The notes under the pieces: model-generated
The model's input: the letters and a program-made list of their open reading frames with translations, nothing else
Told to the model about the DNA's origin: nothing
Databases searched by the model: none
Shown: one piece after another, positions 1 through 64,000 of the stretch
Layout of the letters: every line of letters begins with the position of its first letter
How positions within the stretch are numbered: position 1 is the first letter of the stretch
From: Schmidtea polychroa
Taxonomy: Eukaryota
Direction: 5' to 3'
Length of the DNA: 64,000 nucleotides
Assembly: GCA_044892525.1 (NCBI GenBank)
Contig: CM097885.1
Span: 82,336,001-82,400,000 of the forward strand
Position numbers and translations under genes: made by a program

Positions 1-854
1 GACATGAAAGGGGAAGATGCGCAAACCTGAGGAACTGGAATAAAGTGAAAAGTTATCGAAATTGAAGCTGGAAAACGGGAGAGGGGTAGATTAGGGGATG
101 GTGATGAAGACAGTGAGCAAAACATGGTTAGAAAATGTGTAGAAAGGGTCGTAAAACAGACAGATGTGGAAAAACGTAAAATATTAATTAATTTATTGGC
201 TAATGGGAAACCCGAGCTAATGGAAAGCCCGAGCCAATGGAGAACCCGAGCGATGAAGAAAACCCGAGCACGGCAATTTGGAAGGGTAAACAAACGAGGA
301 ATTCAGAGGGCAATTATCCAAACAACCGGATAAACGAGGGTAAACAAAAGAAGGGAAATTACGAAGAGGGTCAACAGAAATAGCCAATTAGGGAATGATA
401 ACTAAAGAAGTCAAAACCAATTAGGTCAAAAATGGGGCAATTACAACTATTATGGAAATATATATAAGGAAACTCAACATTCACATAATCAGCAATAGCC
501 TTAGGTAGGGAAGAAGAAACCGACATTAGGAGTTAAAGGAATAGAATAGAAGAAGAAAAGAATTATAGGAAAAACTGAAGAGTTAGACAAGGAGCGTCAA
601 AGGAGATTGGATCAGAGAGTGGAACTAAATCAAAAGGTGAAACTTAATTTTTTAATCGTACGAGGTTGAGACCTTCCAGAGCGGAGTCCGATCTGAAATT
701 GTGTGAGAATTGTGATTAACCAACAGTGTGATTAATTGTTGAGAGTTGTGAATTGTTATAAACCAAATATACGTTGGGAGTTTGGGTTTATTGATTTTGG
801 AACACGTGGAGTCAGAGTAACCAACGGTTGATTTTGATATCACAAAACCCAACA
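1..854 (+). mobile_element. LTR (family A), 5'-truncated by the window edge; solo or 3' LTR
   Basis: Homologous in inverted orientation to 35668-36732 and 38018-38775 (shared CCCGAGC-CAATGG repeats, GAACAC-GGAGTCAGAG block, terminus AAAACCCAACA at 854). No PBS follows. Confidence 0.75.
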
Positions 855-2414
855 GTACTTTGAAAATAATATGTAGAATCCACGAATCTAATATCCAAAT
901 ATATATAAACAATTGCTAAGAACTAAATTGAATAGTAAATAAACCTAGGACTTCTGGAATGAACTAGTTGATCGGATAATGTAGTGGATTAAATCTGTGT
1001 TGGTAAACAACTTAGATTAGTTTTCATAATTAAATGTAAATTTCCGAACTTATCTCTGTTATTAAATTATTAATTAAATACGATTTTTTGATTTTACTTC
1101 ATTATTAATTATCATTTTTGGGGAATTAATAAATAAACATCGAATTTTGAACAAATTCTCATTGTGAAACATCAACTTTTAGAATTTAAAATGGAATAAA
1201 TAGGTTTAAATCAACTCTCGTAATTAACCATACACTTGTGGAATTTATCAGTGAATTTGGAGATAATCATGGTTTGGGAAATCCACCACATCCCTTGTTT
1301 TCGTCTGCTGGTATGGTACGTTCTATCCTTTGGTTTTTGTTCGTAAGATCAATGTTTACTTTTGAAATTACTGACAGTAAATTATCCCGATAGGTTTGAG
1401 TTACGAGTTTTAATTCATCAACATATGTTGTAAATCTCAGTTTTTTTTTTAAATCACTTTCCTTGTAACGATAATCACTAACAGAGTAATCATCTAACAT
1501 CTTCTAAAGGGTTGACCGTTGAAGGAATATTCGGTATTAAAATTCCTAATAAATGGACAAATATTAAAGTGAACAAGATAATAAGTTGTCTTCATCCATC
1601 AGTCAATAAGGCTTATCGTAGTGAGCAGAGTGTGGCCACAAAAATAAGCAAAAATATTTTTTTAATTTGACCTTTTTCATGGAGTAATATTATATGTAAA
1701 CGTACATTCAGAGTCATTTACTACGACAAAACACTAGGACATTGTACGGGGCAAGACTCAATATGATCACACTACAAAGCTTGTAATCGATAATCCTAAT
1801 TAACTCTAAACTATCAGTAATATCGGATAAAGAGATTCCATTTAAATTTGTTAAACATCAAATTGCCCACGAAACTAATTTCAATAGGCGTAATTTTATG
1901 ATTGGAAATAATTTCAAATTCCAATGCCTCGACTTTTGAAAATATGCTACTATCCATTAATAAATAGCTATCTTTAGTTCTAACCTTTATGATCTTGCAT
2001 TTATATTAATAGATTTAATTTAATGTGGATATGCTATCTAAATGATTGGTGTGAATTATTCAACTACTGATAACTGAAAATTGGTAATTATACATTAAAA
2101 GGTACAAATGTTATAATAGTATTCTCCCTGTGTTTATCGATCCACATTCAATGCTCACTGAAAAAATGTACATATGTAGGTGAAGGTGACACTTTTTGTC
2201 CACCACTGGAGAACGATAACTCTGAGATAGTTGACTCGGGGAACAAAGTATGGGGTTTCGAGGACTTATCTGGGATAGATATTGTAGAACCAGTGGTTGA
2301 TCAGGATGATTTAGTTAATATGGTTATTGATTCAAATAATCCAAATAGGTATTACGTTGAATGCATGACTGAGAAGAAACGCAGATAAATCCATGTGTCT
2401 CTGAACACTCTTAT

Positions 2415-2933
2415 AGTAGGGTAATGTGTGGAGCCGGGAACAAAGAACTATTACGTAATCGATGACGTCACATAGGAAATTACGTCATACCCCCTCTGAC
2501 GTAATTTTATTTTTTTATTTTAATTTTTTTTAATTTGTTTTTTAAAAATATATTACGTTGCGGTATTTTAAATATATTACATTGCGGTATTTTAAATATA
2601 TTACGTTGCGGTATTTTAAATATATTACGTTGCGGTATTTTAAATATATTACGTTGCGGTATTTCAAAATTTAATTATATTTTAATTATTAAATATATTA
2701 CGTTGCGGTATTTTAAAATTTAAATTTAAAAACTGATTTTGACGAAAAAGTTGACAAAATAAAATTATTATTACACACAATGTATATATATAGTCTATCA
2801 GACAAGATATTCCTTCCCCCTATGGTCACACACACAATGTAGAAAAAATATTATTAGTGTCCACACATGCAACAAGTTAGTGTTCTCATCGATAGCTCAT
2901 CTTAAAGTCTAGTATAAGATCTATCTATTGAGA

Positions 2934-2967
<34 letters not shown>

Positions 2968-3120
2968 CTATATACTCCGAGTCTATCCGACAAAATATTC
3001 TGTCCCTCTATGGGTACTGCTCACAAAAGTAAAGGTCACAAATGTACTGCTAAAAATATTCAAGACAAAACTTTAACAAAGATATTATACTTTAAATATA
3101 CACTAAAATTTATTAACACA
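2415..3120 (+). repeat. Left terminal inverted repeat of the Polinton
   Basis: Reverse complement of 15888-16383, with block indels (extra segment at about 2804-2930 and an expanded 24-bp array on the left). Confidence 0.92.
2546..2716 (+). repeat. 24-bp tandem repeat (AAATATATTACGTTGCGGTATTTT x5 plus one degenerate copy) inside the left TIR
   Basis: Read directly from the sequence. The right TIR has a single copy near 16215-16238. Confidence 0.9.
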
Positions 3121-3282
3121 CTGGGTAAAGGTCACAAAGGTAACTAATGTACTGTTAAAAATATTCAAAACAAAACTCTAACATATTATTACACACACAA
3201 TGTATAAAAATTGTTCACAAAGTTACTGTTAAAAATATTCAAGACAATAAGATCAATACATTTATTAAATAATTTAACCACA

Positions 3283-6200
3283 TCATCGAAAATAATCATG
3301 TCCAAAATAATTATCATCTGCTGGATCATGGAAATCATCTGTATCATCTGCTGAGATAGCTTCCGTTGAATCTATAAATATATCGGTGTCACCGCCCCTA
3401 TAATGTCCATATGCCAAACTTTGATTTTTATCCACCCAATTTCGCTTATCATCTCTACATGTCAAGGCTCTTTTATTATTTTTAATACTAAAAAGTTGGT
3501 AATTTTTTGACGTTATTCTAAACTGAGGGACTGTGTATATTTTATCATTTAAATAACAATCTAGATACGACTGATGTGTTAGTCCAGTATCTTTCATACT
3601 TATCCCCTTAGCCTTCATACTTTCCTCATCACCCATCAAACTGTAACATTTAGGTCTCAAGAACACCCAATCTTTATATAATAACCCTTTATTCTCGTCT
3701 TTGAATTTACCAATAACAGAATCAAGGTTCCTACTATATAAAGGATGATTTGGGTCATAATTCGAAGTATCTAATAATTGATCTCTAATCATCGCAGGTA
3801 AAAGAATGTCAAGACTACAATGTTTAATTTCCAAGAAGAAGGAATCTGTGTCTCCAGCAACGATATTAATTTCGCAGTTGAATTCGTCGCGATATTTTTG
3901 CAACTCTTCATACTGCAGCTGGTACATCCTGAGTTTGGATAAATCTAGTACAGTTTGACCAATGTAACTAGGTCTATTCAAACACACTATGTCCTTCCTC
4001 AATAAAACCGAAATCAAGTCATCATCGATTTTCGTGGATTTACGAAAAGTCGGTTTCGAACAGAATGTTGTTAATTTCTGTGAAGAATTACACAGACGTA
4101 AATTAATACGTTTTTTAAGATTTTCAACAGTCTTGCCGTAAAGACTGTTGTTTAATAATTTATAAAAATTTTTATCGAGTTTATTTGTCGACGCTGCTCG
4201 TAACGCCGTATTTGTGTTAATATAATTTTTGAAAATTTTATCTTGTTTAAATTTAATTGCTCTATGTGTTTTTGATATTTTAACACCTAATTTAATAAAT
4301 ATTTGTAGAAGCCTCCAATGAAGAACGTAGTTCCTCTTGGGGCTGTGTGTAAGCAACAGCTTCTCTATTTTTGAACCCGGTACACACATCTTTTCAGCGG
4401 CAACGGGAAGATCGTCCAGTTTGTCGTGAATTGACGTCGGTATTTTTAAATCCACTTCTATGGTATAACCATAATCAAACAGATCTAAATCTACCGTTGT
4501 GCATTCAACAATTATATTATTTAATAAATTATCATCAGTAACCCATTCAAAGTCACTGCAAGGTAATGGTTGACTTAAAGCCCAACCGTATAAATTATTT
4601 ATATCTATGTAAAGCAAAGCAGTATCCGGGTCTGTTTTTACATAATGTTTATTTACAAAAGTTAGTCCGCCACGGATACCGCCCTCGAAAAAGTTATACA
4701 TCTCCATATCGGTGAGGAGCTCAATTGGAGAGTTTAAAGTTAATAAGGCTGAATTCCAAGACATACCTGGAATCCCTAAGAAATTTAATGGCTCTAGTCG
4801 GTTATGAGCAACGGACTTAGCTCTAAATTGCTGGAAAAAATCGGCTAAAAGGAAAACATCAAGTTTTAAATAAACCATCATGTAATCGAAAAGTGAAGTA
4901 CATGAAGTTTCAACCCAAATTCGCTGAGCTGTCTCATATTCAGCGGGAGTCACATCTTTCCAAATAGGAGGTAACTGACGAGAGTTATGTAAAACTTCTA
5001 ATGAAGTTGCGGCATCATAAGGAAAAATTCCCTTTGCAGTTATTATTGTACCCTGAAATTCTGATTCGGTCAAGGGTAAATATGATAAAGTTTTGACAGC
5101 ATTATTTAAAGACTCGCTGACAAATTGATAAGAGTCTATAAATTTAACAGTTAATGAGTCAATCCTAGCAAAAAGACTAAGGAATTTCTCGCTGGTTAAA
5201 GGAATACAACTAATATTCCATGAATGATATTTTGAAAGGCCAAATTTCAAGATATGATGCAGATCATAACCCTTTAAATTATGAAATACTACAGGAAGGG
5301 TATGTCTAATTTGCCTCGACAGATTACAAGTTGTACAAGTGGCACCGAGATATAGACCGGTAAAATGATCATGGTCCCTAACTGGACTAACTAAAGGCTT
5401 ATTGCACAAATAACATGATGTGCTGTTTTCAAACATTAATTGTTGCTCATCTGTAATTATCATTTTCTTTTGATAATTTTTATAATAATAAGGAGTTACA
5501 ATATATTTCCCTATCATTTTAATTTCAGTAAGAAATTGATCGACACAATCTAAACCGGTGAACGACTTATAAATTTTTACGCCCGTGAAATTATTAATAA
5601 AAAGCATACCGGCAGAAATAGGCAGATGACGTTGAAAGTAGCTAGTGTCTTTAGGTAAGATAGCCTCAAAGTCAGCGTAAATAACAAAGGGAGGAGTGAC
5701 TGTTTTACTCCAATCAGTAAATTCTAAATATTTATTTTTAGGCAATGTGTACAAGGTAGTACCAAGCTGATTTTTATCGCAAAGACCCTTATGTCTATTA
5801 AAAGCGTCATCATTTCTAAAACCGTTTAAACATCTAGGGCACCACTGACTACAAATCCTAACAGGAGTGATTGAACTATTCCTACAATTAAGGAATCTAT
5901 TTAGGTCTGTGATTCCAAGATAATGATAATTATCATTCTTTTCAATTAATAATAAATTGATAGGTATGGCTCCTACTATCTTACTCCTGTATATTATATC
6001 AATAAAGGGATATTTCATAACTGCATCTTCATCGGAAATGTCAATCAAAGCCTTTTCGTTATAAGTAAGAACATTTATACTATAACCTGGATTTTGTTGT
6101 TCAAATTTACTTATATTTGATAGTTTCATCGGCATATCATTAGGATCAAATTTAATTTCAGAAAGATTGTATGAATTAGGGCGATTTCTATATTGCCTAT

Positions 6201-6897
6201 TTATACTATCATATTTAATAATTGACAAGAAACTATACAAAAAACAGAAGTGGTCATTATTAACTACATTAACGAGACAGCTTAAGTTTCTTAAAGATTT
6301 TGGGGTTTCAATAAAACTTCTACCACTTAACCGACTTATTTCAGCAAATTTAGTCAGAACAAAGCTTATGTATTCTATTTTATTGATAGTCCAATTACTA
6401 CCTTTCTCATTAATTTTAATTATTTTTTCATTTAAACGAGCAATACCTTCGTCAATGAATGTATCGCTCCAAACTCGGGCGGAATTCGCGATTACAAAAG
6501 ATTGTAACTCATCATCTTTTATAAATTCCACCTTTAGACAAAATTGAATTTTACATGATTTTAATTTATTTACATATAATTTTAATTTATTTATTAAAAT
6601 GTCTGGTACAGAGACCGTTTTTAAATCTAAAGACGAAACGTCCATTTTTAATATAATATGATTATTATTTAAATCACTGGTGACATCTACGACACCATAA
6701 CCTATTTGATTAATATTATTATAATTATTATTATTACCATTATTATAATAAATATTACTACTACTACTACTATTATTATCAATTTCATCATCACTTATGT
6801 TGATTATTTCATCATCACTTATTGTAATTACATCAATAACTTTAGATTTTTTACTTGGTATTGAATTTATTTTTTCATTATTTTTTCTTTTATTCAT
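3283..6897 (-). CDS. polB: Protein-primed family B DNA polymerase (pPolB), 1204 aa, uninterrupted
   Basis: Exo I YADFE, Exo II FHNLKGYD, Exo III KLDVFLL; Pol motifs YIDINNLYG, KLLNNSLYGK, GDTDS, KFKDE, RPKCY, KAKGI. Also an EndoVII-like insertion (CYLC...VRDHDHFTG...CTTCN), a C2H2-like finger (CPRC...HKGLC) and an N-terminal DHFCF...HY segment resembling the vOTU-like domain known in Polinton pPolB. Confidence 0.97.
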   Translation of the reverse strand: MNKRKNNEKINSIPSKKSKVIDVITISDDEIINISDDEIDNNSSSSSNIYYNNGNNNNYNNINQIGYGVVDVTSDLNNNHIILKMDVSSLDLKTVSVPDILINKLKLYVNKLKSCKIQFCLKVEFIKDDELQSFVIANSARVWSDTFIDEGIARLNEKIIKINEKGSNWTINKIEYISFVLTKFAEISRLSGRSFIETPKSLRNLSCLVNVVNNDHFCFLYSFLSIIKYDSINRQYRNRPNSYNLSEIKFDPNDMPMKLSNISKFEQQNPGYSINVLTYNEKALIDISDEDAVMKYPFIDIIYRSKIVGAIPINLLLIEKNDNYHYLGITDLNRFLNCRNSSITPVRICSQWCPRCLNGFRNDDAFNRHKGLCDKNQLGTTLYTLPKNKYLEFTDWSKTVTPPFVIYADFEAILPKDTSYFQRHLPISAGMLFINNFTGVKIYKSFTGLDCVDQFLTEIKMIGKYIVTPYYYKNYQKKMIITDEQQLMFENSTSCYLCNKPLVSPVRDHDHFTGLYLGATCTTCNLSRQIRHTLPVVFHNLKGYDLHHILKFGLSKYHSWNISCIPLTSEKFLSLFARIDSLTVKFIDSYQFVSESLNNAVKTLSYLPLTESEFQGTIITAKGIFPYDAATSLEVLHNSRQLPPIWKDVTPAEYETAQRIWVETSCTSLFDYMMVYLKLDVFLLADFFQQFRAKSVAHNRLEPLNFLGIPGMSWNSALLTLNSPIELLTDMEMYNFFEGGIRGGLTFVNKHYVKTDPDTALLYIDINNLYGWALSQPLPCSDFEWVTDDNLLNNIIVECTTVDLDLFDYGYTIEVDLKIPTSIHDKLDDLPVAAEKMCVPGSKIEKLLLTHSPKRNYVLHWRLLQIFIKLGVKISKTHRAIKFKQDKIFKNYINTNTALRAASTNKLDKNFYKLLNNSLYGKTVENLKKRINLRLCNSSQKLTTFCSKPTFRKSTKIDDDLISVLLRKDIVCLNRPSYIGQTVLDLSKLRMYQLQYEELQKYRDEFNCEINIVAGDTDSFFLEIKHCSLDILLPAMIRDQLLDTSNYDPNHPLYSRNLDSVIGKFKDENKGLLYKDWVFLRPKCYSLMGDEESMKAKGISMKDTGLTHQSYLDCYLNDKIYTVPQFRITSKNYQLFSIKNNKRALTCRDDKRNWVDKNQSLAYGHYRGGDTDIFIDSTEAISADDTDDFHDPADDNYFGHDYFR

Positions 6898-7046
6898 ATT
6901 AATTAGATTATTTATTTGATCATTTAATTTATTTACTTGATCCTTTAGTTTAGTTATTTCGTTTATATCATTATTATTGGTGTTGTTAGTATTATTGTTG
7001 GTGATATTATTATTATTATTGTTGATATTAATATTATTGTTGTTGA

Positions 7047-7077
<31 letters not shown>

Positions 7078-7479
7078 AAACGATTCATATAAGCTATAGA
7101 AAAGAGATTTCTTAGAAGGTTTAAATTGTTGGAGATGGAGTCTATGCTTATTATAAAATTCTTATACGTTATAACTTCAATAACCTCACATTAAGGGCAT
7201 AGGATGTAGGTGACACCGTTATATTTATGACTATAATATCTTTCCATTATATCATCGCAGTCATTATGATATTGACTATTACAAAGGTTTTGGTATTTCA
7301 AACCTATGAAAATATTTTTATCATAAAATGGTTCAAAATATTAAGATAATTTTAATAATCATTTTCAAAGTTTAACATATTTTTCGTAAGATATTATTCA
7401 AAATTGTCTTTTAAATAGTATCTTATAAAAAATATTATAAAATATATAATTTAATTCAAAATCATCATATTGAATAAAT

Positions 7480-7740
7480 CTTCCTTTCAAAATTATCTTC
7501 TTTTCATGAATAAATTTTCTTTTCATAAATCTTCCTTTCAAAATCATCATAAATAAATCTTCTTTTCATAAATCTTCCTTTCAAAATCATCATAAATAAA
7601 TAAATCTTCTTTTCATAAATAAATATTCTTTTCATAAATCTTCCTTTCAAAATCATCATAAATAAATAAATCTTCTTTTAAAATATCTTCTTTTCATGAA
7701 TAAATCTTCCTTTCATAAGTTTCTTTATAATCTTCTTTTA
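7480..7740. repeat. Imperfect tandem repeats of about 30-45 bp (AAATCTTCCTTTCAAAATCATCATAAAT-like), followed by (ATT)n to about 7786
   Basis: Recurring AAATCTTCC/TTTTCA motifs read directly. Confidence 0.75.
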
Positions 7741-7788
<48 letters not shown>

Positions 7789-7843
7789 ATTGTTTAAAAA
7801 ACTTAAAAACCTCAAAAACTTATAACAATAAATAAATACTTAC

Positions 7844-8127
7844 ATTTTCGTCCTTTCGAAAGAAATTTTCCAGCATCAGAACCAGCAGAAGTATTTATTA
7901 CATTTCCATCTAAAAGCATAATAAAAATAATAATGATTATAATAGTAAACTATTACCATTTATTCTATTCATGTCTACAGCTTGTCCGTCGATATTCATT
8001 TTAATTTGTTGATTAGTACCTAATAATCATATTAAAAATAATAAAATAATAAAATAATAAATTTACCATTAATTCCTCCAACAATCTTTCCGTCAACTCT
8101 TTGAATATTGTTGTTGTTGTTGTTCAT
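7844..8127 (-). CDS. Spliced Polinton accessory gene of unknown function; exons 8127-8067, 8019-7957, 7909-7844; 3' end unresolved
   Basis: Two 47-nt GT-AG introns (8066-8020, 7956-7910) and a perfect GTAAGT donor at 7843. The spliced frame is open: MNNNNNNIQRVDGKIVGGINGTNQQIKMNIDGQAVDMNRINDGNVINTSAGSDAGKFLSKGRK. TATATAAG near 8190 and ATTGG near 8225 lie upstream on this strand. Confidence 0.7.
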
Positions 8128-8473
8128 GTTGTTAAATATTGTTAATAGATTTTTAAAAGTGATGAAAAAAAAATGAAAGTGTAGACTATATAAGAGAGAT
8201 ATTACAGGTTTTATTAACCGACCAATGAAAATAGAGATAGGATAGGAAAAGACGCTACATGTTTGTTTATACAAACCATGACGAAATAATGACCTTTACA
8301 CGTCTTTATTACTCAGTTCTTTGTTACTTTGCACTGTGCATGCACTGAACATGGTATAGTATTACATAATATTTTTAAACATAAAATAATAATATTTAAC
8401 AAATAATAATATTTAACAATATTTAACAAATAATTAAAATAGTCAACAAAAAAAATCATACAGTTTACATTTA

Positions 8474-8821
8474 TTAACCATCAAATTTTTTATACAACAA
8501 CCATGCCAAACAGTGTTGACCACATGTTTGAGTCAATGGATTTTGAAACATAGTTTTATTATATACAATAGGTTTCCCAATTGTTTGAAGTTTTGATATC
8601 AACAAAGCAGGATAATAGAAACCCATAGGATCGAATACGAATATATTACCAGGTTTCACATATATAGCTATCCAATGTTCTCCACCAAGATGAGACGAAT
8701 GAGTATTGACGATTATGGCTTGATTATGGCTCAAATAAGGAATTTTATCGAGAGGAAAAACACCTACAAATTCATTTCCTAATATTTGTTTTCCAATTCG
8801 ATTAACCTGAACAGAACTACT
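8474..8821 (-). CDS. Adenain-like (Ulp1 family) cysteine maturation protease; start codon not found
   Basis: Catalytic motifs GEHW, FDPMG and QTCGQHC. The frame is open upstream of the listed ORF (FVGVFPLDKIP) up to a TAA at 8822-8824. Confidence 0.9.
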   Translation of the reverse strand, partial: SSSVQVNRIGKQILGNEFVGVFPLDKIPYLSHNQAIIVNTHSSHLGGEHWIAIYVKPGNIFVFDPMGFYYPALLISKLQTIGKPIVYNKTMFQNPLTQTCGQHCLAWLLYKKFDG

Positions 8822-8885
8822 TTAATAAATCCTGAGTATAAAAAACAACTTACTCCATGACAACTTTTTGTGTTTCTGTATACAT

Positions 8886-10109
8886 TTATACTAGCACGGT
8901 TCTATTTGAAGTAATTTGAACTTCATTTTCAAATACTCCATATATTATAACATGTACCGGTTCTGTAATGGCCTTTGCAAACTTAATATCCAGTCGTAAA
9001 TTCCCGTTTTGTGGTAGTTGACTCTGATTTAAATCAAAATCGGGAGCTAAAACAAATGTGAAAAATGGATATTTGCTTTTAAATTATTCTAGAGTAATTC
9101 CACAATTCAAGTTTTTATCTAAGTAACCCAGATTTCTAACAATACTCTGCATATATGTTGCACAGTAATTATCGCTTTCGAAATCTTGAGTATATGTTTC
9201 TCTATAATCAGTATTTTTCGACAAAGTCAATGAAGTAACACCAAAATTTTTGAAAATTGAGCTGGACGCAGTATAAGATCCATTATATTGTGTTTCACTT
9301 TGAAATGTCACCAGAATAAAATTAGGCATTCGTCTGTCACCAAATATTTGTTCTTTATAGAATGATGAAGCACCTTTAGCAATAGCAAATTGTACAATTT
9401 CCTTTGTTTTCAAAGGATAAATTGCATGTTTTGAATTAAGACCCAATTGATGACCAGCTAATACTGACGGGTCTACTCGAACTCTTCTCACCAATAATTT
9501 TGCATCAACTAATTGACATATTGGTGCACCAGTAGCACTAGTAAGAGATATTGCAGAATCGGACCTTTTCAATCTAATATGTATATTAACTCCCGGTAGT
9601 AAATATTTCGGTTGATCCATAAAATCAAGTTGTAATGATGAGCACATAGTGAATACTTTTGAACCTTTAACCCACTTTTTTCTTTCATCATCTGCTGCTG
9701 CATAACCCATAGGTGTAAGACAGGTATTTTTAGTATCGGAATTGTAATTTAAAATAGTTTCTATCAAAGCCTTGTGAATGAATGTATTATTTCCGCCCTC
9801 AATCTTGATATTATTAAATCCCAACACTGCATCTTTAAACAGAGTATGAAACATGAAATTGTTTGGTAATACATCCGCATTGGCATCTAAAACTTTTCTA
9901 TCTTTATCTACAACTTTGATCTGAACAGTCAATAAAGTATCGTTCAAATCTAAATATTCAGTTTGCGAACCATTAATATAAAACTCGATATCATTTCTAC
10001 TATCAGTAATTGAATTCATAGGAAAAACTTCTTCAAATGCCCCAAATTCTATTACAGCCTAGGGTGATGGTCTATCAAATATACATAATTCGGATTTACC
10101 ACAAATCAT
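8886..10109 (-). pseudogene. Double jelly-roll major capsid protein (PY) with two in-frame stops
   Basis: ATG at 10109 gives MICGKSELCIFDRPSP*AVIE (TAG 10059-10061), the typical SEL.LF..P..Q N-terminus. After TAA 9084-9086 the frame continues FKSKYPFFTF...GNLRLDIKF...VIIYGVFENEVQITSNRTVLV*, the typical MCP C-terminus. Confidence 0.9.
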
Positions 10110-10474
10110 TTTGCAAATATAGTTCCATGTCCTTTCATTCGTTTGTTTATACGTGATATTCCATGTCCTTTACGTTTTGGAGCGTGATTTGGGACTGGGG
10201 GTTCATCTTTTTGAAACATACCAGCAACTCCAGGTAGAACCTTACCTAATTCAGCTAAAGCATTTGTTTTTAGGGATGGTAATATTTTCTGTTCATTCAT
10301 AATCACATCTTTTGCAGTTTTCATACCAAAACTACCAATACGTTTAAGAATAGGAAGTGCAAATCTCCCTATTGTTTTTAACCAACCTGATCCGTACTGT
10401 TTACCAATAAAATATGGTAATTCCCCGCCAGATTGGCTATCACTATACATACTAATAATATCGGAATTAGCCAT
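10106..10474 (-). CDS. Polinton virion core/cement-type protein with GG and GxG protease-site-like motifs
   Basis: QSGGELPYFIGKQYGSGWLK...PILKRIG, a basic C-terminus, and the conserved position between penton and MCP. Its TGA overlaps the MCP ATG. Confidence 0.7.
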   Translation of the reverse strand: MANSDIISMYSDSQSGGELPYFIGKQYGSGWLKTIGRFALPILKRIGSFGMKTAKDVIMNEQKILPSLKTNALAELGKVLPGVAGMFQKDEPPVPNHAPKRKGHGISRINKRMKGHGTIFAK

Positions 10475-11533
10475 CTACTTTACGAAAATGTAGTGTCAAA
10501 TGAGTTTTTGAGTCTTTTAGGAAGTTTATAAGTTTTCCACTATCGTCACGAATATTTATTTCTATATTGTTTATATATGAGCTTGAAATTGGTAAATACA
10601 TGGGATTATCTATATTTATATTGACAACTTCATCATGTTCATATTTTCCAATCCACACCGATCTCAATATAGGAACACTGGAATCACCAACAATTATAGG
10701 CTCAATAATATTAGTATATATGAACATTTGTTGATGATGTTCAAGTATTCTTGGTTTACGTATACCAGCCGATTTTTCCCGATATTGCTGCTTCTCTAAT
10801 CCAAGTGTATTTGTCAAATTTTTATCAAATGTAACTTCGCAAATGTCATCATTCAAACTGAATGTAAATAACAAATCTTTCACAATGTCAAACTTTTAAA
10901 TATGTGTGAACAATAGTACTTTAAATATTTAAGTAATACATCAAGTTTATCAATATATAATTCGTCAGCGAAGGTGAATGATTCTTCAACTTCATTATTA
11001 TACGACACTGATATTTTGATTTCTTCTCTCATTACACTGTTTGCTTCAAATAGATCAAAGCGTAATAAATATTCTGTTTCCATAACTTCATTTTTCAACT
11101 TATTGCAGCCCATTCGTCTGGCATCTTCAATATATTCGAATGTTATTGTAAATGGTTTAAAATCACAACTGATATTTAATCCATCCTTGTAAAACATAGA
11201 GCAATGCGGATCTAATATTTGATTCGGAATATGATATGTTTTATCATAATTACTGATAATAAAGATACCACTACATGTTTTCATAGCATTCCTTTTGAAA
11301 TCAATCTTACATTGACTAAAAAATGGGAATGTATTGTACACGAATGTAAAATCTTGCAGTGCAACTTCCCAGTCCCCATTTAAAGAAATCGGATTCTGGA
11401 GATTGACCATGAATTTACTGGCTTGATTATCTGGATGAATAAGCGGCCAACTATTGCTTGGTAAAATAGTATAAAAATTCACTTTACTAGATCCTCTTCT
11501 GATATCCATGATGGGTTTTGATAACCATGCCAT
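10467..11533 (-). pseudogene. Minor capsid protein (penton, PX) split into two frames at about 10883
   Basis: N-terminal FYTILPSNS...LQNPISLNGDWEVAL and C-terminal FIYTNIIEPIIVGDSSVPILR...IEINIRDDSG...LHFR are the two conserved ends of Polinton pentons. One extra T at AGT-TT-GAC would fuse the frames. Confidence 0.85.
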
Positions 11534-12531
11534 TTGACATAGTATTGTTTATCCTTGCCGACCTTTTTAGTTTTCAATATCTTTTGAATTCTAAATACTT
11601 TTGGGGGAGGAATGACTTGTAATTCCTGCTCATAAAATTTCCCTTGTACAATATTATTATCATAATCACTGATAACATACATTACAGGACTCTGGCTAGT
11701 ATTTATTTTTGAAATTACAAAGACTTCATCACTCCAATTTGTATCGAAATTTTTAATAAATGGTGATGCACTAATTTTACTAATTCTAACATGGTCACCT
11801 ACTTTATATTTCGGTTTTGTAATTTTTACAGGTTTTTTAGAATAGATTGTTTTTGAAGTGATATCAATCGGTCTTAATCCATTCAGTCCTCGATGTGATG
11901 AATGATTATAACTGGTTATTATTTTTGGTAAAACCAGTACCCATTTTTTATTACCTTGATGCACGAATAATTTCTTTAATCTATCTCTCAATGTTCGGTT
12001 AAATCTTCCAACATGAGCAGCTTTGTATTGAGAATGTACTGAGTAATGGTTTATTTTCAATTTATTGAGGATTTGCTTGACTTTACTGTTGTAGAATTCT
12101 TTACCTAAAATAATAATAATAATAATAATAATAATATTAATACCTAAATCCGTTTGCAAGTTATTAGGATGTCCATCTTTAAATAAATCATTAACAGCAT
12201 TAGACATTTCATCTGCAGATTTTGCCTTGACGGGTATTGCTCGGGCAAACCGACTGAATACATCAATACATGTTAAAATATATTTATACCCATTGTTAAT
12301 TTTCGAATAAGGTATCATCTCCATCAAATCCATTTGCCATAAATCATTTATTCCATATGTTTTATATACTTTTGTTGGGAATCGTTTCCGCATTGGTTTG
12401 TTCAAACTGTACGCAAGCTGGTCTGATAACCACTTCTGGGTTTCTTTTTTCGAATTCGGAACTCTTTTCTTTAATTTTGCCACTCCACCGAAACCGGCTT
12501 CGTCTTCGGGGTTCGTCCAAATCTTCTCCAT
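11479..12531 (-). CDS. int: Retroviral-type (rve) integrase with C-terminal chromodomain-like region; 39-nt intron at 12143-12105; catalytic Glu appears mutated
   Basis: WQMDL, IDVFSRFA, LQTD(L)GKEF after removing the GT...AG insert, HVGRFNRTL (usually ERFNRTL), YYVKWHGY...SWI. Likely ATG at 12531. Confidence 0.93.
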   Translation of the reverse strand: MEKIWTNPEDEAGFGGVAKLKKRVPNSKKETQKWLSDQLAYSLNKPMRKRFPTKVYKTYGINDLWQMDLMEMIPYSKINNGYKYILTCIDVFSRFARAIPVKAKSADEMSNAVNDLFKDGHPNNLQTDLGINIIIIIIIIILGKEFYNSKVKQILNKLKINHYSVHSQYKAAHVGRFNRTLRDRLKKLFVHQGNKKWVLVLPKIITSYNHSSHRGLNGLRPIDITSKTIYSKKPVKITKPKYKVGDHVRISKISASPFIKNFDTNWSDEVFVISKINTSQSPVMYVISDYDNNIVQGKFYEQELQVIPPPKVFRIQKILKTKKVGKDKQYYVKWHGYQNPSWISEEDLVK

Positions 12532-12589
12532 TACAACAAGAAGATTTAATATCAAATTTAATGTCTGGTAATGAAGGATTAGCACCCAT
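12362..12589 (-). CDS. Small ORF overlapping the integrase start, with N-myristoylation (MGxxxS) and CC motifs
   Basis: MGANPSLPDIKFDIKSSCCNG. A homologous open frame of the same extent exists in the relic at 42748-42972. Confidence 0.65.
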   Translation of the reverse strand: MGANPSLPDIKFDIKSSCCNGEDLDEPRRRSRFRWSGKIKEKSSEFEKRNPEVVIRPACVQFEQTNAETIPNKSI

Positions 12590-12592
12590 TGT

Positions 12593-13087
12593 TTATGATC
12601 GACTTCCTACAACTCCACCTAATAATGATATTGCTAAAGGTATCAATGCACCGATAAATCCCCCTTGTTGTTTATATATAATTTTTCTCATTTGTTGACG
12701 ATTTTTATTATTTACTAATGATAGCAAAGGTTTCCTATGTTTACTCAATAAATGCTTTTTAGATTTACTGATTTTGATCTTGCCTTTGACTACTTTAAGT
12801 ATAATATCGAGTAAATCATCGACAACATAATTTGGAAAAGATTGCAAAATACTGTTTCTTTTCATACTGGGTGCCTTTAACAATGTATTGAAAAACGGGA
12901 AACTCCGATGATTTTTAACAACTTTTACTTTCTTAATGGTTTTACTTTTAGGTTTAGGTTTAGGATTTTTCGAAATAAGATTCATTGCAGGAAAATTTTC
13001 TGTAATAAGTTCTTTAGATGGAGTATAACTAGTTGTTGGTGGAACTTTTGGTTGTTTTTTACTCGATATCCTTGTTTTTGAAAACAT
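12593..13087 (-). CDS. Lys-rich Polinton core protein with a QQGG motif followed by a hydrophobic helix
   Basis: KQQGGFIGALIPLAISLLGG C-terminus; conserved position between ATPase and integrase. Confidence 0.7.
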   Translation of the reverse strand: MFSKTRISSKKQPKVPPTTSYTPSKELITENFPAMNLISKNPKPKPKSKTIKKVKVVKNHRSFPFFNTLLKAPSMKRNSILQSFPNYVVDDLLDIILKVVKGKIKISKSKKHLLSKHRKPLLSLVNNKNRQQMRKIIYKQQGGFIGALIPLAISLLGGVVGSRS

Positions 13088-13100
13088 GATTTATGTGTTT

Positions 13101-13739
13101 TCAAATTTGTTTTGAACTTTGTTTATAAACCATGGCACCTTTTGGGTTGAAAATATCTGTTTTTACTCGTAAATCATCAGGACATTGTTGTGTGAAATCG
13201 AGAAATATATACCCATGAGGTATTTTCGTAGCATCTTGAAATGCATTGATAAGAAAATTACGGTTATTAGGGTATGCTTGTCGTCCAAGAAAATCAATGA
13301 CAGTTGCATCTCTAGGATTCTTGAAAATAACTAGATATTATACATTTAAATTACGTGTTCGATGTGCACCACCTTGATGAAATAGATTTTGTGTTATGAA
13401 AATAACTGTAACACCAACATGTCTGCTGATTTTTGTGAATTGATTATTAAAATCCTTTTCTTTATTGGCTTCTTGATACAAATCATCGATAATGATGACA
13501 TCATCTCTCTTCAAACGACTTGACCAGTTTTTATCAAAACCCTTTACTATTTTCATGTTTTTCAACTGACAGAAACTTGATTGCGTCAATCCGTGTTCTT
13601 CATCGGCGCCCCTATGCCAATAAATATTGTTGAATTTTATTTTGAACAAATTTGATTTTAGTAATTTACAAACAAATAATGTTTTTCCGCTACCACTTGG
13701 ACCAACGATTTGGTATACTGCATCATTTCGTAATTCCAT
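13101..13739 (-). pseudogene. A32/FtsK-like genome packaging ATPase with one in-frame stop (13338-13340)
   Basis: Walker A GPSGSGKT, Walker B VIIIDD, SRH and ITQN. After the TAA the frame continues YLVIFKNPRD...AFQDATKIPHGYIFLD...LRVKTDIF to TGA at 13101-13103. Confidence 0.93.
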
Positions 13740-13845
13740 TTTTTAAATTTAAACTATATAATTATTGTTTATATTGATAATTTAAATGAACTCCGTTTTA
13801 AAATAACTATATATATAACAGAGTTTTTATAATTATTTCATTAAA

Positions 13846-14259
13846 ATGCTTTCAAATATAAATTACAGGGCAAAAGCTGATGTATCAAAAATGGTATTTC
13901 CAATGGGGAAACCACAACAACTTATCAATAGAAGTAAAAAATATCCAATAATATATTTCAAAACTGGTAAATGTAGAATTATGGGGTGTAAGGAAATAAT
14001 CAAAGCTAGTGAATATAATGTTTATGATTTAGAAATACAATCGATAACCGTAACTTCCGATATAGGTTTTTTTTGTAATTTAAATGAATTGGCTAAATTA
14101 ATACCATGTGTTTACGAACCAGAATTATTTCCAGCTTTGAGATATATAAAATATAACCCTATGTGTGTAAATATATTCGCTAGCGGTAAGATAGTAATTC
14201 TTGGAATAAAAAATATTGATTACAAATGTATAGTTGATAATATCCTATCTGAAATTTAA
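13846..14259 (+). CDS. TBP: TATA-box binding protein (TBP)-like protein, 137 aa, inside the Polinton
   Basis: Second repeat IQS...YEPELFPALRY...IFASGKIVILGIK matches eukaryotic TBP IQN...YEPELFPGLIY...IFVSGKVVLTGAK. A shortened first repeat retains YFKTGKCRIMGCK. Confidence 0.88.
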   Translation: MLSNINYRAKADVSKMVFPMGKPQQLINRSKKYPIIYFKTGKCRIMGCKEIIKASEYNVYDLEIQSITVTSDIGFFCNLNELAKLIPCVYEPELFPALRYIKYNPMCVNIFASGKIVILGIKNIDYKCIVDNILSEI

Positions 14260-14427
14260 TCAATAATTGAAGGAAATGAATTTTTAGATTTTTTATTATC
14301 ACTTAATTAATTATTTATCATTGCAAATTCAATGCAATTGAAATGCATGATTCTGATTGGTCGAAATCTAATTGGCTGATGATTATTTATAACAAAATGT
14401 TTTCGGTTTAGTTGTCATTTTTAAACC

Positions 14428-14834
14428 ATGTACAACATACAAAGTTCAGCTATAGCAGCCATGAAAGAACATGAACATTATGGTAAATTTTAATTGTATA
14501 TATCATATTATTATTATTATTTACAGATGAATATCATGCAATAATACTGGAAAGATTGTATTTTTATTACCCGCAAATGTATGATATTCTCAAAGATCGA
14601 GATGTTGCAATAATCCCAGATTTAATTTACAATGAAACCAGAATCTGTATTTTCGATATTATCAATACATTTCTCTGGGATGTGAAGATTGGAAGAACAA
14701 TGAATGAAGTAGAAGTAGAATACCCTTGCAGTTTGGGTTGTAGCTGTTGCAATTTCCGCTACCAGAGATATGTCGAATGGTCTTTGGTAAAGACACTTCG
14801 TAATTACCATTTTTGTCAAATTTTATCCAAATAA
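14428..14834 (+). CDS. Spliced Polinton accessory gene (exons 14428-14482, 14527-14834), Cys-containing, unknown function
   Basis: A 44-nt GT-AG intron (14483-14526) joins an ATG exon in frame to the listed TTG-start ORF. ATTGG boxes lie upstream near 14355 and 14373. Confidence 0.7.
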
Positions 14835-15000
14835 ATTTTTATGTTTAACCATTTTTTGCTTTGTCTTTTTAGTAATAGAAATAATATTAATAATAATAAT
14901 AATAATTTTAATAATATAAAACGTGTGTCAATGCAATATCATTGCAATTTAAAACAAAGACATGCAGCAATCTGATTGGATGATAAACAATAGTCATAGG

Positions 15001-15008
15001 TATATAAA
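15001..15008 (+). promoter_or_regulatory. TATA box (TATATAAA) with an upstream ATTGG (CCAAT) box near 14975
   Basis: Lies 34 nt upstream of the ATG at 15042. Confidence 0.5.
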
Positions 15009-15041
15009 CCCTGTACCATTTCATTTTAATCATAATTCACG

Positions 15042-15461
15042 ATGACAAAGAAAATTTCAAGTACTGAAAAACCAAAAGTTGTTCCAGAACTTGTAAAACC
15101 TGTTCAAATGTTCCACAACTATAAAATGTATTTTTTAAAAGAAGAAATCAATATGAAATTGGTTGCACCAGTCAAGCTAATTCCAACTAAATTTCAATTC
15201 TTATCCGGCACGCTTTCAATGATTGATGTAAAAACTATTAATGATGTTTTTAAACGGTTGAATACGAATCTATCTTGTAATCAACATGCATTTTTCAACA
15301 ACCGATATGCAAGATTTTATGATTCCTTTGATGAAATCAGCTTCAAAGAAAACGAAAATTGGTATATAACAATTGCAATCCAAGGATATAAAGTTGATAA
15401 AATTGATGTGTATTCTCCAATTTGGAAAATTATGTCTGCTAGACTTTCACAGATATTTTAA
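15042..15461 (+). CDS. Polinton accessory protein, 139 aa, possibly an OB-fold ssDNA-binding protein
   Basis: Clean ATG-to-stop ORF with a TATA promoter. The beta-rich aromatic C-terminus (WYITIAIQGY...YSPIWKI) suggests the fold, which is unverified. Confidence 0.6.
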   Translation: MTKKISSTEKPKVVPELVKPVQMFHNYKMYFLKEEINMKLVAPVKLIPTKFQFLSGTLSMIDVKTINDVFKRLNTNLSCNQHAFFNNRYARFYDSFDEISFKENENWYITIAIQGYKVDKIDVYSPIWKIMSARLSQIF

Positions 15462-15564
15462 TAAATGTTGTTGTATTTAATAAATGTATTTAGTTATATT
15501 TGTTTTCGCTTATATTCTATATTTTCTATAAACAAATATATACTATAGTTTTAAAATACAAATA

Positions 15565-15905
15565 ATGACTACAGAAAAAGGTTAATATGATTAGTTAATT
15601 ATTGAATTATTTAATATTTAGAATTTATAATAAACTTTTTATTGGAAAAATTAGCAGAAATATCTGGTGTGAAAATGGAGGATATATTATCTGTTACAAA
15701 CGCATTACATATAGACTGGGTAACAGAGAGTGAAACTGATAAAGAAAACACTCCAGATGATGAGGAAAGTATTCAAGAAATTGATGAACCTATGGAGGAA
15801 TTTACAGATACTGAACCATGTGTATATAGCGATTGTATAGATCATGTTGTTGAAAATGTTATGAAATGTGGAGATGATGAATGTGAATGTGTTAATAAAT
15901 TTTAG
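15565..15905 (+). CDS. Spliced acidic, Cys-tipped accessory protein (exons 15565-15580, 15622-15905)
   Basis: A 41-nt GT-AG intron (15581-15621) joins ATG ACT ACA GAA AAA G in frame to the listed ORF. The last codons lie inside the right TIR. Confidence 0.7.
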
Positions 15906-16082
15906 TGTATATTTAAAGTATAATTTCTTTGTTAAAGTTTTGTCTTGAATATTTGTTAGCAGTACATTTGCGACCTTTAGCTTTGTGACCTTTACCTTTG
16001 TGAGCAGTACCCATAGAGGGACAGAATATTTTGTCGGATAGACTCGGAGTATATAGATTAATAATAATAATAATAATCTGAT

Positions 16083-16149
<67 letters not shown>

Positions 16150-16383
16150 TGTGTGTAATAATCATTTTATTTTGTCAACTTTTTCGTCAAAATAAGTTTT
16201 TAAATTTAAATTTTAAAATACCGCAACGTAATATATTTTTAAAAAAAAAATTTTTAAAAAAAGAAAAAAATAAAATAAAAAAAAAAGTACCCCACTTCGG
16301 GGAGGGGGTATGACGTAATTTCCTTTGTGGCGTCATCGATTACGTAATAGTTCTTTGTTCCCGGCTCCACACATTACCGTACT
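15888..16383 (-). repeat. Right terminal inverted repeat of the Polinton, containing a (TA)n microsatellite at about 16087-16146
   Basis: Reverse complement of 2415-3120. Confidence 0.92.
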
Positions 16384-16439
16384 TCTTATATCCAACGAAA
16401 ACCATAAACAATTGGAAGTTAGCATAAAATATAATTCAA

Positions 16440-16913
16440 AGAAAGATTATCATATGTATATATAAAATCAAACAGGCTTACTAATGATATTTTTTAAGAT
16501 CTTCTGCAAATAGAATATTCGAACAAAAATAAATTTGGCATAAAGTGTTTTTGTGACTAAAATGCGTTGGTATATATACCTATTTTTGTGTGTGCAAGTA
16601 AATTAATCATTAAAACAAACTCGATTTCTTTTTATTCTAGAATTTTCTATTTTCTATTTTTGATATCTTTAAAGGCAATTTTAGTGCCATAATTTTTGTT
16701 TTTATTTTTAAATTTTTATTTTCAAATTATTTTTTGCTAAATTTATTTAATTTCTTTGTTTATATTTTTGTTGTTTTTCTTCTTAATTAATATTATTTAT
16801 TTAGTGTATTTTTTTATATTTAACTGAACTTCTTGCTATTCGCGTGTTATGTACCCACGCACTCTAGTCACAAATTAGAGTTTTTGGGTCTAGAAATCAG
16901 TTCTAGCCCAACA
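16440..16913 (-). mobile_element. LTR-like family B copy, inverted and internally deleted
   Basis: Starts TGTTGGGCTAGAACTGATTTCTAGACCCAA on the minus strand; inverted homolog of 16978-17760. Confidence 0.7.
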
Positions 16914-16977
16914 CCATGCATTACAACATTCCACTCCGACATAAAATAAATAATAAGACAAAATGTTGATTTAATAT

Positions 16978-18150
16978 TGTTGGGCTAGAACTGATTTCTA
17001 GACCCAAACTTCTAATTGTGACTGAAATGTGTAGGTACACAACATGCAAAAAGCAAAAAGTATAGTTAAATATTAAAAATACACCAAATAAACAATAATG
17101 ATTAAAAGAGAAAGAACAAAAAATATAAACACAGAAATTAAATAAAATTATACAAAAGCAAAAAGTTATGCAAAATCTAACTCAAAAATAACCAAATAAA
17201 CATAGAGTTACAAACAACAAACTCGAATAACTTAAAAGACGGTAAAAACAGTAAAAAATTCCAGAAAAACCTAGAACATTCCATAAAAATGGCGATGACC
17301 ATCATAAAAGCTACCTTAAACAATAAAATTTAGAAAAAAAAATAAATAAATTAGTAATAAAAATAAAAAATCTTAAAAAGAAATTCATAAAACATCAGTT
17401 AAAATAAAAATTAAATTAAAAGTAATATAGAATGTTCTGGAACCGTTCCAAATCCATCATGGACGTAAAATTAATGAAAAATAATTAAAAAATAAAAATT
17501 AAAAAATAAAAACAAAAATTATGGCACAAAAATTGCCATTAAAAATATCAAAATCGCGAAATAGAAAATTCTGGAATAAAAAGAATTCGAGTTTGTTTTA
17601 ATGCATCAATACATACACGTGTACAAAATAGGTATATAGGTATATAGGTATATATACCGACACGTTTCGGTCACAATTGAATCACTTTATGCCAAATTTA
17701 TTTTTCTGCTGAAAATTTTGGAACTATTAGTAAGAACGATTTTATTTGCATCATAATATATTTTTTGTATAACTCATATTATTTTTAAAATTTTTTTTGT
17801 CTATTTTATTTTGGATCGTTGAATGTAAGAGTGGTTAGAGTCGTACCGATTGTATACGCCTCTGATCAGCCTTGCATTCAACCAGACTTTAAAATCAAAA
17901 GCCACATGCAGACATACATTATCCTTACTATATTTTTTTTGTTCGGTCATCGGAGGTCGTCCACTTCATGGTTCCACCATGGAGTTGTGTCGATAAAACC
18001 CCTCCGCTTTGGCTCCAACTATTTATTATCGGTCGACAGCGGTATGTTTCGACTCAACACTACAGTAGGGCTTGTCGTAGCGGTCACAGTGGGGCCGTGT
18101 AAGCAAGCATTCTTCCCTAGTTCAAATACAATACACAATTAAAATCAACA
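16978..18150 (+). mobile_element. LTR-like family B copy; right boundary tentative (…AAATCAACA)
   Basis: TGTTG start. The first ~660 bp are nearly identical to 22380-23040. Confidence 0.65.
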
Positions 18151-19493
18151 TTAAAATTTTCATACACTATTTCACACTAGGATCATAATTGAGTAGATCT
18201 CAGACTTAACTAAACATCATCTTACAATTCAATAATGCAGTCGGTTGGGCATCATTAAAGAACTCAGCTACACTTACACGTTTGTCGAACCTCATTTAGA
18301 AATAATTTTTCGTATCAGTGTAAATATCTTTCTCGAAATTAACCGTAATAATGCTCATAAAGAAGTTCGACAAGCGTGAATCGTAAAATGAACTATATAC
18401 TCTCCTGTTACACTTAAACATCAGTCTATAAATATATGATATTCCTAAACTATAGAAGATATGTTAGAAGCGCTAAATACTTAGAATTCCTGAATGGTAA
18501 ACTATAACTTACTACTGTACTTAGAATTATATTTGATAAATATGTAATACCTCTAAATTATCAATATAAGTTTATATCGTATAATTTATAAATGTGTAAA
18601 ATCCTAATTTATAAAATTTTACTTCATATTGTTTCTAAAAATATAATTCATAAATGTATAAAATATAATTTATAAATTTTAAATTGGGAAATACCTCTTA
18701 ATACTATGCCTGAAATACAATGCGTAATGTTCCTAAATTATAAAATCTTACTTTATACTATTCTTAAAAATATCATTTATAAATGTGTAAAATAGAATTT
18801 ATATCAAATTATAAGATATATGCTTGAAAAGAAATTTTAAATTGTGTAATACTCCCAAATTATAAAATTTTACCTTATATTATTCTTAAAATTATACTCT
18901 ATACCTGGGTAAAATATAATTTATAAACGTTAAATTGTAAAACGTAACTTAGTACTATGCTTGGAAAAAATAATTCATTATAAAATATAACCTAATTCTA
19001 TAGAATATAAGTTATAAATGTATAATATTCCTAAAGTACGAAAATGATTTTATATTGTACTAAAAAATTACAATTCATAAATATGTAACCTTACTAAATT
19101 ATAAGATTGTAGTAATTGTGACTGGTAGATCCTACCTTGAAATCACCAGTAGCAAACTAAAATATAAACTCCTACTACGTATAAAATATAAAACATATCT
19201 TAGTATTTTCTGTAACAAGTATAAAGTCGTACTACGCATAAATACAAATTACATCCTAGAATTATACATAAACTATAAGTTTATATTGCCCAGAAATTAT
19301 AGAATGTGACGTATGCGTAAAATGTAAATTACAAACTATCAGGTATAACTTTGGTTGTAAACTGTAATTTCGATATCCATAAATACAAGTTGTAAACTCC
19401 AAAGAATAGAAACTATAACTAGTTATATATAGTTTATGAGTCCGTAAAGTGTGAATTGCAAGGCTGAAGTATGGATTATGGAATAATTATATA

Positions 19494-19790
19494 AAGTATA
19501 AACCGTAAATTATTTGCATAAAAGTATAATCTAATTATATATCTCAATTACAAGCTTATAAAATACAATGGTAAATCTAAATTACAAATTGTAAACTTAA
19601 AATTATATATATGAAGTATAAACCGTAAATTATTTCTATACGGGTATAATCTAATTATATATCCCAAGTACAAGCTTATAAAATACAACAGTAAATCTAG
19701 ATTACAAATTGTAAACTTAAATTATATATGAAGTATAAACCGTAAATTATTTCTATAAAGGTATGATCTAATTATATATCCAAATTATAA
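19494..19790. repeat. Approximately 120-bp AT-rich tandem repeat, about 2.5 copies
   Basis: GTATAAACCGTAAATTATTT recurs at about 19496, 19616 and 19733. Confidence 0.8.
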
Positions 19791-21496
19791 AATTAGATAT
19801 CAAAATTATATATCTAATTATATATCTAAATTATATAAACTTATTAAATACAATCATAAATTTAGATTACAAATTATAAACTTATTAACTCCAAATCAGT
19901 AGTAGTTAATAAAATACAACCCATAGACTCAAACTCATGGAAATATAAATTGCAGACTCATATGTCTAAAACCTAAAATAAGAATTCTTATGAACGACCC
20001 CTTTTTGGGTAACCTGAAAAAATACAAACTTACATTGGTTAATATGATTATCATTATCAAATTTGTTATTATTGTCATTATTGTTACTGTTATTTCCGTT
20101 AGCATTATTATTAGTACCATAATTCCACTTTAGTATTATTAAAATGTTATATTTATTTTATACAGTAAGAATTATAAAACAAGTTATAGATTTAGGATTC
20201 ACCGTATTGTCAGATTTAAAATTAGCATACTCTGATCCAATGAAAACTATCAAAATCACCAAACTCTATTTTTAGTAACGACCCCCCAGAAAGCCATAGC
20301 AATAACAATAATTACCACCGAAATTTCATATAGGTATGTGTGGGTAGGTATATATAAAAATATGAATTAAGCTGTCCCCGAAAATACACCAAATTATACA
20401 ATAACCATGACAAAGTGCAATACCTGATTGAAGCTATAAAACCAATTTATTTCCAATCGAATCAAAAGAAAGTCGTAATTGTTAAAATTTATTTATACCG
20501 AAATTTCATATCATTTTCATTGAATCACATTTATACCAAAGTCCTTCGAACTTAGCTGATGTCCTGTCCTAATGAAATCCATTCCCGGAAGCCGGAGAGC
20601 TTTTACGAAATGCATTATTCTCTGTTTCAGCTTTCCTCGCCTTGAATGGACTAGTCCATAAGAGACAATTTGCCCCAGCTCAGCGGCTGGCATATTATCT
20701 GGAAGTGTTGATGTTGGAGGGCCGATGAGATCTCCTGCTTTCCTTTGAATTAGTCATAGACAGATAAATCGCGGTAAGCTCCACTCGAAGGATAGACTGG
20801 TAGAATGGACGTTGAGATATCCAATTTTTCGTGCCCCAACAGATAATTATAAATTCGCTAATATGGAATGAAAATTGAGATCATGTTAGAGTGAGGGTTA
20901 ACATCGCTGCGGAGAACTTTCATTAATGCTTCCAACGCTCTTTGCTCACTCGAGTTGCCACAACGTATTAATGGTCGATTGAGGTGGCTCCGGAAGATTC
21001 GGCCGGGTACTTCTAGCACTCAAGTAAGGTTAAGAGTTGTAGATAATCCCTGAAATATAACGTATTTATAAATGTCTAAACTTTCAATTTATCTTACATT
21101 ATGCAATCCAAATCAAGTAAAATTATATTGATTTGTTATTTAAAATTTGGTATTCAAAATTAATCTTAATTACTATAATAAAACACCGTATGATAAATGA
21201 CTTTTATACAAGGATAAAGTAAAGGTAACATTGACTTAAATTATTAGTTTACTGGTTGTCCAAAAATTTTAACATAATGAATTTCAGAATATTAACTTTA
21301 TTAGTCGAGGATATTTACAAATTAAAAATTAAAGTAAATTAGAATTGTGCACTCGGGTCTAAAAATCCGGAGGACGATAGTTCGGTGGCGCCAACATGAA
21401 TTGTTCTTATTTTTCTTAAACATCCGATCTATTACGGGCAACGGAAACGAGTGGAAGTTGACCTTAGTATAGAATTTAAAACCTTGCTTTCATATA

Positions 21497-21898
21497 ATGA
21501 CCGACAGAACTATAACAGAAATAATTATAGAAATGTCTCACTCCGACGACTCCAACGATGATGAAGCCTACAGACAAATGATCACGCGGCTCCGGACCCG
21601 GTACATCTGGTACCGGATCCATGATTGGAACCGGGGGTTGGACCTAGATAATTATGGTCCGATCATCCGAAGTGGCCCAGAGCCCGATGCCCCGGCGTGG
21701 GTGGAAACAGAGCCCGTTAACAATTTGTTACGAGAAGCCCGCGATCGAGCAGCTGTCGAGGTAGAAGTTGCCCAGATGCGACTGAAGAGAATCGAGCTCC
21801 AGCTCAGAGCCGAGGCAGAGGGAGTAACCCTCTAAAAGCTAGAAGAGACAGATGCTCCTCCACGAAAACGAGGGAGGCCCCGTAAGAACCCTGCCTAA
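21497..21898 (+). pseudogene. Small GC-rich ORF with coiled coil and C-terminal AT-hook, interrupted by one TAA (21833-21835)
   Basis: The frame continues after the stop as KLEETDAPPRKRGRPRKNPA*, containing the AT-hook core RGRP. Confidence 0.55.
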
Positions 21899-22379
21899 CT
21901 CGTCGGCAGTGGTAACTTGAACAAAACTATTTGACTAATCTGATCTAATGATATTGTGTTGCGTTTGACTTCATTAGTAGTTAGTATGACGAATTGTAGA
22001 CTTTTTTCTTTATTAAAATTTTTATATTATAGTATGTCGTGTGTCTTCATCATATAATAAATTATCTTTTTGTTATTACATTTGAGCCTTATAGCTTAGG
22101 GGGTGTCTTCAGGGTTGAGGTGACCTTCCCTATCCTTCATCCATTATTTTTATGCAATTAATCGAATCACCTTTACGCACATGGAATCTAGCTATGGAAT
22201 TTTATTATTATCTTCATTCAGTGTACAAATTACTCGAAAATCTACGCAAGGACCGCGAACAGGCCCAGCAACAAGCCGAAGACCTTCGAAGTCGGGTCGA
22301 GAAGCTCAAAGTCAAGTGTCGAGAACTCGAAGGTACTTGGTTCAGTCCGGCTGAGATGAAGAAAAGAACAACACACATC

Positions 22380-23600
22380 TGTTGGGCTAGAACTGATTTC
22401 TAGACCCAAACTTCTAATTGTGACTGAAATGTGTAGGTACACAACATGCAAAAAGCAAAAAGTATAGTTAAATATTAAAATTACACCAAATAAACAATAT
22501 TAATTAAAGGAGAAAACAACAAAAGCATAAACACAGAAATTAAATAAAATTATACCAAAAGCAAGAAGTTATGCAACATCGAACTCAAAAATAACCAAAT
22601 AAACATAGAGTTACAAAAAACAAACTCGAATAACTTAAAAGACGGTAAAAATAGTAAAAAATTCCAGAAAAACCCAGAACATTCCATAAAAATGGCGATG
22701 ACCATCACAAAAGCCATCTAAAACCATAAAACGATGAGAAAATAAATAATTTAGTAATAAAAATAAAAAATCTTAAAAAGAAATTCGTAAAATATCAGTT
22801 AAAAATAAAAATTAAACTAAAAGCAATATGGAATGTTCTGGAACCGTTCCAAATCCATCATGGACGTAAAAATAACAAGAAATAATTAAAAAATAAAAAT
22901 TTAAAAATAAAAATAAAAATTATGGCACTAAAATTGCCATTAAAAATATCAAAATTACAAAATAGAAAATTCTGGAATAAAAAAGAATTCGAGTTTGTTT
23001 TAATGCATCAATACATACACGTGTACAAAATAGGTATATATACCGACGCATTTTAGTCACAATTTAATCTTTTTGTATGCCAAAAATTTTCGCAGCAAAT
23101 TTAAACAACACCGAAAGTAAGGCCTATTGTCTGCATATATTTTATAATTGTTATCTTATTATTCTGTTTTATTATATTGATTATTATTGAATTATTCTTT
23201 TGTCTTTTTATTCTACTATTACGAAATAAGAGTGACCAGCATCATCGTGGACGGGTTATAGTCACGATGCTGATCAGCCTTGTTTTCAACTACTATTTCA
23301 CATACACAAATTCGGGTCTATGACCCAACATGCACAAAATTTCATTTTTTTTTAAACCAAAAGGTCGCCACGAACAAATGGTTTCTAACCAGGAGTAGGG
23401 CGGGTAAATCCATCCAGGTAGTTGGCATAGTTACGGGGACTATGCGGACGAAATAAAATTTGGGAAAGTAATCGCGGGAAACATAATACCATAAGGCCTA
23501 TCGTACCGTATTCAGTTGAGTCGGGAAAGTAGGAAAATTTTAATTAAATCGACCTTTCGGTAAATCACATACATAAAATGTACACTCAAATATTCTATAG
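22380..23600 (+). mobile_element. LTR-like family B copy, a direct repeat of 16978; right boundary approximate
   Basis: Same TGTTGGGCTAGAAC start. It abuts and truncates a coiled-coil frame at about 22230-22379. Confidence 0.65.
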
Positions 23601-23904
23601 GAAATACATCATTAGGAACATCTAAACGGGAAATATCCCAGACTCAAATTATCACAAAAGTTCTCAAGTAGTCGGCTAATTTCACAAACTATTATTCAGT
23701 ATGCTCAATATTAACTATCATTAATAAACTACTAATGTTATTTATAATTTTATTCAATCATAAATGTAATCTAGGTCACGTTCGATGGTGTATTATTATA
23801 AACTAAAATCATTTCGTAAAATTTTCATACTTACCTTTATATGTATTGAAATTTAGCTTATATAAAATCTTTAAAGATTTTTTTTGTGTGTCCTAATAAT
23901 ACAA

Positions 23905-24390
23905 TCATCTTTGGGATCATTATTATTATCATTATTAATTTTCTTAAAATTACATTAATAAAGTGTATGTCATTACCCTATAATAGCATATATAAGTATG
24001 TTAAACTTCATTAATATATATTTAACTTACATTATGTTTAGAAAATCATAAATTATAAATTTTCTTAAATGACCCTCCCCCCGAAATATATATTCATTAC
24101 CCATTATACAAATATCCTAAATGAACTTATTGTAGTATGTTAAAAATGATAATTTATCAATTTTCATCTTTAGGATCATTATTATTATCATTATTAATCT
24201 TCTTAAAATTACATTAATAAAGTGTAGATCATTACTGTATAATTGCATATATAAGTATATTAAACTTTATTAATATATATTTAACTTACATTATGTTTGG
24301 AAAATGATAAATTATAAATTTTCTTAAATGACCCCCCACCCGAAATATATATTCATTACCCATTACATAAATGTCCTAAATTAACTTATT
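23905..24390. repeat. Approximately 260-bp direct tandem duplication
   Basis: ATCTTT(G/A)GGATCATTATTATTATC…AAATGACCC…CCGAAATATATATTCATTACCCATTA occurs twice. Confidence 0.85.
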
Positions 24391-24720
24391 TTAATTGTAA
24401 CAGGTTAAAAAGGATAATTCGTAAATTTTCATAACTGCCCCTTGCACAAATTGACTTTTTGTAATATAGATTTAACTTGCAATATATCTAGAATAATTAC
24501 TTATAAATTTTTATAAATGACCCTTTTTGATTCCTATGGTCCTTAATGATTACCTAGAAGTATTAGTTGATTCTGCTTCTAGGCCTAGTTAGCTTATATT
24601 ACTTAAGAAATATCATTGTATATCTCAGAGCGAAAAATGAGTCCATAACTTTCCGAAATTGATTCCCCGTATGTGGTAACCTTATAAACTACGAATTTAC
24701 ATTTATTATTATTATCATCA

Positions 24721-24969
24721 NNNNNNNNNNNNNNNNNNNNNNNNNNNNNNNNNNNNNNNNNNNNNNNNNNNNNNNNNNNNNNNNNNNNNNNNNNNNNNNN
24801 NNNNNNNNNNNNNNNNNNNNNNNNNNNNNNNNNNNNNNNNNNNNNNNNNNNNNNNNNNNNNNNNNNNNNNNNNNNNNNNNNNNNNNNNNNNNNNNNNNNN
24901 NNNNNNNNNNNNNNNNNNNNNNNNNNNNNNNNNNNNNNNNNNNNNNNNNNNNNNNNNNNNNNNNNNNNN
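24721..24969. other. Assembly gap (N run)
   Basis: 249 N. Confidence 1.
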
Positions 24970-26057
24970 TTATTATTACTACTATTAGTGTTCTTACCAT
25001 TAACATTTTCACCCTTGTCATTACCATTACTATTATTACTATCATTATTATTACGTTATTAAAATAATTATAATTTTTTTTTTAATTAAAATTTTAGCTA
25101 AAATTATTGATTTTTGGGATCCCCTTATGTCTAAATTTAAATGTACAAATTTAAATCACTTCGGATGCTCGCTTCGCGAGAATTATCTGACCAATTACTC
25201 CCATCGCTGTAAATTCACGAGAACTACTGAAAAATCCCTGAACCTCCTCGAGTGCAAGTAGTGAACTTAAAATTCCAGGGGGTAGACCCGAAATCTGAAA
25301 TAATTATTAATTCCCAGCTAAACCCTCGCAAATTTAGAATGCTGGCCTATTCTGAACTCCCATCAAACAGTGGCATCTCGAAGAAATTATTTAAGTTGTC
25401 ATCTTCAAATTGAAAAGTTTGGAGACTCATTCCTGAAATTATACCAATTTCAAAAATTTCAAAAGCTAATTTACCCGTTAAGTATCCGTTGATGAGGGAG
25501 CTACTTACAACCACTATGGTCAGGGATTCGCAAGAGCTGAATGTAAATTCAGACAATTTGCAATATCCGCTTCCCATAGTGGGTCCTAGTAGTATAAATT
25601 TTTCCAAAAAATTATCAATAGAGAATTCTAAAAATTATTAAATGAAAGATAATATTTGAATTAATATAGTTTGGTATAAATAGTTAAATTAAATCTTTGA
25701 ATGATTTAAACAACCACTATTGGAAGTTTGTAAAACTTTAAATGCTCATTTCTACTGTATCAATCATTAGTTCATCGAAACCAAGCTCATGGATTTCCAC
25801 TTTAAACATACGAACTGCAATTCTGTAACTGATACTTATAATTTGAATTTCGTAATTCTCAAGCCAACCTAAATTACATCGAAAATCAAAAAGGGGAAAA
25901 TTGGCACATTAAGTTCATTTTTTTTCACCACCTAAAATATCATTGCCATACGGGTCACGTTTGAATTTAAATGCAACAGTGCGTTAAACGTCTTGGGGTA
26001 ACCAGACGTAGACGAGCGAATAGAAATTTTTCTAATATGTTCTCTTAATATCTCAGG

Positions 26058-26440
26058 CATGCCTACTATTAGCCCAGAAGACAGCCACGCGAATCCCTCG
26101 GCATCTACATCCAGACTCAACCTAAACTAAACTGATCACTCAACTGCAACTCCAGAGTGCCCAAGATCAGGTTGAGTTGCGGGCCCTCCGCCTTAGAGTG
26201 AAGGAGCTGGATATCAAAGTTCTCCAAAAGGATCTCGACCGAGATGTCATCTCCAAAGTCCGGCCCATGAGTGAGCTGCTCCACAACCCAAAGGAGCGCG
26301 CATCACTGAAAGTCCCGAGGAAGAAGATCCGACCGGGTAAAGCGGCGCGGGCGAGAATGAGACAAGCCAGCCAAGCCCAATTAACACATCATTCTGCGGT
26401 GTTAGAGCCTACTCCGAAGGAATCATCCACGACACTATAA
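26058..26440 (+). pseudogene. Basic coiled-coil ORF, unit 1 of a tandem pair; probable frameshift near 26125
   Basis: ITQLQLQSAQDQVELRALRLRVKEL…RKKIRPG aligns with unit 2. The ATG at 26058 is one base out of frame. Confidence 0.5.
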
Positions 26441-26543
26441 TTTTAGATTGTGTTCTCCTAATAAAAATTTACAGGTGTATTCATATCTGGGCATTTCGAT
26501 TTTTTCCATAACGTTGATTATCATAACGGGGACTAAAAGAAAC

Positions 26544-26762
26544 CGGACAGAGTCCTTCTATCGGCAGTCCGTGAACCCCAGTGGGTGCTAGACAATTATA
26601 GTATGCTAAGCATGCTCACTTTTTGCTGGTGCCCAAACCCTTGATACAGTACCAACGTTGATTACTCAACGGGTATCAAGTGGTCAGCTATAAATTGTAT
26701 CCTGGGTTACGCTGGAAACAGCAGGAGTAGGTAGAAACTTTGAAAGTACCTGTAACCCACCA
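26544..26762 (+). ncRNA. Candidate structured RNA, copy 1, ending in GGGTTAC…GTAACCC-A-CCA
   Basis: Several stems show compensatory changes relative to copy 2, plus a GNRA tetraloop hairpin (GCTG-GAAA-CAGC). Confidence 0.6.
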
Positions 26763-27066
26763 CATCTCACAACTCCAGACCCAGGCGGAGCAGGATCAAC
26801 TCGAAATCCGAGCGCTGAAGCTACAAGTGCGCTCGCTCGAGAGCAAACTGAACGAAAGGTTCATCCAGGACGCTCTCCGAGAGCAGATTCGCCCACTTCC
26901 CGTGGAGCTGGCCAAGATATACCCACCAGCCCAGGCAAGGAAGCCGAAACGTAAACGACTAGGGCGGAATACACGAGAAAAATTGAAAAGGGCCTGGCTG
27001 GCCGAGCAAGAAAAATTGAAAGAGCCTGAAGCCACTCCACGATCCTGGGTAAAACCGACATTGTAA
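26763..27066 (+). pseudogene. Basic coiled-coil ORF, unit 2, 5'-truncated with no ATG
   Basis: ISQLQTQAEQDQLEIRALKLQVRSL…RKPKRKRLG. Homology to unit 1 starts within a few nt of the upstream CCA. Confidence 0.5.
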
Positions 27067-27196
27067 TATTGTAGTGTTTAAATAAATGATTTTCATTGTC
27101 TAATGGATATGTGATTAAACTTTGTGATTGTTCAGAACAAGACGGTCGACAGAAAAGCGTTTGGAAAAACAATCTCGATAAGGGACCGAAATAAAT

Positions 27197-27403
27197 CGGA
27201 CACATGCCTTCTATCGGCCGTCCATGAACCCATAGAGTGCTCGACAATTATAGTGCTCTTAACGCGCTCACTTTTTGCGAGTACTCAACCCCTTGGTACA
27301 GTACCAACGTTGATTACTCAACGGGTACCAAGTGGAAAACAATGTTGTATTCTGGGTTACGCTGGTAACAGCATTCAAACTTTCAACCACCAGTAACCCA
27401 CCA
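27197..27403 (+). ncRNA. Candidate structured RNA, copy 2, ending in GGGTTAC…GTAACCC-A-CCA
   Basis: Same stems as copy 1; GCTG-GTAA-CAGC GNRA hairpin. Confidence 0.6.
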
Positions 27404-29177
27404 ATATCAAACATCCAATAAAATTCCAATCCGAATGTTTAATGCGCCCATAGACGATTATACTTCTGTATGGTTGCATTTCTTCGTATATATATATATA
27501 TATATAAATATTTTCAAGAGAAATGAAATTAGGAGGCTTAAATGCTACAGATGTCACCGTTTACTATTAGGAGGATTCCAATCGTTGAAATAATAGAGAA
27601 AAATAAAATTCGTGATGTTCGGTGTCGTTTAAACACCTACTACTGCTACCTGCGGAGGGAAAGTAAGGGACTCGAGTGGGGACTTGAATGTTACCTTCCG
27701 ATCCCAGTTAACAGGGTTCGGTGGCAGAAAAGCAAACTCTTAGTTGGTAAAATGCCTTAATATAATTTATGTATAAGGAAATATTCGATTTCCATAGCTA
27801 GTATAACAAAAAATAAACAGATGTTGAATGAACTGTTTAAACAACAGCCATTTGAAATTTAAAATATGTAGTCTTAATTAAATTTATTAACTGTTAATTG
27901 ATTAATCCTTAATTTATTAAACATTAATTTATTCATCTTTAATTTAATTATACGAACTTAATTTAATTTAGTGATTTTTAATTTATCAATCTGTAATTTA
28001 TTAATTCTCAAGCTAAGCCCTTTTAATCAAAGTTTAATCAAAGAATTTAAATATGGAAATCACGTCGTAATTTAAATCTATGAAATCATTGTGGGTTGAC
28101 TTGATTCGTACTGTGGTTGAATTTAGAGTGTAAAAGTACGTTTAAACGTCAATTCATAAGCCATAGATCTCTTAGCTGGTTTAACTGTGATTCGGGGTAG
28201 AATTAGGATGGCGTTTCAAAAGAATTTATTTCAATTTTATAAGGTTTGTAAGGTGTGCATGTTTACTTTTGTATTTCACTAACAATGGAATTTTAAGTTC
28301 TATTCTAATTTATATAAAAACGAGTTGCTTGCTTATGAAAATTTGATTTAACAATTTAGCTAATCAATGATTATAAACAATTTTTTGTTAGATGACAATA
28401 GATCAATAAAATTCTTAAGGAACAACAAGTTTTTACCACAATTTCTATCAAATGACGTTGAGTAATTTATTATGTATAGAAATGAGGACTAATGAAGCTA
28501 TACTGGAAATTTAGTTTATTGGTTAAATGTAATTATTTTGGATAATTTTTAAAAAGTAAAGTATTTTAAGATTATTCTTTAAATAAAATAATTAAATTAA
28601 TATTTTGAAATGTTTAATTAATTGTGGCATAAGATTAAAAAGCTACTATATAATAAAGAAATGGTTGATTATGACAGGCAGCTTAATATAATTTATTATT
28701 AACTTTTAAATTTAATATTTCAGAAACTATAGTACTTTTAATTGTCAGTGACTTATTATAAAAATTAATTTATATTTCATTAATAGCGTTACAGAAGAAC
28801 AAACAGAAGATTATTGATATTTTATTATATATCATAGTTTCATCAATTTTACATTCTATTTTTACTTTATCGTGTACAAATTAAGTTTCTTAATATATTA
28901 CTACAATTTCCATAGCGATAGTTTTCGATACGGAAAGTACCTATTTTTTACAAAGATGATATTGACTAAATGAAACATTTTGGAATATTCTTGAACATGC
29001 TTGAACTTTAATGTAAATATAAAAGACCGATTTTTCATTTATCTACAATCTCTTAAATTTTTTAAAATATTTGAGTTCGAAATTTAAAAAAATTTTAGCC
29101 AATCAACAGTTGTTTTTAGTTTTGCAAAGTTATTTTATCTGGTAAATTTTATTAATATATTTTTATAGAACCAAAGT

Positions 29178-29408
29178 NNNNNNNNNNNNNNNNNNNNNNN
29201 NNNNNNNNNNNNNNNNNNNNNNNNNNNNNNNNNNNNNNNNNNNNNNNNNNNNNNNNNNNNNNNNNNNNNNNNNNNNNNNNNNNNNNNNNNNNNNNNNNNN
29301 NNNNNNNNNNNNNNNNNNNNNNNNNNNNNNNNNNNNNNNNNNNNNNNNNNNNNNNNNNNNNNNNNNNNNNNNNNNNNNNNNNNNNNNNNNNNNNNNNNNN
29401 NNNNNNNN
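29178..29408. other. Assembly gap (N run)
   Basis: 231 N. Confidence 1.
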
Positions 29409-30419
29409 GTAGAACTAGATCCCAGGCGCCTAATGACAAAAATCGTGACAGTACTGCCACCCTATTATCACACAGCGAAGGAATGCCTAAAACTAATCTT
29501 TAAATTAATAAGTAGTGACTATGTGACTCGAGGAGTCAGCCTAGTAAACTTATAAATTTCATTTTTATTACTTTAGTTTAAATTTGTAGACTGAATTGCA
29601 CATTAAGTTATAATTGAATGGTGGTGAATTAAATTAACTCGTAAAATCATATTTTAAATCCCTTCTATTTACATGTGATACTTGTCTTGTCAATCTACGT
29701 TGTCAACACTAAATGAAATTAATCTATGAATTTTATATGAAATTCGTGACATAATAATTTTATATAACTTATTTTTAGAACCTCTCACAAACCACAACTC
29801 AAATCCATTTTATCTACCTGGTAACATTTGTTTATTTAATCTAAATTGCAAATAAACCTAAAATGTATATTTTACATTTTATTTTAGGTAATATATCATA
29901 AATTCGTAATGTATTAATTTTATATAATATAATTTTAGAATTTCCTCCAATATGAATGACGACTGTAAAAATTGTTTTGAAAGGCTTGGTACTTAATACT
30001 CAGTTGTTGTCTATGACCTCGCCCTTTTATTTTCCTAGAACGAACACTTTCATTCCTAGTAAGGTGATTACCTAGCAACCAGATTGTCTGTCGCTGCAAC
30101 TCTCTGACCCAAAAATCCTCATCCACTTAGTGGAGCATCAACTCGGTTCATTTCACTGTCGTGATGAGTCCTCACATTCCAATCTGTGGACAATCGTCGT
30201 AGTCTTACTGGATTTAACAATTTTGTCTAAAAAAATGTTCCGCGTTCTTTGCATCTTTTCTCTTATATGGATATTTTATTTACATTGAGACATACTTATT
30301 CGAGTTGGTTCTATGATGTAATTTTAAATTAATGCTAGAGGTCCCATCCCAGGGTGGGTTGGTAATAAAATTGTGAACGAAATTTTTATTCGGAATACCA
30401 TGTATATGTACCTGCTCTC

Positions 30420-30422
<3 letters not shown>

Positions 30423-30486
<64 letters not shown>
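30423..30486. repeat. (TA)n microsatellite
   Basis: Read directly. Confidence 0.95.
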
Positions 30487-30489
<3 letters not shown>

Positions 30490-31109
30490 CTGAGTGGATT
30501 GTTAAAATATTGGTATTAATCTCCTTTCCGACGAGTATTTTATCTCAGGGGCTTACTAAAAATAGATTTGGTGACCTTTGTCACTAGGGTAATCATAAAA
30601 TCAATATTACGATTGGCACAGTTATAGTAGCAGAAACAATGCTATCTACAAATATTATTCGATAGCGTCGCCTCGCCTGACTATCATATGACCCAAAAAA
30701 ATGTAATTTGGTTTATAACTTGTATTTTAAATGATACACAGTATCTTAATGGTATTTGATGTGGCTGTCAATGGTCCTACCACTGGGGGCTTCATAAAAT
30801 TTTATAATTCATGTTTTTATATATACTATAAGTTTAATATATATTGGGATAGGTTGATTTAAGTTATTTATGTAATGGTTAGTGTCTATGCGAAATTGGT
30901 GGGGGGTCGTTTATAAAAAATTTGTATTTTTATAAATAATATAAGATTAATATCTGTCATGACAGGTTGGCTTAAGTGGTTTATATACCGGTTAGTATCT
31001 AGGCAAAATTGAGGGAAGTCATTTATAGAAAATTTATAATTTATATTTTTATGAATATTATAACTTCAGTATAATTTATGATTTAATCTATTTCAATCGT
31101 GTTCTTTCA

Positions 31110-32211
31110 TTAATTGTCGATGAGTCTCAAAGCAATCAAAAATTTTTCTTCAATCTTTTGAGATACATATATACCTTTATAATTTGTCTCATAGACATTT
31201 TGTCCACACTTTGTTTCAGTTTCTTTTCTCAGGAATCGCATCCCATCTTCCTCCGAGGTTGACATTAACACTGTTGGAGTATCTTTCATCCGTAGCGGTG
31301 TGATTCTTGTTGTTGTACTCGTTGCTGGATCCATTCTTATTTTCTCAGACTTTTCCCTGATCTGCTCTCCCGTTATTTCTTTAAAACTCATTGACTTCAA
31401 TTGCAATAAATTGCACTTTTTGGTATCGACATCGTACACCAAGATTGATTCTCCGGTCTGACAGCTAGATTGTTTCATGTTGCAGAATGGATGTGTTTGT
31501 AGTTTACCAGTATCATCATCAAATGATCCATCAAATTCTCTTAATTCTGACATGTACTCTTCCACAACCACGTCTTTGTCAATTATAGCATCGTCTACTT
31601 TGTAGGGCTCTCCTTGGCAATCACCATTCGACTTTATTATCCCTCGCACGGTTACAGTCTCACGTATTTTGTGGTTAAGCTTTGCTTGTAGTTTAATATC
31701 TGCATTGATTTTCAACTGCCCTGTTTGAAAGGCTGCCAAACAATTCTCTGGAATTATTTCTATCGGTCTCGGTATCGATTGCATTTTCACCATCGATGAG
31801 TGGCTCCATTTTCCACAATAAAATACAAAAGTAGTTCTTTTCGCTGCACACTCTCTCACCTTTGCTCGTCGAAACCCCGATTCTTGATATACATGATATA
31901 TATTTTACTGGATTTGTCACTTTAAATTTTACTGGATATGCATCCGAACACTCTGCTACGTTTACCAACGAATATACTCTTCCCATTTCGGTTTGGGAAC
32001 AGTCGTATGCCACCAATGAATTCGTCGTGTTTATTATTCCCAATAACATAATAATAGAAATCATCAACCATGGAAATGCGAGTTTTCCCTTTTTCCTCAA
32101 TGTCTCTGTTTTTGGGCTCTCAGCCTTTTGTATTAACTTTTCCCATCCGCCATTGTTTGCCATCCCCTTCATCAAATATTTATTTGTCATTTCAGTGGCT
32201 TTCTTTATCAA
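31110..32211 (-). pseudogene. env: Envelope glycoprotein resembling chuvirus/Monjiviricetes class III fusion proteins; frameshifted at about 31895, C-terminally truncated
   Basis: Signal-like segment (AFPWLMISIIMLLGIINTTNS) followed by LVAYDC…YSLVNVAEC. Removing 2 nt of the TATATA run gives KYHVYQESGFRRAKVRECAAKRTTFVFYCGKWSH, then ENC, GDCQG, PFC…SCQT, KCN and KCGQNVYET. Confidence 0.75.
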
Positions 32212-32217
32212 TGATTT

Positions 32218-33590
32218 TTAATTGTCAGCTTCCAGACAACCATAAATACCAATCTCCAATATTATATAGGCTAGCACTGTCAATATTACATCTCGATCCA
32301 ACTCGGCTCGTGTTAGGTCCTCAATTACTGCTTCCTCACAAAATTCCTTTTCTTCATAATTTCTTTTAATTATCGACGGTAATCTCCTCTTTAATTCCGT
32401 TGCCAATCTTTTTATAACTCTTTTCTCCCCCTCCGAATTATCATCTCCTTCTGTTTCAGTTTCATCTAACAAGTACAATTCCGCAACTAAACTTTTTAAT
32501 ATTCGCTCAGTTTCGCTTGATTCATCTAAACTCAAAAATTCAATTTCCGCATCATTCTGTTTTTTTCGACATTTCGCAATGTCATTTTTCGTTTCAACGA
32601 AGTTCTCATCACTTTTCATCTCATCTATGCTCGGTAGTACCCTATTATCGGTGCTCATTTCCTCGATATCCCTTGTAACTTCATTTTCCGATCCCATTTC
32701 CTCATTTTCCATTGTTTCTAATCTCTGCAATTCATTAATTTCTTGATCAATTTCTCTTGGGTCATCTACAACTTCAGTTTTAATCTCTACATTATCATTA
32801 TCCGTTTCCTCATACAGAGGCCAAAACGGTACTATTACTGCATCTTTTTCCATTTCATCACTTTGTTTTGTTGCGTACACATTATTAATACAATTTGGGT
32901 TACATCCGTAGTTTAACAAATATTCGTCATCATCCAATTCTCGTCCTTTGAACGTCAACACGATAATTCCTTCATTACCTAATATCTCCGCTGCTTTTTG
33001 TCCTATTTTCTTTGCTTTTACACTCCAATGTTCCTGATAATATTCAATCCTTTGATCCGTAATATTTAACGCTATTATCAAAGACTTCGCACTATCGTTT
33101 GCAGCCTCATAATCATGTCCTAGTTTTCGGATTACCTCTTTCAACTTTGCCTGATAACTTGTCGGTTTATTCGTATACAGTACGATGCATTCAAACAACA
33201 CTTCTTTTATGTCTCGATCCATTTCGATGCTCATTATGAAGTTCATTATGATGCTCATTAATTTTATCTCTATTCCCTGCATACAGGGTATCTTGTAAAT
33301 CTGCTAGAATCTTTTCCCAATTTTGTCTGTCTGAATTCAAAGTATTAACAGCATTAACAACATTTACTTTATTCTTCCAGCCTGGTATCAGACCGCAATC
33401 TACCAAGTACTCCTCGTCTTCCAGACATCGATTCTCAAATTTTAATTGCACTTGCCACCCACTGTATTGCCACTCCTTTACTGCCCTCCTTATCAAATAG
33501 ACCGTAACTGCAAAAATACACTTAGGAGATAAATAGCAAAACGTGTTTTCAATTCTGCCAAACAGTTAACCTAAACCAATCATCCATTTA
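32218..33590 (-). pseudogene. Accessory frame with two ubiquitin-like domains and an acidic region; frameshift near 33285; in frame with env across one TAA
   Basis: QLKFENRCLEDEEYLVDCGLIPG and VLTFKGRELDDDEYLLNYGCNPN resemble each other and ubiquitin [20 protein letters not shown]. Confidence 0.6.
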
Positions 33591-33694
33591 TATTTCTAAG
33601 GCCTCGGACTAGATACGGTCTTATCGCTAAGCAGAATGAAGGTTAATTGCAACTGCATACAGTTGACGCCTCTAACTCGATTTTTGTAGTTTTG

Positions 33695-34195
33695 TCAGTT
33701 ACGGTCTATTTGATAAGGAGGGCAGTTTAGCTCTCTGATTTGTCCGTATGCATTTACACGGAATTGGCACTTCACATTATCCAGGCCCGTCGTTTCCATT
33801 ATGATATCAGCTAAATCCCTTGTTGGCCGTAAAGCCTTGCCAAACTTTTGCATTTGTTTAAGTATCTCATCGTCTCTGTTTCCTTTGAATAACTTTGCAC
33901 ATAAATTTATGGCTCTCTTTAGTTCGCTTTGGGTTAGTGACATCACACTGAGTTCTGCGATCCATCGTTTCAACTGGTAGTTGTCAGTTTCCATTTTCTC
34001 AAGCCATTTTTCGACTCGGGCTAACAGTGCAGTCGGATTCTCATCTGATGCGATCTTTCGCACTTTCGTGGCAGGTTTTCCCTCACCTTCTGACACGGTT
34101 CCAATTATCATATTAGATTCAGTTTCCTCATCTGATTCAAATTTAGCCACTAATTTGTTCAGCTTCTGTCGCATTTCTCGAAATTCCTTTTCCAT
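33695..34195 (-). CDS. Helical/coiled-coil accessory ORF of the LTR element, unknown function
   Basis: 166-aa ATG ORF between gag and the UBL frame. Confidence 0.5.
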   Translation of the reverse strand: MEKEFREMRQKLNKLVAKFESDEETESNMIIGTVSEGEGKPATKVRKIASDENPTALLARVEKWLEKMETDNYQLKRWIAELSVMSLTQSELKRAINLCAKLFKGNRDDEILKQMQKFGKALRPTRDLADIIMETTGLDNVKCQFRVNAYGQIRELNCPPYQIDRN

Positions 34196-34235
34196 TTTGT
34201 CTTAAAATTCCTCTCTTTGAGAATATGTCATATTA

Positions 34236-35356
34236 CTAGTGTTTGGCATATCTTCTTGGAATCTGATCGATTTCTTTAATATAGGTCTGCTGAATCCCTC
34301 TGAGTTCCTTGCACGAATGACATTGGATCTGTCCATTTGTATTCACTTTGTCCCTTTGTGGTGAAGGTGACGTTGACGATGATCTTGACCTGGTGAAACA
34401 GTTTCTGCTAATATGCCCTTTCTTTCCACATCGATAGCATTCGACATCACTGATGATCCGTTTGTTTTCTGTGAATCTCTTGTTAGGGCTGGGATTTTTC
34501 CCATATTTGAACCAACATTGATTTGAGTAGTGTCCAGACTTTTTGCAATGTTCGCATTGAGGATTATTCATCTGTCCATTTGATTGTACGTTCATGGCTG
34601 GTCTACTGGCTTGAAATCTATTATTTGGTCTCAAAATTGGACTACTGATTTGATTTATTTTCTTTTCATCCCATGGTGCTCTCACAGGCGTAATTGACCG
34701 CTCGCGTCTCTCCAAATTAACTCCAAAAGCATCTGATCTTTTTGCACTTTTTAAATTCAGCTCTATCTTCATGGCTTTCTTCACGAGCTCGTCGAAATTG
34801 GAAAAATCCACATAACATAGGGCTTTTTTGATTTCGGAGTGAACTCCGGTTATAAACTGATCTTCTAACAGCTCTTTAATCTGCTTGGCCATATCTGCTT
34901 GGTCTGGTTTAACTTCAAAGGCTTTATCTGCTAAAGTGGTCAGATGATAAGCAAACTCACTGACCGATTCATCTGGACATTGAACTCGATTATAAAATTT
35001 TGTCGCATGATTCTTTTGATATCTCCACCAACCAGTTTCAGTACCATTGCATCCTTCAATTTTGTTCAATCATTGCCAACATTCCGTTTGTCGACTTGCT
35101 GCCAGGCTTCTCTTGCCGCACCCTTCAGATAGAGTGGGAATCTCTGAACCATAATGGCTTGTGTCCATCCGTATGCTGAGGCGTACATATAATAATCTCC
35201 CATGAAATCTGCAAATTCAACAGGGTCTCCTCCATATTGATTGACGGGTAATTTCTGGCAACTTGCGAAATCAATCATCTCGCTATTGAGAGGCATAACA
35301 GCATTATCATTTGCCATTTGGACTTGTTTCTGACTTCTGAAGTTGTATCGGTTCAC
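34236..35356 (-). pseudogene. gag: Gag polyprotein with retrotransposon-gag domain and CCHC zinc knuckles
   Basis: QRFPLYLKGAAREAW, then a TGA at 35066-35068 and a 1-nt deletion near 35000, then FYNRVQCPDESVSEFAYHL. Knuckles CEHCKKSGHYSNQC and CYRCGKKGHISRNC, and a broken third (CHSCKE). Confidence 0.9.
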
Positions 35357-35642
35357 TTTGAGCTAAACTTCAAACGTTAAACACTAATTTAAAATTACTT
35401 TTCAACTTCTTTTAAATCTCCCAATAATAGCCTTTAATAACCTCGTTAGCACTATTTTCACAAATTTTTCACTACTTTCAATCATTCTCAACCGACTTTC
35501 ACTCACGTCTGTAGTACTTTTCCAATAATTAACTTTTTCACTAACTTTAGTAACTTTCCGCCGACTTTCTATCACGTCTGTATTATTTTTTTTTCAATAA
35601 TTATTTTTTCACTAACTTTCAATAATTTTCCGCCGACTTGCA

Positions 35643-35660
35643 ATTACGTCGGGCTCACCA
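35643..35660 (-). promoter_or_regulatory. Primer-binding site, tRNA-Trp type
   Basis: TGGTGAGCCCGACGTAAT versus the known tRNA-Trp PBS TGGTGACCCCGACGTGAT (2 mismatches), 7 nt downstream of the LTR end. Confidence 0.75.
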
Positions 35661-35667
35661 GAATATA

Positions 35668-36732
35668 TGTTGGGTTTTGGATTATTTCAAGTCGTTCTCT
35701 CTGACTCCTGTGTTCTTTTAATCAAAACAATGAACGACCCAACGTATATTGAAACAACAGGTTCACAATTTATTATCACGCTACAATTACTAATCAAAGT
35801 TTTATACGATTCTCCGCTCGGCGTTGATGCTTTGCAAACAAATAATATTCACCTTTTAGTCCTTTAGATTCTCTCGATTCACGTTTTCCTCGGTTTCTGT
35901 TTGGTTTGATTCCTTTTCACCTTTCCGTATTCTTAATTCTATTTCTTCTTTTCCCTACTTTCCCTAATACGTTTACCAACTTTTCCTACGCTCTGATTCT
36001 TCAAACCCTAGCTGAGGCAAAATGCCGATTTTCTCTGATTTTCCCTTTGCTTATATACTCCTCGAAATCAGGATGACAAATGGTTATTGCCGAGCCAATC
36101 TTTCGTTTGACATTTGCTCCTACGTATTTGCTTCGGCTGTCACCCATAATGGTCCAACGAATCCAGATAATTAATGGCCCTACCGGTCTTCCTACGCGCA
36201 CTATCTTCTCCTTACTCTTTTCCAATTAATCATTGTGTCAAGCTAATGGGCCCAAATCTTCCTTCTGTTTGCTTTTCTTTTTGTTTACCCAGCTCGGGTT
36301 TCCTTCATCTCTCGGGTTCTCCATTGGCTCGGGTTCTCCATTGGCTCGGGTTTCCCATTAGCTCGGGTTTTCCATTAGCCAATTAATTAATTAATTAACG
36401 TTTTCTGTTTTCATACATTTGAATGCTTTTCGACCCTTCCTAACCATTTTCTGATAAATCCCTAATCATCATCTTGTTGACCATTAGCTAATCTATACCT
36501 GTCCCGTTTTCCCAATTCGATTTCGATGATTTTTCCATTTATTGATTTTTCTCGGATTTCCGGATTCTTGCCTTTCGTAATTGCTTTTGGCATTTTCTAA
36601 TACTGTTTCCATCACACTTTCCTTTACTATTGATTCTGTGCGCGATCCCGATTTTATTTGTCTTTTTTCTTCGCTTACTTTCTATTTGAATTATTATCCT
36701 AAATTTTTAATTTTAATTTATAGACCTCAACA
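35668..36732 (-). repeat. 5' LTR (family A, 1065 bp) containing a 17-bp CCAAT-box tandem array at about 36311-36378
   Basis: TG…CA termini with TGTTG/CAACA inverted ends. CTCGGGTTCTCCATTGG x2 plus variants. Confidence 0.85.
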
Positions 36733-37049
36733 CTTTTATGAATAATATAAGTTCAGTATAATTTATGATTTATACTTTTATGAATAATATAAATTCAGTA
36801 TAATTCATATTTTTATGAATAATATAAGTTTAGAATAATTTATAATTTATATTTTTATGAATATTATAAGTTCAGTATAATTTATAATTTATATTTGTGA
36901 ATTTACATAATGACAAACATATTTGATTTATGGGTTTTTTAAATTCATAATCTAAGTCTTACCGATACGCATGTCGAATACCTTTATGAGTATCATCACA
37001 TTTAATCCAATTATTATAAATTTCGAAAAATCTTTCCATATGAAATTAC

Positions 37050-37519
37050 AGTTAATTTTTATTTTAGCAGTTTTTTCTGAATTCTTTTCTTGAATTTTAA
37101 TTCTAAAACTAACTTATTTATTTTTATTAACTTTTATTGATTTGAATGGCTTCCATGATGGATTTCGCCATTTTTATGAATTGTTCTGGATTTTTGTCTA
37201 GAATTTAGCATTTCTACTATGTTTCGACTTTATTCGAGTTTGTTTTTTGTATTTTTATGTTTCTCTGTAATGTTTGAGTCAATTTTCTGTGATACTTCTT
37301 GTGTTTATTTGATTTTATTTTTAATTTAAATGTTTTTATTTTCTGTTACTTTCTTAATTATTATTGTTTATTTGGTGTTGAATATTTCTATTTAACTAAA
37401 CTTACTGCTGTTATGTACCATCACATTTTGTCACATTTACAAGATTTTGGGTCTAGGAATCAGTTCTAGCCCAGTGAAACACAGTTGAGAACTCGATCGC
37501 CATTTACGGAGACCTCAAC
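37050..37519 (-). mobile_element. LTR-like family B copy, more diverged, inverted
   Basis: TGGGCTAGAACTGATTCCTAGACCCAAAA on the minus strand ending at 37473, preceded by TGTTGAGGTCT at 37519. Confidence 0.55.
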
Positions 37520-37595
37520 AATTATTAAGAGCTTTTCGTTTCTGGGTTCATTGATTTTCTATTGGAGATTTGTTTGTTCCAATTTCATCATTGCA

Positions 37596-37982
37596 TCATA
37601 GTGTTGTTTTAAATTCAGATAGATTGACCACATTACTCTGATCTGGTTGTCTAGTTCGACGTCTTTTAGGAACTGAAGATTCCATATTCTCAAAGACATG
37701 ATCGACAGATTTCAGATCTGTGTGATTTACCAATTCCATATCAAAAAGTTTGCAACTATTATCAAATCCGACTTCTCTGTAATTTGCATTCATATTCGTT
37801 GATTTTATATCCATGTTATTATCATTGAAGTAAATGTTATAATGATTCTCAAAATTTCCTTGCACATGCGTAACATAATTAACATTATTCTTCATTGAAC
37901 GTTGATAATAATTTCTGTCAATAATTATATTTTTAGAATTTGCATCATCTTTCGTATTTCTTGATGAACAGTCACTTGACAT
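37596..37982 (-). CDS. Asn-rich 128-aa ORF with PKRRR, unknown; possibly a TE remnant
   Basis: ATG ORF only; no recognised domain. Confidence 0.25.
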   Translation of the reverse strand: MSSDCSSRNTKDDANSKNIIIDRNYYQRSMKNNVNYVTHVQGNFENHYNIYFNDNNMDIKSTNMNANYREVGFDNSCKLFDMELVNHTDLKSVDHVFENMESSVPKRRRTRQPDQSNVVNLSEFKTTL

Positions 37983-38017
37983 AATTTCATCTACTTAAAC
38001 ATTTATATTCATAGAAT

Positions 38018-38775
38018 TGTTGAGTTTTTATTTGTAAATCGGTCCTTTCTCTGACTCCTCGTGTTCTTATTTTACCAAATCAATGAAAACTCAATACAAA
38101 ATAACTTTATTTGATTTTTATCACAATTACAATCTGTCACTATTTGCACCTTTCACTCAATTCAAATTTATCTCGTTAAGGTAAGAAACCCAAGGGACAA
38201 TTACCTTTTCTTGTACGAGTCTAGCTTCTTTATAATTCACGAATTTCCTCTTTTGACTTGTCCTTGCTGGATTTTCTGTTTAGCTTTTCCTTTTTCTCTT
38301 CGACCAAATGGCGGCTTGCTCATTTCTAAGCTCTCCTTTTATACTGTGTCTAAAAGGCCAATTATCTAGCAAAATGAAATTAATTGTTTCCCGGGCACCC
38401 TAAGTAAATTTTGAAAGGTTTGACAATTATTTTAATTTATTTACCCTGCAATTATAAATCGAATTATTATTACCTTATCTGGTGTCTCGGGTCTCACTGT
38501 GCATCGGGTTTTCTTCAGTGCTCGGGCTTTCCATTACAGATTAATTAATTTTAATTAATTTGTTTTTCGTTATTAACTTTTTCTATGATCACCCTATTAC
38601 ATTTTTATTATGCTTTCTAACCTCGTCTAACAATTTGGCATTCAACCATACCCGATATTGATTTTTAATTTTCATTAAATTTTAATTAATTTTGTACTTA
38701 TATTGATTTTACCAATTTTTGTTCTGCTTTCTGGTACCATGTGAAATTTATTTTGTTTTTGCTCTAACCCCAACA
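38018..38775 (-). mobile_element. Solo LTR (family A-related, 758 bp)
   Basis: TGTTGGGG…CTCAACA termini. 4-bp TSD GAAT at 38014-38017 and 38776-38779. Shares blocks with the other family A LTRs. Confidence 0.85.
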
Positions 38776-39202
38776 GAATAAACGAAGCCACCTAAGTTTT
38801 ATTTTTGAATTCACCAGTTTTAAACAAGCAAAGTAAAATCATTTCGATTTATCTAATATAACTTGATGAAACTAAACACACACCGAGATCACAAAATAAA
38901 AAATGCACACCCACAGAAGATCTGATTGAACATACCTTATGGAGAGTTATGATCCAATTAATTTCATAGCAGAAATGGGAAATTAAATTTTTTATATTTT
39001 GGGAGATGAGATAATTAATGAAATTGAGCTCTATATAAAAAGCAGAAGACTTAATAAAATTAGCATCATGATCGAAAGTAGTCTGAAAAGAGCGGTAAAT
39101 AATTTAGTATTGCAAAAATTTAGTGAGAAGATTCGATAAATTTAAAGAAAGCAATGTAATTGTTTTGATTATTTGTACTAGATCAGATTCTTACTAGTTT
39201 AA

Positions 39203-39402
39203 CCCTTTCAATTCGATTTTTTTTTAATAATTCATGGTAATATTTATAGCACAAAATTTTATAGAAAAGAAAAAAAGCAGGCAGGTTTGGACTTGTTTAC
39301 GAGCCTATGACCGAACAGTACTAATATCCCAGATCCCAATGCATTTATATTATTTTAGTAATTATTATGTTATTATTATATGTCCCTACAGTCTTGAAAG
39401 GG
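39203..39402. mobile_element. piggyBac-type MITE (200 bp)
   Basis: TTAA-CCCTTTCAA…TTGAAAGGG-TTAA. Confidence 0.7.
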
Positions 39403-40440
39403 TTAAGGCGAATTCCCTTAGGGTCACCTACTTCTTGATCAAACAAAAAAATAACTTGTGGTATAATTGGGACTATTTTTATTTGAATATTGAAAATTTA
39501 ATATTTGATTTAACAAAAAACTTTACCGTGATGGGTTTTATTATTTTTAATAAAGAACGCATGAAATCGGAAATAATTGTTTTCCCGCCGAAACTATGTA
39601 ATAACTCAACATATCTATAAATTGTAGTAATAAAAGAATTTATTTTAAAAATGGTGATTATATAAAAATAAAATGTTTTAACAATACAATTTGATTTGAT
39701 ATTATAAAAATATTAGGTCAGGCTCGCAACATTAAAAGATTTGTAGAATAATAAAATTGTAATCTTAGTGTCACTAATGGGTGATGCCTTTTTGATGGCA
39801 TATTATTATGAATTTTGATAACTATTGCTAAAAATAACAATTGTTTAATTTAAATTAGGTAAATAATAAGCAATCGGAAAATAATTGATTTAGTCATTTT
39901 AGTGTTAAGAGCAGAGAAATATTTATTCATTCGAATAAACGCAAAAATTAAAAAGAAAATTATATTGAATTTAAAAAATATTAAATTTATTCTATAAAGG
40001 AAATTTTGGGAAAACAATTGCTGAAAGAAACAGCAGCCAATAATTCCAGAAGTTGACGCGCTTTCTAATTCTATGAAGCAATGGTTAATTGGTTTATCGT
40101 CTCTTAATAAAACGAATTGGAATTATTAATTATTGTGAACAAAATCACGTTTTACTGACAAAAACCAAAGACCAAATTTGAGGAAACACGTCGAATCAGT
40201 ATAGCAAGATCCCGAGGGCAAAAACTCGAGAATACATCTTATACTGCTTGATATATTTTTGTTTATACTTAAAATAGAGTAAAAAAGAAAGAATTCATTA
40301 ATCCGGATTTAATTAACTTATTGATAATAATAATTCGAAAGTATTCGAAACAGTTTCCATAGCATCAGAGAAGCTCCAAAATCAGTACTACTTACGCATC
40401 AGTAGGCAGGTGTGATCTCACTGAATTACTCCTCACAGGC

Positions 40441-40489
<49 letters not shown>

Positions 40490-42326
40490 TTTAAGCATTT
40501 GTTTAAAGTGCAATATTGGTTTTTGAGTGCAGTGTAATTTTGACTAGTCAGAGGTACTTTTCATTTTTAAATAGTCAGGGCACTTTTAAAGAGTGCTCCT
40601 TTTGCACTCTAAATTGCTAATATTGATTTTTTGATGTAAAATGCTAAAAAATGCAAAGGAAGTGCAATTTCTTATGTGCATTTTAAATTATACTTATTTA
40701 TATCTAATTATCCTCGGTCCTTACCATTATTCCTAAGTTTCATAATTTTTTTTAGAATTTATGTATTAAATTATTAATTTGGTTCATTCCACAATTCATA
40801 TTTATATTATCCACGTAATAGACAAACTTCCTACATGACAACTTCTAATGCAGGAAATCAATATATGAAGTGGAATTCCGACTGGTAGTAAGATGCAATG
40901 GAAACGGAGTTGATCTTAAGTAACGTAATCGTGATAAAATTATCGTATGAAACAGTTAAAACAGGAACCTTACATAGTGTACTAAATAATACTAATATGA
41001 TAGTCAACGATAATGAATTTATTAGACTAGAACTAATAATAATCATACTAAAAATAACTATATAATTTTAGTTGAAATTCTGAACTTGTAATGGATGTGG
41101 CTACCTATGCTGGGGTTTGGCTCTGGTCGTAGTTTCTTAAGATAGCGCTAGAATTTTTTGGCCAGGGCTCTGCCTGAAATTCCTGTAACTGGAATCATTA
41201 ACTCCTTACATTGACTGCATAAAATGATTTAGTGAGAAAATTATTGTGATTTGTGTAAGTTTAAGTTCATGGGGTTATCGGTTCGTCTCTTTCAGCCTTT
41301 TGAGTAACGAACTCCCATGGTCTTGTACATAGTTATGATTAAGTTATACATTAGGTGTGCGGTCAAATTGCGCTATAGGTCATCAATTATTCAAATTGTT
41401 CGTCCCACTGGCTCACTGGACTCGGTACGGCGAACCGTAAGTGTTATGTGGAGACCTTAGAGCCACAACCGAACTAAAACCTCGCTGTAGTCTTGGTCAA
41501 TTTTACTTATAATAGTTACGACAGAGGTTGACAATGTCCAAAAGGTTCATTATCCACTTAGGCCACCACGAAGTACCTGATATACAGGCTGGTACAACTA
41601 ATCCGAGTACACGGCGCAGTACAACCATCACTCATCGTTGATAATTGTTTTAATAACTGGAATGTGTAGTTGGCTGAGGGGCCAAAAAAATAAAATCAGC
41701 AATCTAGTGTGGAAACAATTTCGCCTGTTCAAAAAGAAAAAGAACTAAACGATAATTATACCTAGTCCTATATCGTCATTAATACATAAATAATAAAATA
41801 AATATAAAATTTAATCTGTACTTTTTTATTATTTTTATTTTTAAATAATAATCATTTATTTGTTTATTTATTAAGTTCATCATTTGATAATTTACTTATA
41901 ATTATTTTTAATTTTTCTTAGGGCAGTGTACCACGGAAACTACAGTTGGGCAGTGTACCAGGAAGATCCGAAACAACTGAAGAAGCACCGAAAGAAGTGG
42001 TGGAAAAAACATTTGAAGAAGCATCAAAAGAATCAATTGAAGAAATGCATGAAGAATTCGATTCAGAAGATCTAATTTCAGATTTCATAGATGATGTTAA
42101 TAATTGAGAAAGTAATGTTAATGAAAATGAGATAATCAATGAGAGCACCGACCATGAGAATGACTTCGATAGCCGAAGAAGATCCTATCGAACTACAAAT
42201 AGGATCTGTATTAGATTTTGAAATAGTGAAAGAGAATGACCAAATAAAATTAATATCAATGAATGCTTGGATGAATTAATTGAAGAATGCAAGACATTAG
42301 ATCTTGAAAAACATATATAGATATAC

Positions 42327-43025
42327 CTATAATATAGATTTAGCAATCCAAGTCTTTCTAACATATTTGTTTCCGAAATCAACTAGTAGAAGACAAATAT
42401 TCTTTGAATCACTTAAATTTGTCTGAATCAAAGCTTTGTGGGCATATGTATTGTTACCACCTTCGATCTTGATGTTGTTAAAACCAAATATTATATCTTT
42501 AAATAAAATATGAAACACGTAGTTAGTTGGTATTATATCTACACCATCAGCTAAATCTTTTTTCTTTATCTAGAACCTTCAGTTAAATTGATAATAACAT
42601 GTCAGTTAAATCTAAATATTCGGTTTGTGAGCAAATCGACTAAATACATCAATACAAGTTAAAATATACTTGTAACCTTTACTGATCCTTGAGTTTGGAA
42701 TCCTTTCCATCCAATTTAACTGCCCTAAATCGTCAATGCCGAAAGTTTTATAGGGCCTTGTCGGGAATCTTTTCATCATTGGTTTTTTTAAACTGTATGC
42801 CAGTTGGTTTGACAACCAATTTTGTCTTTTTTTCGAATTCTTGACTGATTTCTTTAATCTTGCGACTCTGTCGAAAGATCTTGGGTCTTTCGGATTTGTC
42901 CACATTTTTTCCATTACAGCGATTTGAATCAAAATTAAGTTTGAAATTCGGTAGTGAAGGATTACTGTCCATTTTTTATGATGGTTAACCAAAAAAACCT
43001 GCTTCACCCAATAACGATAATGCAA
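42327..43025 (-). pseudogene. Internally deleted relic of a second, related Polinton (core-protein end, overlapping small ORF, integrase N-terminus, MCP fragment)
   Basis: VMEKMWTNP…YKYILTCIDVFSRFA and FKDIIFGFNNIKIEGGNNTYAHKALI match the integrase and MCP of the complete element. They are about 100 bp apart here versus about 2.3 kb there. Confidence 0.9.
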
Positions 43026-43810
43026 AATATATCAATGCGGCTATAAAACTACCATGTTTTTATATTTAGTCTTTCTCCTTCGATTCTTATTTTTACTGTT
43101 TGCAAGTGATGAAAGAGATTTCTTGTATTTTTTCAAAACTGCATTACTAATATTTACCTTGCCATAAACGACTTTCAATAAATTTTAGTGTAAAAAGAGA
43201 ACTATCGAAATTAAATTATTAGCATGAACTCCGAGATTTTTAAATTATTATTAATAAGTTCCAATGTAATTTATTCTAAAAAGCTAAATAACAAGTATTA
43301 AAACAACAAGTAAAAATTCCAATATAAAATTATAAAATAAAAATTCCAAAAAGTAAACGCGAACTAAAAAATGCACAAACAAACATATTTACCACAAAGA
43401 AATTTTCAATTGGAAACGATTGTTTTTCGAAATAATTTTCGGTGACAGTTTATACGCATCCAAAAAAAATAATTAATTAATAAATAAATCAATTAAATAA
43501 TCATTTTATTTTAAACCTTAAAAATGCAAAATTATCCTGACTTGTACACAATTTTTCAAATTAGCTCTGATAAATTGTAATGTATTGAATACTTTCAAAG
43601 AAAAAACGTTTTAGAAAGTAATTTTAATTGTTTTTGTGGTCAACAAATGACTTATAGATGTCCAAGAAAATGCTCTTCCTGTAGTAAGGAAAGATTCTTT
43701 TTTGAGAAATCAAAGCTGGCACTTCCTACATTGCTTCTTTTGACTTATTTTTGGGTATTGGGGGTGCTTAGCAATAAAATTTTAACTATGTTAAAGTTAT
43801 CAAAAAAACT

Positions 43811-44134
43811 TTGACAAATAGGAATAATTTCTTTTCAGAAATTTGTTCGACCTCTTTTCTAAATTTAAATAACGATGATCTCATGATTGGGACAGAAGGA
43901 GTAATCGTTGAAATCGACGAAACTCTTATTTCCAAAAAAACCAAATATAACAGAGGTTGGAGATACAGGGAAGTTTGGATGATGGGCGGTATTGATAGAG
44001 TTTCAAAAAAATAGTTTGCGAGAGTTGTCGAAAGAAGAGATCGTGAAACTCTTGTTCCTTTAATCACTAGATTTATAAGACCAGGCTCTATTATTCACTC
44101 TGATATATGGCGTGGATATTACTGCTTCAACTGA
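43811..44134 (+). pseudogene. Merlin / ISXO2 (IS1595-like) transposase fragment
   Basis: IGTEGVIVEIDET…KYNRG…WMMGGIDR…*FARVVERRDRETLVPLI…PGSIIHSDIWRGY. Confidence 0.85.
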
Positions 44135-44481
44135 TCTCTTCTCATCCATCTCATCAAAATTCCATAGAACTTTAAAAAAGATGCATAAACTTTTTAATAG
44201 TTTTGTGTAGTTTCAAATAGTGTTGTTTGGAGGTTTCCTGAATTAAGATGACCGGGTCAAAAGACCCTGGTGACTCTTTCTGAAGCTGTATATATCTAAA
44301 TATATATAGTAACATTTTAAAGTTTAAATATGGATAAAGAAATTGAATTTTTGGAACAATTAGTATGTATTTGTCAAATCTAGCCATCTATTTAAGTTTA
44401 ATTTTAATTGAAGTTTAAAAATATCTGAACAGTTATCTTTATGTATAAAAGCAATGCAATTTGTACCATGTCGTATTTTAA

Positions 44482-45849
44482 GCGTTTCGCTGTGGTATAA
44501 AACTCATAACCAATAAAAGTGTATTTAGTTTAGCACCATACGAGTTGTGTTTTACGTTCATCCAGACCACATGGCAAAAATTATACTATTTTTAGTAAAA
44601 TATGGAGTATTTGTGTTTTTGTGATTGTTAGCAAATACAATGGACAAGAAAACGTGGCCAAGCAGGTAAGTGTAATTATGTTTTACACATTTGGTTTTAT
44701 TACTAAATTAGGTTAAGTGGTACACATACGTATCAGAAGTATATTAGATTGGTATAGATGTGTACCATTAGTCTTATATTTTCTAGAATAAATATTAGTT
44801 AGAAAATCTAACTATAAAATATTTTTCATGTTTAGTAATATATATAATTAAAATAAATGATTAAAATATTTGTAGAATGTACATATAATTAATTTACTAA
44901 AATTATATTTTTATTTTATTTTTTTAGATCTTGTATGAAAAGGCCACTTACAGAGGATGAATTGGAAGCTCTAATTCTAGAAGAATTTTTTGCTGGGTCT
45001 GACAATTTGTATGAACCATCTGATTAAACCTCAAATACAGATTCATCTTCAGAAAATCATCAATCTGAACATTACTGCAAAACATTCATGAAGAAATTAA
45101 TAATGATCAAAATGAAGATTCAAGACCAAACGCTATTGACTGGAAAAAACCTACTAACAAATTTGTACCTGCAAAAAAAATACCAGCTGAACTGTCATAA
45201 AGCAGATGTCACTAAAGTTTCAAAAATCATAAAATCAGTTTCAAAATAACTATTGATTGTCCAGAAGTAATTGCCTTTTATCGACAAAATATGGGCGGCG
45301 TTGATAAAAGTATTTTATACTCTTCTAAATATGGCCGCAGTTAATTCGTGGATTATGTATAATCAAATCAGACGAGAAAAAACACCGTTTTTATCATTCT
45401 TAGTAACTCTGTCTGAAGAACTACATGCTGAAAGGAGTAAAAATACAAGCGTTCCCTATGTAAAAATGGTGTAAATTCTAAGAAACGAAAATTGTATGGC
45501 AAGTATCATTGCATTTGCCAATTGCAGATCAAACAAAAATATGTTCAAGATGCATTCAAAAAAACAACAAATAAGAACATATCATACTGTATCAAAAATT
45601 GTATGTATCTTTTGAAGTGTACAATAAAACAAATTCATAATTTGATGAATTGTATGATTTTTATAGGACTGTTGGTATAAATAAGTACCACCAAAAATAA
45701 CGGATGGTAACATGGTTTACCAGTCCCCAACTATCCCCTCTTTTTTTAAATTATTTTATTTATGGTTTTTATTTTAACATATACCACACATTAAAATTAT
45801 TATACAAACTGTTTTTTCAAACAATTTTTTGAATACCATCCCGAAGGGG
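44482..45849 (+). mobile_element. Degenerate, internally deleted piggyBac transposon
   Basis: TTAA on both sides with eroded TIRs (…TTCG…TGGTAT). Transposase remnants MKRPLTEDELEAL, FYRQNMGGVDK, FYTLLNMAAVNSWIMY and CSRC. Confidence 0.75.
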
Positions 45850-46903
45850 TTAAACCAACAAAAAATAATTATAAATTAAAATGAAGAGCTTTAAAATATA
45901 TTATGTTTAACACTAATAATAATAATTTGACATGTACTTTACAAAATATGTAATTTTTAACTTCAAAATCTCCTTTATCTTACCAATGTTTTTTTATATT
46001 AACAAATTTTAACACTACCTTTTTCCAAAAAAAGAAGTGATGTGCTGAAAATGTTTACAGGGGAAAAATTAGGCTATTATTATTGATTGAATGTACGTTT
46101 CTTTATTTTTAATGTATTTTGTGTTTATTACAAAGAAAAAATGAGTAGCAACAATAAATTAGAAAATTCTGTACCATATGATTTTGTTTTGTTTGTTTGA
46201 TAATAAGATTCTTTTAATTTTCTTTATTATCCTTAATTATTGTGGACAGAAATATACGCAACATTATGCACAAGTACTCTACATTATTTTAACTTTAATG
46301 GACACTGTCGGATTCATACACAGTCCTTGTAACAGCATTACATGCTTCCCTAATGGACATCATCTCGTGGCATAAGAAACTATATCGTAATGATACGTTT
46401 CATCAAATTCTGTCGGATATTGACCATTATAGTAAATGACCCTGTTGAAAAAATTCATTTGTTTGAATATTGTATTTTTTTGTGTGATTTCAATAGAAAT
46501 ATTCTTATTTAGTGATTATTGAATGGTGAGGGAATAATAGAAAAGATGAGTAATTTATTATTTAAATAATGAATTGCTTTTTTTAAAAAGAAACAAATTC
46601 CATATATAAGAAGAGTCCACTCTTATAATACCGAACAACGAAATAAGGTAATAACTGATTATATCATTGGTACTATGACGCTAATGATTCCCTATCTGAA
46701 GTTGTCACTTTTCTCCTTATCTGACTAAATGTGTTTACATGTCCAATATCAGGAAAAGATAAGCATTTACTGATGTGCAGTAGAAATTTATGGCAGAAGA
46801 AATATGTGCGTGACATCATAGACATTGATGTACTGGTGGATTTCATCACACTAATGGCAAATATTTATGTCTACTTGATGAAATTTTTGATTTTTATTTA
46901 GAT

Positions 46904-47475
46904 TGTCGAGACATTATCAGTGACAAGATCAAGTTCAACAGAATTTGTCTATGGAATCAGATTCAGCGTTTTCCAGTAGATCTTGTCTATAAGGGTGGAT
47001 TTACTCGCTAACACAGAGTAGGCAAATTCGCATTTCGTACGTATTAAATTTACTCGTTGATTTCCTATACTAGACTGTGGAGTAGGGTACTCTAATAACC
47101 TCATTCTACCACTACGAATTCGGATTTCCTAGAAGTGCCTAACTGAGAAAATGAAGCTGGAATTCCAAAGATTAGCAACGATGCTCAATTGGCGGAAATT
47201 TCGATCTTTCTTGCGGAATTTTTCAAATCTGTATGTTCGATCGCAACTAAATGAAACCTCTGGATTTTTACTGTTCGCTCTCCTTATCTCGACTCGGAGT
47301 TTCTCCACTCCCCACGACACACCCAAGAGTCACAGGCATCGCTACCCACCACTCGCACCATCATGGGGGACAGTTCAGCTCCACATAATTCAAATTCAAA
47401 AATAAAAGAAATATAATTCGTATTAATAATTCAGCAATATAACACAATAAAAATAAATTACCTGGCGACCATGCC
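46904..47475 (+). mobile_element. Possible LTR followed by a PBS-like TGGCGACCATG at 47463
   Basis: TGT start, GC-richer body, AATAAA-like signals, then TGGCGACC. No partner LTR or TSD found. Confidence 0.3.
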
Positions 47476-50400
47476 ATTTGGATCTCTCAATCATGATGTC
47501 TCTGCCAACTTCCCATCCATCTATCAAAATATAACACCATTCCACCTCTATCTCGGGTGAGGACTACATTTACTTTCAACAAATCCTTATTCATGGTTTT
47601 TTTCAAGTTCTGGTGGATAAATATTCCTCGCAAAATCATCGATTCCATCATCCATTCGATAATACTGTCCTTTGGAATCTTCCGTGCATGGGAAACTCTG
47701 TTCGGCATTTCTCGGCATCATGACTGAAAACCCCAGACAGCACCATCGCCCGTACCGTGAAGAAGTAAGTATTTGAGATTTTTATGAAAATTTTATTAAA
47801 TTAAATAGTTTGGAAATATTACTATATACGTTAATAACTAAATACAAGCACAAACAAAATGAATTCAAACCATACTTGGATTTTCAAAACACAATTAATG
47901 GATAAAGTTGAATCGGTATGAGTGGGTGTCCTCTGAAGATAATCTCCTCCGTATAATGAATTCTGATAGACAGATAGTAGTCGCGATTCTTTCTAACTGA
48001 ATGTTTCTATGATGTGGCTATGTTATGGTCGAGTCGGTAAGTCTGTGATAATTTTTGTAAAGTGATCGATAGTAATTATGAGAAAATTTTACCTGTGATA
48101 ATTATGTAAAGTGGTGATCGACTAATTTAAGCGTTGCTTTATATATTAATTTTGGTCCAATCAGGACGAAGTTGTGGTGTACTTTTATTAATTATTGTTG
48201 TTTTATGATTTTTTATTGTTTTTTAATAAATTTTATTTATCGTTATTTTATTGTTGTTATTATTTTATTAAGAAGGTTTTTTTTTCCTATTTTTTCTGCG
48301 AATTTTTGTTGTCTCTTTTTAATGTAATATTTTGTTTTAGTTCTCTGTACAAGTTCTGTTAAAGAATTGTTTTATTTTTACCTTTTATTTCCCTATATTT
48401 TATTACATTATTTTTTCTTCCTTTAGTGGATACCTTGTTTCCTATAATTATTCTTATTTCTAATGATTTTTATTATTTATTTCGGTTTCTTCTAGTGGGT
48501 TTTCTTAGGTTTATTATTATGTTGGTTAGATTCGGTTTGGGTTATCTTACTTATTTACTTTATTTTTATGTGGTTTCCTCTTTCATACCCGATTCAACTT
48601 TATCGAAATTTATACATTTGAAATTTAGCCTAACACAAAGATTGAAATAAAACAGACATCAATAGAACACCAGACTATTGATCAACAAATAGAGGCAACA
48701 GAAACCTTACAGACTATAACAAAATAACCATTAACCAAATCCTTCAATGTTTCTCTGAAAGATATCTGAAAATCCTAAAACTGAAAAGAAGGCATAGAGC
48801 AGAACGATACACACAAACCAAATGCTCAAATCAAATCCAAAGAATGTGCACAATCACCCCAGGTATGGCGATCAGAGAGATAGATATATTACTTGAACCT
48901 GATATAGACCTAACAGCTGCAAAAATGAACTCCCACGTCCAGATCCACTCCTCTACAAATAAACGAATAAATATAACCTATCAAAAATGCACTTTAGTGG
49001 GATACCAATAACTGAATAACACCAGTTTGCATCATGAATGATATTAATGACATAGTACCTTAAGGCAATGGAAAGAATGGATGAAATTCGAAGTTTCATG
49101 CTTAGTAATGTGAGGTGTGATTAAGATACCTAGAATTAGACCGTACTCGAATTTGACCTTAGTGTTAGATGATGAGGGTAGACCCATCACTACATTCACC
49201 TTAGATAAATATTATAGAATAGGACCAGGCAAGTACAGGGTTAACGTGTACGCCAATAAATAATATCTTCTCGTGGACCTCCATTTCTGCAATCCGGACC
49301 GACAGCTCAAACAATCCAATCCCCCGAACAAGAGCCAATGATTAAACAATAACTTTCAAAACTTCATAATGATCCATTTTTCTTATTGAACTGTATATAC
49401 AATTTGAACTTTAAATTTAATGTTTATGCCATCTGTATAATAGCTAGATATTTTTATGAACTTTGTCGAATTTTAATTGAATTGGTATATTTTAATTTTT
49501 ATTGAATTTTTATGTCATTTTAAATTTTTATTGTAAACACAAATAAAAATAAGGGGTAAAGTATTTAAAAGAAATTAATTTAATAAAAAATAATTTAAGC
49601 ATTAATAATTTTTAATGTCAACGTTAATTTTTAATTAAGCATTCAATCTAATTTAAAGTTAATTTTATTTCAATTAATCTGACTAGATTAAAATAAATAA
49701 AATTAATTGATTTGTATGCGTAAAATTTAGTGTATAAGCGACCATTAAAATCAGTTTATTCGCCCAAAAATTCTAACCGATTTTCTGCAGTCTAAAAAGG
49801 ATAATCCTCATTAGACTTAAAAATAAGACAGATAAAAAAGTCTCAGGCGAATTTTGCATTCAACATGCAAAACAACCCGCACCTATTTGAGATAGAAAGT
49901 TCAAAAGAAGAAAAAAGAAAAACACAAATCTTGTTGTAATTTTGAAAAGGTTAATTTCGTTTTTATAAATAAATTTTTGATAATCGGTCTTATTGTTATT
50001 TGGTCATTTATATAAGAACCAGTAAGTTGCGGTTTTCAAATAGTGAGACCTCAACATTAGTTTAGTAGTTATCTCCGACGTATACCATATTTTTAAAATC
50101 AGCGAACACGAATATGATGAGAATAAAAGTCTACAGGGAATTTAATAAATATCTAATTCCAATGGTTAAGACTGTCCACTAGGATTTTGTGAATTTAATC
50201 AGTGTGATTTTCCGGTCAAAAACTTTTTTTCATTTGAATAAATATAGCTCCATGAATTCCCGTGAAAAGGTAGCATTAAAATAAACAACCAATGCAATCA
50301 TTAGCCCACTACAAATGATGATTAGAACTAGAAAACATAAATGCGATCAGTAAAAAATATATAAGCGGATAGTTGATCCATTATCCAATTAAAAATGGTA

Positions 50401-52416
50401 GCAGAGCGTAGTTCCCTTCAGGGGATACGCACCAGGAAAGAGAACAATGGTGCAGTGGAGACAGCCCTGGCTGATCAATGGTCAATTTTATTTTGAATTT
50501 ATATATGTATTATTATTACTATATCCTACTAATTATAGTAATAATAATACATATGTAACTTACAACTTAGGCATTATTATTGATTTCATAATTATTAATA
50601 TTATCAAAAAGCCACATTATAATTCATAAGTTTATTATTAGTCATAGGTATAATACTCACAGGAGAAACCTTTATAATCTTCGCATTTGCATAATTAACA
50701 TTACACAAAGAAATTACAAAATTATGTCATAAATTAATTTGTAAGAAAAATTGAATAGGAGTGGTATACTGGGCATTTGCCAGTATATTTTATTATTATT
50801 TCAGTGAAAAACTTTTTTCACGATGAAAATTGAATTCAACGATTGTCACTCAATCATCAATTAAATACAAATAAATATACTGATTTACAGATGCATTTTA
50901 ACTACATATCTGAACTTATACCGTATTATGCTGAAAAATACTTTTCAGCTGTTATGATAATTTGGCAAGTTACATTCATTTCTATTTAAATTTTATTACC
51001 TTTAAAATGTGCTTCATTTGTTTCATCAACGTTGCATCCATAGAAATTTTTAAAACCAATTTATTTACATTTTCAGCACTATTATTCAATGACATGGATG
51101 TCGATTGTGAATGAAGTACATATTCGTCAAAAAACCCATGCTTGAAAGATGGTCATTGGTGAAAATGTCCCATTAAATTCATTATTAACGGCGTATTCTC
51201 CATAAGTCATTTTTTTCTATATATTGGCCCTTGAAATTTATTTTGATCAACTAAAGAGTAATGATTCTCAAACCACCTAGCATTTGTACTTACCTTACAA
51301 CGAATTTTCGGTATTAATATTAAATATTTAATAAAAATTAACTTTAAAATTAACTAAAATGGCAGTTAGGCATTCATTACGTTTTAACAAAAAATAACTA
51401 ATGCCATTAATAATAATCAAAAAACTAACCTCATAATGAACATGGAACAAAGCTGAATGCCTTTTCCTATTAAAGTATTTGTAATTGGTATCAATTTAGC
51501 ATCAAAATTGCATTCGAATTTCGTTTTAAACTATTCAAATAAATTGATAGAGATAGTAAACACCAAAATAAACAAACAATTGTATTTACCTCCATATTTG
51601 CAAAATATATACAATCGTACAATATTTACAGTAATTAATTTTAAAAAATTAAGTGATATTTTTCTTGTCCTGCTTAATTAAAAAACAAAAATTTAGTTGT
51701 ATAAAATAATTAACAATTTTATAATAGTAATTCAAATTTGAATTGATCTTGTAGAATTCCATATTTTTGTTCACATTCTATACACTCTGAACTATAAACA
51801 TAGTAATATTTCTTTAATCTAATCATATATTCGCTTATTGCTTTTTCACTATTAAATTTTGTGCAAACTTTTCTTGATGAAACGGTTTTCAAATTTCCAA
51901 ATTTTCAAAATTCCTAATAAACGCTGTTCTATATGCTTTTCTTCTCTTAACTTATTTTCTATACTTTCACATTTTTACACTTAACAACAAGAAAAGATTT
52001 TCCTTCTCTTTTAATTATTTTAAAAAATTCATTTGATTTTTCAATATTACATTTAGTACATATTTTAAAAGACATTTTTTAAAAACATCACTTTATTATG
52101 AATTTAGAAAACACTAGCATGTCATTTTTTAAAACACACTTAAGCCAATTTTACCAAAATAATTATATTTTGGAAGATAATGTTCTCCTTTATATTTAGC
52201 CCATGGAAATTCTGGTAATTTAGAACTCGCTCGTTATAAATCCTTATAAATCGTTATAAATTTCTATTTTATGAACATTGGTTTTTTGTGTGACTTTGAA
52301 ATATTTTTTTCACTAGGTTTGCAAAAATATATTTTTATACAAAGAATTTTATTTTTCCGAGAATATTTTACTTGGAATTATTTTTCTGAGAATAATTACC
52401 AAAGAATTCTCCAGAG

Positions 52417-54065
52417 CAGCGTTTCCCAAAGTTTTTTCACCACGGCACCCTTTCTACAAAAATCTTAGAATTTTAATATCGGGAATATTAATATGAGTTA
52501 TAGTATTACAGAAAATTATAGTATTTATTAAAAAAATAACAATCATACAAAAAATAAAATAAATTCATTCGATTGTTGATTAATAATATAAAAAAATAAA
52601 CTTATGAATGTTATTAGTGTGAAAAGTGTTGCTGTTTTTTTCTTGCAAATCCTTGTTATATCTGGTTTTATTGTTGATAATTGGATGCTCATATCTGCCG
52701 AGCAATTTAGTTTATTAAGATATTTTGTTTTCGTAGAAGTATTATAAGAAAATCTAATTTCGCAGAAATACGTAGTAGAAAATGGTAAAAGCACCCGTAT
52801 TGCTCGTTCAGCCAAAACTTTATGTTCTGAAATTAGATTTCCCCAAAATTTTGCCAGGTGGACAGTGTTGAAAATGTATTTTAATTGTTCGTCGGATTTT
52901 ATTTCAATCAAGTTCTCATATTCCGAGATTGATAAACAATCAAGTTTTTCGTTGATGATAAAGGGATTTTCAACCCACATGAATTCATTATTGGACGCAG
53001 GAATATATCTTTGAAGATTATCATATAATCCACATAAATTTTGGACAATATCAAGACCTATATCTTTATCCAGAAGACGATCATTTTCCATTAAAAAATC
53101 AGAAAGTGTTGAAAAGCAACTCACATTGTTAATTTCAACACAATTGATCCAAAACTCTAATTTTTGTGACAATGCCGATATTTTATATTTAACGCAAAAT
53201 ACTGTTACATTTTCCCCATGTAGAGAAAGGCTCATTTCATTTAACTTTGTGATATATGCAAGTCGCATCATGATGTGTGGTTTACCAGTGAGGGCTATAC
53301 GCTAGCTTACTTTGTATGCTTTTTCATTGTTTGTTTTTACAATTTTCAGTATGGATAACTTTGTTTTGTCCAATTCCTCAAGTTTTCGTTTAAAAAAATC
53401 TAATGGTTTATCTTTGTGGTCGGGATGATTCATTAACAGATGTCTTTTAAGTGTAGTTGGGGTAAGAGAAGCGTTCGACAATATTTTATTGAAAATAACA
53501 CACTGCGCTTTATGTGTGTCTGTATTTCCTATACCTGTAAACCCATACGACAAATAACTGATGTCATATTTTCGTTTTTTTATACACAAGATTGACTCAT
53601 TTGTTGGTTTTTTTAGCTGAGAATGATCACTTTGTAGAAGTGCTAAGCTTCGGTTCTTCAGAAATATCTTCAGTAGTAGGTGCACTTATTGAAGTCTTTT
53701 TATTTTTTAAAGTCCCTTGTTTTAACCAACGTTCCATCATCACACAAATTTGGGTTAACTATTCACAAAATTTATCGATAAAAAAATACTCATAGGCTTA
53801 TTTTCAAAAATTGAAAAAATAACTTACCTTTTTATCATATATTATTAAAACAAATTTTAAATTCGTATTTTTAATGCGTATTTTAAAACAATATAATTAA
53901 AAACTCTGTGGTTTCCCTTTGAAAAAGAATTTTAAATTGGATCGAATAAAATCAAGAATTATTTATTAATTTTTATTTATAAATCCTTTTTTTATAAATT
54001 ATTTTTTACAAAAAGTTCGCGGAACCCCTGCTATCAATCCACGGAACCCACTTTGGGAAACGCGG
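52417..54065 (-). mobile_element. hAT transposon (Buster/Charlie type), catalytic core deleted
   Basis: TIRs CAGCGTTTCCCAAAGT / ACTTTGGGAAACGCGG. 8-bp TSD CTCCAGAG / CTCCTGAG (1 mismatch). N-terminal KKRKYDISYLSYGF…LKRHL…GKPH is fused to C-terminal RLAY…LNEMSLSLHG…PFSTTYFCE. Confidence 0.9.
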
Positions 54066-54673
54066 CTCCTGAGTAATGTAGAAAAACCAATTCTTTCCGC
54101 AGTTCACATTATTTTACCAAACTTAGTAACTTTTGCCGCCAAGTATTTTTTTAAACTTGCATGTTAGTAAACTACTTGGTTCAAAGTTTGACCAATTTCT
54201 ATTTTTACCTGTTGGAGTTTGAAATTTGAAAAACTAACTGGGTTTGAAATTTTGTAGATTTTTTCCAAGGTGACTTGTTTGAAAACAACTTTTTTATAAA
54301 TCTCAACCCCTCCTGGTCATGGGTGCACTGGGGAAAGAATGGGTCTTTCTACACTACTAATGATTAGTGGTAATAATATTGTGACTATTGCTATTTAAAA
54401 TTTGATTTCTTTTTATTTCTGTTGCATGTAGTGAGTTTGACACTATTGCGAAATAGTGTTGAACTGCAAGATTGTTACACAACACTTAAGTCAACACTTC
54501 TCAGTGTTATATTACATATTACGTTGAGGTAATTTCAATTCAATATAATAATTTGTGTAATTAATTATATTAATTAAAGTTCATGCTCAATTTATTTCGA
54601 TTTGTTCATTGCAGCAATTAACCCTGGAGCTACTCAAATCTCACTGCTTTGGATCCTAATGTTTAAATAAAGG

Positions 54674-55326
54674 TAAGATGACCAGACGTCCCGCTTTTGG
54701 TGGGACAGTCCCGATTTTTCACGATTTATCCCGCGCCCCGCAACGTTTTTCAAAAGTCCCGACTTTTAGAATTAAGTTAAATTTTATATTTATGAAAATC
54801 ATTGTTTTGCATTCTAAGAATCCTACGGACTACTAAGACTAACACATTGCTTTTCTTACCCAGTTACATTGTATTTGTTTCTCAGATGATACACTTTGTG
54901 TTCGTACTGTGTGCTAGGAAGCTAATTAAACAAATAAATATTACAAATCTGCTACTTACCATAAATTAAGGTAAGTTATTTATTTATATATATATTTCAT
55001 AAATACATAAATTTTCTTAAACTTAGCTTAAATACTCGTAGTTTTCAATTTTATATTGATAACAAAAAGTATATCACTGACCGTAATCTTAAAGGAAATT
55101 TTAGAAAGAAATATAAAAATAAAATTTTGCAAATATTTTAAGTTTATCAAACTAATAAGATATCAAAGGAATAAAATATTATACAATTTTTTATATTTAT
55201 AAATTGTACTTATGTTAAAAATCAAAAAATATTACCATATTATTTTTATTCTATATGAAAATATTTGTTGATACCCCCCTCCTTCAAAGTTGTCCGCTTT
55301 GCCCATCTAAAAATCTGGTCATCTTA
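54674..55326. mobile_element. hAT (Tip100-like) MITE, 653 bp
   Basis: 13-bp TIR TAAGATGACCAGA / TCTGGTCATCTTA; perfect 8-bp TSD AATAAAGG. Confidence 0.88.
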
Positions 55327-57770
55327 AATAAAGGATATGTGGAGTAAGAAATAGATATTATGTTGACAAAATCTTAATTTCTTAACAATGAAGGTCAAAC
55401 ATGACATACTAAGCAACTGTATTCTGGCTTGACTGATGAAATACAATCAATCAAAAAATTAATTATTTTAAAACTTTCTCCTTATGGTTGGCCATATAAC
55501 CAAACTAAGCGGCTCTGTTGAAATTGCAGTTTAATCTGCAAAATGTGATGTCAAATTAAAATAAAGAAATAACATTCATTCAAATAGATCTTATAAATCG
55601 CCCCTCAAATAACCGGAAAAGGTTATACATCCAAGGATGGACATTTGTCGCCTACACAATTCAGATGGACTGGTTCAATTTCCGTTAATGTTTGTCACCT
55701 CAATTCACGCATGATTAAACCGGGTGAATCAACTGAAATTTATTATTAAAAAATGCACTTTTACTGAACGTGGACTATCAAATCGAGTCAACGGAGAACC
55801 AAACATTGGCCTGTTTTGTCATTTGTTATTGATAATAAATAGAAAAGTAAATATTTATCAAATCAAAATTGATTTCTCATGTTAATCTTGAAATTATATT
55901 TGAGATTAAATCATGCGTTACAAATATTTCGAATTTTATAATTTACAATATCTTAAAATGCGTTTTCGTGCGACCTTCTATTTAATTTCTTATTAATTCT
56001 TTTACTTTTTTTGAAATTGTTTTAAGCAATAAACTATATTTTTCTTTAGTGAATACATTTACATATTTATTGTTTTTAATGAATTCAAGAGTAAAATCTT
56101 ACATGCAGTTTTGTGTAAAACATTACTTGGTTATATTATTATTATTATTATTATTGGCATTGTATTTTTAAAAAAATTGACTATGAATCAGTAAAGATAT
56201 CGATGTTTAATCGAAAAAGAAAATAATAATGTCGGAGTCTATTAAGAAAAGTAACTGAGAAAGTTTAAAAAAAGCGTGACAACAATAAGAAGTGACAAAC
56301 AATAGAATTATTAATTATGAACTTTGATGCAAGTAAATAAAACTTGAATAACAATCAGAAAAATTAATTAGTTAAATTAATTAGTTACATCATTATGGAC
56401 AAAGGAGACTAGAGAAGATTATGGAATTTGAGATTTGACCATTAATTAAGCAAATAACTGGCATTGAATGAAAAAAGAGAATTTAGAAAAATTGGTTTCA
56501 GATTCAATTAAAGTAAAAAGGAGATAGGGTTAAGGTTTATTTATAAAGTATAACAATGTTTTGTGTGGAAACTAAAAATGAGAACACTATTGATATTCTG
56601 TGTGCAAAATCTTCATATACAGGTTTTCATGGAATAAAATTTTCTATAATACAGATTTGTGTGCAAATCTATAGATGACTCATAAAATTTATAATCAATT
56701 ATTTTTATTAAATTTTTGAATTTTTTTTTGAATTTTTTACAATTTGAAATGAGCTTTAATAATTCTTCATTTAAATTTGATGTTTTTATAGTATTTTGTA
56801 TTATTATTTTATATTATTAGTCACATATTTTTATTTTATTTTCATCCAATTCGGGTAAAAATGGCGAATATATATTAAAAAATGTTTTTAGGTTTTTCAT
56901 TGTCTTTTAAAGTTTCCTCAATTTGTAAATTAGAGATGATTGAAGACTTTGCTATTCATATTGACCGATTAAGATGAAATCAGTCTTCAACGTTTACTGT
57001 TTTTTCTTTTTATTTTCTCAAAAACTCATTTTTTAAAAATTTTTATTTCTGCAGTGTCTTCGGCATTGAATTCGTAATTTTAATGTGCCAGTTTCTTAAA
57101 ATAATAAAATTAAAAAAAATATTTTATTCCATAAAAGATTTCTACATATCAAAAGTTTATATGCATTTGAGCTGTGTTGTGAATGTGAGTTCAATTTATT
57201 TTTCTTACTACTTTCCAATTTCCATATAAGTTTTAATTCCATGAAAAATTAAAATTCAACACACAAGTAAGTTTGGGTGTTTCGATAATATAATTTGATT
57301 GGTTATTTTAATATTATTGATGTTTTTATTCCATGAAAACAGGTGCATCTAGTAATAAACTGATCAATTATTAATATTTCTAACTGGATTGAATTTAGTT
57401 GACCAAACCTTTAAATGAATCACCAAGTTAGAAGGAGACCAGGAATCAAATATTTATCAACCAATTTCTTTATAATAGACAATCTATTTTTGATAGAAAA
57501 TAATTGTAGGCTTCAAAGTTTTCGTTGCACTCAAAAACCGTACAAATTATATTGGAAAGAATTATGGACGTATTCCTACAAATCTTTACACTCGTCCATA
57601 TTCCATATTACAATGGATCTATTTCCCCTGAATTTTTCCAAGTTTTGATGTTTAATACAAAATTAAAAAAATAATTTTTTAATGAAAATTTTAATGTCAA
57701 TTTTAATTTCCTCTTACCCGGTTTCAGTGACCCAATTGTATGAAAATAGTGAAAATTACAAAAAAAAATA

Positions 57771-58337
57771 CTCCCTCCGTCCGGAAATATGGTATACATT
57801 TGAGCGATTTTTGTTGTCCGGAAATATGGTATACATTTGCGAAAAAATAAAATAAATCAAAAAATGTACATGACAAGTTTACCTTTATTTGAAACATTTT
57901 AATAAATATTAATGTAAATATTAAATAAAATTTAAAAAAATAAATATTAATATTAATAAGTTCACTCGAAATTTGATTTGGCTTTATTGTATGCTTCTTT
58001 AGAACATACATATTTTTCTAGCAGTCGACCTTCGCGACGAAGTTTTCCTTTACTTAAATGATATATTTTGAATCTCTTCTTTCTAAATTTAACAAATTTC
58101 CTTCCACATTTTCCATATTCGTCTTGCAGCGGTACTAATTTTATCTACCTCAAGAAACACTGATGTTTGAGCGCTAAGTTTTTAACTAAGAATGATATTA
58201 CTTAAGTCAAATATTTTAGGTTATATTGTCATGAATATTTACTATGACAATGTCATGACAGTTGCCTATTTATTTTTATATTCACGATAATCTACGATTT
58301 TTGTTGAAATGTATACCATATTACCGGACGGAGGGAG
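57771..58337. mobile_element. Tc1/mariner MITE with Stowaway-like TIRs, 567 bp
   Basis: 31-bp TIR CTCCCTCCGTCCGG(A/T)AATATGGTATACATTT; TA TSD on both sides. Confidence 0.9.
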
Positions 58338-59052
58338 TACAAAAATAAAATTACAAATATTATATACTGGAAAATCATGAAATTTTCATACAACTTAAAA
58401 AAATAATTATTATAATTAATAATTATAATTATTATTATAATAATTTTAATTTGTTACGGGGAAAAATAAAAACACTGGATTCAGTTTAGAAAAATGTACT
58501 AAATTGAAAAAACCGTAAATTTGGCTGGTAAATATTTTTATAAATAAATAATTGAATCGCTATCAATGTTTATAATATTTGAGTGATAAGGTTTCAAGCG
58601 CACCCCCGAGGTCATCAGCATAACCTCTCTGATCATTAATGTGTTTATTTTCAATATTTATTTGCTAGCAAGGATTCGCGACATCATATCAGGAATAATA
58701 CTTGAGATAAATGAACATAAATGTATAAAAATGAAGGAAACGTGTACAGCTCCATGTTGTTAAAACCAATGTTCCCACCTCTTGAACTTACCCTTACCAT
58801 AAATCACGTATCCTCGGTATGGTTTCAGATCAAATTAATCTGCGAGTTAATCGCGTCCATTTATTAGTAGTACATTGTAATCATTCTTATACATTTATTG
58901 ACTAACAACTGTTTATGCCAAGTTATGAATGAATGTAGTAACGGAGCGTCTATAAACACCACAATACTTACTAGTCCGGATGTTTAGACCATAGTATATG
59001 GCCATATAAACATAACTAACGTCACCTTAGCTTATTCCACAATTTCAACTGA

Positions 59053-62000
59053 ATGAAGTCTGTATTGTTGATTTTCTCTATTCTGTCTTTTCTGTTTGTT
59101 ATCGATGCTCAAGAAGAAGTAATTAATGTTGAACTTGGCGATACAGTTATTCTGCGATGCAAGCCGCAATCAGTGGTAACAAACATCCGAACAACATACG
59201 AATGGGTAGATCCTAGAAACAATTTACGAGGATCAAATGTCAATTTAACTATACCAAATTTTTCTTATGAACATGTAGGCAGATATACGTGCAAAGCTAG
59301 CCAAATTGTTGACGGTAGACTCACGACAACTAATAAATCGCTTCGATTACAAATCAGGGATCAGAGCGGTTACTATATTTATCATATATTTCCAATAATA
59401 ATTTGATTTGGTCTAGGTTCGAATAATTTCCAAGTGGTTATTCCACAAGTTTATGAAACATTTGTTGGCGGGATAATTTTTATATCATGTAAAGATACTA
59501 CCGGGGTGACAGCTAATTATAGATTCGAATGGATCACTCCGACTGGAGAAAAGCAAATTACATCGTCGCTTTTTAAAAACCAAGTCAGTCCCAAAGCTTC
59601 GGGCCAATACACGTGCAAAATGACTCGAGTATCGGATAATCAAGTATCTGAAGGTACAACTTTTGTGCAGGTTAAAGGTAAAATATCTTTATTTGTCGTC
59701 TAAATTCAAATGACCGTTATTTCAAGAACTTCCGATCAAAATTGAGAAAGTATCTGGAAACTATGTGTTTGGTGAAACGGTTGAGTTCAAATGCGAAGTC
59801 GATAAAACAAAGACTGATAAAAAATTATTCACAACGTTTCTCTATTCCTGGTTAGATTCGAGAAATAATGTCATTTCGAAAGATAAAATTTTGAAATTGA
59901 AACTCGACGACCTATCAAAGTTCGGAAAGTATCAATGTAGAATATCTGTTCCGTCTGTTCAGCCTCCATATATACAGAACCAAGAAATCGAAATCAGATT
60001 TACCGGTGGTCCAAACACTGGAGGTAAAATAATTTTTAATAATCTACTCTTAATCACTCAAAATCTTTTTATACAAAATTTAGGTAGATCAAGAACTGAA
60101 TATTCAACCCGTTTCATCAGCAATCCTAAAGTCATCAGATACTTTGAACCGCTAGAACTTAATTGCGAAATCAATCCACCTCTGGCAGACGCGACCTATG
60201 AAATCTACTTCAATGACAGACTAATTTCCCAGTCGAGCAGACACATTATTCCAAGACTGGATAAATTGAATATGGGAGTTTATCAATGCGTTACTAGGGG
60301 GAGAGATTCAAACACCAACGAAATGGTCAACTATAATTCTACCTACGTAATTCAGGCAGAATTTAAATCTGGGTCTAAAATCGGTATGTTGAAGTCATAA
60401 TTTACAAAAATCCCTTCAATTTATCAATTGATACAGAATTATCGAACCCACCGGGACCTCAAATCTTTGTTCGAGCTGGAGATAAAAGAGAATTGCACTG
60501 TGAAATCCCTGTAAACACAGAAGGGATACAGGGTAGAAATGCCATCTGGTACTTTAATAATAGAGAAATCACCCCGAACGATTATGCGAGATATGACATT
60601 TTAGTGGTCCCAAGACTATATGTGAGCATTATGGTACTTAAAGGTATTCAACAAGCCAATGAAGGAAAATACGAATGCAGAGTCCGAGGCGAAACCAAGG
60701 AGGCTTACATCATTGTAATGGCTAGTAAGTAAATACAGAATTTTCCCAGATTTTTTTAATTTAGCAAACAAAATTGGCAGCTTTTGACGATTTCAAAAGA
60801 AAGTGGTCTGCTGGAGCGTTGTCTTGTCGAATAGAATCTTTCATTCTGTTGACTTAAGCCAGGTACCAAATATGTAAACCTTTATAAACAAGATGCAGGT
60901 ATTAAAAATGGAGATGTACTATAGAATTTTCATTTATAAAAAGTTCGAAGTTAAGTATAAAATTGATATCCTTTCAAATAGAAATCCTGACCTTTTTCCC
61001 TATTTCTTGTGTTTTATGACTGGATATGTTTCTTTAGAATGGTTTGAACATACCAATCATCCTTCTAAGAACAATCTTCATTCGTATTTGAGCAATTATT
61101 TGATTATTTTCATCCACTTTTTGATCTGCTTATGAGTCAATTTGTGCATTTTTTGTCGGAGACTTTTACGCATAAGATCAAACTGTTATAAAGGACGATA
61201 AATGTTGTCTAATGAGATCATGAATTATAGTTTATTTTCTAGTTCACTAAAAAATGATACAAAATCCTTTCCTCAATCTACCTCAAAACAGCTCATAAAA
61301 TCATAGTTGAAACTTTGAATACAACACTTTGTTAATTTTCCCTTGATCATATCTTTGCCTTCAATCTTATCTATTTTTCGAATTGTCGCCAATGTCAAAA
61401 AAATAATGCATATGTAAATCATAAAAGAAAATAATCATCCTTGGAGTGATACAATTAGCCATATTTTATACCTTTAAGGTTTATTTATGATCGGAATATA
61501 AAGTCAATATTTATAATTCATAAAAAAACATAATTAATACATTTATTTCTTTAGAAAGCAGAAATACCGAAGTTTCTCCAAGTCTACAAACTCGAAAGGT
61601 TGGCGATGGAATACCAGTAGAATTTCATTGTAGAGTCGAAGGATATCGAACTAAAAATCGGGATGTTATATGGTCATTTTTAAGCAAAGAAACCGGACAG
61701 ATCACTAATTTGGAGCCAAGATGGAGCCGATCTGATGATTCAAGCGCAGAGGAAACTAGCTTTATTATTCTTACCCAAGCTGAAATGAAAGATGCAGGAG
61801 TTTATATTTGTACCGAACCTCAAACCCGAGATACTGCTCGAGCGACTTTAATAGTAGAAAGTGACCGTAAGTTCATTTGCAAATTAAAAACTAGCATATA
61901 TAATACAATAAATAAGAGCCTTAATAATATAAAAAACTAACCAATAATAAATTTGTATGTATTTCACTAACAAAATTGACAATAAGTAAGGTTCTTTGGT

Positions 62001-63985
62001 AATAAATAAGGTCTTATATTATAAAATGTTATAAAAATTTGATACAAGAAAAATAAATTTATACACGCAAGCACGATGCACAAAATTTCTATAATAAAAG
62101 TACACATCATTGGACAACAAATAAGAGCCTTATTTCAAATATAAAAAACGAATTACGCATTCTCCGAAGAAAATTTTGATGTTTCAACAACACCAATGAT
62201 TCCATACAAATAAATATGTAAGTTGTTTTAGTTAATTTGTTTTTAGATAGAAATTTTGCTGACTTCTTTTAAGAAAAATTATATTTAATTCTAAAAATTA
62301 TAAAAAGGGAAAATAATCAAAATATTAATTTATTAACAAGATTTATTACTTTCACAAATAAATATTATATAAATAAATAGTATATCTTTATGATTAAATC
62401 TGTCATGAATTCTAAAATATATTAAAAAAAATTATTATTAAATCAAAAGCATGAAAAAAAATTGCTAAATAATTTAAAAATTACAATTAAAATTTATATT
62501 ACACTGAAAAATTAATTAAGAATAACCTGTTCATTAGGGAAATTGAAAAGTCCTTACTTATTACGCTTTGATGTATATTTACATCCCGTATTTTAACGAG
62601 TATAAGTCGCACCCTAAATTTATGGACAAAATAAGTCACTTTTAAAAGGTATAAGCTTGCTTTAATTATCTCAAATAGCAAGAAACTCATCATACATAGT
62701 ACTACTAACACCTTGACAGTCTTCTGAAACATTGTCAATGTCTGAACCGCATATTTTTGTTTGTGATGTATAGAAAATTTTAACTTGCAGCGAATAATGG
62801 AAAATTAGAAAAATAGTGTTTTATATTAAAAATAGGGTAATTTCTTTTGTATGTAAATCTGTATTTAATAATTTATTTTCATTTCATTGGAAAAGGAAAA
62901 TATAACTTTTCAATAATTTGTGTCTTAGTTGAAAATATTGTATTTCCCCAATGTCTAATAAACGTTTAACAATATATAAATAGTCACCAATAAGACGTTT
63001 GGGTAAATTTTGTGGTGATTTCCTGGGAACCTTTGCGAAGTATGTCTGGTGATAAGTTGTTTGGAGTTCAATTGAACAATCCATTTCCGTAACTTTTGAA
63101 ACCTCTCGTAAAATATCACATGTCCAACACGAAGAGTTTCCAATACAATTTTTTTCAAATTCCATCACTGATTTCATTTCCATTGACATTGAATTTATTA
63201 AAAGGCTTGAAGACTATGAATCAATAAGTATATCGATGGTTGTGATATTTACGAATTTTCGGTACAGCCTTTTTCGAGTGAAATAATAAATACTTAAAAC
63301 GATTATTATTTTTAATAATAATTACTATTGAAAACTTGAATAAGGTAAATATTTTTATTTAAAATACTTTACTTAATATTCCTAAATCTGGAATAAGTAA
63401 ATGATAAATTTCAGTGAGGATCATTATAACACCTCCAATCATCAAACTCAGATCCGGACAAACAGCTACATTTCAATGCTATGTTTCGGGTGCAGGGAGA
63501 AGTCCTGATTATCCAGAATTTTTCATGGCTAATGGTGGCAGAGCAGCAGATAGTCAAAGAACAACTGTTGAAAGGTTGGAAGCAGGAAAAGTGCAACTTA
63601 CCTATCGAGCTGTGACCACAAATGACAATGGCACCCGATTCACTTGCCGTAAAGGAAGGTCTACTGCTGAAGTTATAGTCTTGGTTGATCCAATCTGTTC
63701 ATCTGGATCCAGATTATGTCGAAATGGTGAATGTATAAATTCAGCTAAATTCTGTGATGGAAAACCAGACTGTGCAGATGGATCAGATGAAGATCAAGAA
63801 TTTTGCCGTACATTATTATCTACACTAAAATAAAATTAACATCAAATCAGGACAATGCGATCCCCTGTCTAAGCGCTGCGAAATTCATAATGGTGTCGCA
63901 CCAACAAATCCAATTTATCAAGCACATTGGACCTGTGATGGTGAAGACGACTGTGGCAATGGATATGATGAAGCTAAATGCTATG
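59053..63985 (+). CDS. Secreted Ig-domain/LDLa-repeat host protein, perlecan (HSPG2/unc-52/trol)-like; 5' part, continues beyond the window
   Basis: Exons 59053-59368, 59417-59677, 59727-60023, 60084-60383, 60437-60724, 61555-61866, 63415-63807, 63851-63985, all joined by phase-1 GT-AG introns in frame. Signal peptide MKSVLLIFSILSFLFVIDA, seven Ig domains (C…W…Y.C), then LDLa repeats (CRNGECI…CDGKPDCADGSDE; WTCDGEDDCGNGYDE). Confidence 0.8.
60790..60900 (-). pseudogene. Possible Tc1/mariner transposase relic in intron 5
   Basis: The minus strand reads RQDNAPA, resembling the QDNAPAH catalytic motif; otherwise degenerate. Confidence 0.3.
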
Positions 63986-64000
63986 GTAACGTTTATAATA

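What the first reader, a model, noticed from the sequence alone, without database searches (positions are those of the whole stretch)
12105..12143. 39-nt stop-free intron inside the integrase catalytic core; one of at least six phase-1 introns in this Polinton
Seen: GTATTAAT(ATT)nTTTAG interrupts LQTDL-G-KEF next to the second catalytic Asp. It is a multiple of 3, so ORF callers read it as GINIIIIIIIIIL. Further GT-AG introns restore frames at 14483-14526 (44 nt), 15581-15621 (41 nt), 8066-8020 and 7956-7910 (47 nt each), with another donor at 7843. All are phase 1 and match the size of the host gene's short introns (43-60 nt). Inference: an intron-rich, nucleus-adapted polintovirus; retention versus splicing could regulate integrase activity.
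Basis: partly seen in the sequence, partly recalled or inferred. Interest (0 to 1): 0.7.

Follow-up and report, generated by a model that had tools for sequence, protein, structure and literature searches.

The report
Microsatellite intron in Polinton integrase
A high-copy, virus-like jumping element (Polinton/Maverick) carries a short GT-AG insert of pure ATT repeats next to an active-site residue of its integrase, likely a host-spliced intron inherited by the whole family and possibly gained twice at the same spot, although such genes are described as intron-free; spliced RNA was not seen.

Summary
The 39-nt insert is real. It lies in a 13,969-bp Polinton (TIRs, 6-bp TSD). It is not copy-specific: 66 of 68 parsed family copies have GT..AG (21-171 nt), and no insert-free copy of this family was found among about 1,460 sites. 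Three other families carry unrelated 40-43-nt GT-AG inserts at the same base, with in-frame stops or frameshifts. Both exons are under purifying selection. 120 of 120 homologous proteins and 31 of 31 scorable metagenome loci lack the insert. It is therefore very likely a spliceosomal intron. 'Stop-free 3n' follows from ATT slippage and is not conserved, so a retention switch is unsupported. The five other candidates hold up by comparison; all six are phase 1, but one is 540 nt. Intron-bearing integrases are not one clade (AU p=0.003): either two parallel gains or one gain plus precise losses. No spliced transcript was seen; putative-RNA contigs show the retained form. This copy is dead (breaks in five genes). 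The scan found the same intron before on another copy (e1-9281158).

The parts
2415..16383 (.). Whole Polinton/Maverick copy, 13,969 bp, termini AGTA.., long imperfect TIRs
   Evidence: TIR arms; termini
2409..2414 (+). Left 6-bp target-site duplication (TCTTAT)
16384..16389 (+). Right 6-bp target-site duplication (TCTTAT)
12144..12531 (-). Integrase exon 1 (388 nt; first and second catalytic Asp)
12105..12143 (-). 39-nt GT-(ATT)n-TTTAG insert, phase 1, likely spliceosomal intron
11479..12104 (-). Integrase exon 2 (rest of core, chromodomain); this copy has lost the third acidic residue of the DDE triad
8067..8127 (-). pPolB leader exon 1 (ATG, 61 nt), predicted
8020..8066 (-). 47-nt GT-AG intron, phase 1; 39-50 nt, GT..AG in 7 of 7 copies where both flanks were found (20 stretches examined)
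7957..8019 (-). pPolB leader exon 2 (63 nt), predicted
7910..7956 (-). 47-nt GT-AG intron, phase 1; GT..AG in 6 of 7 copies with both flanks
7844..7909 (-). pPolB leader exon 3 (66 nt), predicted
7304..7843 (-). 540-nt GT-AG intron, phase 1, repeat-filled; 528-858 nt in 7 of 7 copies tested
3283..7303 (-). Last pPolB exon: Cys/His-rich start, low-complexity stretch, DNA_pol_B_2; this copy has a stop and a frame break near its start
8474..8821 (-). Adenain-like protease
   Evidence: Peptidase_C5
8886..10094 (-). Major capsid protein, interrupted by a stop in this copy
   Evidence: double-jelly-roll look-alikes at 0.97
10467..11548 (-). Probable minor capsid gene (label from gene position and recall); two frames in this copy, one 360-aa frame in sisters
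13101..13742 (-). Packaging ATPase, interrupted by a stop in this copy
   Evidence: Pox_A32
13819..14259 (+). TBP-like gene
   Evidence: PF00352 E 1.7e-14
14428..14834 (+). Two-exon accessory gene, no Pfam match; unspliced it stops after 21 codons
14483..14526 (+). 44-nt GT-AG intron, phase 1; 41-47 nt with diverged interiors, GT..AG in 6 of 6 copies with both flanks
15565..15905 (+). Two-exon acidic accessory gene, no Pfam match; unspliced it stops after 6 codons
15581..15621 (+). 41-nt GT-AG intron, phase 1; 8 of 9 copies with both flanks parse as 41 nt GT..AG, one parses one base shifted

Best explanation
The 39-nt GT-(ATT)n-AG stretch is a family-wide insert in the integrase gene of a Polinton, and it is likely a constitutive spliceosomal intron that the host removes to give the normal D-x-G-K-E-F active-site loop. 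Shown: the insert travels with the element, keeps GT/AG, and sits between two exons under purifying selection. Inferred: it was gained inside this host lineage at a site that already reads like both a donor and an acceptor (TTTAG|GTAAAG); in this family its AT-rich body turned into an ATT repeat that slips in steps of three, which is why it is 3n and stop-free. Integrase would be made only from spliced nuclear transcripts. A retained transcript would escape nonsense-mediated decay but give a probably dead enzyme with roughly 7-57 extra hydrophobic residues beside the catalytic Asp: a cost, not a switch.
For: Insert present with GT..AG in 30 of 30 loci and 66 of 68 parsed unique copies, 21-171 nt. 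About 1,460 exact matches to the exon-1 end; a 0-30-nt gap pattern finds 6 sites, none with gap 0. Other families: 367 sites with GT..AG at the same base, of 383 with free ends. Among 30 fetched: 21 have a 42-nt insert with 2-3 in-frame stops (12 with both exons open), 7 a 43-nt, 1 a 40-nt, 1 a 41-nt. dN/dS between the stop-bearing and frameshifting families is 0.09 (exon 1) and 0.14 (exon 2) at dS about 0.9. Some copies have identical exons, so they moved recently with the insert. No insert in 120 of 120 homologous proteins or 31 of 31 scorable metagenome loci, of 37. Host introns are 40-60 nt. Five more GT-AG introns restore frames in the same element.
Against: In runs guessed to be RNA, contigs run from exon 1 into the repeat and from the repeat into exon 2 (X4 records 18-20; X1 record 5 and loose ends), so the retained form is what was seen; these runs may contain DNA or antisense RNA. 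Insert-free integrase families exist in the same genome (111 sites) and could in principle supply the enzyme in trans. The ATT intron has no visible branch-point motif (sequence inspection). Copies were chosen by similarity searches, which favours intact ones. The 120 proteins come from gene callers that would split intron-bearing genes.
Confidence: 0.85

Rival explanations
1. Regulated retention: the host or the element toggles splicing by tissue, and the stop-free retained form is a deliberate off-state or a dominant-negative integrase (P-element-like control, recalled).
For: The insert sits next to a catalytic Asp. 62 of 68 copies are 3n. Putative-RNA contigs show retention. 3n stop-free introns escape NMD and are normally counter-selected (PMC2809761 passages), so keeping one needs an explanation.
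Against: 3n is forced by trinucleotide slippage. Sister families have stops or frameshifts at the same place. Repeat length varies 51-171 nt between copies with identical exons, so the retained product is unconstrained.
Confidence: 0.1
2. Not an intron: an unspliced insertion carried by non-autonomous families that are mobilised by insert-free families, or a tolerated poly-Ile loop.
For: No spliced junction was seen. Insert-free families share the genome. The retained form appears in putative-RNA contigs.
Against: Four unrelated insert sequences all begin GT and end AG at the same base. Exon 2 is under purifying selection downstream of stops and frameshifts. No homologue has a loop here.
Confidence: 0.05

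Closest known systems
Animal Polintons/Mavericks (adintoviruses; PMC8097293, PMC8502044; passages read)
   Same: pPolB, rve integrase with chromodomain, A32-type ATPase, adenain protease, capsid genes, TIRs, 6-bp TSD. A TBP-like gene label occurs in a figure legend of PMC8502044.
   Different: Intact vertebrate Mavericks are described as intronless, in agreement with Kapitonov and Jurka 2006 as cited there. Here integrase, the pPolB leader and two accessory genes carry GT-AG introns that move with the element.
Introners in dinoflagellate maverick-polinton-like proviruses (PMC11957031; passages read)
   Same: Spliceosomal-type introns inside full-length Polinton-like elements.
   Different: Those are transposon-made introns, mostly inserted after integration. 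Here the intron is fixed at one site, inherited by over a thousand copies, and shows no shared sequence between families.
Ginger1 DNA transposons (PMC2836005; passages read)
   Same: Integrase-like DDE transposase genes with 1-4 GT-AG introns in invertebrates.
   Different: Small cut-and-paste elements without polymerase or capsid; the introns are not described as microsatellites.
Newly gained introns of Daphnia and Drosophila (PMC4202315, PMC2809761; passages read)
   Same: AT-rich short new introns, short direct repeats at the junctions, parallel gains at one site (43 of 90 in Daphnia).
   Different: Host genes in populations, not a virus-like element. New Drosophila introns are depleted of the 3n stop-free class to which this one belongs.

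Membership tests
Polinton/Maverick | Protein-primed family B polymerase | tested here: met
   DNA_pol_B_2 E 7e-29
Polinton/Maverick | Retroviral-like integrase | tested here: met
   rve E 7.5e-8, above the cutoff; 120 homologues at 48-73% identity
Polinton/Maverick | Packaging ATPase and adenain-like protease | tested here: met
   Pox_A32 and Peptidase_C5
Polinton/Maverick | Double-jelly-roll major capsid protein | tested here: met
   No Pfam hit; Atlas look-alikes at 0.97 carrying PF21738 in 14-16% of members. Feature similarity only, no structure.
Polinton/Maverick | [quoted passage not shown] | tested here: met
Polinton/Maverick | Intronless core genes (as described for intact vertebrate elements) | tested here: not met
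   Integrase and pPolB leader interrupted by GT-AG inserts in all sampled copies; a described trait, not a strict criterion
U2 spliceosomal intron | GT..AG ends conserved while the interior drifts | tested here: met
   66 of 68; 367 of 383
U2 spliceosomal intron | Removal restores a conserved frame under selection | tested here: met
U2 spliceosomal intron | Absent from mature mRNA | tested here: inconclusive
   Only contigs of runs guessed to be RNA; retained form seen, no joint listed
U2 spliceosomal intron | Branch point | not testable with these tools
   None visible in the ATT repeat; needs lariat sequencing
Introner (intron-generating transposon) | Same sequence at many unrelated sites, with TIR or TSD | tested here: inconclusive
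   Inserts of different families are no more alike than shuffles; junction repeats are short and overlap the splice consensus; no genome-wide search for the insert sequences outside Polintons was made

The most novel reading that the evidence does not exclude
Two separate Polinton lineages in one host gained an intron at the identical base of the integrase active site, because the codons there form a ready-made acceptor-plus-donor. These non-retroid, high-copy elements would then be a dated natural series of intron birth (absent, 40-43-nt AT-rich, pure microsatellite) in virus genes thought to be intron-free.
Probability: 0.4. Interest if true: 0.7.

Novelty: new variant of a known kind. Interest (0 to 1): 0.5.

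Why it matters
Polinton core genes are described as intron-free, so ORF callers mis-annotate these elements: here a fake poly-Ile loop in integrase and a truncated polymerase start. Heritable introns show that these elements depend on nuclear transcription and host splicing. Intron-bearing and intron-free sister families in one genome, with more than a thousand copies, make the mechanism of intron gain and loss directly testable, including parallel gain at one site and survival of an NMD-invisible microsatellite intron.

Tried and rejected
RNA: no RNA holder listed on record. Laying four runs guessed to be RNA on 7800-15880 skipped the repeat at 12099-12150 and listed no joint at any candidate intron. 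Laying three of them plus one probable DNA run on a sister copy with a 21-nt insert listed no joint at the intron. Contigs drop rare forms, so this is not evidence of absence. One X1 contig seemed to hold another short insert at the site; a search of the genome for it found nothing. Viral contigs gave no relative. Copy-specific microsatellite: rejected. Assembly artefact: rejected, as the insert is on four chromosomes and in the contigs of an independent run. Local gene conversion spreading the intron between clades: no rise in identity next to the junction, and both exons give the same grouping. Intron sequence similarity cannot tell gain from loss (saturated). The second integrase fragment in the window (42612-43031) ends before the site. 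The first tree was the quick version only, with a poorly filled F row; one search replaced it with 22 rows (14 own-genome, 8 of 120 homologues). Three of 71 unique loci were not parsed (one with a changed exon end, two without exon 2 in range). No fold or complex job was run. No supplements were read; Repbase entries and Kapitonov and Jurka 2006 were not available and may already annotate exons in such elements.

Full report
Observation. The window holds a complete Polinton/Maverick copy at 2415-16383 with terminal inverted repeats and a 6-bp target-site duplication. It encodes pPolB, an rve integrase with chromodomain, an A32-type ATPase, an adenain protease and a TBP-like protein, and a capsid protein with double-jelly-roll look-alikes. 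The integrase frame 12606-11479 contains the 39-nt stretch 12143-12105, GT-ATTAAT-(ATT)n-TTTAG, in phase 1, directly after the second catalytic Asp.

Is it copy-specific? No. The genome (781 Mb) has about 1,460 exact matches to a 17-nt motif at the end of exon 1. Of 71 unique copies fetched, 68 could be parsed: all carry the insert, 66 with GT..AG, 21-171 nt, median 72, 62 of them 3n, and 50 with both exons open. These copies were picked by similarity, which favours intact ones. A pattern allowing a 0-30-nt gap found six sites, none with gap 0. Copies with identical exons have inserts of 51, 99, 102 and 171 nt, so the family moved recently and the repeat changes much faster than the exons. One subfamily has an interrupted 42-45-nt version.

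Is it an intron? Homologous integrases have one residue between the Asp and the Gly in 120 of 120 cases: 118 by pattern and 2 by eye. Because gene callers would split intron-bearing genes, I also checked DNA: 31 of 37 metagenome loci show the uninterrupted motif; four end before the site and two are too diverged to score. In the same genome, other Polinton families carry different, non-repetitive inserts at the identical base: 367 sites with GT and AG fixed, against 383 with the ends free. Of 30 fetched, 21 have a 42-nt insert with two or three in-frame stops (12 with both exons open), 7 have 43 nt (3 open), one has 40 nt and one 41 nt. Eight more 40-nt copies all had a broken exon. Between the 42-nt and 43-nt families dN/dS is 0.09 in exon 1 and 0.14 in exon 2 at dS about 0.9; between the window copy and its subfamilies it is 0.12-0.53. 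Selection on an exon that lies behind stops or a frameshift is hard to explain without splicing. Six host introns nearby are 40-60 nt.

Other introns. The four other intervals are GT..AG and phase 1. Among 20 ten-kb stretches, both flanks were found in 6 (14483-14526), 9 (15581-15621), 7 (8066-8020) and 7 (7956-7910) copies; GT..AG was kept in 6, 8, 7 and 6 of them, with variable lengths. Without splicing, the two accessory genes stop after 21 and 6 codons, although each has a later in-frame Met. The donor at 7843 joins an acceptor at 7304 (540 nt; 528-858 nt in 7 of 7 sisters) that opens a Cys/His-rich exon leading into pPolB. All six introns are phase 1; coding composition explains part of this (p about 0.003-0.02).

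RNA. No run on record as RNA holds the stretch. Contigs of runs guessed to be RNA were laid twice. The first call skipped the repeat. In the second, on a sister copy with a 21-nt insert, contigs of X1 and X4 ran from exon 1 into the repeat and from the repeat into exon 2, and no joint at the intron was listed. This is the one result against my reading. It is weak: the runs may hold DNA from a family of over a thousand copies or antisense RNA, and contigs drop minor forms. Splicing remains inferred.

Regulation. The stop-free 3n state needs no selection, because an ATT run changes length in threes and reads as Ile in this frame. Sister families have stops or frameshifts at the same site, and the retained product varies by tens of residues between otherwise identical copies. 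I give regulation about 0.1. Introns of this class are invisible to NMD and are usually counter-selected (PMC2809761, passages), so either splicing is efficient or the cost is tolerated.

Origin. Insert-free integrases exist in this genome (111 sites, 100 listed), at 71-81% amino-acid identity to the window's exons. In a 22-row tree, intron-bearing integrases fall in two groups: the window's family with the 40-nt family, sister to an intron-free lineage, and the 42/43-nt families, sister to two other intron-free lineages. A single intron clade is rejected (AU p 0.003), also by each exon alone (p 0.03 and 0.008). A shared two-residue deletion links the 42/43-nt families to their intron-free sisters. 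This needs either two gains at one base or one gain and at least two or three precise losses. The base of the tree is unresolved and the insert sequences are saturated, so I cannot decide; parallel gain about 0.4. The empty site in several relatives reads TTTAG|GTAAAG, which is both an acceptor and a donor, so a short duplication there would give an intron at once, and slippage between the resulting repeats could also remove it. Both steps are inference; the junction repeats (8 nt here, 11 nt in the 42-nt family) overlap the splice consensus. Parallel gains and junction repeats are known from Daphnia and Drosophila host genes (PMC4202315, PMC2809761; passages).

Comparison with print. Intact vertebrate Mavericks are described as intronless (PMC8097293, passages). 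Introners occur in dinoflagellate maverick-polinton-like proviruses, mostly by later insertion (PMC11957031, passages). Ginger1 transposase genes have GT-AG introns (PMC2836005, passages). Passages on introns in PMC12220804, PMC11296320, PMC6431247, PMC8502044 and 10.1101/2023.08.22.554363 concern group I or II introns or references only. Four searches (listings only, beyond the papers named) showed no report of inherited spliceosomal introns in an animal Polinton integrase. Subscription papers, Repbase and supplements were not seen. Earlier scan notes describe the same intron on another copy (e1-9281158) and call the host a flatworm; I did not test the host's identity.

Verdict. A real, family-wide, very likely spliceosomal intron in a Polinton integrase (0.85), seen here in a dead copy; regulation unsupported; origin possibly parallel. 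New variant of a known kind; interest 0.5.

Noticed in passing
window 2415-16383: This copy is dead although its TIRs and TSD are intact: stops in the major capsid and ATPase genes, a split minor-capsid frame, a stop and a frame break in the last pPolB exon, and loss of the third catalytic residue of integrase.
   Followed up: yes
all six element introns: All are phase 1. The bias of G towards codon position 1 in this AT-rich coding DNA gives an expected phase-1 share of 0.37-0.54 (p about 0.003-0.02 for six of six), so composition explains only part.
   Followed up: partly
L142-L176 capsid genes: The major capsid tree differs from the integrase tree (intron-free family I groups with the window's family), showing gene-wise mosaicism among families.
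   Followed up: partly
L031-L036: Five of six copies with inserts of 30 nt or less have broken exons, which hints at a lower size limit near 39-42 nt for active copies; the samples were picked differently, so this is weak.
   Followed up: partly
window 13819-14259: The element carries a TBP-like gene, also present in sister families.
   Followed up: no
window 6760-6850 (minus strand): Two hydrophobic-acidic motifs in the low-complexity part of pPolB resemble SUMO-interacting motifs (recalled, untested).
   Followed up: no
window 14322-14949: Subfamily B lacks this segment with its two-exon gene, and contigs of two runs join across it.
   Followed up: partly
window 31100-35100 (minus strand): Decayed element with a CCHC zinc knuckle and a Monjiviricetes-type fusion glycoprotein match, probably an env-bearing LTR retrotransposon.
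   Followed up: no
window 42400-43030 (minus strand): Rearranged fragment of another Polinton family (integrase start fused to capsid pieces).
   Followed up: partly
window 59053-64000: Host gene with Ig domains and cysteine-rich repeats (perlecan-like by recall) and 40-60-nt introns.
   Followed up: partly
L034 1530 and 1793: Run X2 has poly-T and poly-A loose ends on both strands of the integrase gene, a hint of sense and antisense transcripts or of priming on A-rich stretches.
   Followed up: no

Follow-up and report, generated by a model that had tools for sequence, protein, structure and literature searches.

The open reading frame at 13846..14259 on the forward strand of the window (the whole 64,000-nt stretch analysed here) is real and is derived from the TATA-binding protein (TBP). 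It belongs to a diverged, widespread family far from host TBP and is no one-off capture. We consider it probable, with room for doubt, that the minimal TBP of this family is a late-promoter specificity factor that reads (T/C)ATAAACA and recruits host TFIIB and Pol II. The wider proposition, that a broad branch of animal Polintons has its own early-to-late switch, made of a TBP of about 150 residues with a retuned saddle, a private (T/C)ATAAACA box, a direct plug-in to TFIIB and none of the surfaces that let the host regulate TBP, we hold more loosely, as leaning towards true. Box binding, TFIIB binding, the promoter role of the box and the early-to-late order are what we infer from the evidence below.

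A TBP-derived gene family in Polintons

The gene lies in a Polinton/Maverick (adintovirus-like) element of 13,969 bp at 2415..16383. Such elements are recognised by terminal inverted repeats, AG...CT ends and a 6-bp target duplication. Here the inverted arms run from 2415-2496/16302-16383 inwards as far as 3054-3120/15888-15954, the termini read AGTA...TACT, and the forward-strand duplication TCTTAT stands at 2409..2414 on the left and at 16384..16389 on the right, so that the duplication-bounded element proposed by the sequence-only reading is borne out. The Polinton gene set of family B DNA polymerase (PolB), integrase, packaging ATPase and protease is present on the reverse strand, PolB and protease being assigned through relatives. 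Specifically, the packaging ATPase (Pox_A32 in Pfam; 13338..13739) is shortened in this copy and is followed by a conserved 164-aa cassette ORF (12593..13087) with no Pfam family above the cut-off, a retroviral-type integrase with a chromodomain (Pfam rve; 11479..12531), a putative minor capsid gene (10880..11533), a conserved 122-aa cassette ORF (10106..10474), a putative major capsid gene (9084..10019), a remnant of an adenovirus-type protease (8440..8900, limits approximate) and PolB (3283..6897). The capsid labels rest on place, size and conservation; neither gene has a Pfam match, the minor capsid frame is broken (217 aa, compared with about 355 aa in related elements) and the major capsid frame contains in-frame stops (311 aa, compared with about 410 aa in relatives). 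The protease was found by three-frame translation and its relative L061 matches Peptidase_C5; PolB is a 1204-aa open frame with an endonuclease VII insert, for which the relative L072 matches DNA_pol_B_2 and the window protein itself gives no PF03175 match.

On the forward strand, the TBP-like gene diverges from the ATPase across a 106-bp spacer (13740-13845), which contains, as previously described, the TA run TATATATATAA at 13808..13818 (forward strand, 38 nt upstream of the TBP-like ATG). Further along lies a 139-aa ORF (15042..15461, forward strand) with a predicted OB fold like that of phage and viral single-strand binding proteins, preceded by an inverted CCAAT and TATATAAA (14975..15008, forward strand). 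Its fold resembles T7 gp2.5 and ASFV CP312R (Z about 7, middling), and it adjoins the TBP-like gene in 21 of 81 loci; we considered it as a TFIIB-like partner and rejected this on account of the predicted OB fold. For two accessory ORFs of the element, Atlas searches gave no usable match. Other features of the element include a 75-aa ORF at 12362-12589, which begins with Met-Gly, lies across the integrase start in a different frame and is found again in relatives; a cysteine-rich accessory gene, probably spliced and without a usable Atlas match, downstream of the TBP-like gene (14430-14831); and an AAT-repeat stretch at 12098-12141, probably a short intron, across which the integrase frame stays open. 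The element, non-coding parts included, is covered by contigs of three presumed-RNA runs and one unlabelled run, and one presumed-RNA contig spans 13948-14292; with non-coding DNA covered as well, this speaks neither for nor against expression. Elsewhere in the window, a second Polinton fragment, 71-74% identical, lies at 42631-42982, and ORFs from 31110-32190 onwards, which we take to be a retroelement envelope or fusion gene, are flanked by repeats near 31005 and at 36692-36929.

The ORF runs from ATG to TAA over 137 aa and carries the motifs YFKTGK, YEPELFP and IFASGK from which it was originally recognised. The profile search and structure prediction that had been proposed as checks both return a TBP and thus uphold the earlier description of a miniature viral TBP: Pfam PF00352 matches with E=1.7e-14 (53.8 bits against a cut-off of 22.9), and the structure predicted from an alignment of 87 sequences (pLDDT 96) finds at least 44 PDB matches at E<=0.001 with Foldseek, all TBP among the matches listed, the best rows, again all TBP, having TM 0.66-0.78 of the query. 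In a wide structure search, residues 1-137 align on yeast TBP 66-234 (Z 12.9, rmsd 2.2), with the next fold at Z 6.7. The predicted fold is the two-repeat saddle with a reduced first repeat, and since all 137 residues align on yeast TBP 66-234, the short first repeat is, in the model, a genuine, pruned lobe.

The host is an animal, to judge by its own TBP exon, which reaches 86% identity with animal TBPs. Its genome contains no fewer than 150 near-identical copies of the gene (the best 150 of 4078 candidates, 96-100% identical and free of internal stops). Among 19 sister copies fetched, the ORF has 154 aa in 18 and 155 aa in one; the window copy has a premature stop and is 17 residues shorter at its C-terminal end than those 18. 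The sequence-only reading had called the gene intact among broken core genes, and this stands for the neighbours, as the ATPase (133 aa, compared with 212 aa in 12 of the 19 sisters) and both putative capsid genes are broken, but fails for the TBP-like ORF with its premature stop. The 19 sisters were picked as best TBP matches and hence say nothing on whether the gene survives longer than others; among 14 further loci, picked by Pfam score, the TBP-like frame is broken in five, and preferential preservation over core genes is rejected. Because it is shortened and surrounded by broken genes, the window copy is probably a dead copy of a working family.

That family is large. Of 98 candidates, 93 proved to be relatives, most of them about 150 aa long with 35-60% identity, and a library at 50% identity gave 63 clusters at E<=1e-30. 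In 80 metagenome loci, kept out of 122, a Polinton hallmark gene lies beside the TBP-like gene in 41; for loci of at least 4 kb the count is 20 of 23, and the 39 loci without a hallmark gene are mostly short contigs, although three of the 23 over 4 kb are among them. Gene order varies between groups of TBP-bearing loci, and further host subfamilies (53-62% identity) are mostly head-to-head with the ATPase. A tree of 45 rows, with giant-virus TBPs left out and long branches flagged, has one branch, supported at 100/99, that sets all 26 family rows apart from host TBP and from five rows of host paralogs; for eight of the 26 the genomic context is not known. L075, L080, L082 and L090 encode a longer form of the protein (167-171 aa) in which helix H1 is kept. 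Viral-contig scans gave a single match, L021, the contig of a large DNA virus that encodes ribonucleotide reductase, a split PolB and heliorhodopsin along with an ordinary TBP of two repeats; it was excluded from the counts and falls outside the family in the tree. The host also has diverged TBP paralogs at five or more loci (L103-L107), three of them without evident introns. At L134, L144 and L147, PolB sequence occurs in inverted pairs.

The survey and the tree against host TBP bear directly on the suggestion that the gene could be a one-off capture of the host's own TBP: the proteins form their own clade and have many copies. The shortened window copy might be taken for a recently captured host TBP fragment, carried along as a functionless passenger, a reading to which we give next to no credence. 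The separate clade, the 63 clusters and purifying selection (dN/dS 0.12-0.33 in 17 of 22 pairs, with dS saturated in the other five) all stand against it, and the tree and dN/dS refute it.

A retained TFIIB stirrup and an altered DNA face

To compare the family with cellular TBP, yeast numbering was transferred through flatworm TBP with P191 and I194 as anchors, and the 16 DNA-facing positions were taken from Table 1 of PMC12529657. The motifs of the ORF accommodate three of the four intercalating Phe and the EPEL stirrup, as had been claimed. Over 201 family rows, F116, F190 and F207 are kept at 99-100%; F99 has no counterpart in the family, in a stretch where the register is unsure. The acidic C-terminal stirrup for TFIIB (E186/P187/E188/L189) is 0.90 canonical, with E186 at 0.94 and E188 at 0.99.

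The DNA face is as tightly held to different residues. Its mean top-residue share over the 201 rows is 0.84 and its canonical share 0.38. The full set of four intercalating Phe and the hydrophobic DNA face of canonical TBP are both lacking. The replacements are V122>R, T124>M and L205>N (0.99 each), N159>S (0.86), V161>T (0.81) and I194>R (0.80), with V71>N and a Cys at about V203 as further fixed changes. In family numbering, R44, M46, N109 and S66 of the DNA face are 86-99% fixed. Helix H1 is filled in only 35 of the 201 rows, and gaps take up about 70% of H1/H2, including 70% of the basic face of H2. In cellular TBP, the convex N-terminal surface binds TFIIA, TAF1, Brf1 and Mot1.

The positions involved are known from other systems. 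I194, V203 and L205 are altered-specificity positions of yeast TBPm3 (PMC1636458), and V122, T124, V161 and L205 are polar in KSHV ORF24 as well, according to Table 1 of PMC12529657. Since the N-terminal lobe of TBP reads the 3' half of the box (PMC1636458), R44 and N6 could face the unusual C of the box described below. For TRF2, PMC10005294 links a missing intercalating Phe with loss of TATA binding.

A one-way ATAAAC box before cassette genes

Between 10144 and 13772, the window contains seven ATAAACA on the cassette (reverse) strand and none on the other. They lie 33 nt before the ATPase ATG (13766..13772), where the box is a candidate late promoter; 39 nt before the 164-aa ORF (13120..13126); inside that ORF, upstream of the small overlapping ORF and the integrase (12669..12675); 65 nt before the integrase ATG (12590..12596); within the end of the integrase gene, upstream of the putative minor capsid gene (11546..11552); 100 nt before the 122-aa ORF (10568..10574); and in the tail of the latter before the putative major capsid gene (10144..10150). 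The protease remnant has no box upstream in the window. Over the whole window, ATAAACA is not enriched (43 compared with 34.9; 9 of 100 shuffles as high), and only its place and strand are biased.

The same word recurs across the family. At -70 to -11 of the ATPase ATG, ATAAAC is present in 23 of 23 non-redundant loci (from 31) and absent from the antisense strand (0), compared with a shuffle mean of 1.4 and maximum of 4, a count made on the loci on which the box was discovered and in a set that still holds related loci. The distance to the ATG is 31-37 nt in 18 of the 23. The preceding base is T in 16, C in 6, G in 1 and A in none, and an A follows the C in 21; in the group of longer TBP-like proteins (L075, L080, L082 and L090), the box upstream of the ATPase is often CATAAAC. 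Within the same distance of other starts, ATAAAC precedes the 164-aa ORF in 8 of 11 loci, the integrase in 7 of 17 and the putative major capsid gene in 5 of 11, with shuffle means below one for each, and all 19 long cassettes have a sense-strand excess of the box. Because the cassette genes abut, boxes stand in upstream ORF tails: the last 150 nt contain one in 27 of 32 ATPase ORFs, 10 of 10 122-aa ORFs, 11 of 13 putative minor capsid ORFs, 10 of 17 integrase ORFs and none of 9 PolB ORFs. These boxes occur in two reading frames.

The TBP-like gene itself has a different upstream region. ATAAAC precedes it in one of 48 non-redundant loci and TATAWAW in 25 (shuffles: mean 7.9, maximum 15), counts that are blunted because some starts are misplaced; CCAAT (8 of 48; shuffles: mean 4.9, maximum 13) shows no clear enrichment. 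The TA run differs in length between copies and alone is weak evidence in DNA of 27-29% GC; it is likely an ordinary host-read TATA box. The sequence-only reading had looked to this run and to accessory promoters as targets of the protein. The TATA- and CCAAT-like words it named near 15001 and 8190 are present, but, like the TA run, they have the look of ordinary promoters read by the host. The evidence points instead to ATAAAC, which lies on the opposite strand of this spacer and also upstream of other genes of the cassette, as the candidate target.

A comparison is provided by another Polinton class that is abundant in this host (the window PolB is about 30% identical to it). Nine elements of this class contain no TBP-family gene, save for a neighbouring first-class element in L157, and the box precedes none of their 46 gene starts, in a control formed by a single lineage and by 20-kb stretches that may leave some elements incomplete; in some ATPase starts the word lies directly at the ATG. 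Three further scans found no further Polintons to serve as controls. The second class (L140, L150-L166) has a phospholipase A2-like domain fused to its integrase, and its genes start right behind TATAAAA-like words.

Proposed late transcription and competing explanations

We propose that the TBP-like gene would be made early, from a host-type TATA promoter, and that the viral TBP would then bind the (T/C)ATAAACA box before the virion-cassette genes. Bound there, it would recruit host TFIIB and RNA polymerase II to the packaging, integrase and virion genes, and the loss of the convex N-terminal surface may free it from TFIIA, TAF1, Brf1 and Mot1. Two functions had been offered earlier, driving the element's own transcription and acting as a decoy for TFIIB. 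The former gains ground and the pure decoy loses it, since conservation of the DNA face equals that of the stirrup and there is a box to match.

A host factor could nevertheless read the box, be it host TBP, to which the box would be a weak TATA variant, or a Forkhead protein (site RYAAAYA). The viral TBP would then act as a decoy or repressor, by sequestering TFIIB or by blocking promoters of the host. We regard this as unlikely, though it deserves some weight: the stirrup is almost unchanged, one intercalating Phe is lost, and wild-type TBP, having been crystallised on a C(-25) TATA variant (PDB 1qn3), may read TATAAAC. Yet a decoy needs no fixed DNA face, and R44, M46, N109 and S66 are 86-99% fixed; moreover, the box keeps one orientation and a set distance, only 2 of the 23 ATPase loci have GTAAAC, and no box precedes the gene starts of the TBP-less class in this host. 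If the viral protein does bind the box, it might do so as a repressor, or in packaging or replication, rather than to activate transcription together with host Pol II. The loss of most of the convex surface would allow such a role, as would the lack of a TFIIB-like gene nearby (none in 110 loci, by a five-sequence profile of low sensitivity), but the protein retains its TFIIB stirrup and the box is as far from start codons as a TATA box would be, which makes this reading rather improbable in our judgement.

The box might also act in RNA, as a poly(A)-type signal ending the upstream message, in which case the TBP-like protein would serve the TATA/CCAAT accessory promoters. The word does occur in the tails of upstream ORFs on the sense strand, and poly(A) signals include the variants TATAAA, CATAAA and GATAAA. 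Their strongest form, AATAAA, however, is found in none of the 23 ATPase loci; many sites precede the upstream stop codon; and the fixed C with its following A (21 of 23) is foreign to a poly(A) signal. In addition, the ATPase heads the cassette in the window and in most host subfamilies, and because the TBP-like gene points away, no upstream message ends at the ATPase box. We therefore judge a poly(A) role very unlikely and retain late-promoter recognition by the viral TBP as the preferred reading.

Viral TBP-directed late transcription is already known from herpesviruses. Like the beta- and gamma-herpesvirus TBP mimics, as described in PMC12529657, the Polinton protein has a TBP fold, polar residues at V122/T124/V161/L205 and a variant TATA box before genes predicted to be late, and both would serve nuclear DNA viruses that use the fold without a polymerase of their own. 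According to the same source, KSHV ORF24 is a protein of 752 aa with a Pol II-binding domain of its own and without the acidic stirrup; a clash with TFIIB is predicted for it, and its box is TATT. In contrast, the Polinton protein, at about 150 aa, consists of the core alone, retains the stirrup and has (T/C)ATAAACA as its proposed box, and the likeness is at the level of the fold; of the herpesvirus traits, the extra Pol II-binding and C-terminal DNA-binding domains and the loss of the stirrup are not found, and the variant box, in a predicted promoter, is. With cellular TBP and TRFs (PF00352) it shares the saddle over both repeats, N69, F116, F190, P191, F207 and the E-P-E-L stirrup, and it differs in its length of about 150 aa, the lack of an N-terminal tail, a mostly lost H2, the absence of F99, the fixed polar residues of its DNA face and its own clade. 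Large-virus (Nucleocytoviricota) TBP-like proteins match its fold in BFVD (best E 9.6e-8, 9-22% identity), more weakly than cellular TBP does, and giant viruses mostly bring their own polymerase.

In the openly readable texts searched, we found no account of this TBP-like Polinton family or of the ATAAAC box; subscription papers, Repbase entries, figures or supplements may already name the gene. By word search, TBP and TATA are absent from the main texts of PMC10748475, PMC11161782 and bioRxiv 2022.05.25.493380. Starrett et al. 2021 (PMC8502044) place a TBP label on a polinton-like element in a figure legend, in the section on non-animal datasets; it is one label without analysis, and the word "promoter" is absent from the main text. 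The same text describes a beta adintovirus with a divergent OTU-PolB and with GasderminX and Cupiennin in the virion module.

If the proposed mechanism is correct, this would be the smallest TBP-based transcription device yet, one protein of about 150 residues. It would parallel the late transcription of herpesviruses independently and supply an orthogonal pair of TBP and promoter made by nature, and it would be evidence that "transposons" of the Polinton kind have a staged viral cycle. How Polintons express genes without a polymerase, and whether they have a viral cycle, could then be approached directly through one small protein and a 7-base site. The box would provide a sequence mark for late genes in TBP-bearing Polintons, and the protein would show how TBP specificity has changed in nature at positions already familiar from the TBPm3 mutant of yeast and the herpesvirus mimics.

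A separate observation concerns the TFIIB genes of the host. Besides intron-bearing TFIIB and Brf1-like genes, it has many clustered copies of a TFIIB-like gene that lacks introns and encodes about 304 aa (13 of 21 matches; for example L128:4575-5486, L129:4485-5396 and L133:4458-5360). No Polinton link was seen at the intronless loci beyond stray PolB pieces.

Follow-up and report, generated by a model that had tools for sequence, protein, structure and literature searches.

Two giant solo LTRs of a Burro-like Gypsy element lie nested on the plus strand of the window, the whole 64,000-nt stretch of Schmidtea polychroa DNA analysed here (contig CM097885.1, positions 82,336,001 to 82,400,000). 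The two folded stretches under study form the last ~220 nt of these LTRs (Table 1). LTR B carries the target site duplication (TSD) ATAT at either side, and LTR A, which has the TSD CATC, sits within it. What the initial annotation had taken for a duplicated block is therefore a pair of real copies that is not a local duplication: a solo LTR is nested in a related solo LTR, and the copies are the two LTR ends. Judged by alignment to a 5,722-bp copy, LTR A is ~1 kb shorter than most relatives at 26127/26129, with a smaller gap near 25140. Both window copies are solo LTRs without a primer-binding site (PBS), so that the RNA structure is probably idle at this locus.

Table 1. Positions in the window of the nested LTRs and of the parts of the folded block
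Feature	Copy A	Copy B	Strand	Remarks
Solo LTR B		16978-27403	+	TGTTGGG...CCCACCA, split by LTR A; ~6.0 kb minus insert
Solo LTR A	22380-26762		+	within ORF2 of LTR B; TSD CATC at 22376-79 and 26763-66
LTR-internal ORF2, 3' part	26126-26440	26763-27066	+	basic tail in A; part in B paralogous
AATAAA, candidate poly(A) signal	26460-26465	27081-27086	+	from sequence
P1 hairpin	26544-26571	27197-27223	+	near-invariant loop UUCUA(N)(C), T-loop-like
T-arm box TGAACCC	26572-26578	27225-27231	+	complement of tRNA-Pro T-stem 5' strand and TPsiC loop; PAS-like
P2 (stem A)	26583-26634	27235-27286	+	near-invariant AGU/GCU pairs, 1x3 loop Y/CAC
P3 (stem B)	26640-26680	27292-27332	+	8x1 internal loop AGUACCAA/G at 26648-55
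P4	26695-26762	27345-27403	+	GGGTTAC/GTAACCC stem, GNRA hairpin, LTR end
Right att end CCCACCA	26756-26762	27397-27403	+	imperfect inverted repeat of TGTTGGG

When the genome was searched with the window copies, copy A had 2,636 first-look candidates and copy B had 2,836, of which 40 were scored for each. Among the scored genomic copies, matching ends at ACCA in 29/29 other type A loci and 24/24 other type B loci, as had been noticed for the two window copies. The terminal sequence where relatives of A and B cease to match is ...GTAACCCACCA, and all copies stop there because the LTR ends there. In 15 longer loci the unit opens with TGTTGGG, and the 14 units for which both ends were located measure 4.9-7.4 kb. 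Matching 4-bp TSDs flank 10 of these 14 copies, two of them in (AT)n runs and two pairs being possibly duplicates of one insertion; among the other four, a PBS follows two, a third is a 3' LTR and the last lacks a TSD. The unit thus has the TG...CA ends, short inverted repeats and 4-bp TSDs of a Ty3/Gypsy LTR. The R/U5 boundary may be placed by the candidate AATAAA, 84 nt upstream of P1; if this signal is used, the entire fold lies within U5.

The LTR holds two ORFs (window 21520-21900, 22222-22379, 26126-26440 and 26763-27066). ORF1 has a basic tail with RGRPRK at its end, a motif which we take to be AT-hook-like. ORF2 resembles a coiled coil and has an Arg/Lys tail; full-length copies carry a splice-acceptor-like TTTTAG ahead of it. 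The parts of ORF2 in LTR A and LTR B had no Pfam match. The claim that the folded block is better conserved than the neighbouring ORF was borne out: the block is 78% identical (171/219), and the 3' part of the ORF only 49% (166/339).

The window has several other features. Minus-strand fragments of the 5' end of the same LTR family are found at 16551-16913 and 37034-37473. Broken minus-strand ORFs at 31113-35069 look by eye like the internal region of a similar element, with a gag-like part containing CCHC and a glycoprotein-like part. An ORF cluster on the minus strand (3286-13742) includes a 1,292-aa ORF and capsid-like, integrase-like and ATPase-like ORFs, and a TBP-like ORF stands beside it (13819-14256, plus strand); by eye, this cluster looks Polinton/Maverick-like. 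Plus-strand exons of a host gene at 59714-63830 encode Ig-like and LDL-receptor-like repeats and appear perlecan-like by eye.

Element family and primer-binding site

Between LTR pairs elsewhere in the genome, gag, CCHC, MATH, viral fusion glycoprotein, protease, RT, RNase H, integrase and ankyrin domains were found. The pieces, examined separately, place gag and the order PR-RT-RH-IN between two LTRs, as in Ty3/Gypsy elements. The likeness to Burro/GYPSM1 is one of layout and size: the element measures ~30 kb or more and has multi-kb LTRs, MATH and ankyrin domains and an in-frame fusion-protein domain between gag and pol. Some element copies have shorter LTRs of ~1.5 kb. According to the available part of the published description, planarian Burro/GYPSM1 shares the domain order found here (gag-CCHC-MATH-fusion glycoprotein-PR-RT-IN-ankyrin), LTRs of up to about 5-7 kb, an internal region of ~25 kb and a number of copies in the thousands (PMC6431247). 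Unlike the present account, that part describes no U5 RNA structure, PBS spacer or tRNA boxes (PMC6431247). Literature searches returned no paper on Burro U5 structure; the text and supplements of Grohme et al. 2018 may bear on novelty.

An 18-nt PBS pattern had 1,058 exact matches in the genome, while the reversed pattern had 0. As in Ty3/Gypsy elements, a PBS for a host tRNA thus follows the 5' LTR; it is the full 18-mer complement of the 3' end of host tRNA-Pro(UGG) and starts 7-8 nt past the CA of the LTR. With such an ordinary host tRNA-Pro PBS, the element needs no self-made primer. The initial annotation had come close in suggesting a site of RT initiation. Every lineage found uses tRNA-Pro. 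Among 29 junction-like matches with a non-Pro fourth PBS base, no lineage primed by another tRNA was found; those with the fold upstream were mutated Pro PBSs or flank-like. In the genome, genes for tRNA-Pro(UGG) are arranged in tandem at C1:130.90-130.95 Mb, repeating every 475 bp, and there are also arrays of tRNA-Lys and tRNA-Arg genes; a tRNA-Pro 3' pattern had 2,164 genome matches.

LTR-PBS junctions were sampled from the first 100 listed of the 1,058 matches. Of these 90 junctions, 31 read CCACCA followed by an 8-nt spacer, 58 read YAACA followed by 7-8 nt, and one was unrelated. The 7-bp GGGTTAC stem and the GNRA hairpin were present at 29/31 junctions of the ACCA lineage and at 0/59 others, and the sister lineages ending in CAACA/YAACA retain the core fold. 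Folding of 46 distinct 5' LTR ends (34, and 12 in the ACCA lineage) predicted that the last helix extends past the LTR end into the spacer, with 5.5/7 spacer nucleotides paired compared to 2.2 with random spacers (n = 34). The margin is weaker in the ACCA lineage (4.75/8 nt versus 3.4 with random spacers, n = 12), where the final A of ACCA is predicted to be paired in 12/12 folds. The predicted pairing of the P4 base (TTGTAT) with the spacer beyond the LTR is confined to 5' LTR copies. ACCA is the integrase end of the LTR DNA (TG...CA), flanked by 4-bp TSDs, and not the tRNA-like RNA 3' end that had been proposed.

At the opposite end of the internal region, no polypurine tract of the Ty3/Gypsy kind was found ahead of the 3' LTR in the copies seen. 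In its place, two lineages have a conserved hairpin AATTGCG-GG(T/A)-CGCAATT and GGCCCCCG, then 7-8 nt, then TGTTGG. The PBS end is its mirror image, with a 7-8 nt spacer and GGGGGC; before integration, the DNA may therefore have long extensions at either end, and the plus strand may start from an unusual primer.

The RNA fold and its covariation

A pattern built on two loop motifs of the block matched the genome 7,704 times, compared to 145 matches of the reversed pattern, which corresponds to about 7,500 copies. Loop variants without CC gave only 40 matches, many of which look decayed. From 136 copies in hand, 110 were anchored by sequence motifs and 26 were dropped, many of them being decayed or chance matches. 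Covariation was analysed in 24 representatives less than 92% alike (median alignment score per length 0.57). In a MAFFT alignment made from sequence only, 92.5% of positions pair over 32 pairs in six helices, a test that favours the structure since it was drawn from the same sequences. Double-sided changes were found in 24/32 pairs, and 0/500 shuffles reached the observed values on four of five measures. When partners were slid along the alignment, pairing was reduced to 35-41%. Further support is provided by RNAalifold, which independently returned P3 with 12/14 pairs covarying. Paired positions contain 47 G-U and 6 A-C combinations, and G-U being far above A-C indicates that the plus strand folds. 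Folding z-scores of the two blocks were -2.6 and -3.9. The covariation is far beyond the shuffle and slide controls. The RNA fold is real, has four domains and is kept across divergent families, with covarying helices in P1-P3. The stems hold with compensation among homologs, and the initial annotation was right that this is a functional RNA: the structure is under selection and lies outside the Rfam families.

The stems drawn earlier from the two copies alone were all recovered. Stem A, our P2, keeps 9/9 pairs at 26583-91/26626-34 and 27235-43/27278-86, and stem B, our P3, lies at 26640-47/26673-80 and 27292-99/27325-32. The hairpin CGTTGA-TTAC-TCAACG caps P3 at 26656-71 and 27308-23, the GCTG-GAAA/GTAA-CAGC hairpin of P4 is found at 26711-22 and 27361-72, and the GGGTTAC/GTAACCC stem followed by ACCA finishes at 26762 and 27403. 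The closing pairs of P1 are kept in 24/24 representatives, including a C-G to U-A swap. In P2, the pairs that adjoin the CAC bulge are almost fixed (A-U 24/24, G-C 24/24 and U-G 23/24), and the 8x1 loop of P3 finishes in near-invariant CCAA. Homologs of window positions 26614-26622 read GCTCACCTG in most lineages, which is CAGGTGAGC on the minus strand, and GCTCACTTT in the A/B lineage. CAGGTGAGC is a strong 5' splice-site-like word, and GCTCACCTG resembles the U1 snRNA 5' end.

Rfam contained no match at the gathering threshold in the window and none over the block at E<=10; two chance matches lie outside the block. ARAGORN detected 0 tRNA genes, and a relaxed run made only inconsistent calls, mostly intron-split or wrapped. 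A trivial match to a tRNA-derived SINE, which had been named as a possible objection, was accordingly not obtained, and neither a tRNA cloverleaf nor a conserved unpaired NCCA at an RNA 3' end was found in the junction ends and 5' LTR folds. With a covariance model that scored the window copies, which are part of its training set, at 107-112 and a held-out copy at 80, none of 14 loci in viral contigs and 24 metagenome loci obtained by pattern scan exceeded 15.5 bits. The block is covered by contigs from sequencing runs that are presumably of RNA; these are uninformative on start, end and strand. The fold was not found described in the literature searched; the element and the function suggested below are of a known kind.

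Predicted contacts with tRNA-Pro and alternative roles

The linker between P1 and P2, (U)GAACCC(G), is an exact complement of the T-stem 5' strand and TPsiC of tRNA-Pro, that is, of the very segment that is freed once the 3' 18 nt of the tRNA anneal to the PBS. A T-arm-complementary box upstream of the PBS is one mark of a PAS-type signal. It scores at least 6 in 16/24 representatives, compared to 12% of control windows and 11% of shuffles, and at least 7 contiguous pairs in one register were counted in 85/110 copies, several variants keeping the pairing via G-U. The box lies 184-239 nt from the PBS. It occurs on both sides of the deepest split in the tree and was lost in one clade of 7 representatives. 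As it was inherited from one ancestor, the match is close to a single event, and its probability by chance is roughly estimated at about 1-2%. The box is often predicted to be paired within its own RNA (unpaired probability 0.05-0.49), and it fits host tRNA-Lys(UUU) nearly as well (14/24 representatives). Complements of the D arm, of 10-11 pairs, score at least 10 in 5/24 representatives versus 0.5% of shuffles. Three of these are situated in P4 of the clade that lost its T-arm box; the remaining two belong to a second clade, in a hairpin that precedes P1. In the lineage of the window copies the D-arm scores are 5-7, short of a strong box. CCAA, in the loop of P3, has a single perfect partner in tRNA-Pro, the anticodon loop, and also complements UUGG at the start of the PBS and GUUGG at the start of the LTR. 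Perfect tRNA pairing does not account for the invariant UUCUA loop and the CAC bulge.

We propose, with moderate confidence and from sequence comparison, that the block, which is the U5-side end of the LTR, likely serves as a four-domain platform that docks and activates the host tRNA-Pro primer for reverse transcription. The full-length element RNA would fold P1-P4 beside the PBS, with P4 predicted to close just 5' of it by pairing over the LTR end into the 7-8 nt spacer. Annealing of the 3' 18 nt of tRNA-Pro to the PBS would release the T-stem 5' strand. This strand would then bind the (U)GAACCC(G) linker that follows P1, in the manner of the HIV-1 primer activation signal. In some lineages the D arm may pair with a second box, as in Ty1/Ty3, and the CCAA of P3 may either meet the anticodon loop or cover the opening bases of the PBS.

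Such contacts have precedents. The available part of one source states that a PAS is present in all retroviral genomes, and describes for HIV-1 a structured leader 5' of the PBS with a short box for the primer T arm, as well as an unpaired A-rich loop complementary to the anticodon loop (PMC11181671). Several points differ from the HIV-1 signals described there: the present contacts are predicted, tRNA-Pro acts as primer, the box is placed between two hairpins about 185-240 nt upstream, the LTR-PBS spacer measures 7-8 nt and the helices and loops share no sequence with those of HIV-1. In Ty1 and Ty3, according to the available parts of the literature, additional boxes pair with the T arm and D arm of the primer tRNA (PMC4974528, PMC5371799). 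In contrast to the arrangement reported in these parts, the PBS is here a full 18-mer, the boxes lie upstream in the LTR and not 3' of the PBS or in U3, and the D-arm box occurs at two different places and in some lineages only. Helenus TRIMs, as far as the available part of their description goes, also represent an animal LTR element with 4-bp TSDs and a tRNA link in the LTR, but they are short and non-autonomous and their LTR contains tRNA-derived sequence (PMC10886601). No tRNA gene match was obtained for the block studied here; it is complementary to tRNA and not derived from it. The setting is ordinary: LTR elements are expected to have structured U5-PBS leaders and to make extended contacts with their primers, and the CCA end is explained. 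If the docking role is true, a multi-domain RNA that docks the primer and has an activation signal like that of retroviruses is deeply conserved in a Gypsy-type element beyond those of yeast and flies. The about 7,500 natural copies supply covariation, so that each proposed tRNA contact is testable on a 300-nt RNA in vitro.

Two further proposals are less probable. The more favoured of them, unlikely on balance though a serious candidate, is that the main role of P1-P3, at the 5' end of the genomic RNA, is to signal packaging or to bind Gag/nucleocapsid, with only P4 serving the PBS. The invariant bulges and the near-invariant U-G pair of P2 resemble protein-binding sites, the element has a Gag with CCHC knuckles, and the 5' end of Ty1 RNA carries Gag-binding and packaging signals according to the available part of PMC4974528. 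However, there is no conserved self-complementary apical loop for dimerisation, palindromes of at least 4 nt being present at the P2/P3 tips in 4/24 representatives, and a packaging role leaves the T-arm and D-arm complements unexplained. Packaging and primer docking are compatible and do not exclude each other. The second proposal, a speculative extension of primer docking that we regard as rather unlikely, is a T-box-like tRNA reader in a retroelement. The 8x1 loop of P3 would show the proline codon CCA plus A to U33-G36 in the anticodon loop of tRNA-Pro(UGG), the T-loop-like P1 together with GAACCC would take the elbow and T arm, and the lineage-specific boxes would take the D arm. With three or four points of contact, such an RNA would itself choose its primer and open it up before passing it on to the PBS, and one clade would have swapped the T-arm contact for a D-arm contact.

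Also doubtful, and slightly more so, is a TAR/RRE-like element or a poly(A)/splicing control element bound by LTR-encoded basic proteins or U1 snRNP. The LTR ORFs finish in Arg/Lys-rich tails and contain the RGRPRK motif, AATAAA lies just upstream, and the P1 internal loop of most non-A/B representatives contains GUAAG, presumably a 5' splice-site-like word. Yet the A/B lineage keeps the fold without GUAAG, the LTR ORFs are much less conserved than the RNA, and U5 is present in both LTRs and therefore cannot by itself distinguish the 5' from the 3' end.

We hold it to be very unlikely that the block is conserved at the DNA level, whether as sites for integrase, as promoter sites or because minus-strand strong-stop DNA folds, or that it is an IRES. 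It adjoins the att end, and CCAAC of the P3 loop resembles the att end and complements the start of U3; the prevalence of G-U over A-C pairs, however, favours plus-strand RNA, and the first long ORF, which starts ~4 kb past the PBS in the one element examined, is far for an IRES. The initial annotation had also mentioned a ribozyme or IRES, and no support was found for either.

Least probable of all is a self-cleaving ribozyme or a tRNA-like 3' CCA end, which RNase P/Z would cut or the element would use to prime itself: the 7-bp stem and ACCA of the A/B lineage, the T-loop-like UUCUA loop and the invariant internal loops are set against the YAACA majority of junctions, the lineage-specific stem and hairpin, the predicted continuation of the helix through ACCA in 5' LTRs, the host PBS, the ARAGORN and Rfam results, and the consideration that a cut in U5 would part R from the template needed for strand transfer. 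The 3' tRNA-like ends of retroplasmids and plant viruses likewise present a short stem followed by ACCA, which is here seen in one lineage; unlike those, the block is not a free 3' end, its end is not conserved in sister lineages, and a host tRNA primes.

Other candidates were discarded by inspection against consensus motifs: HDV-like, hammerhead, hairpin and twister ribozymes, a dicistrovirus IRES and Pol III A/B boxes. An intron of the form GUAAG...CUCAC...CAG was rejected, its AG not being invariant and GUAAG being absent in A/B. The linker is too short for a UUC/GAA pseudoknot, and kissing-loop dimerisation was dropped for the few palindromes at the P2/P3 tips (4/24).

The motif can serve as a marker to find and orient giant LTRs that are otherwise unalignable. 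A more distant lineage, of which the copies seen look decayed, shares the layout of P1, T-arm box and P2 but has AGCATTAA, AGCATCAA and AGTAACAA among its P3 loops.
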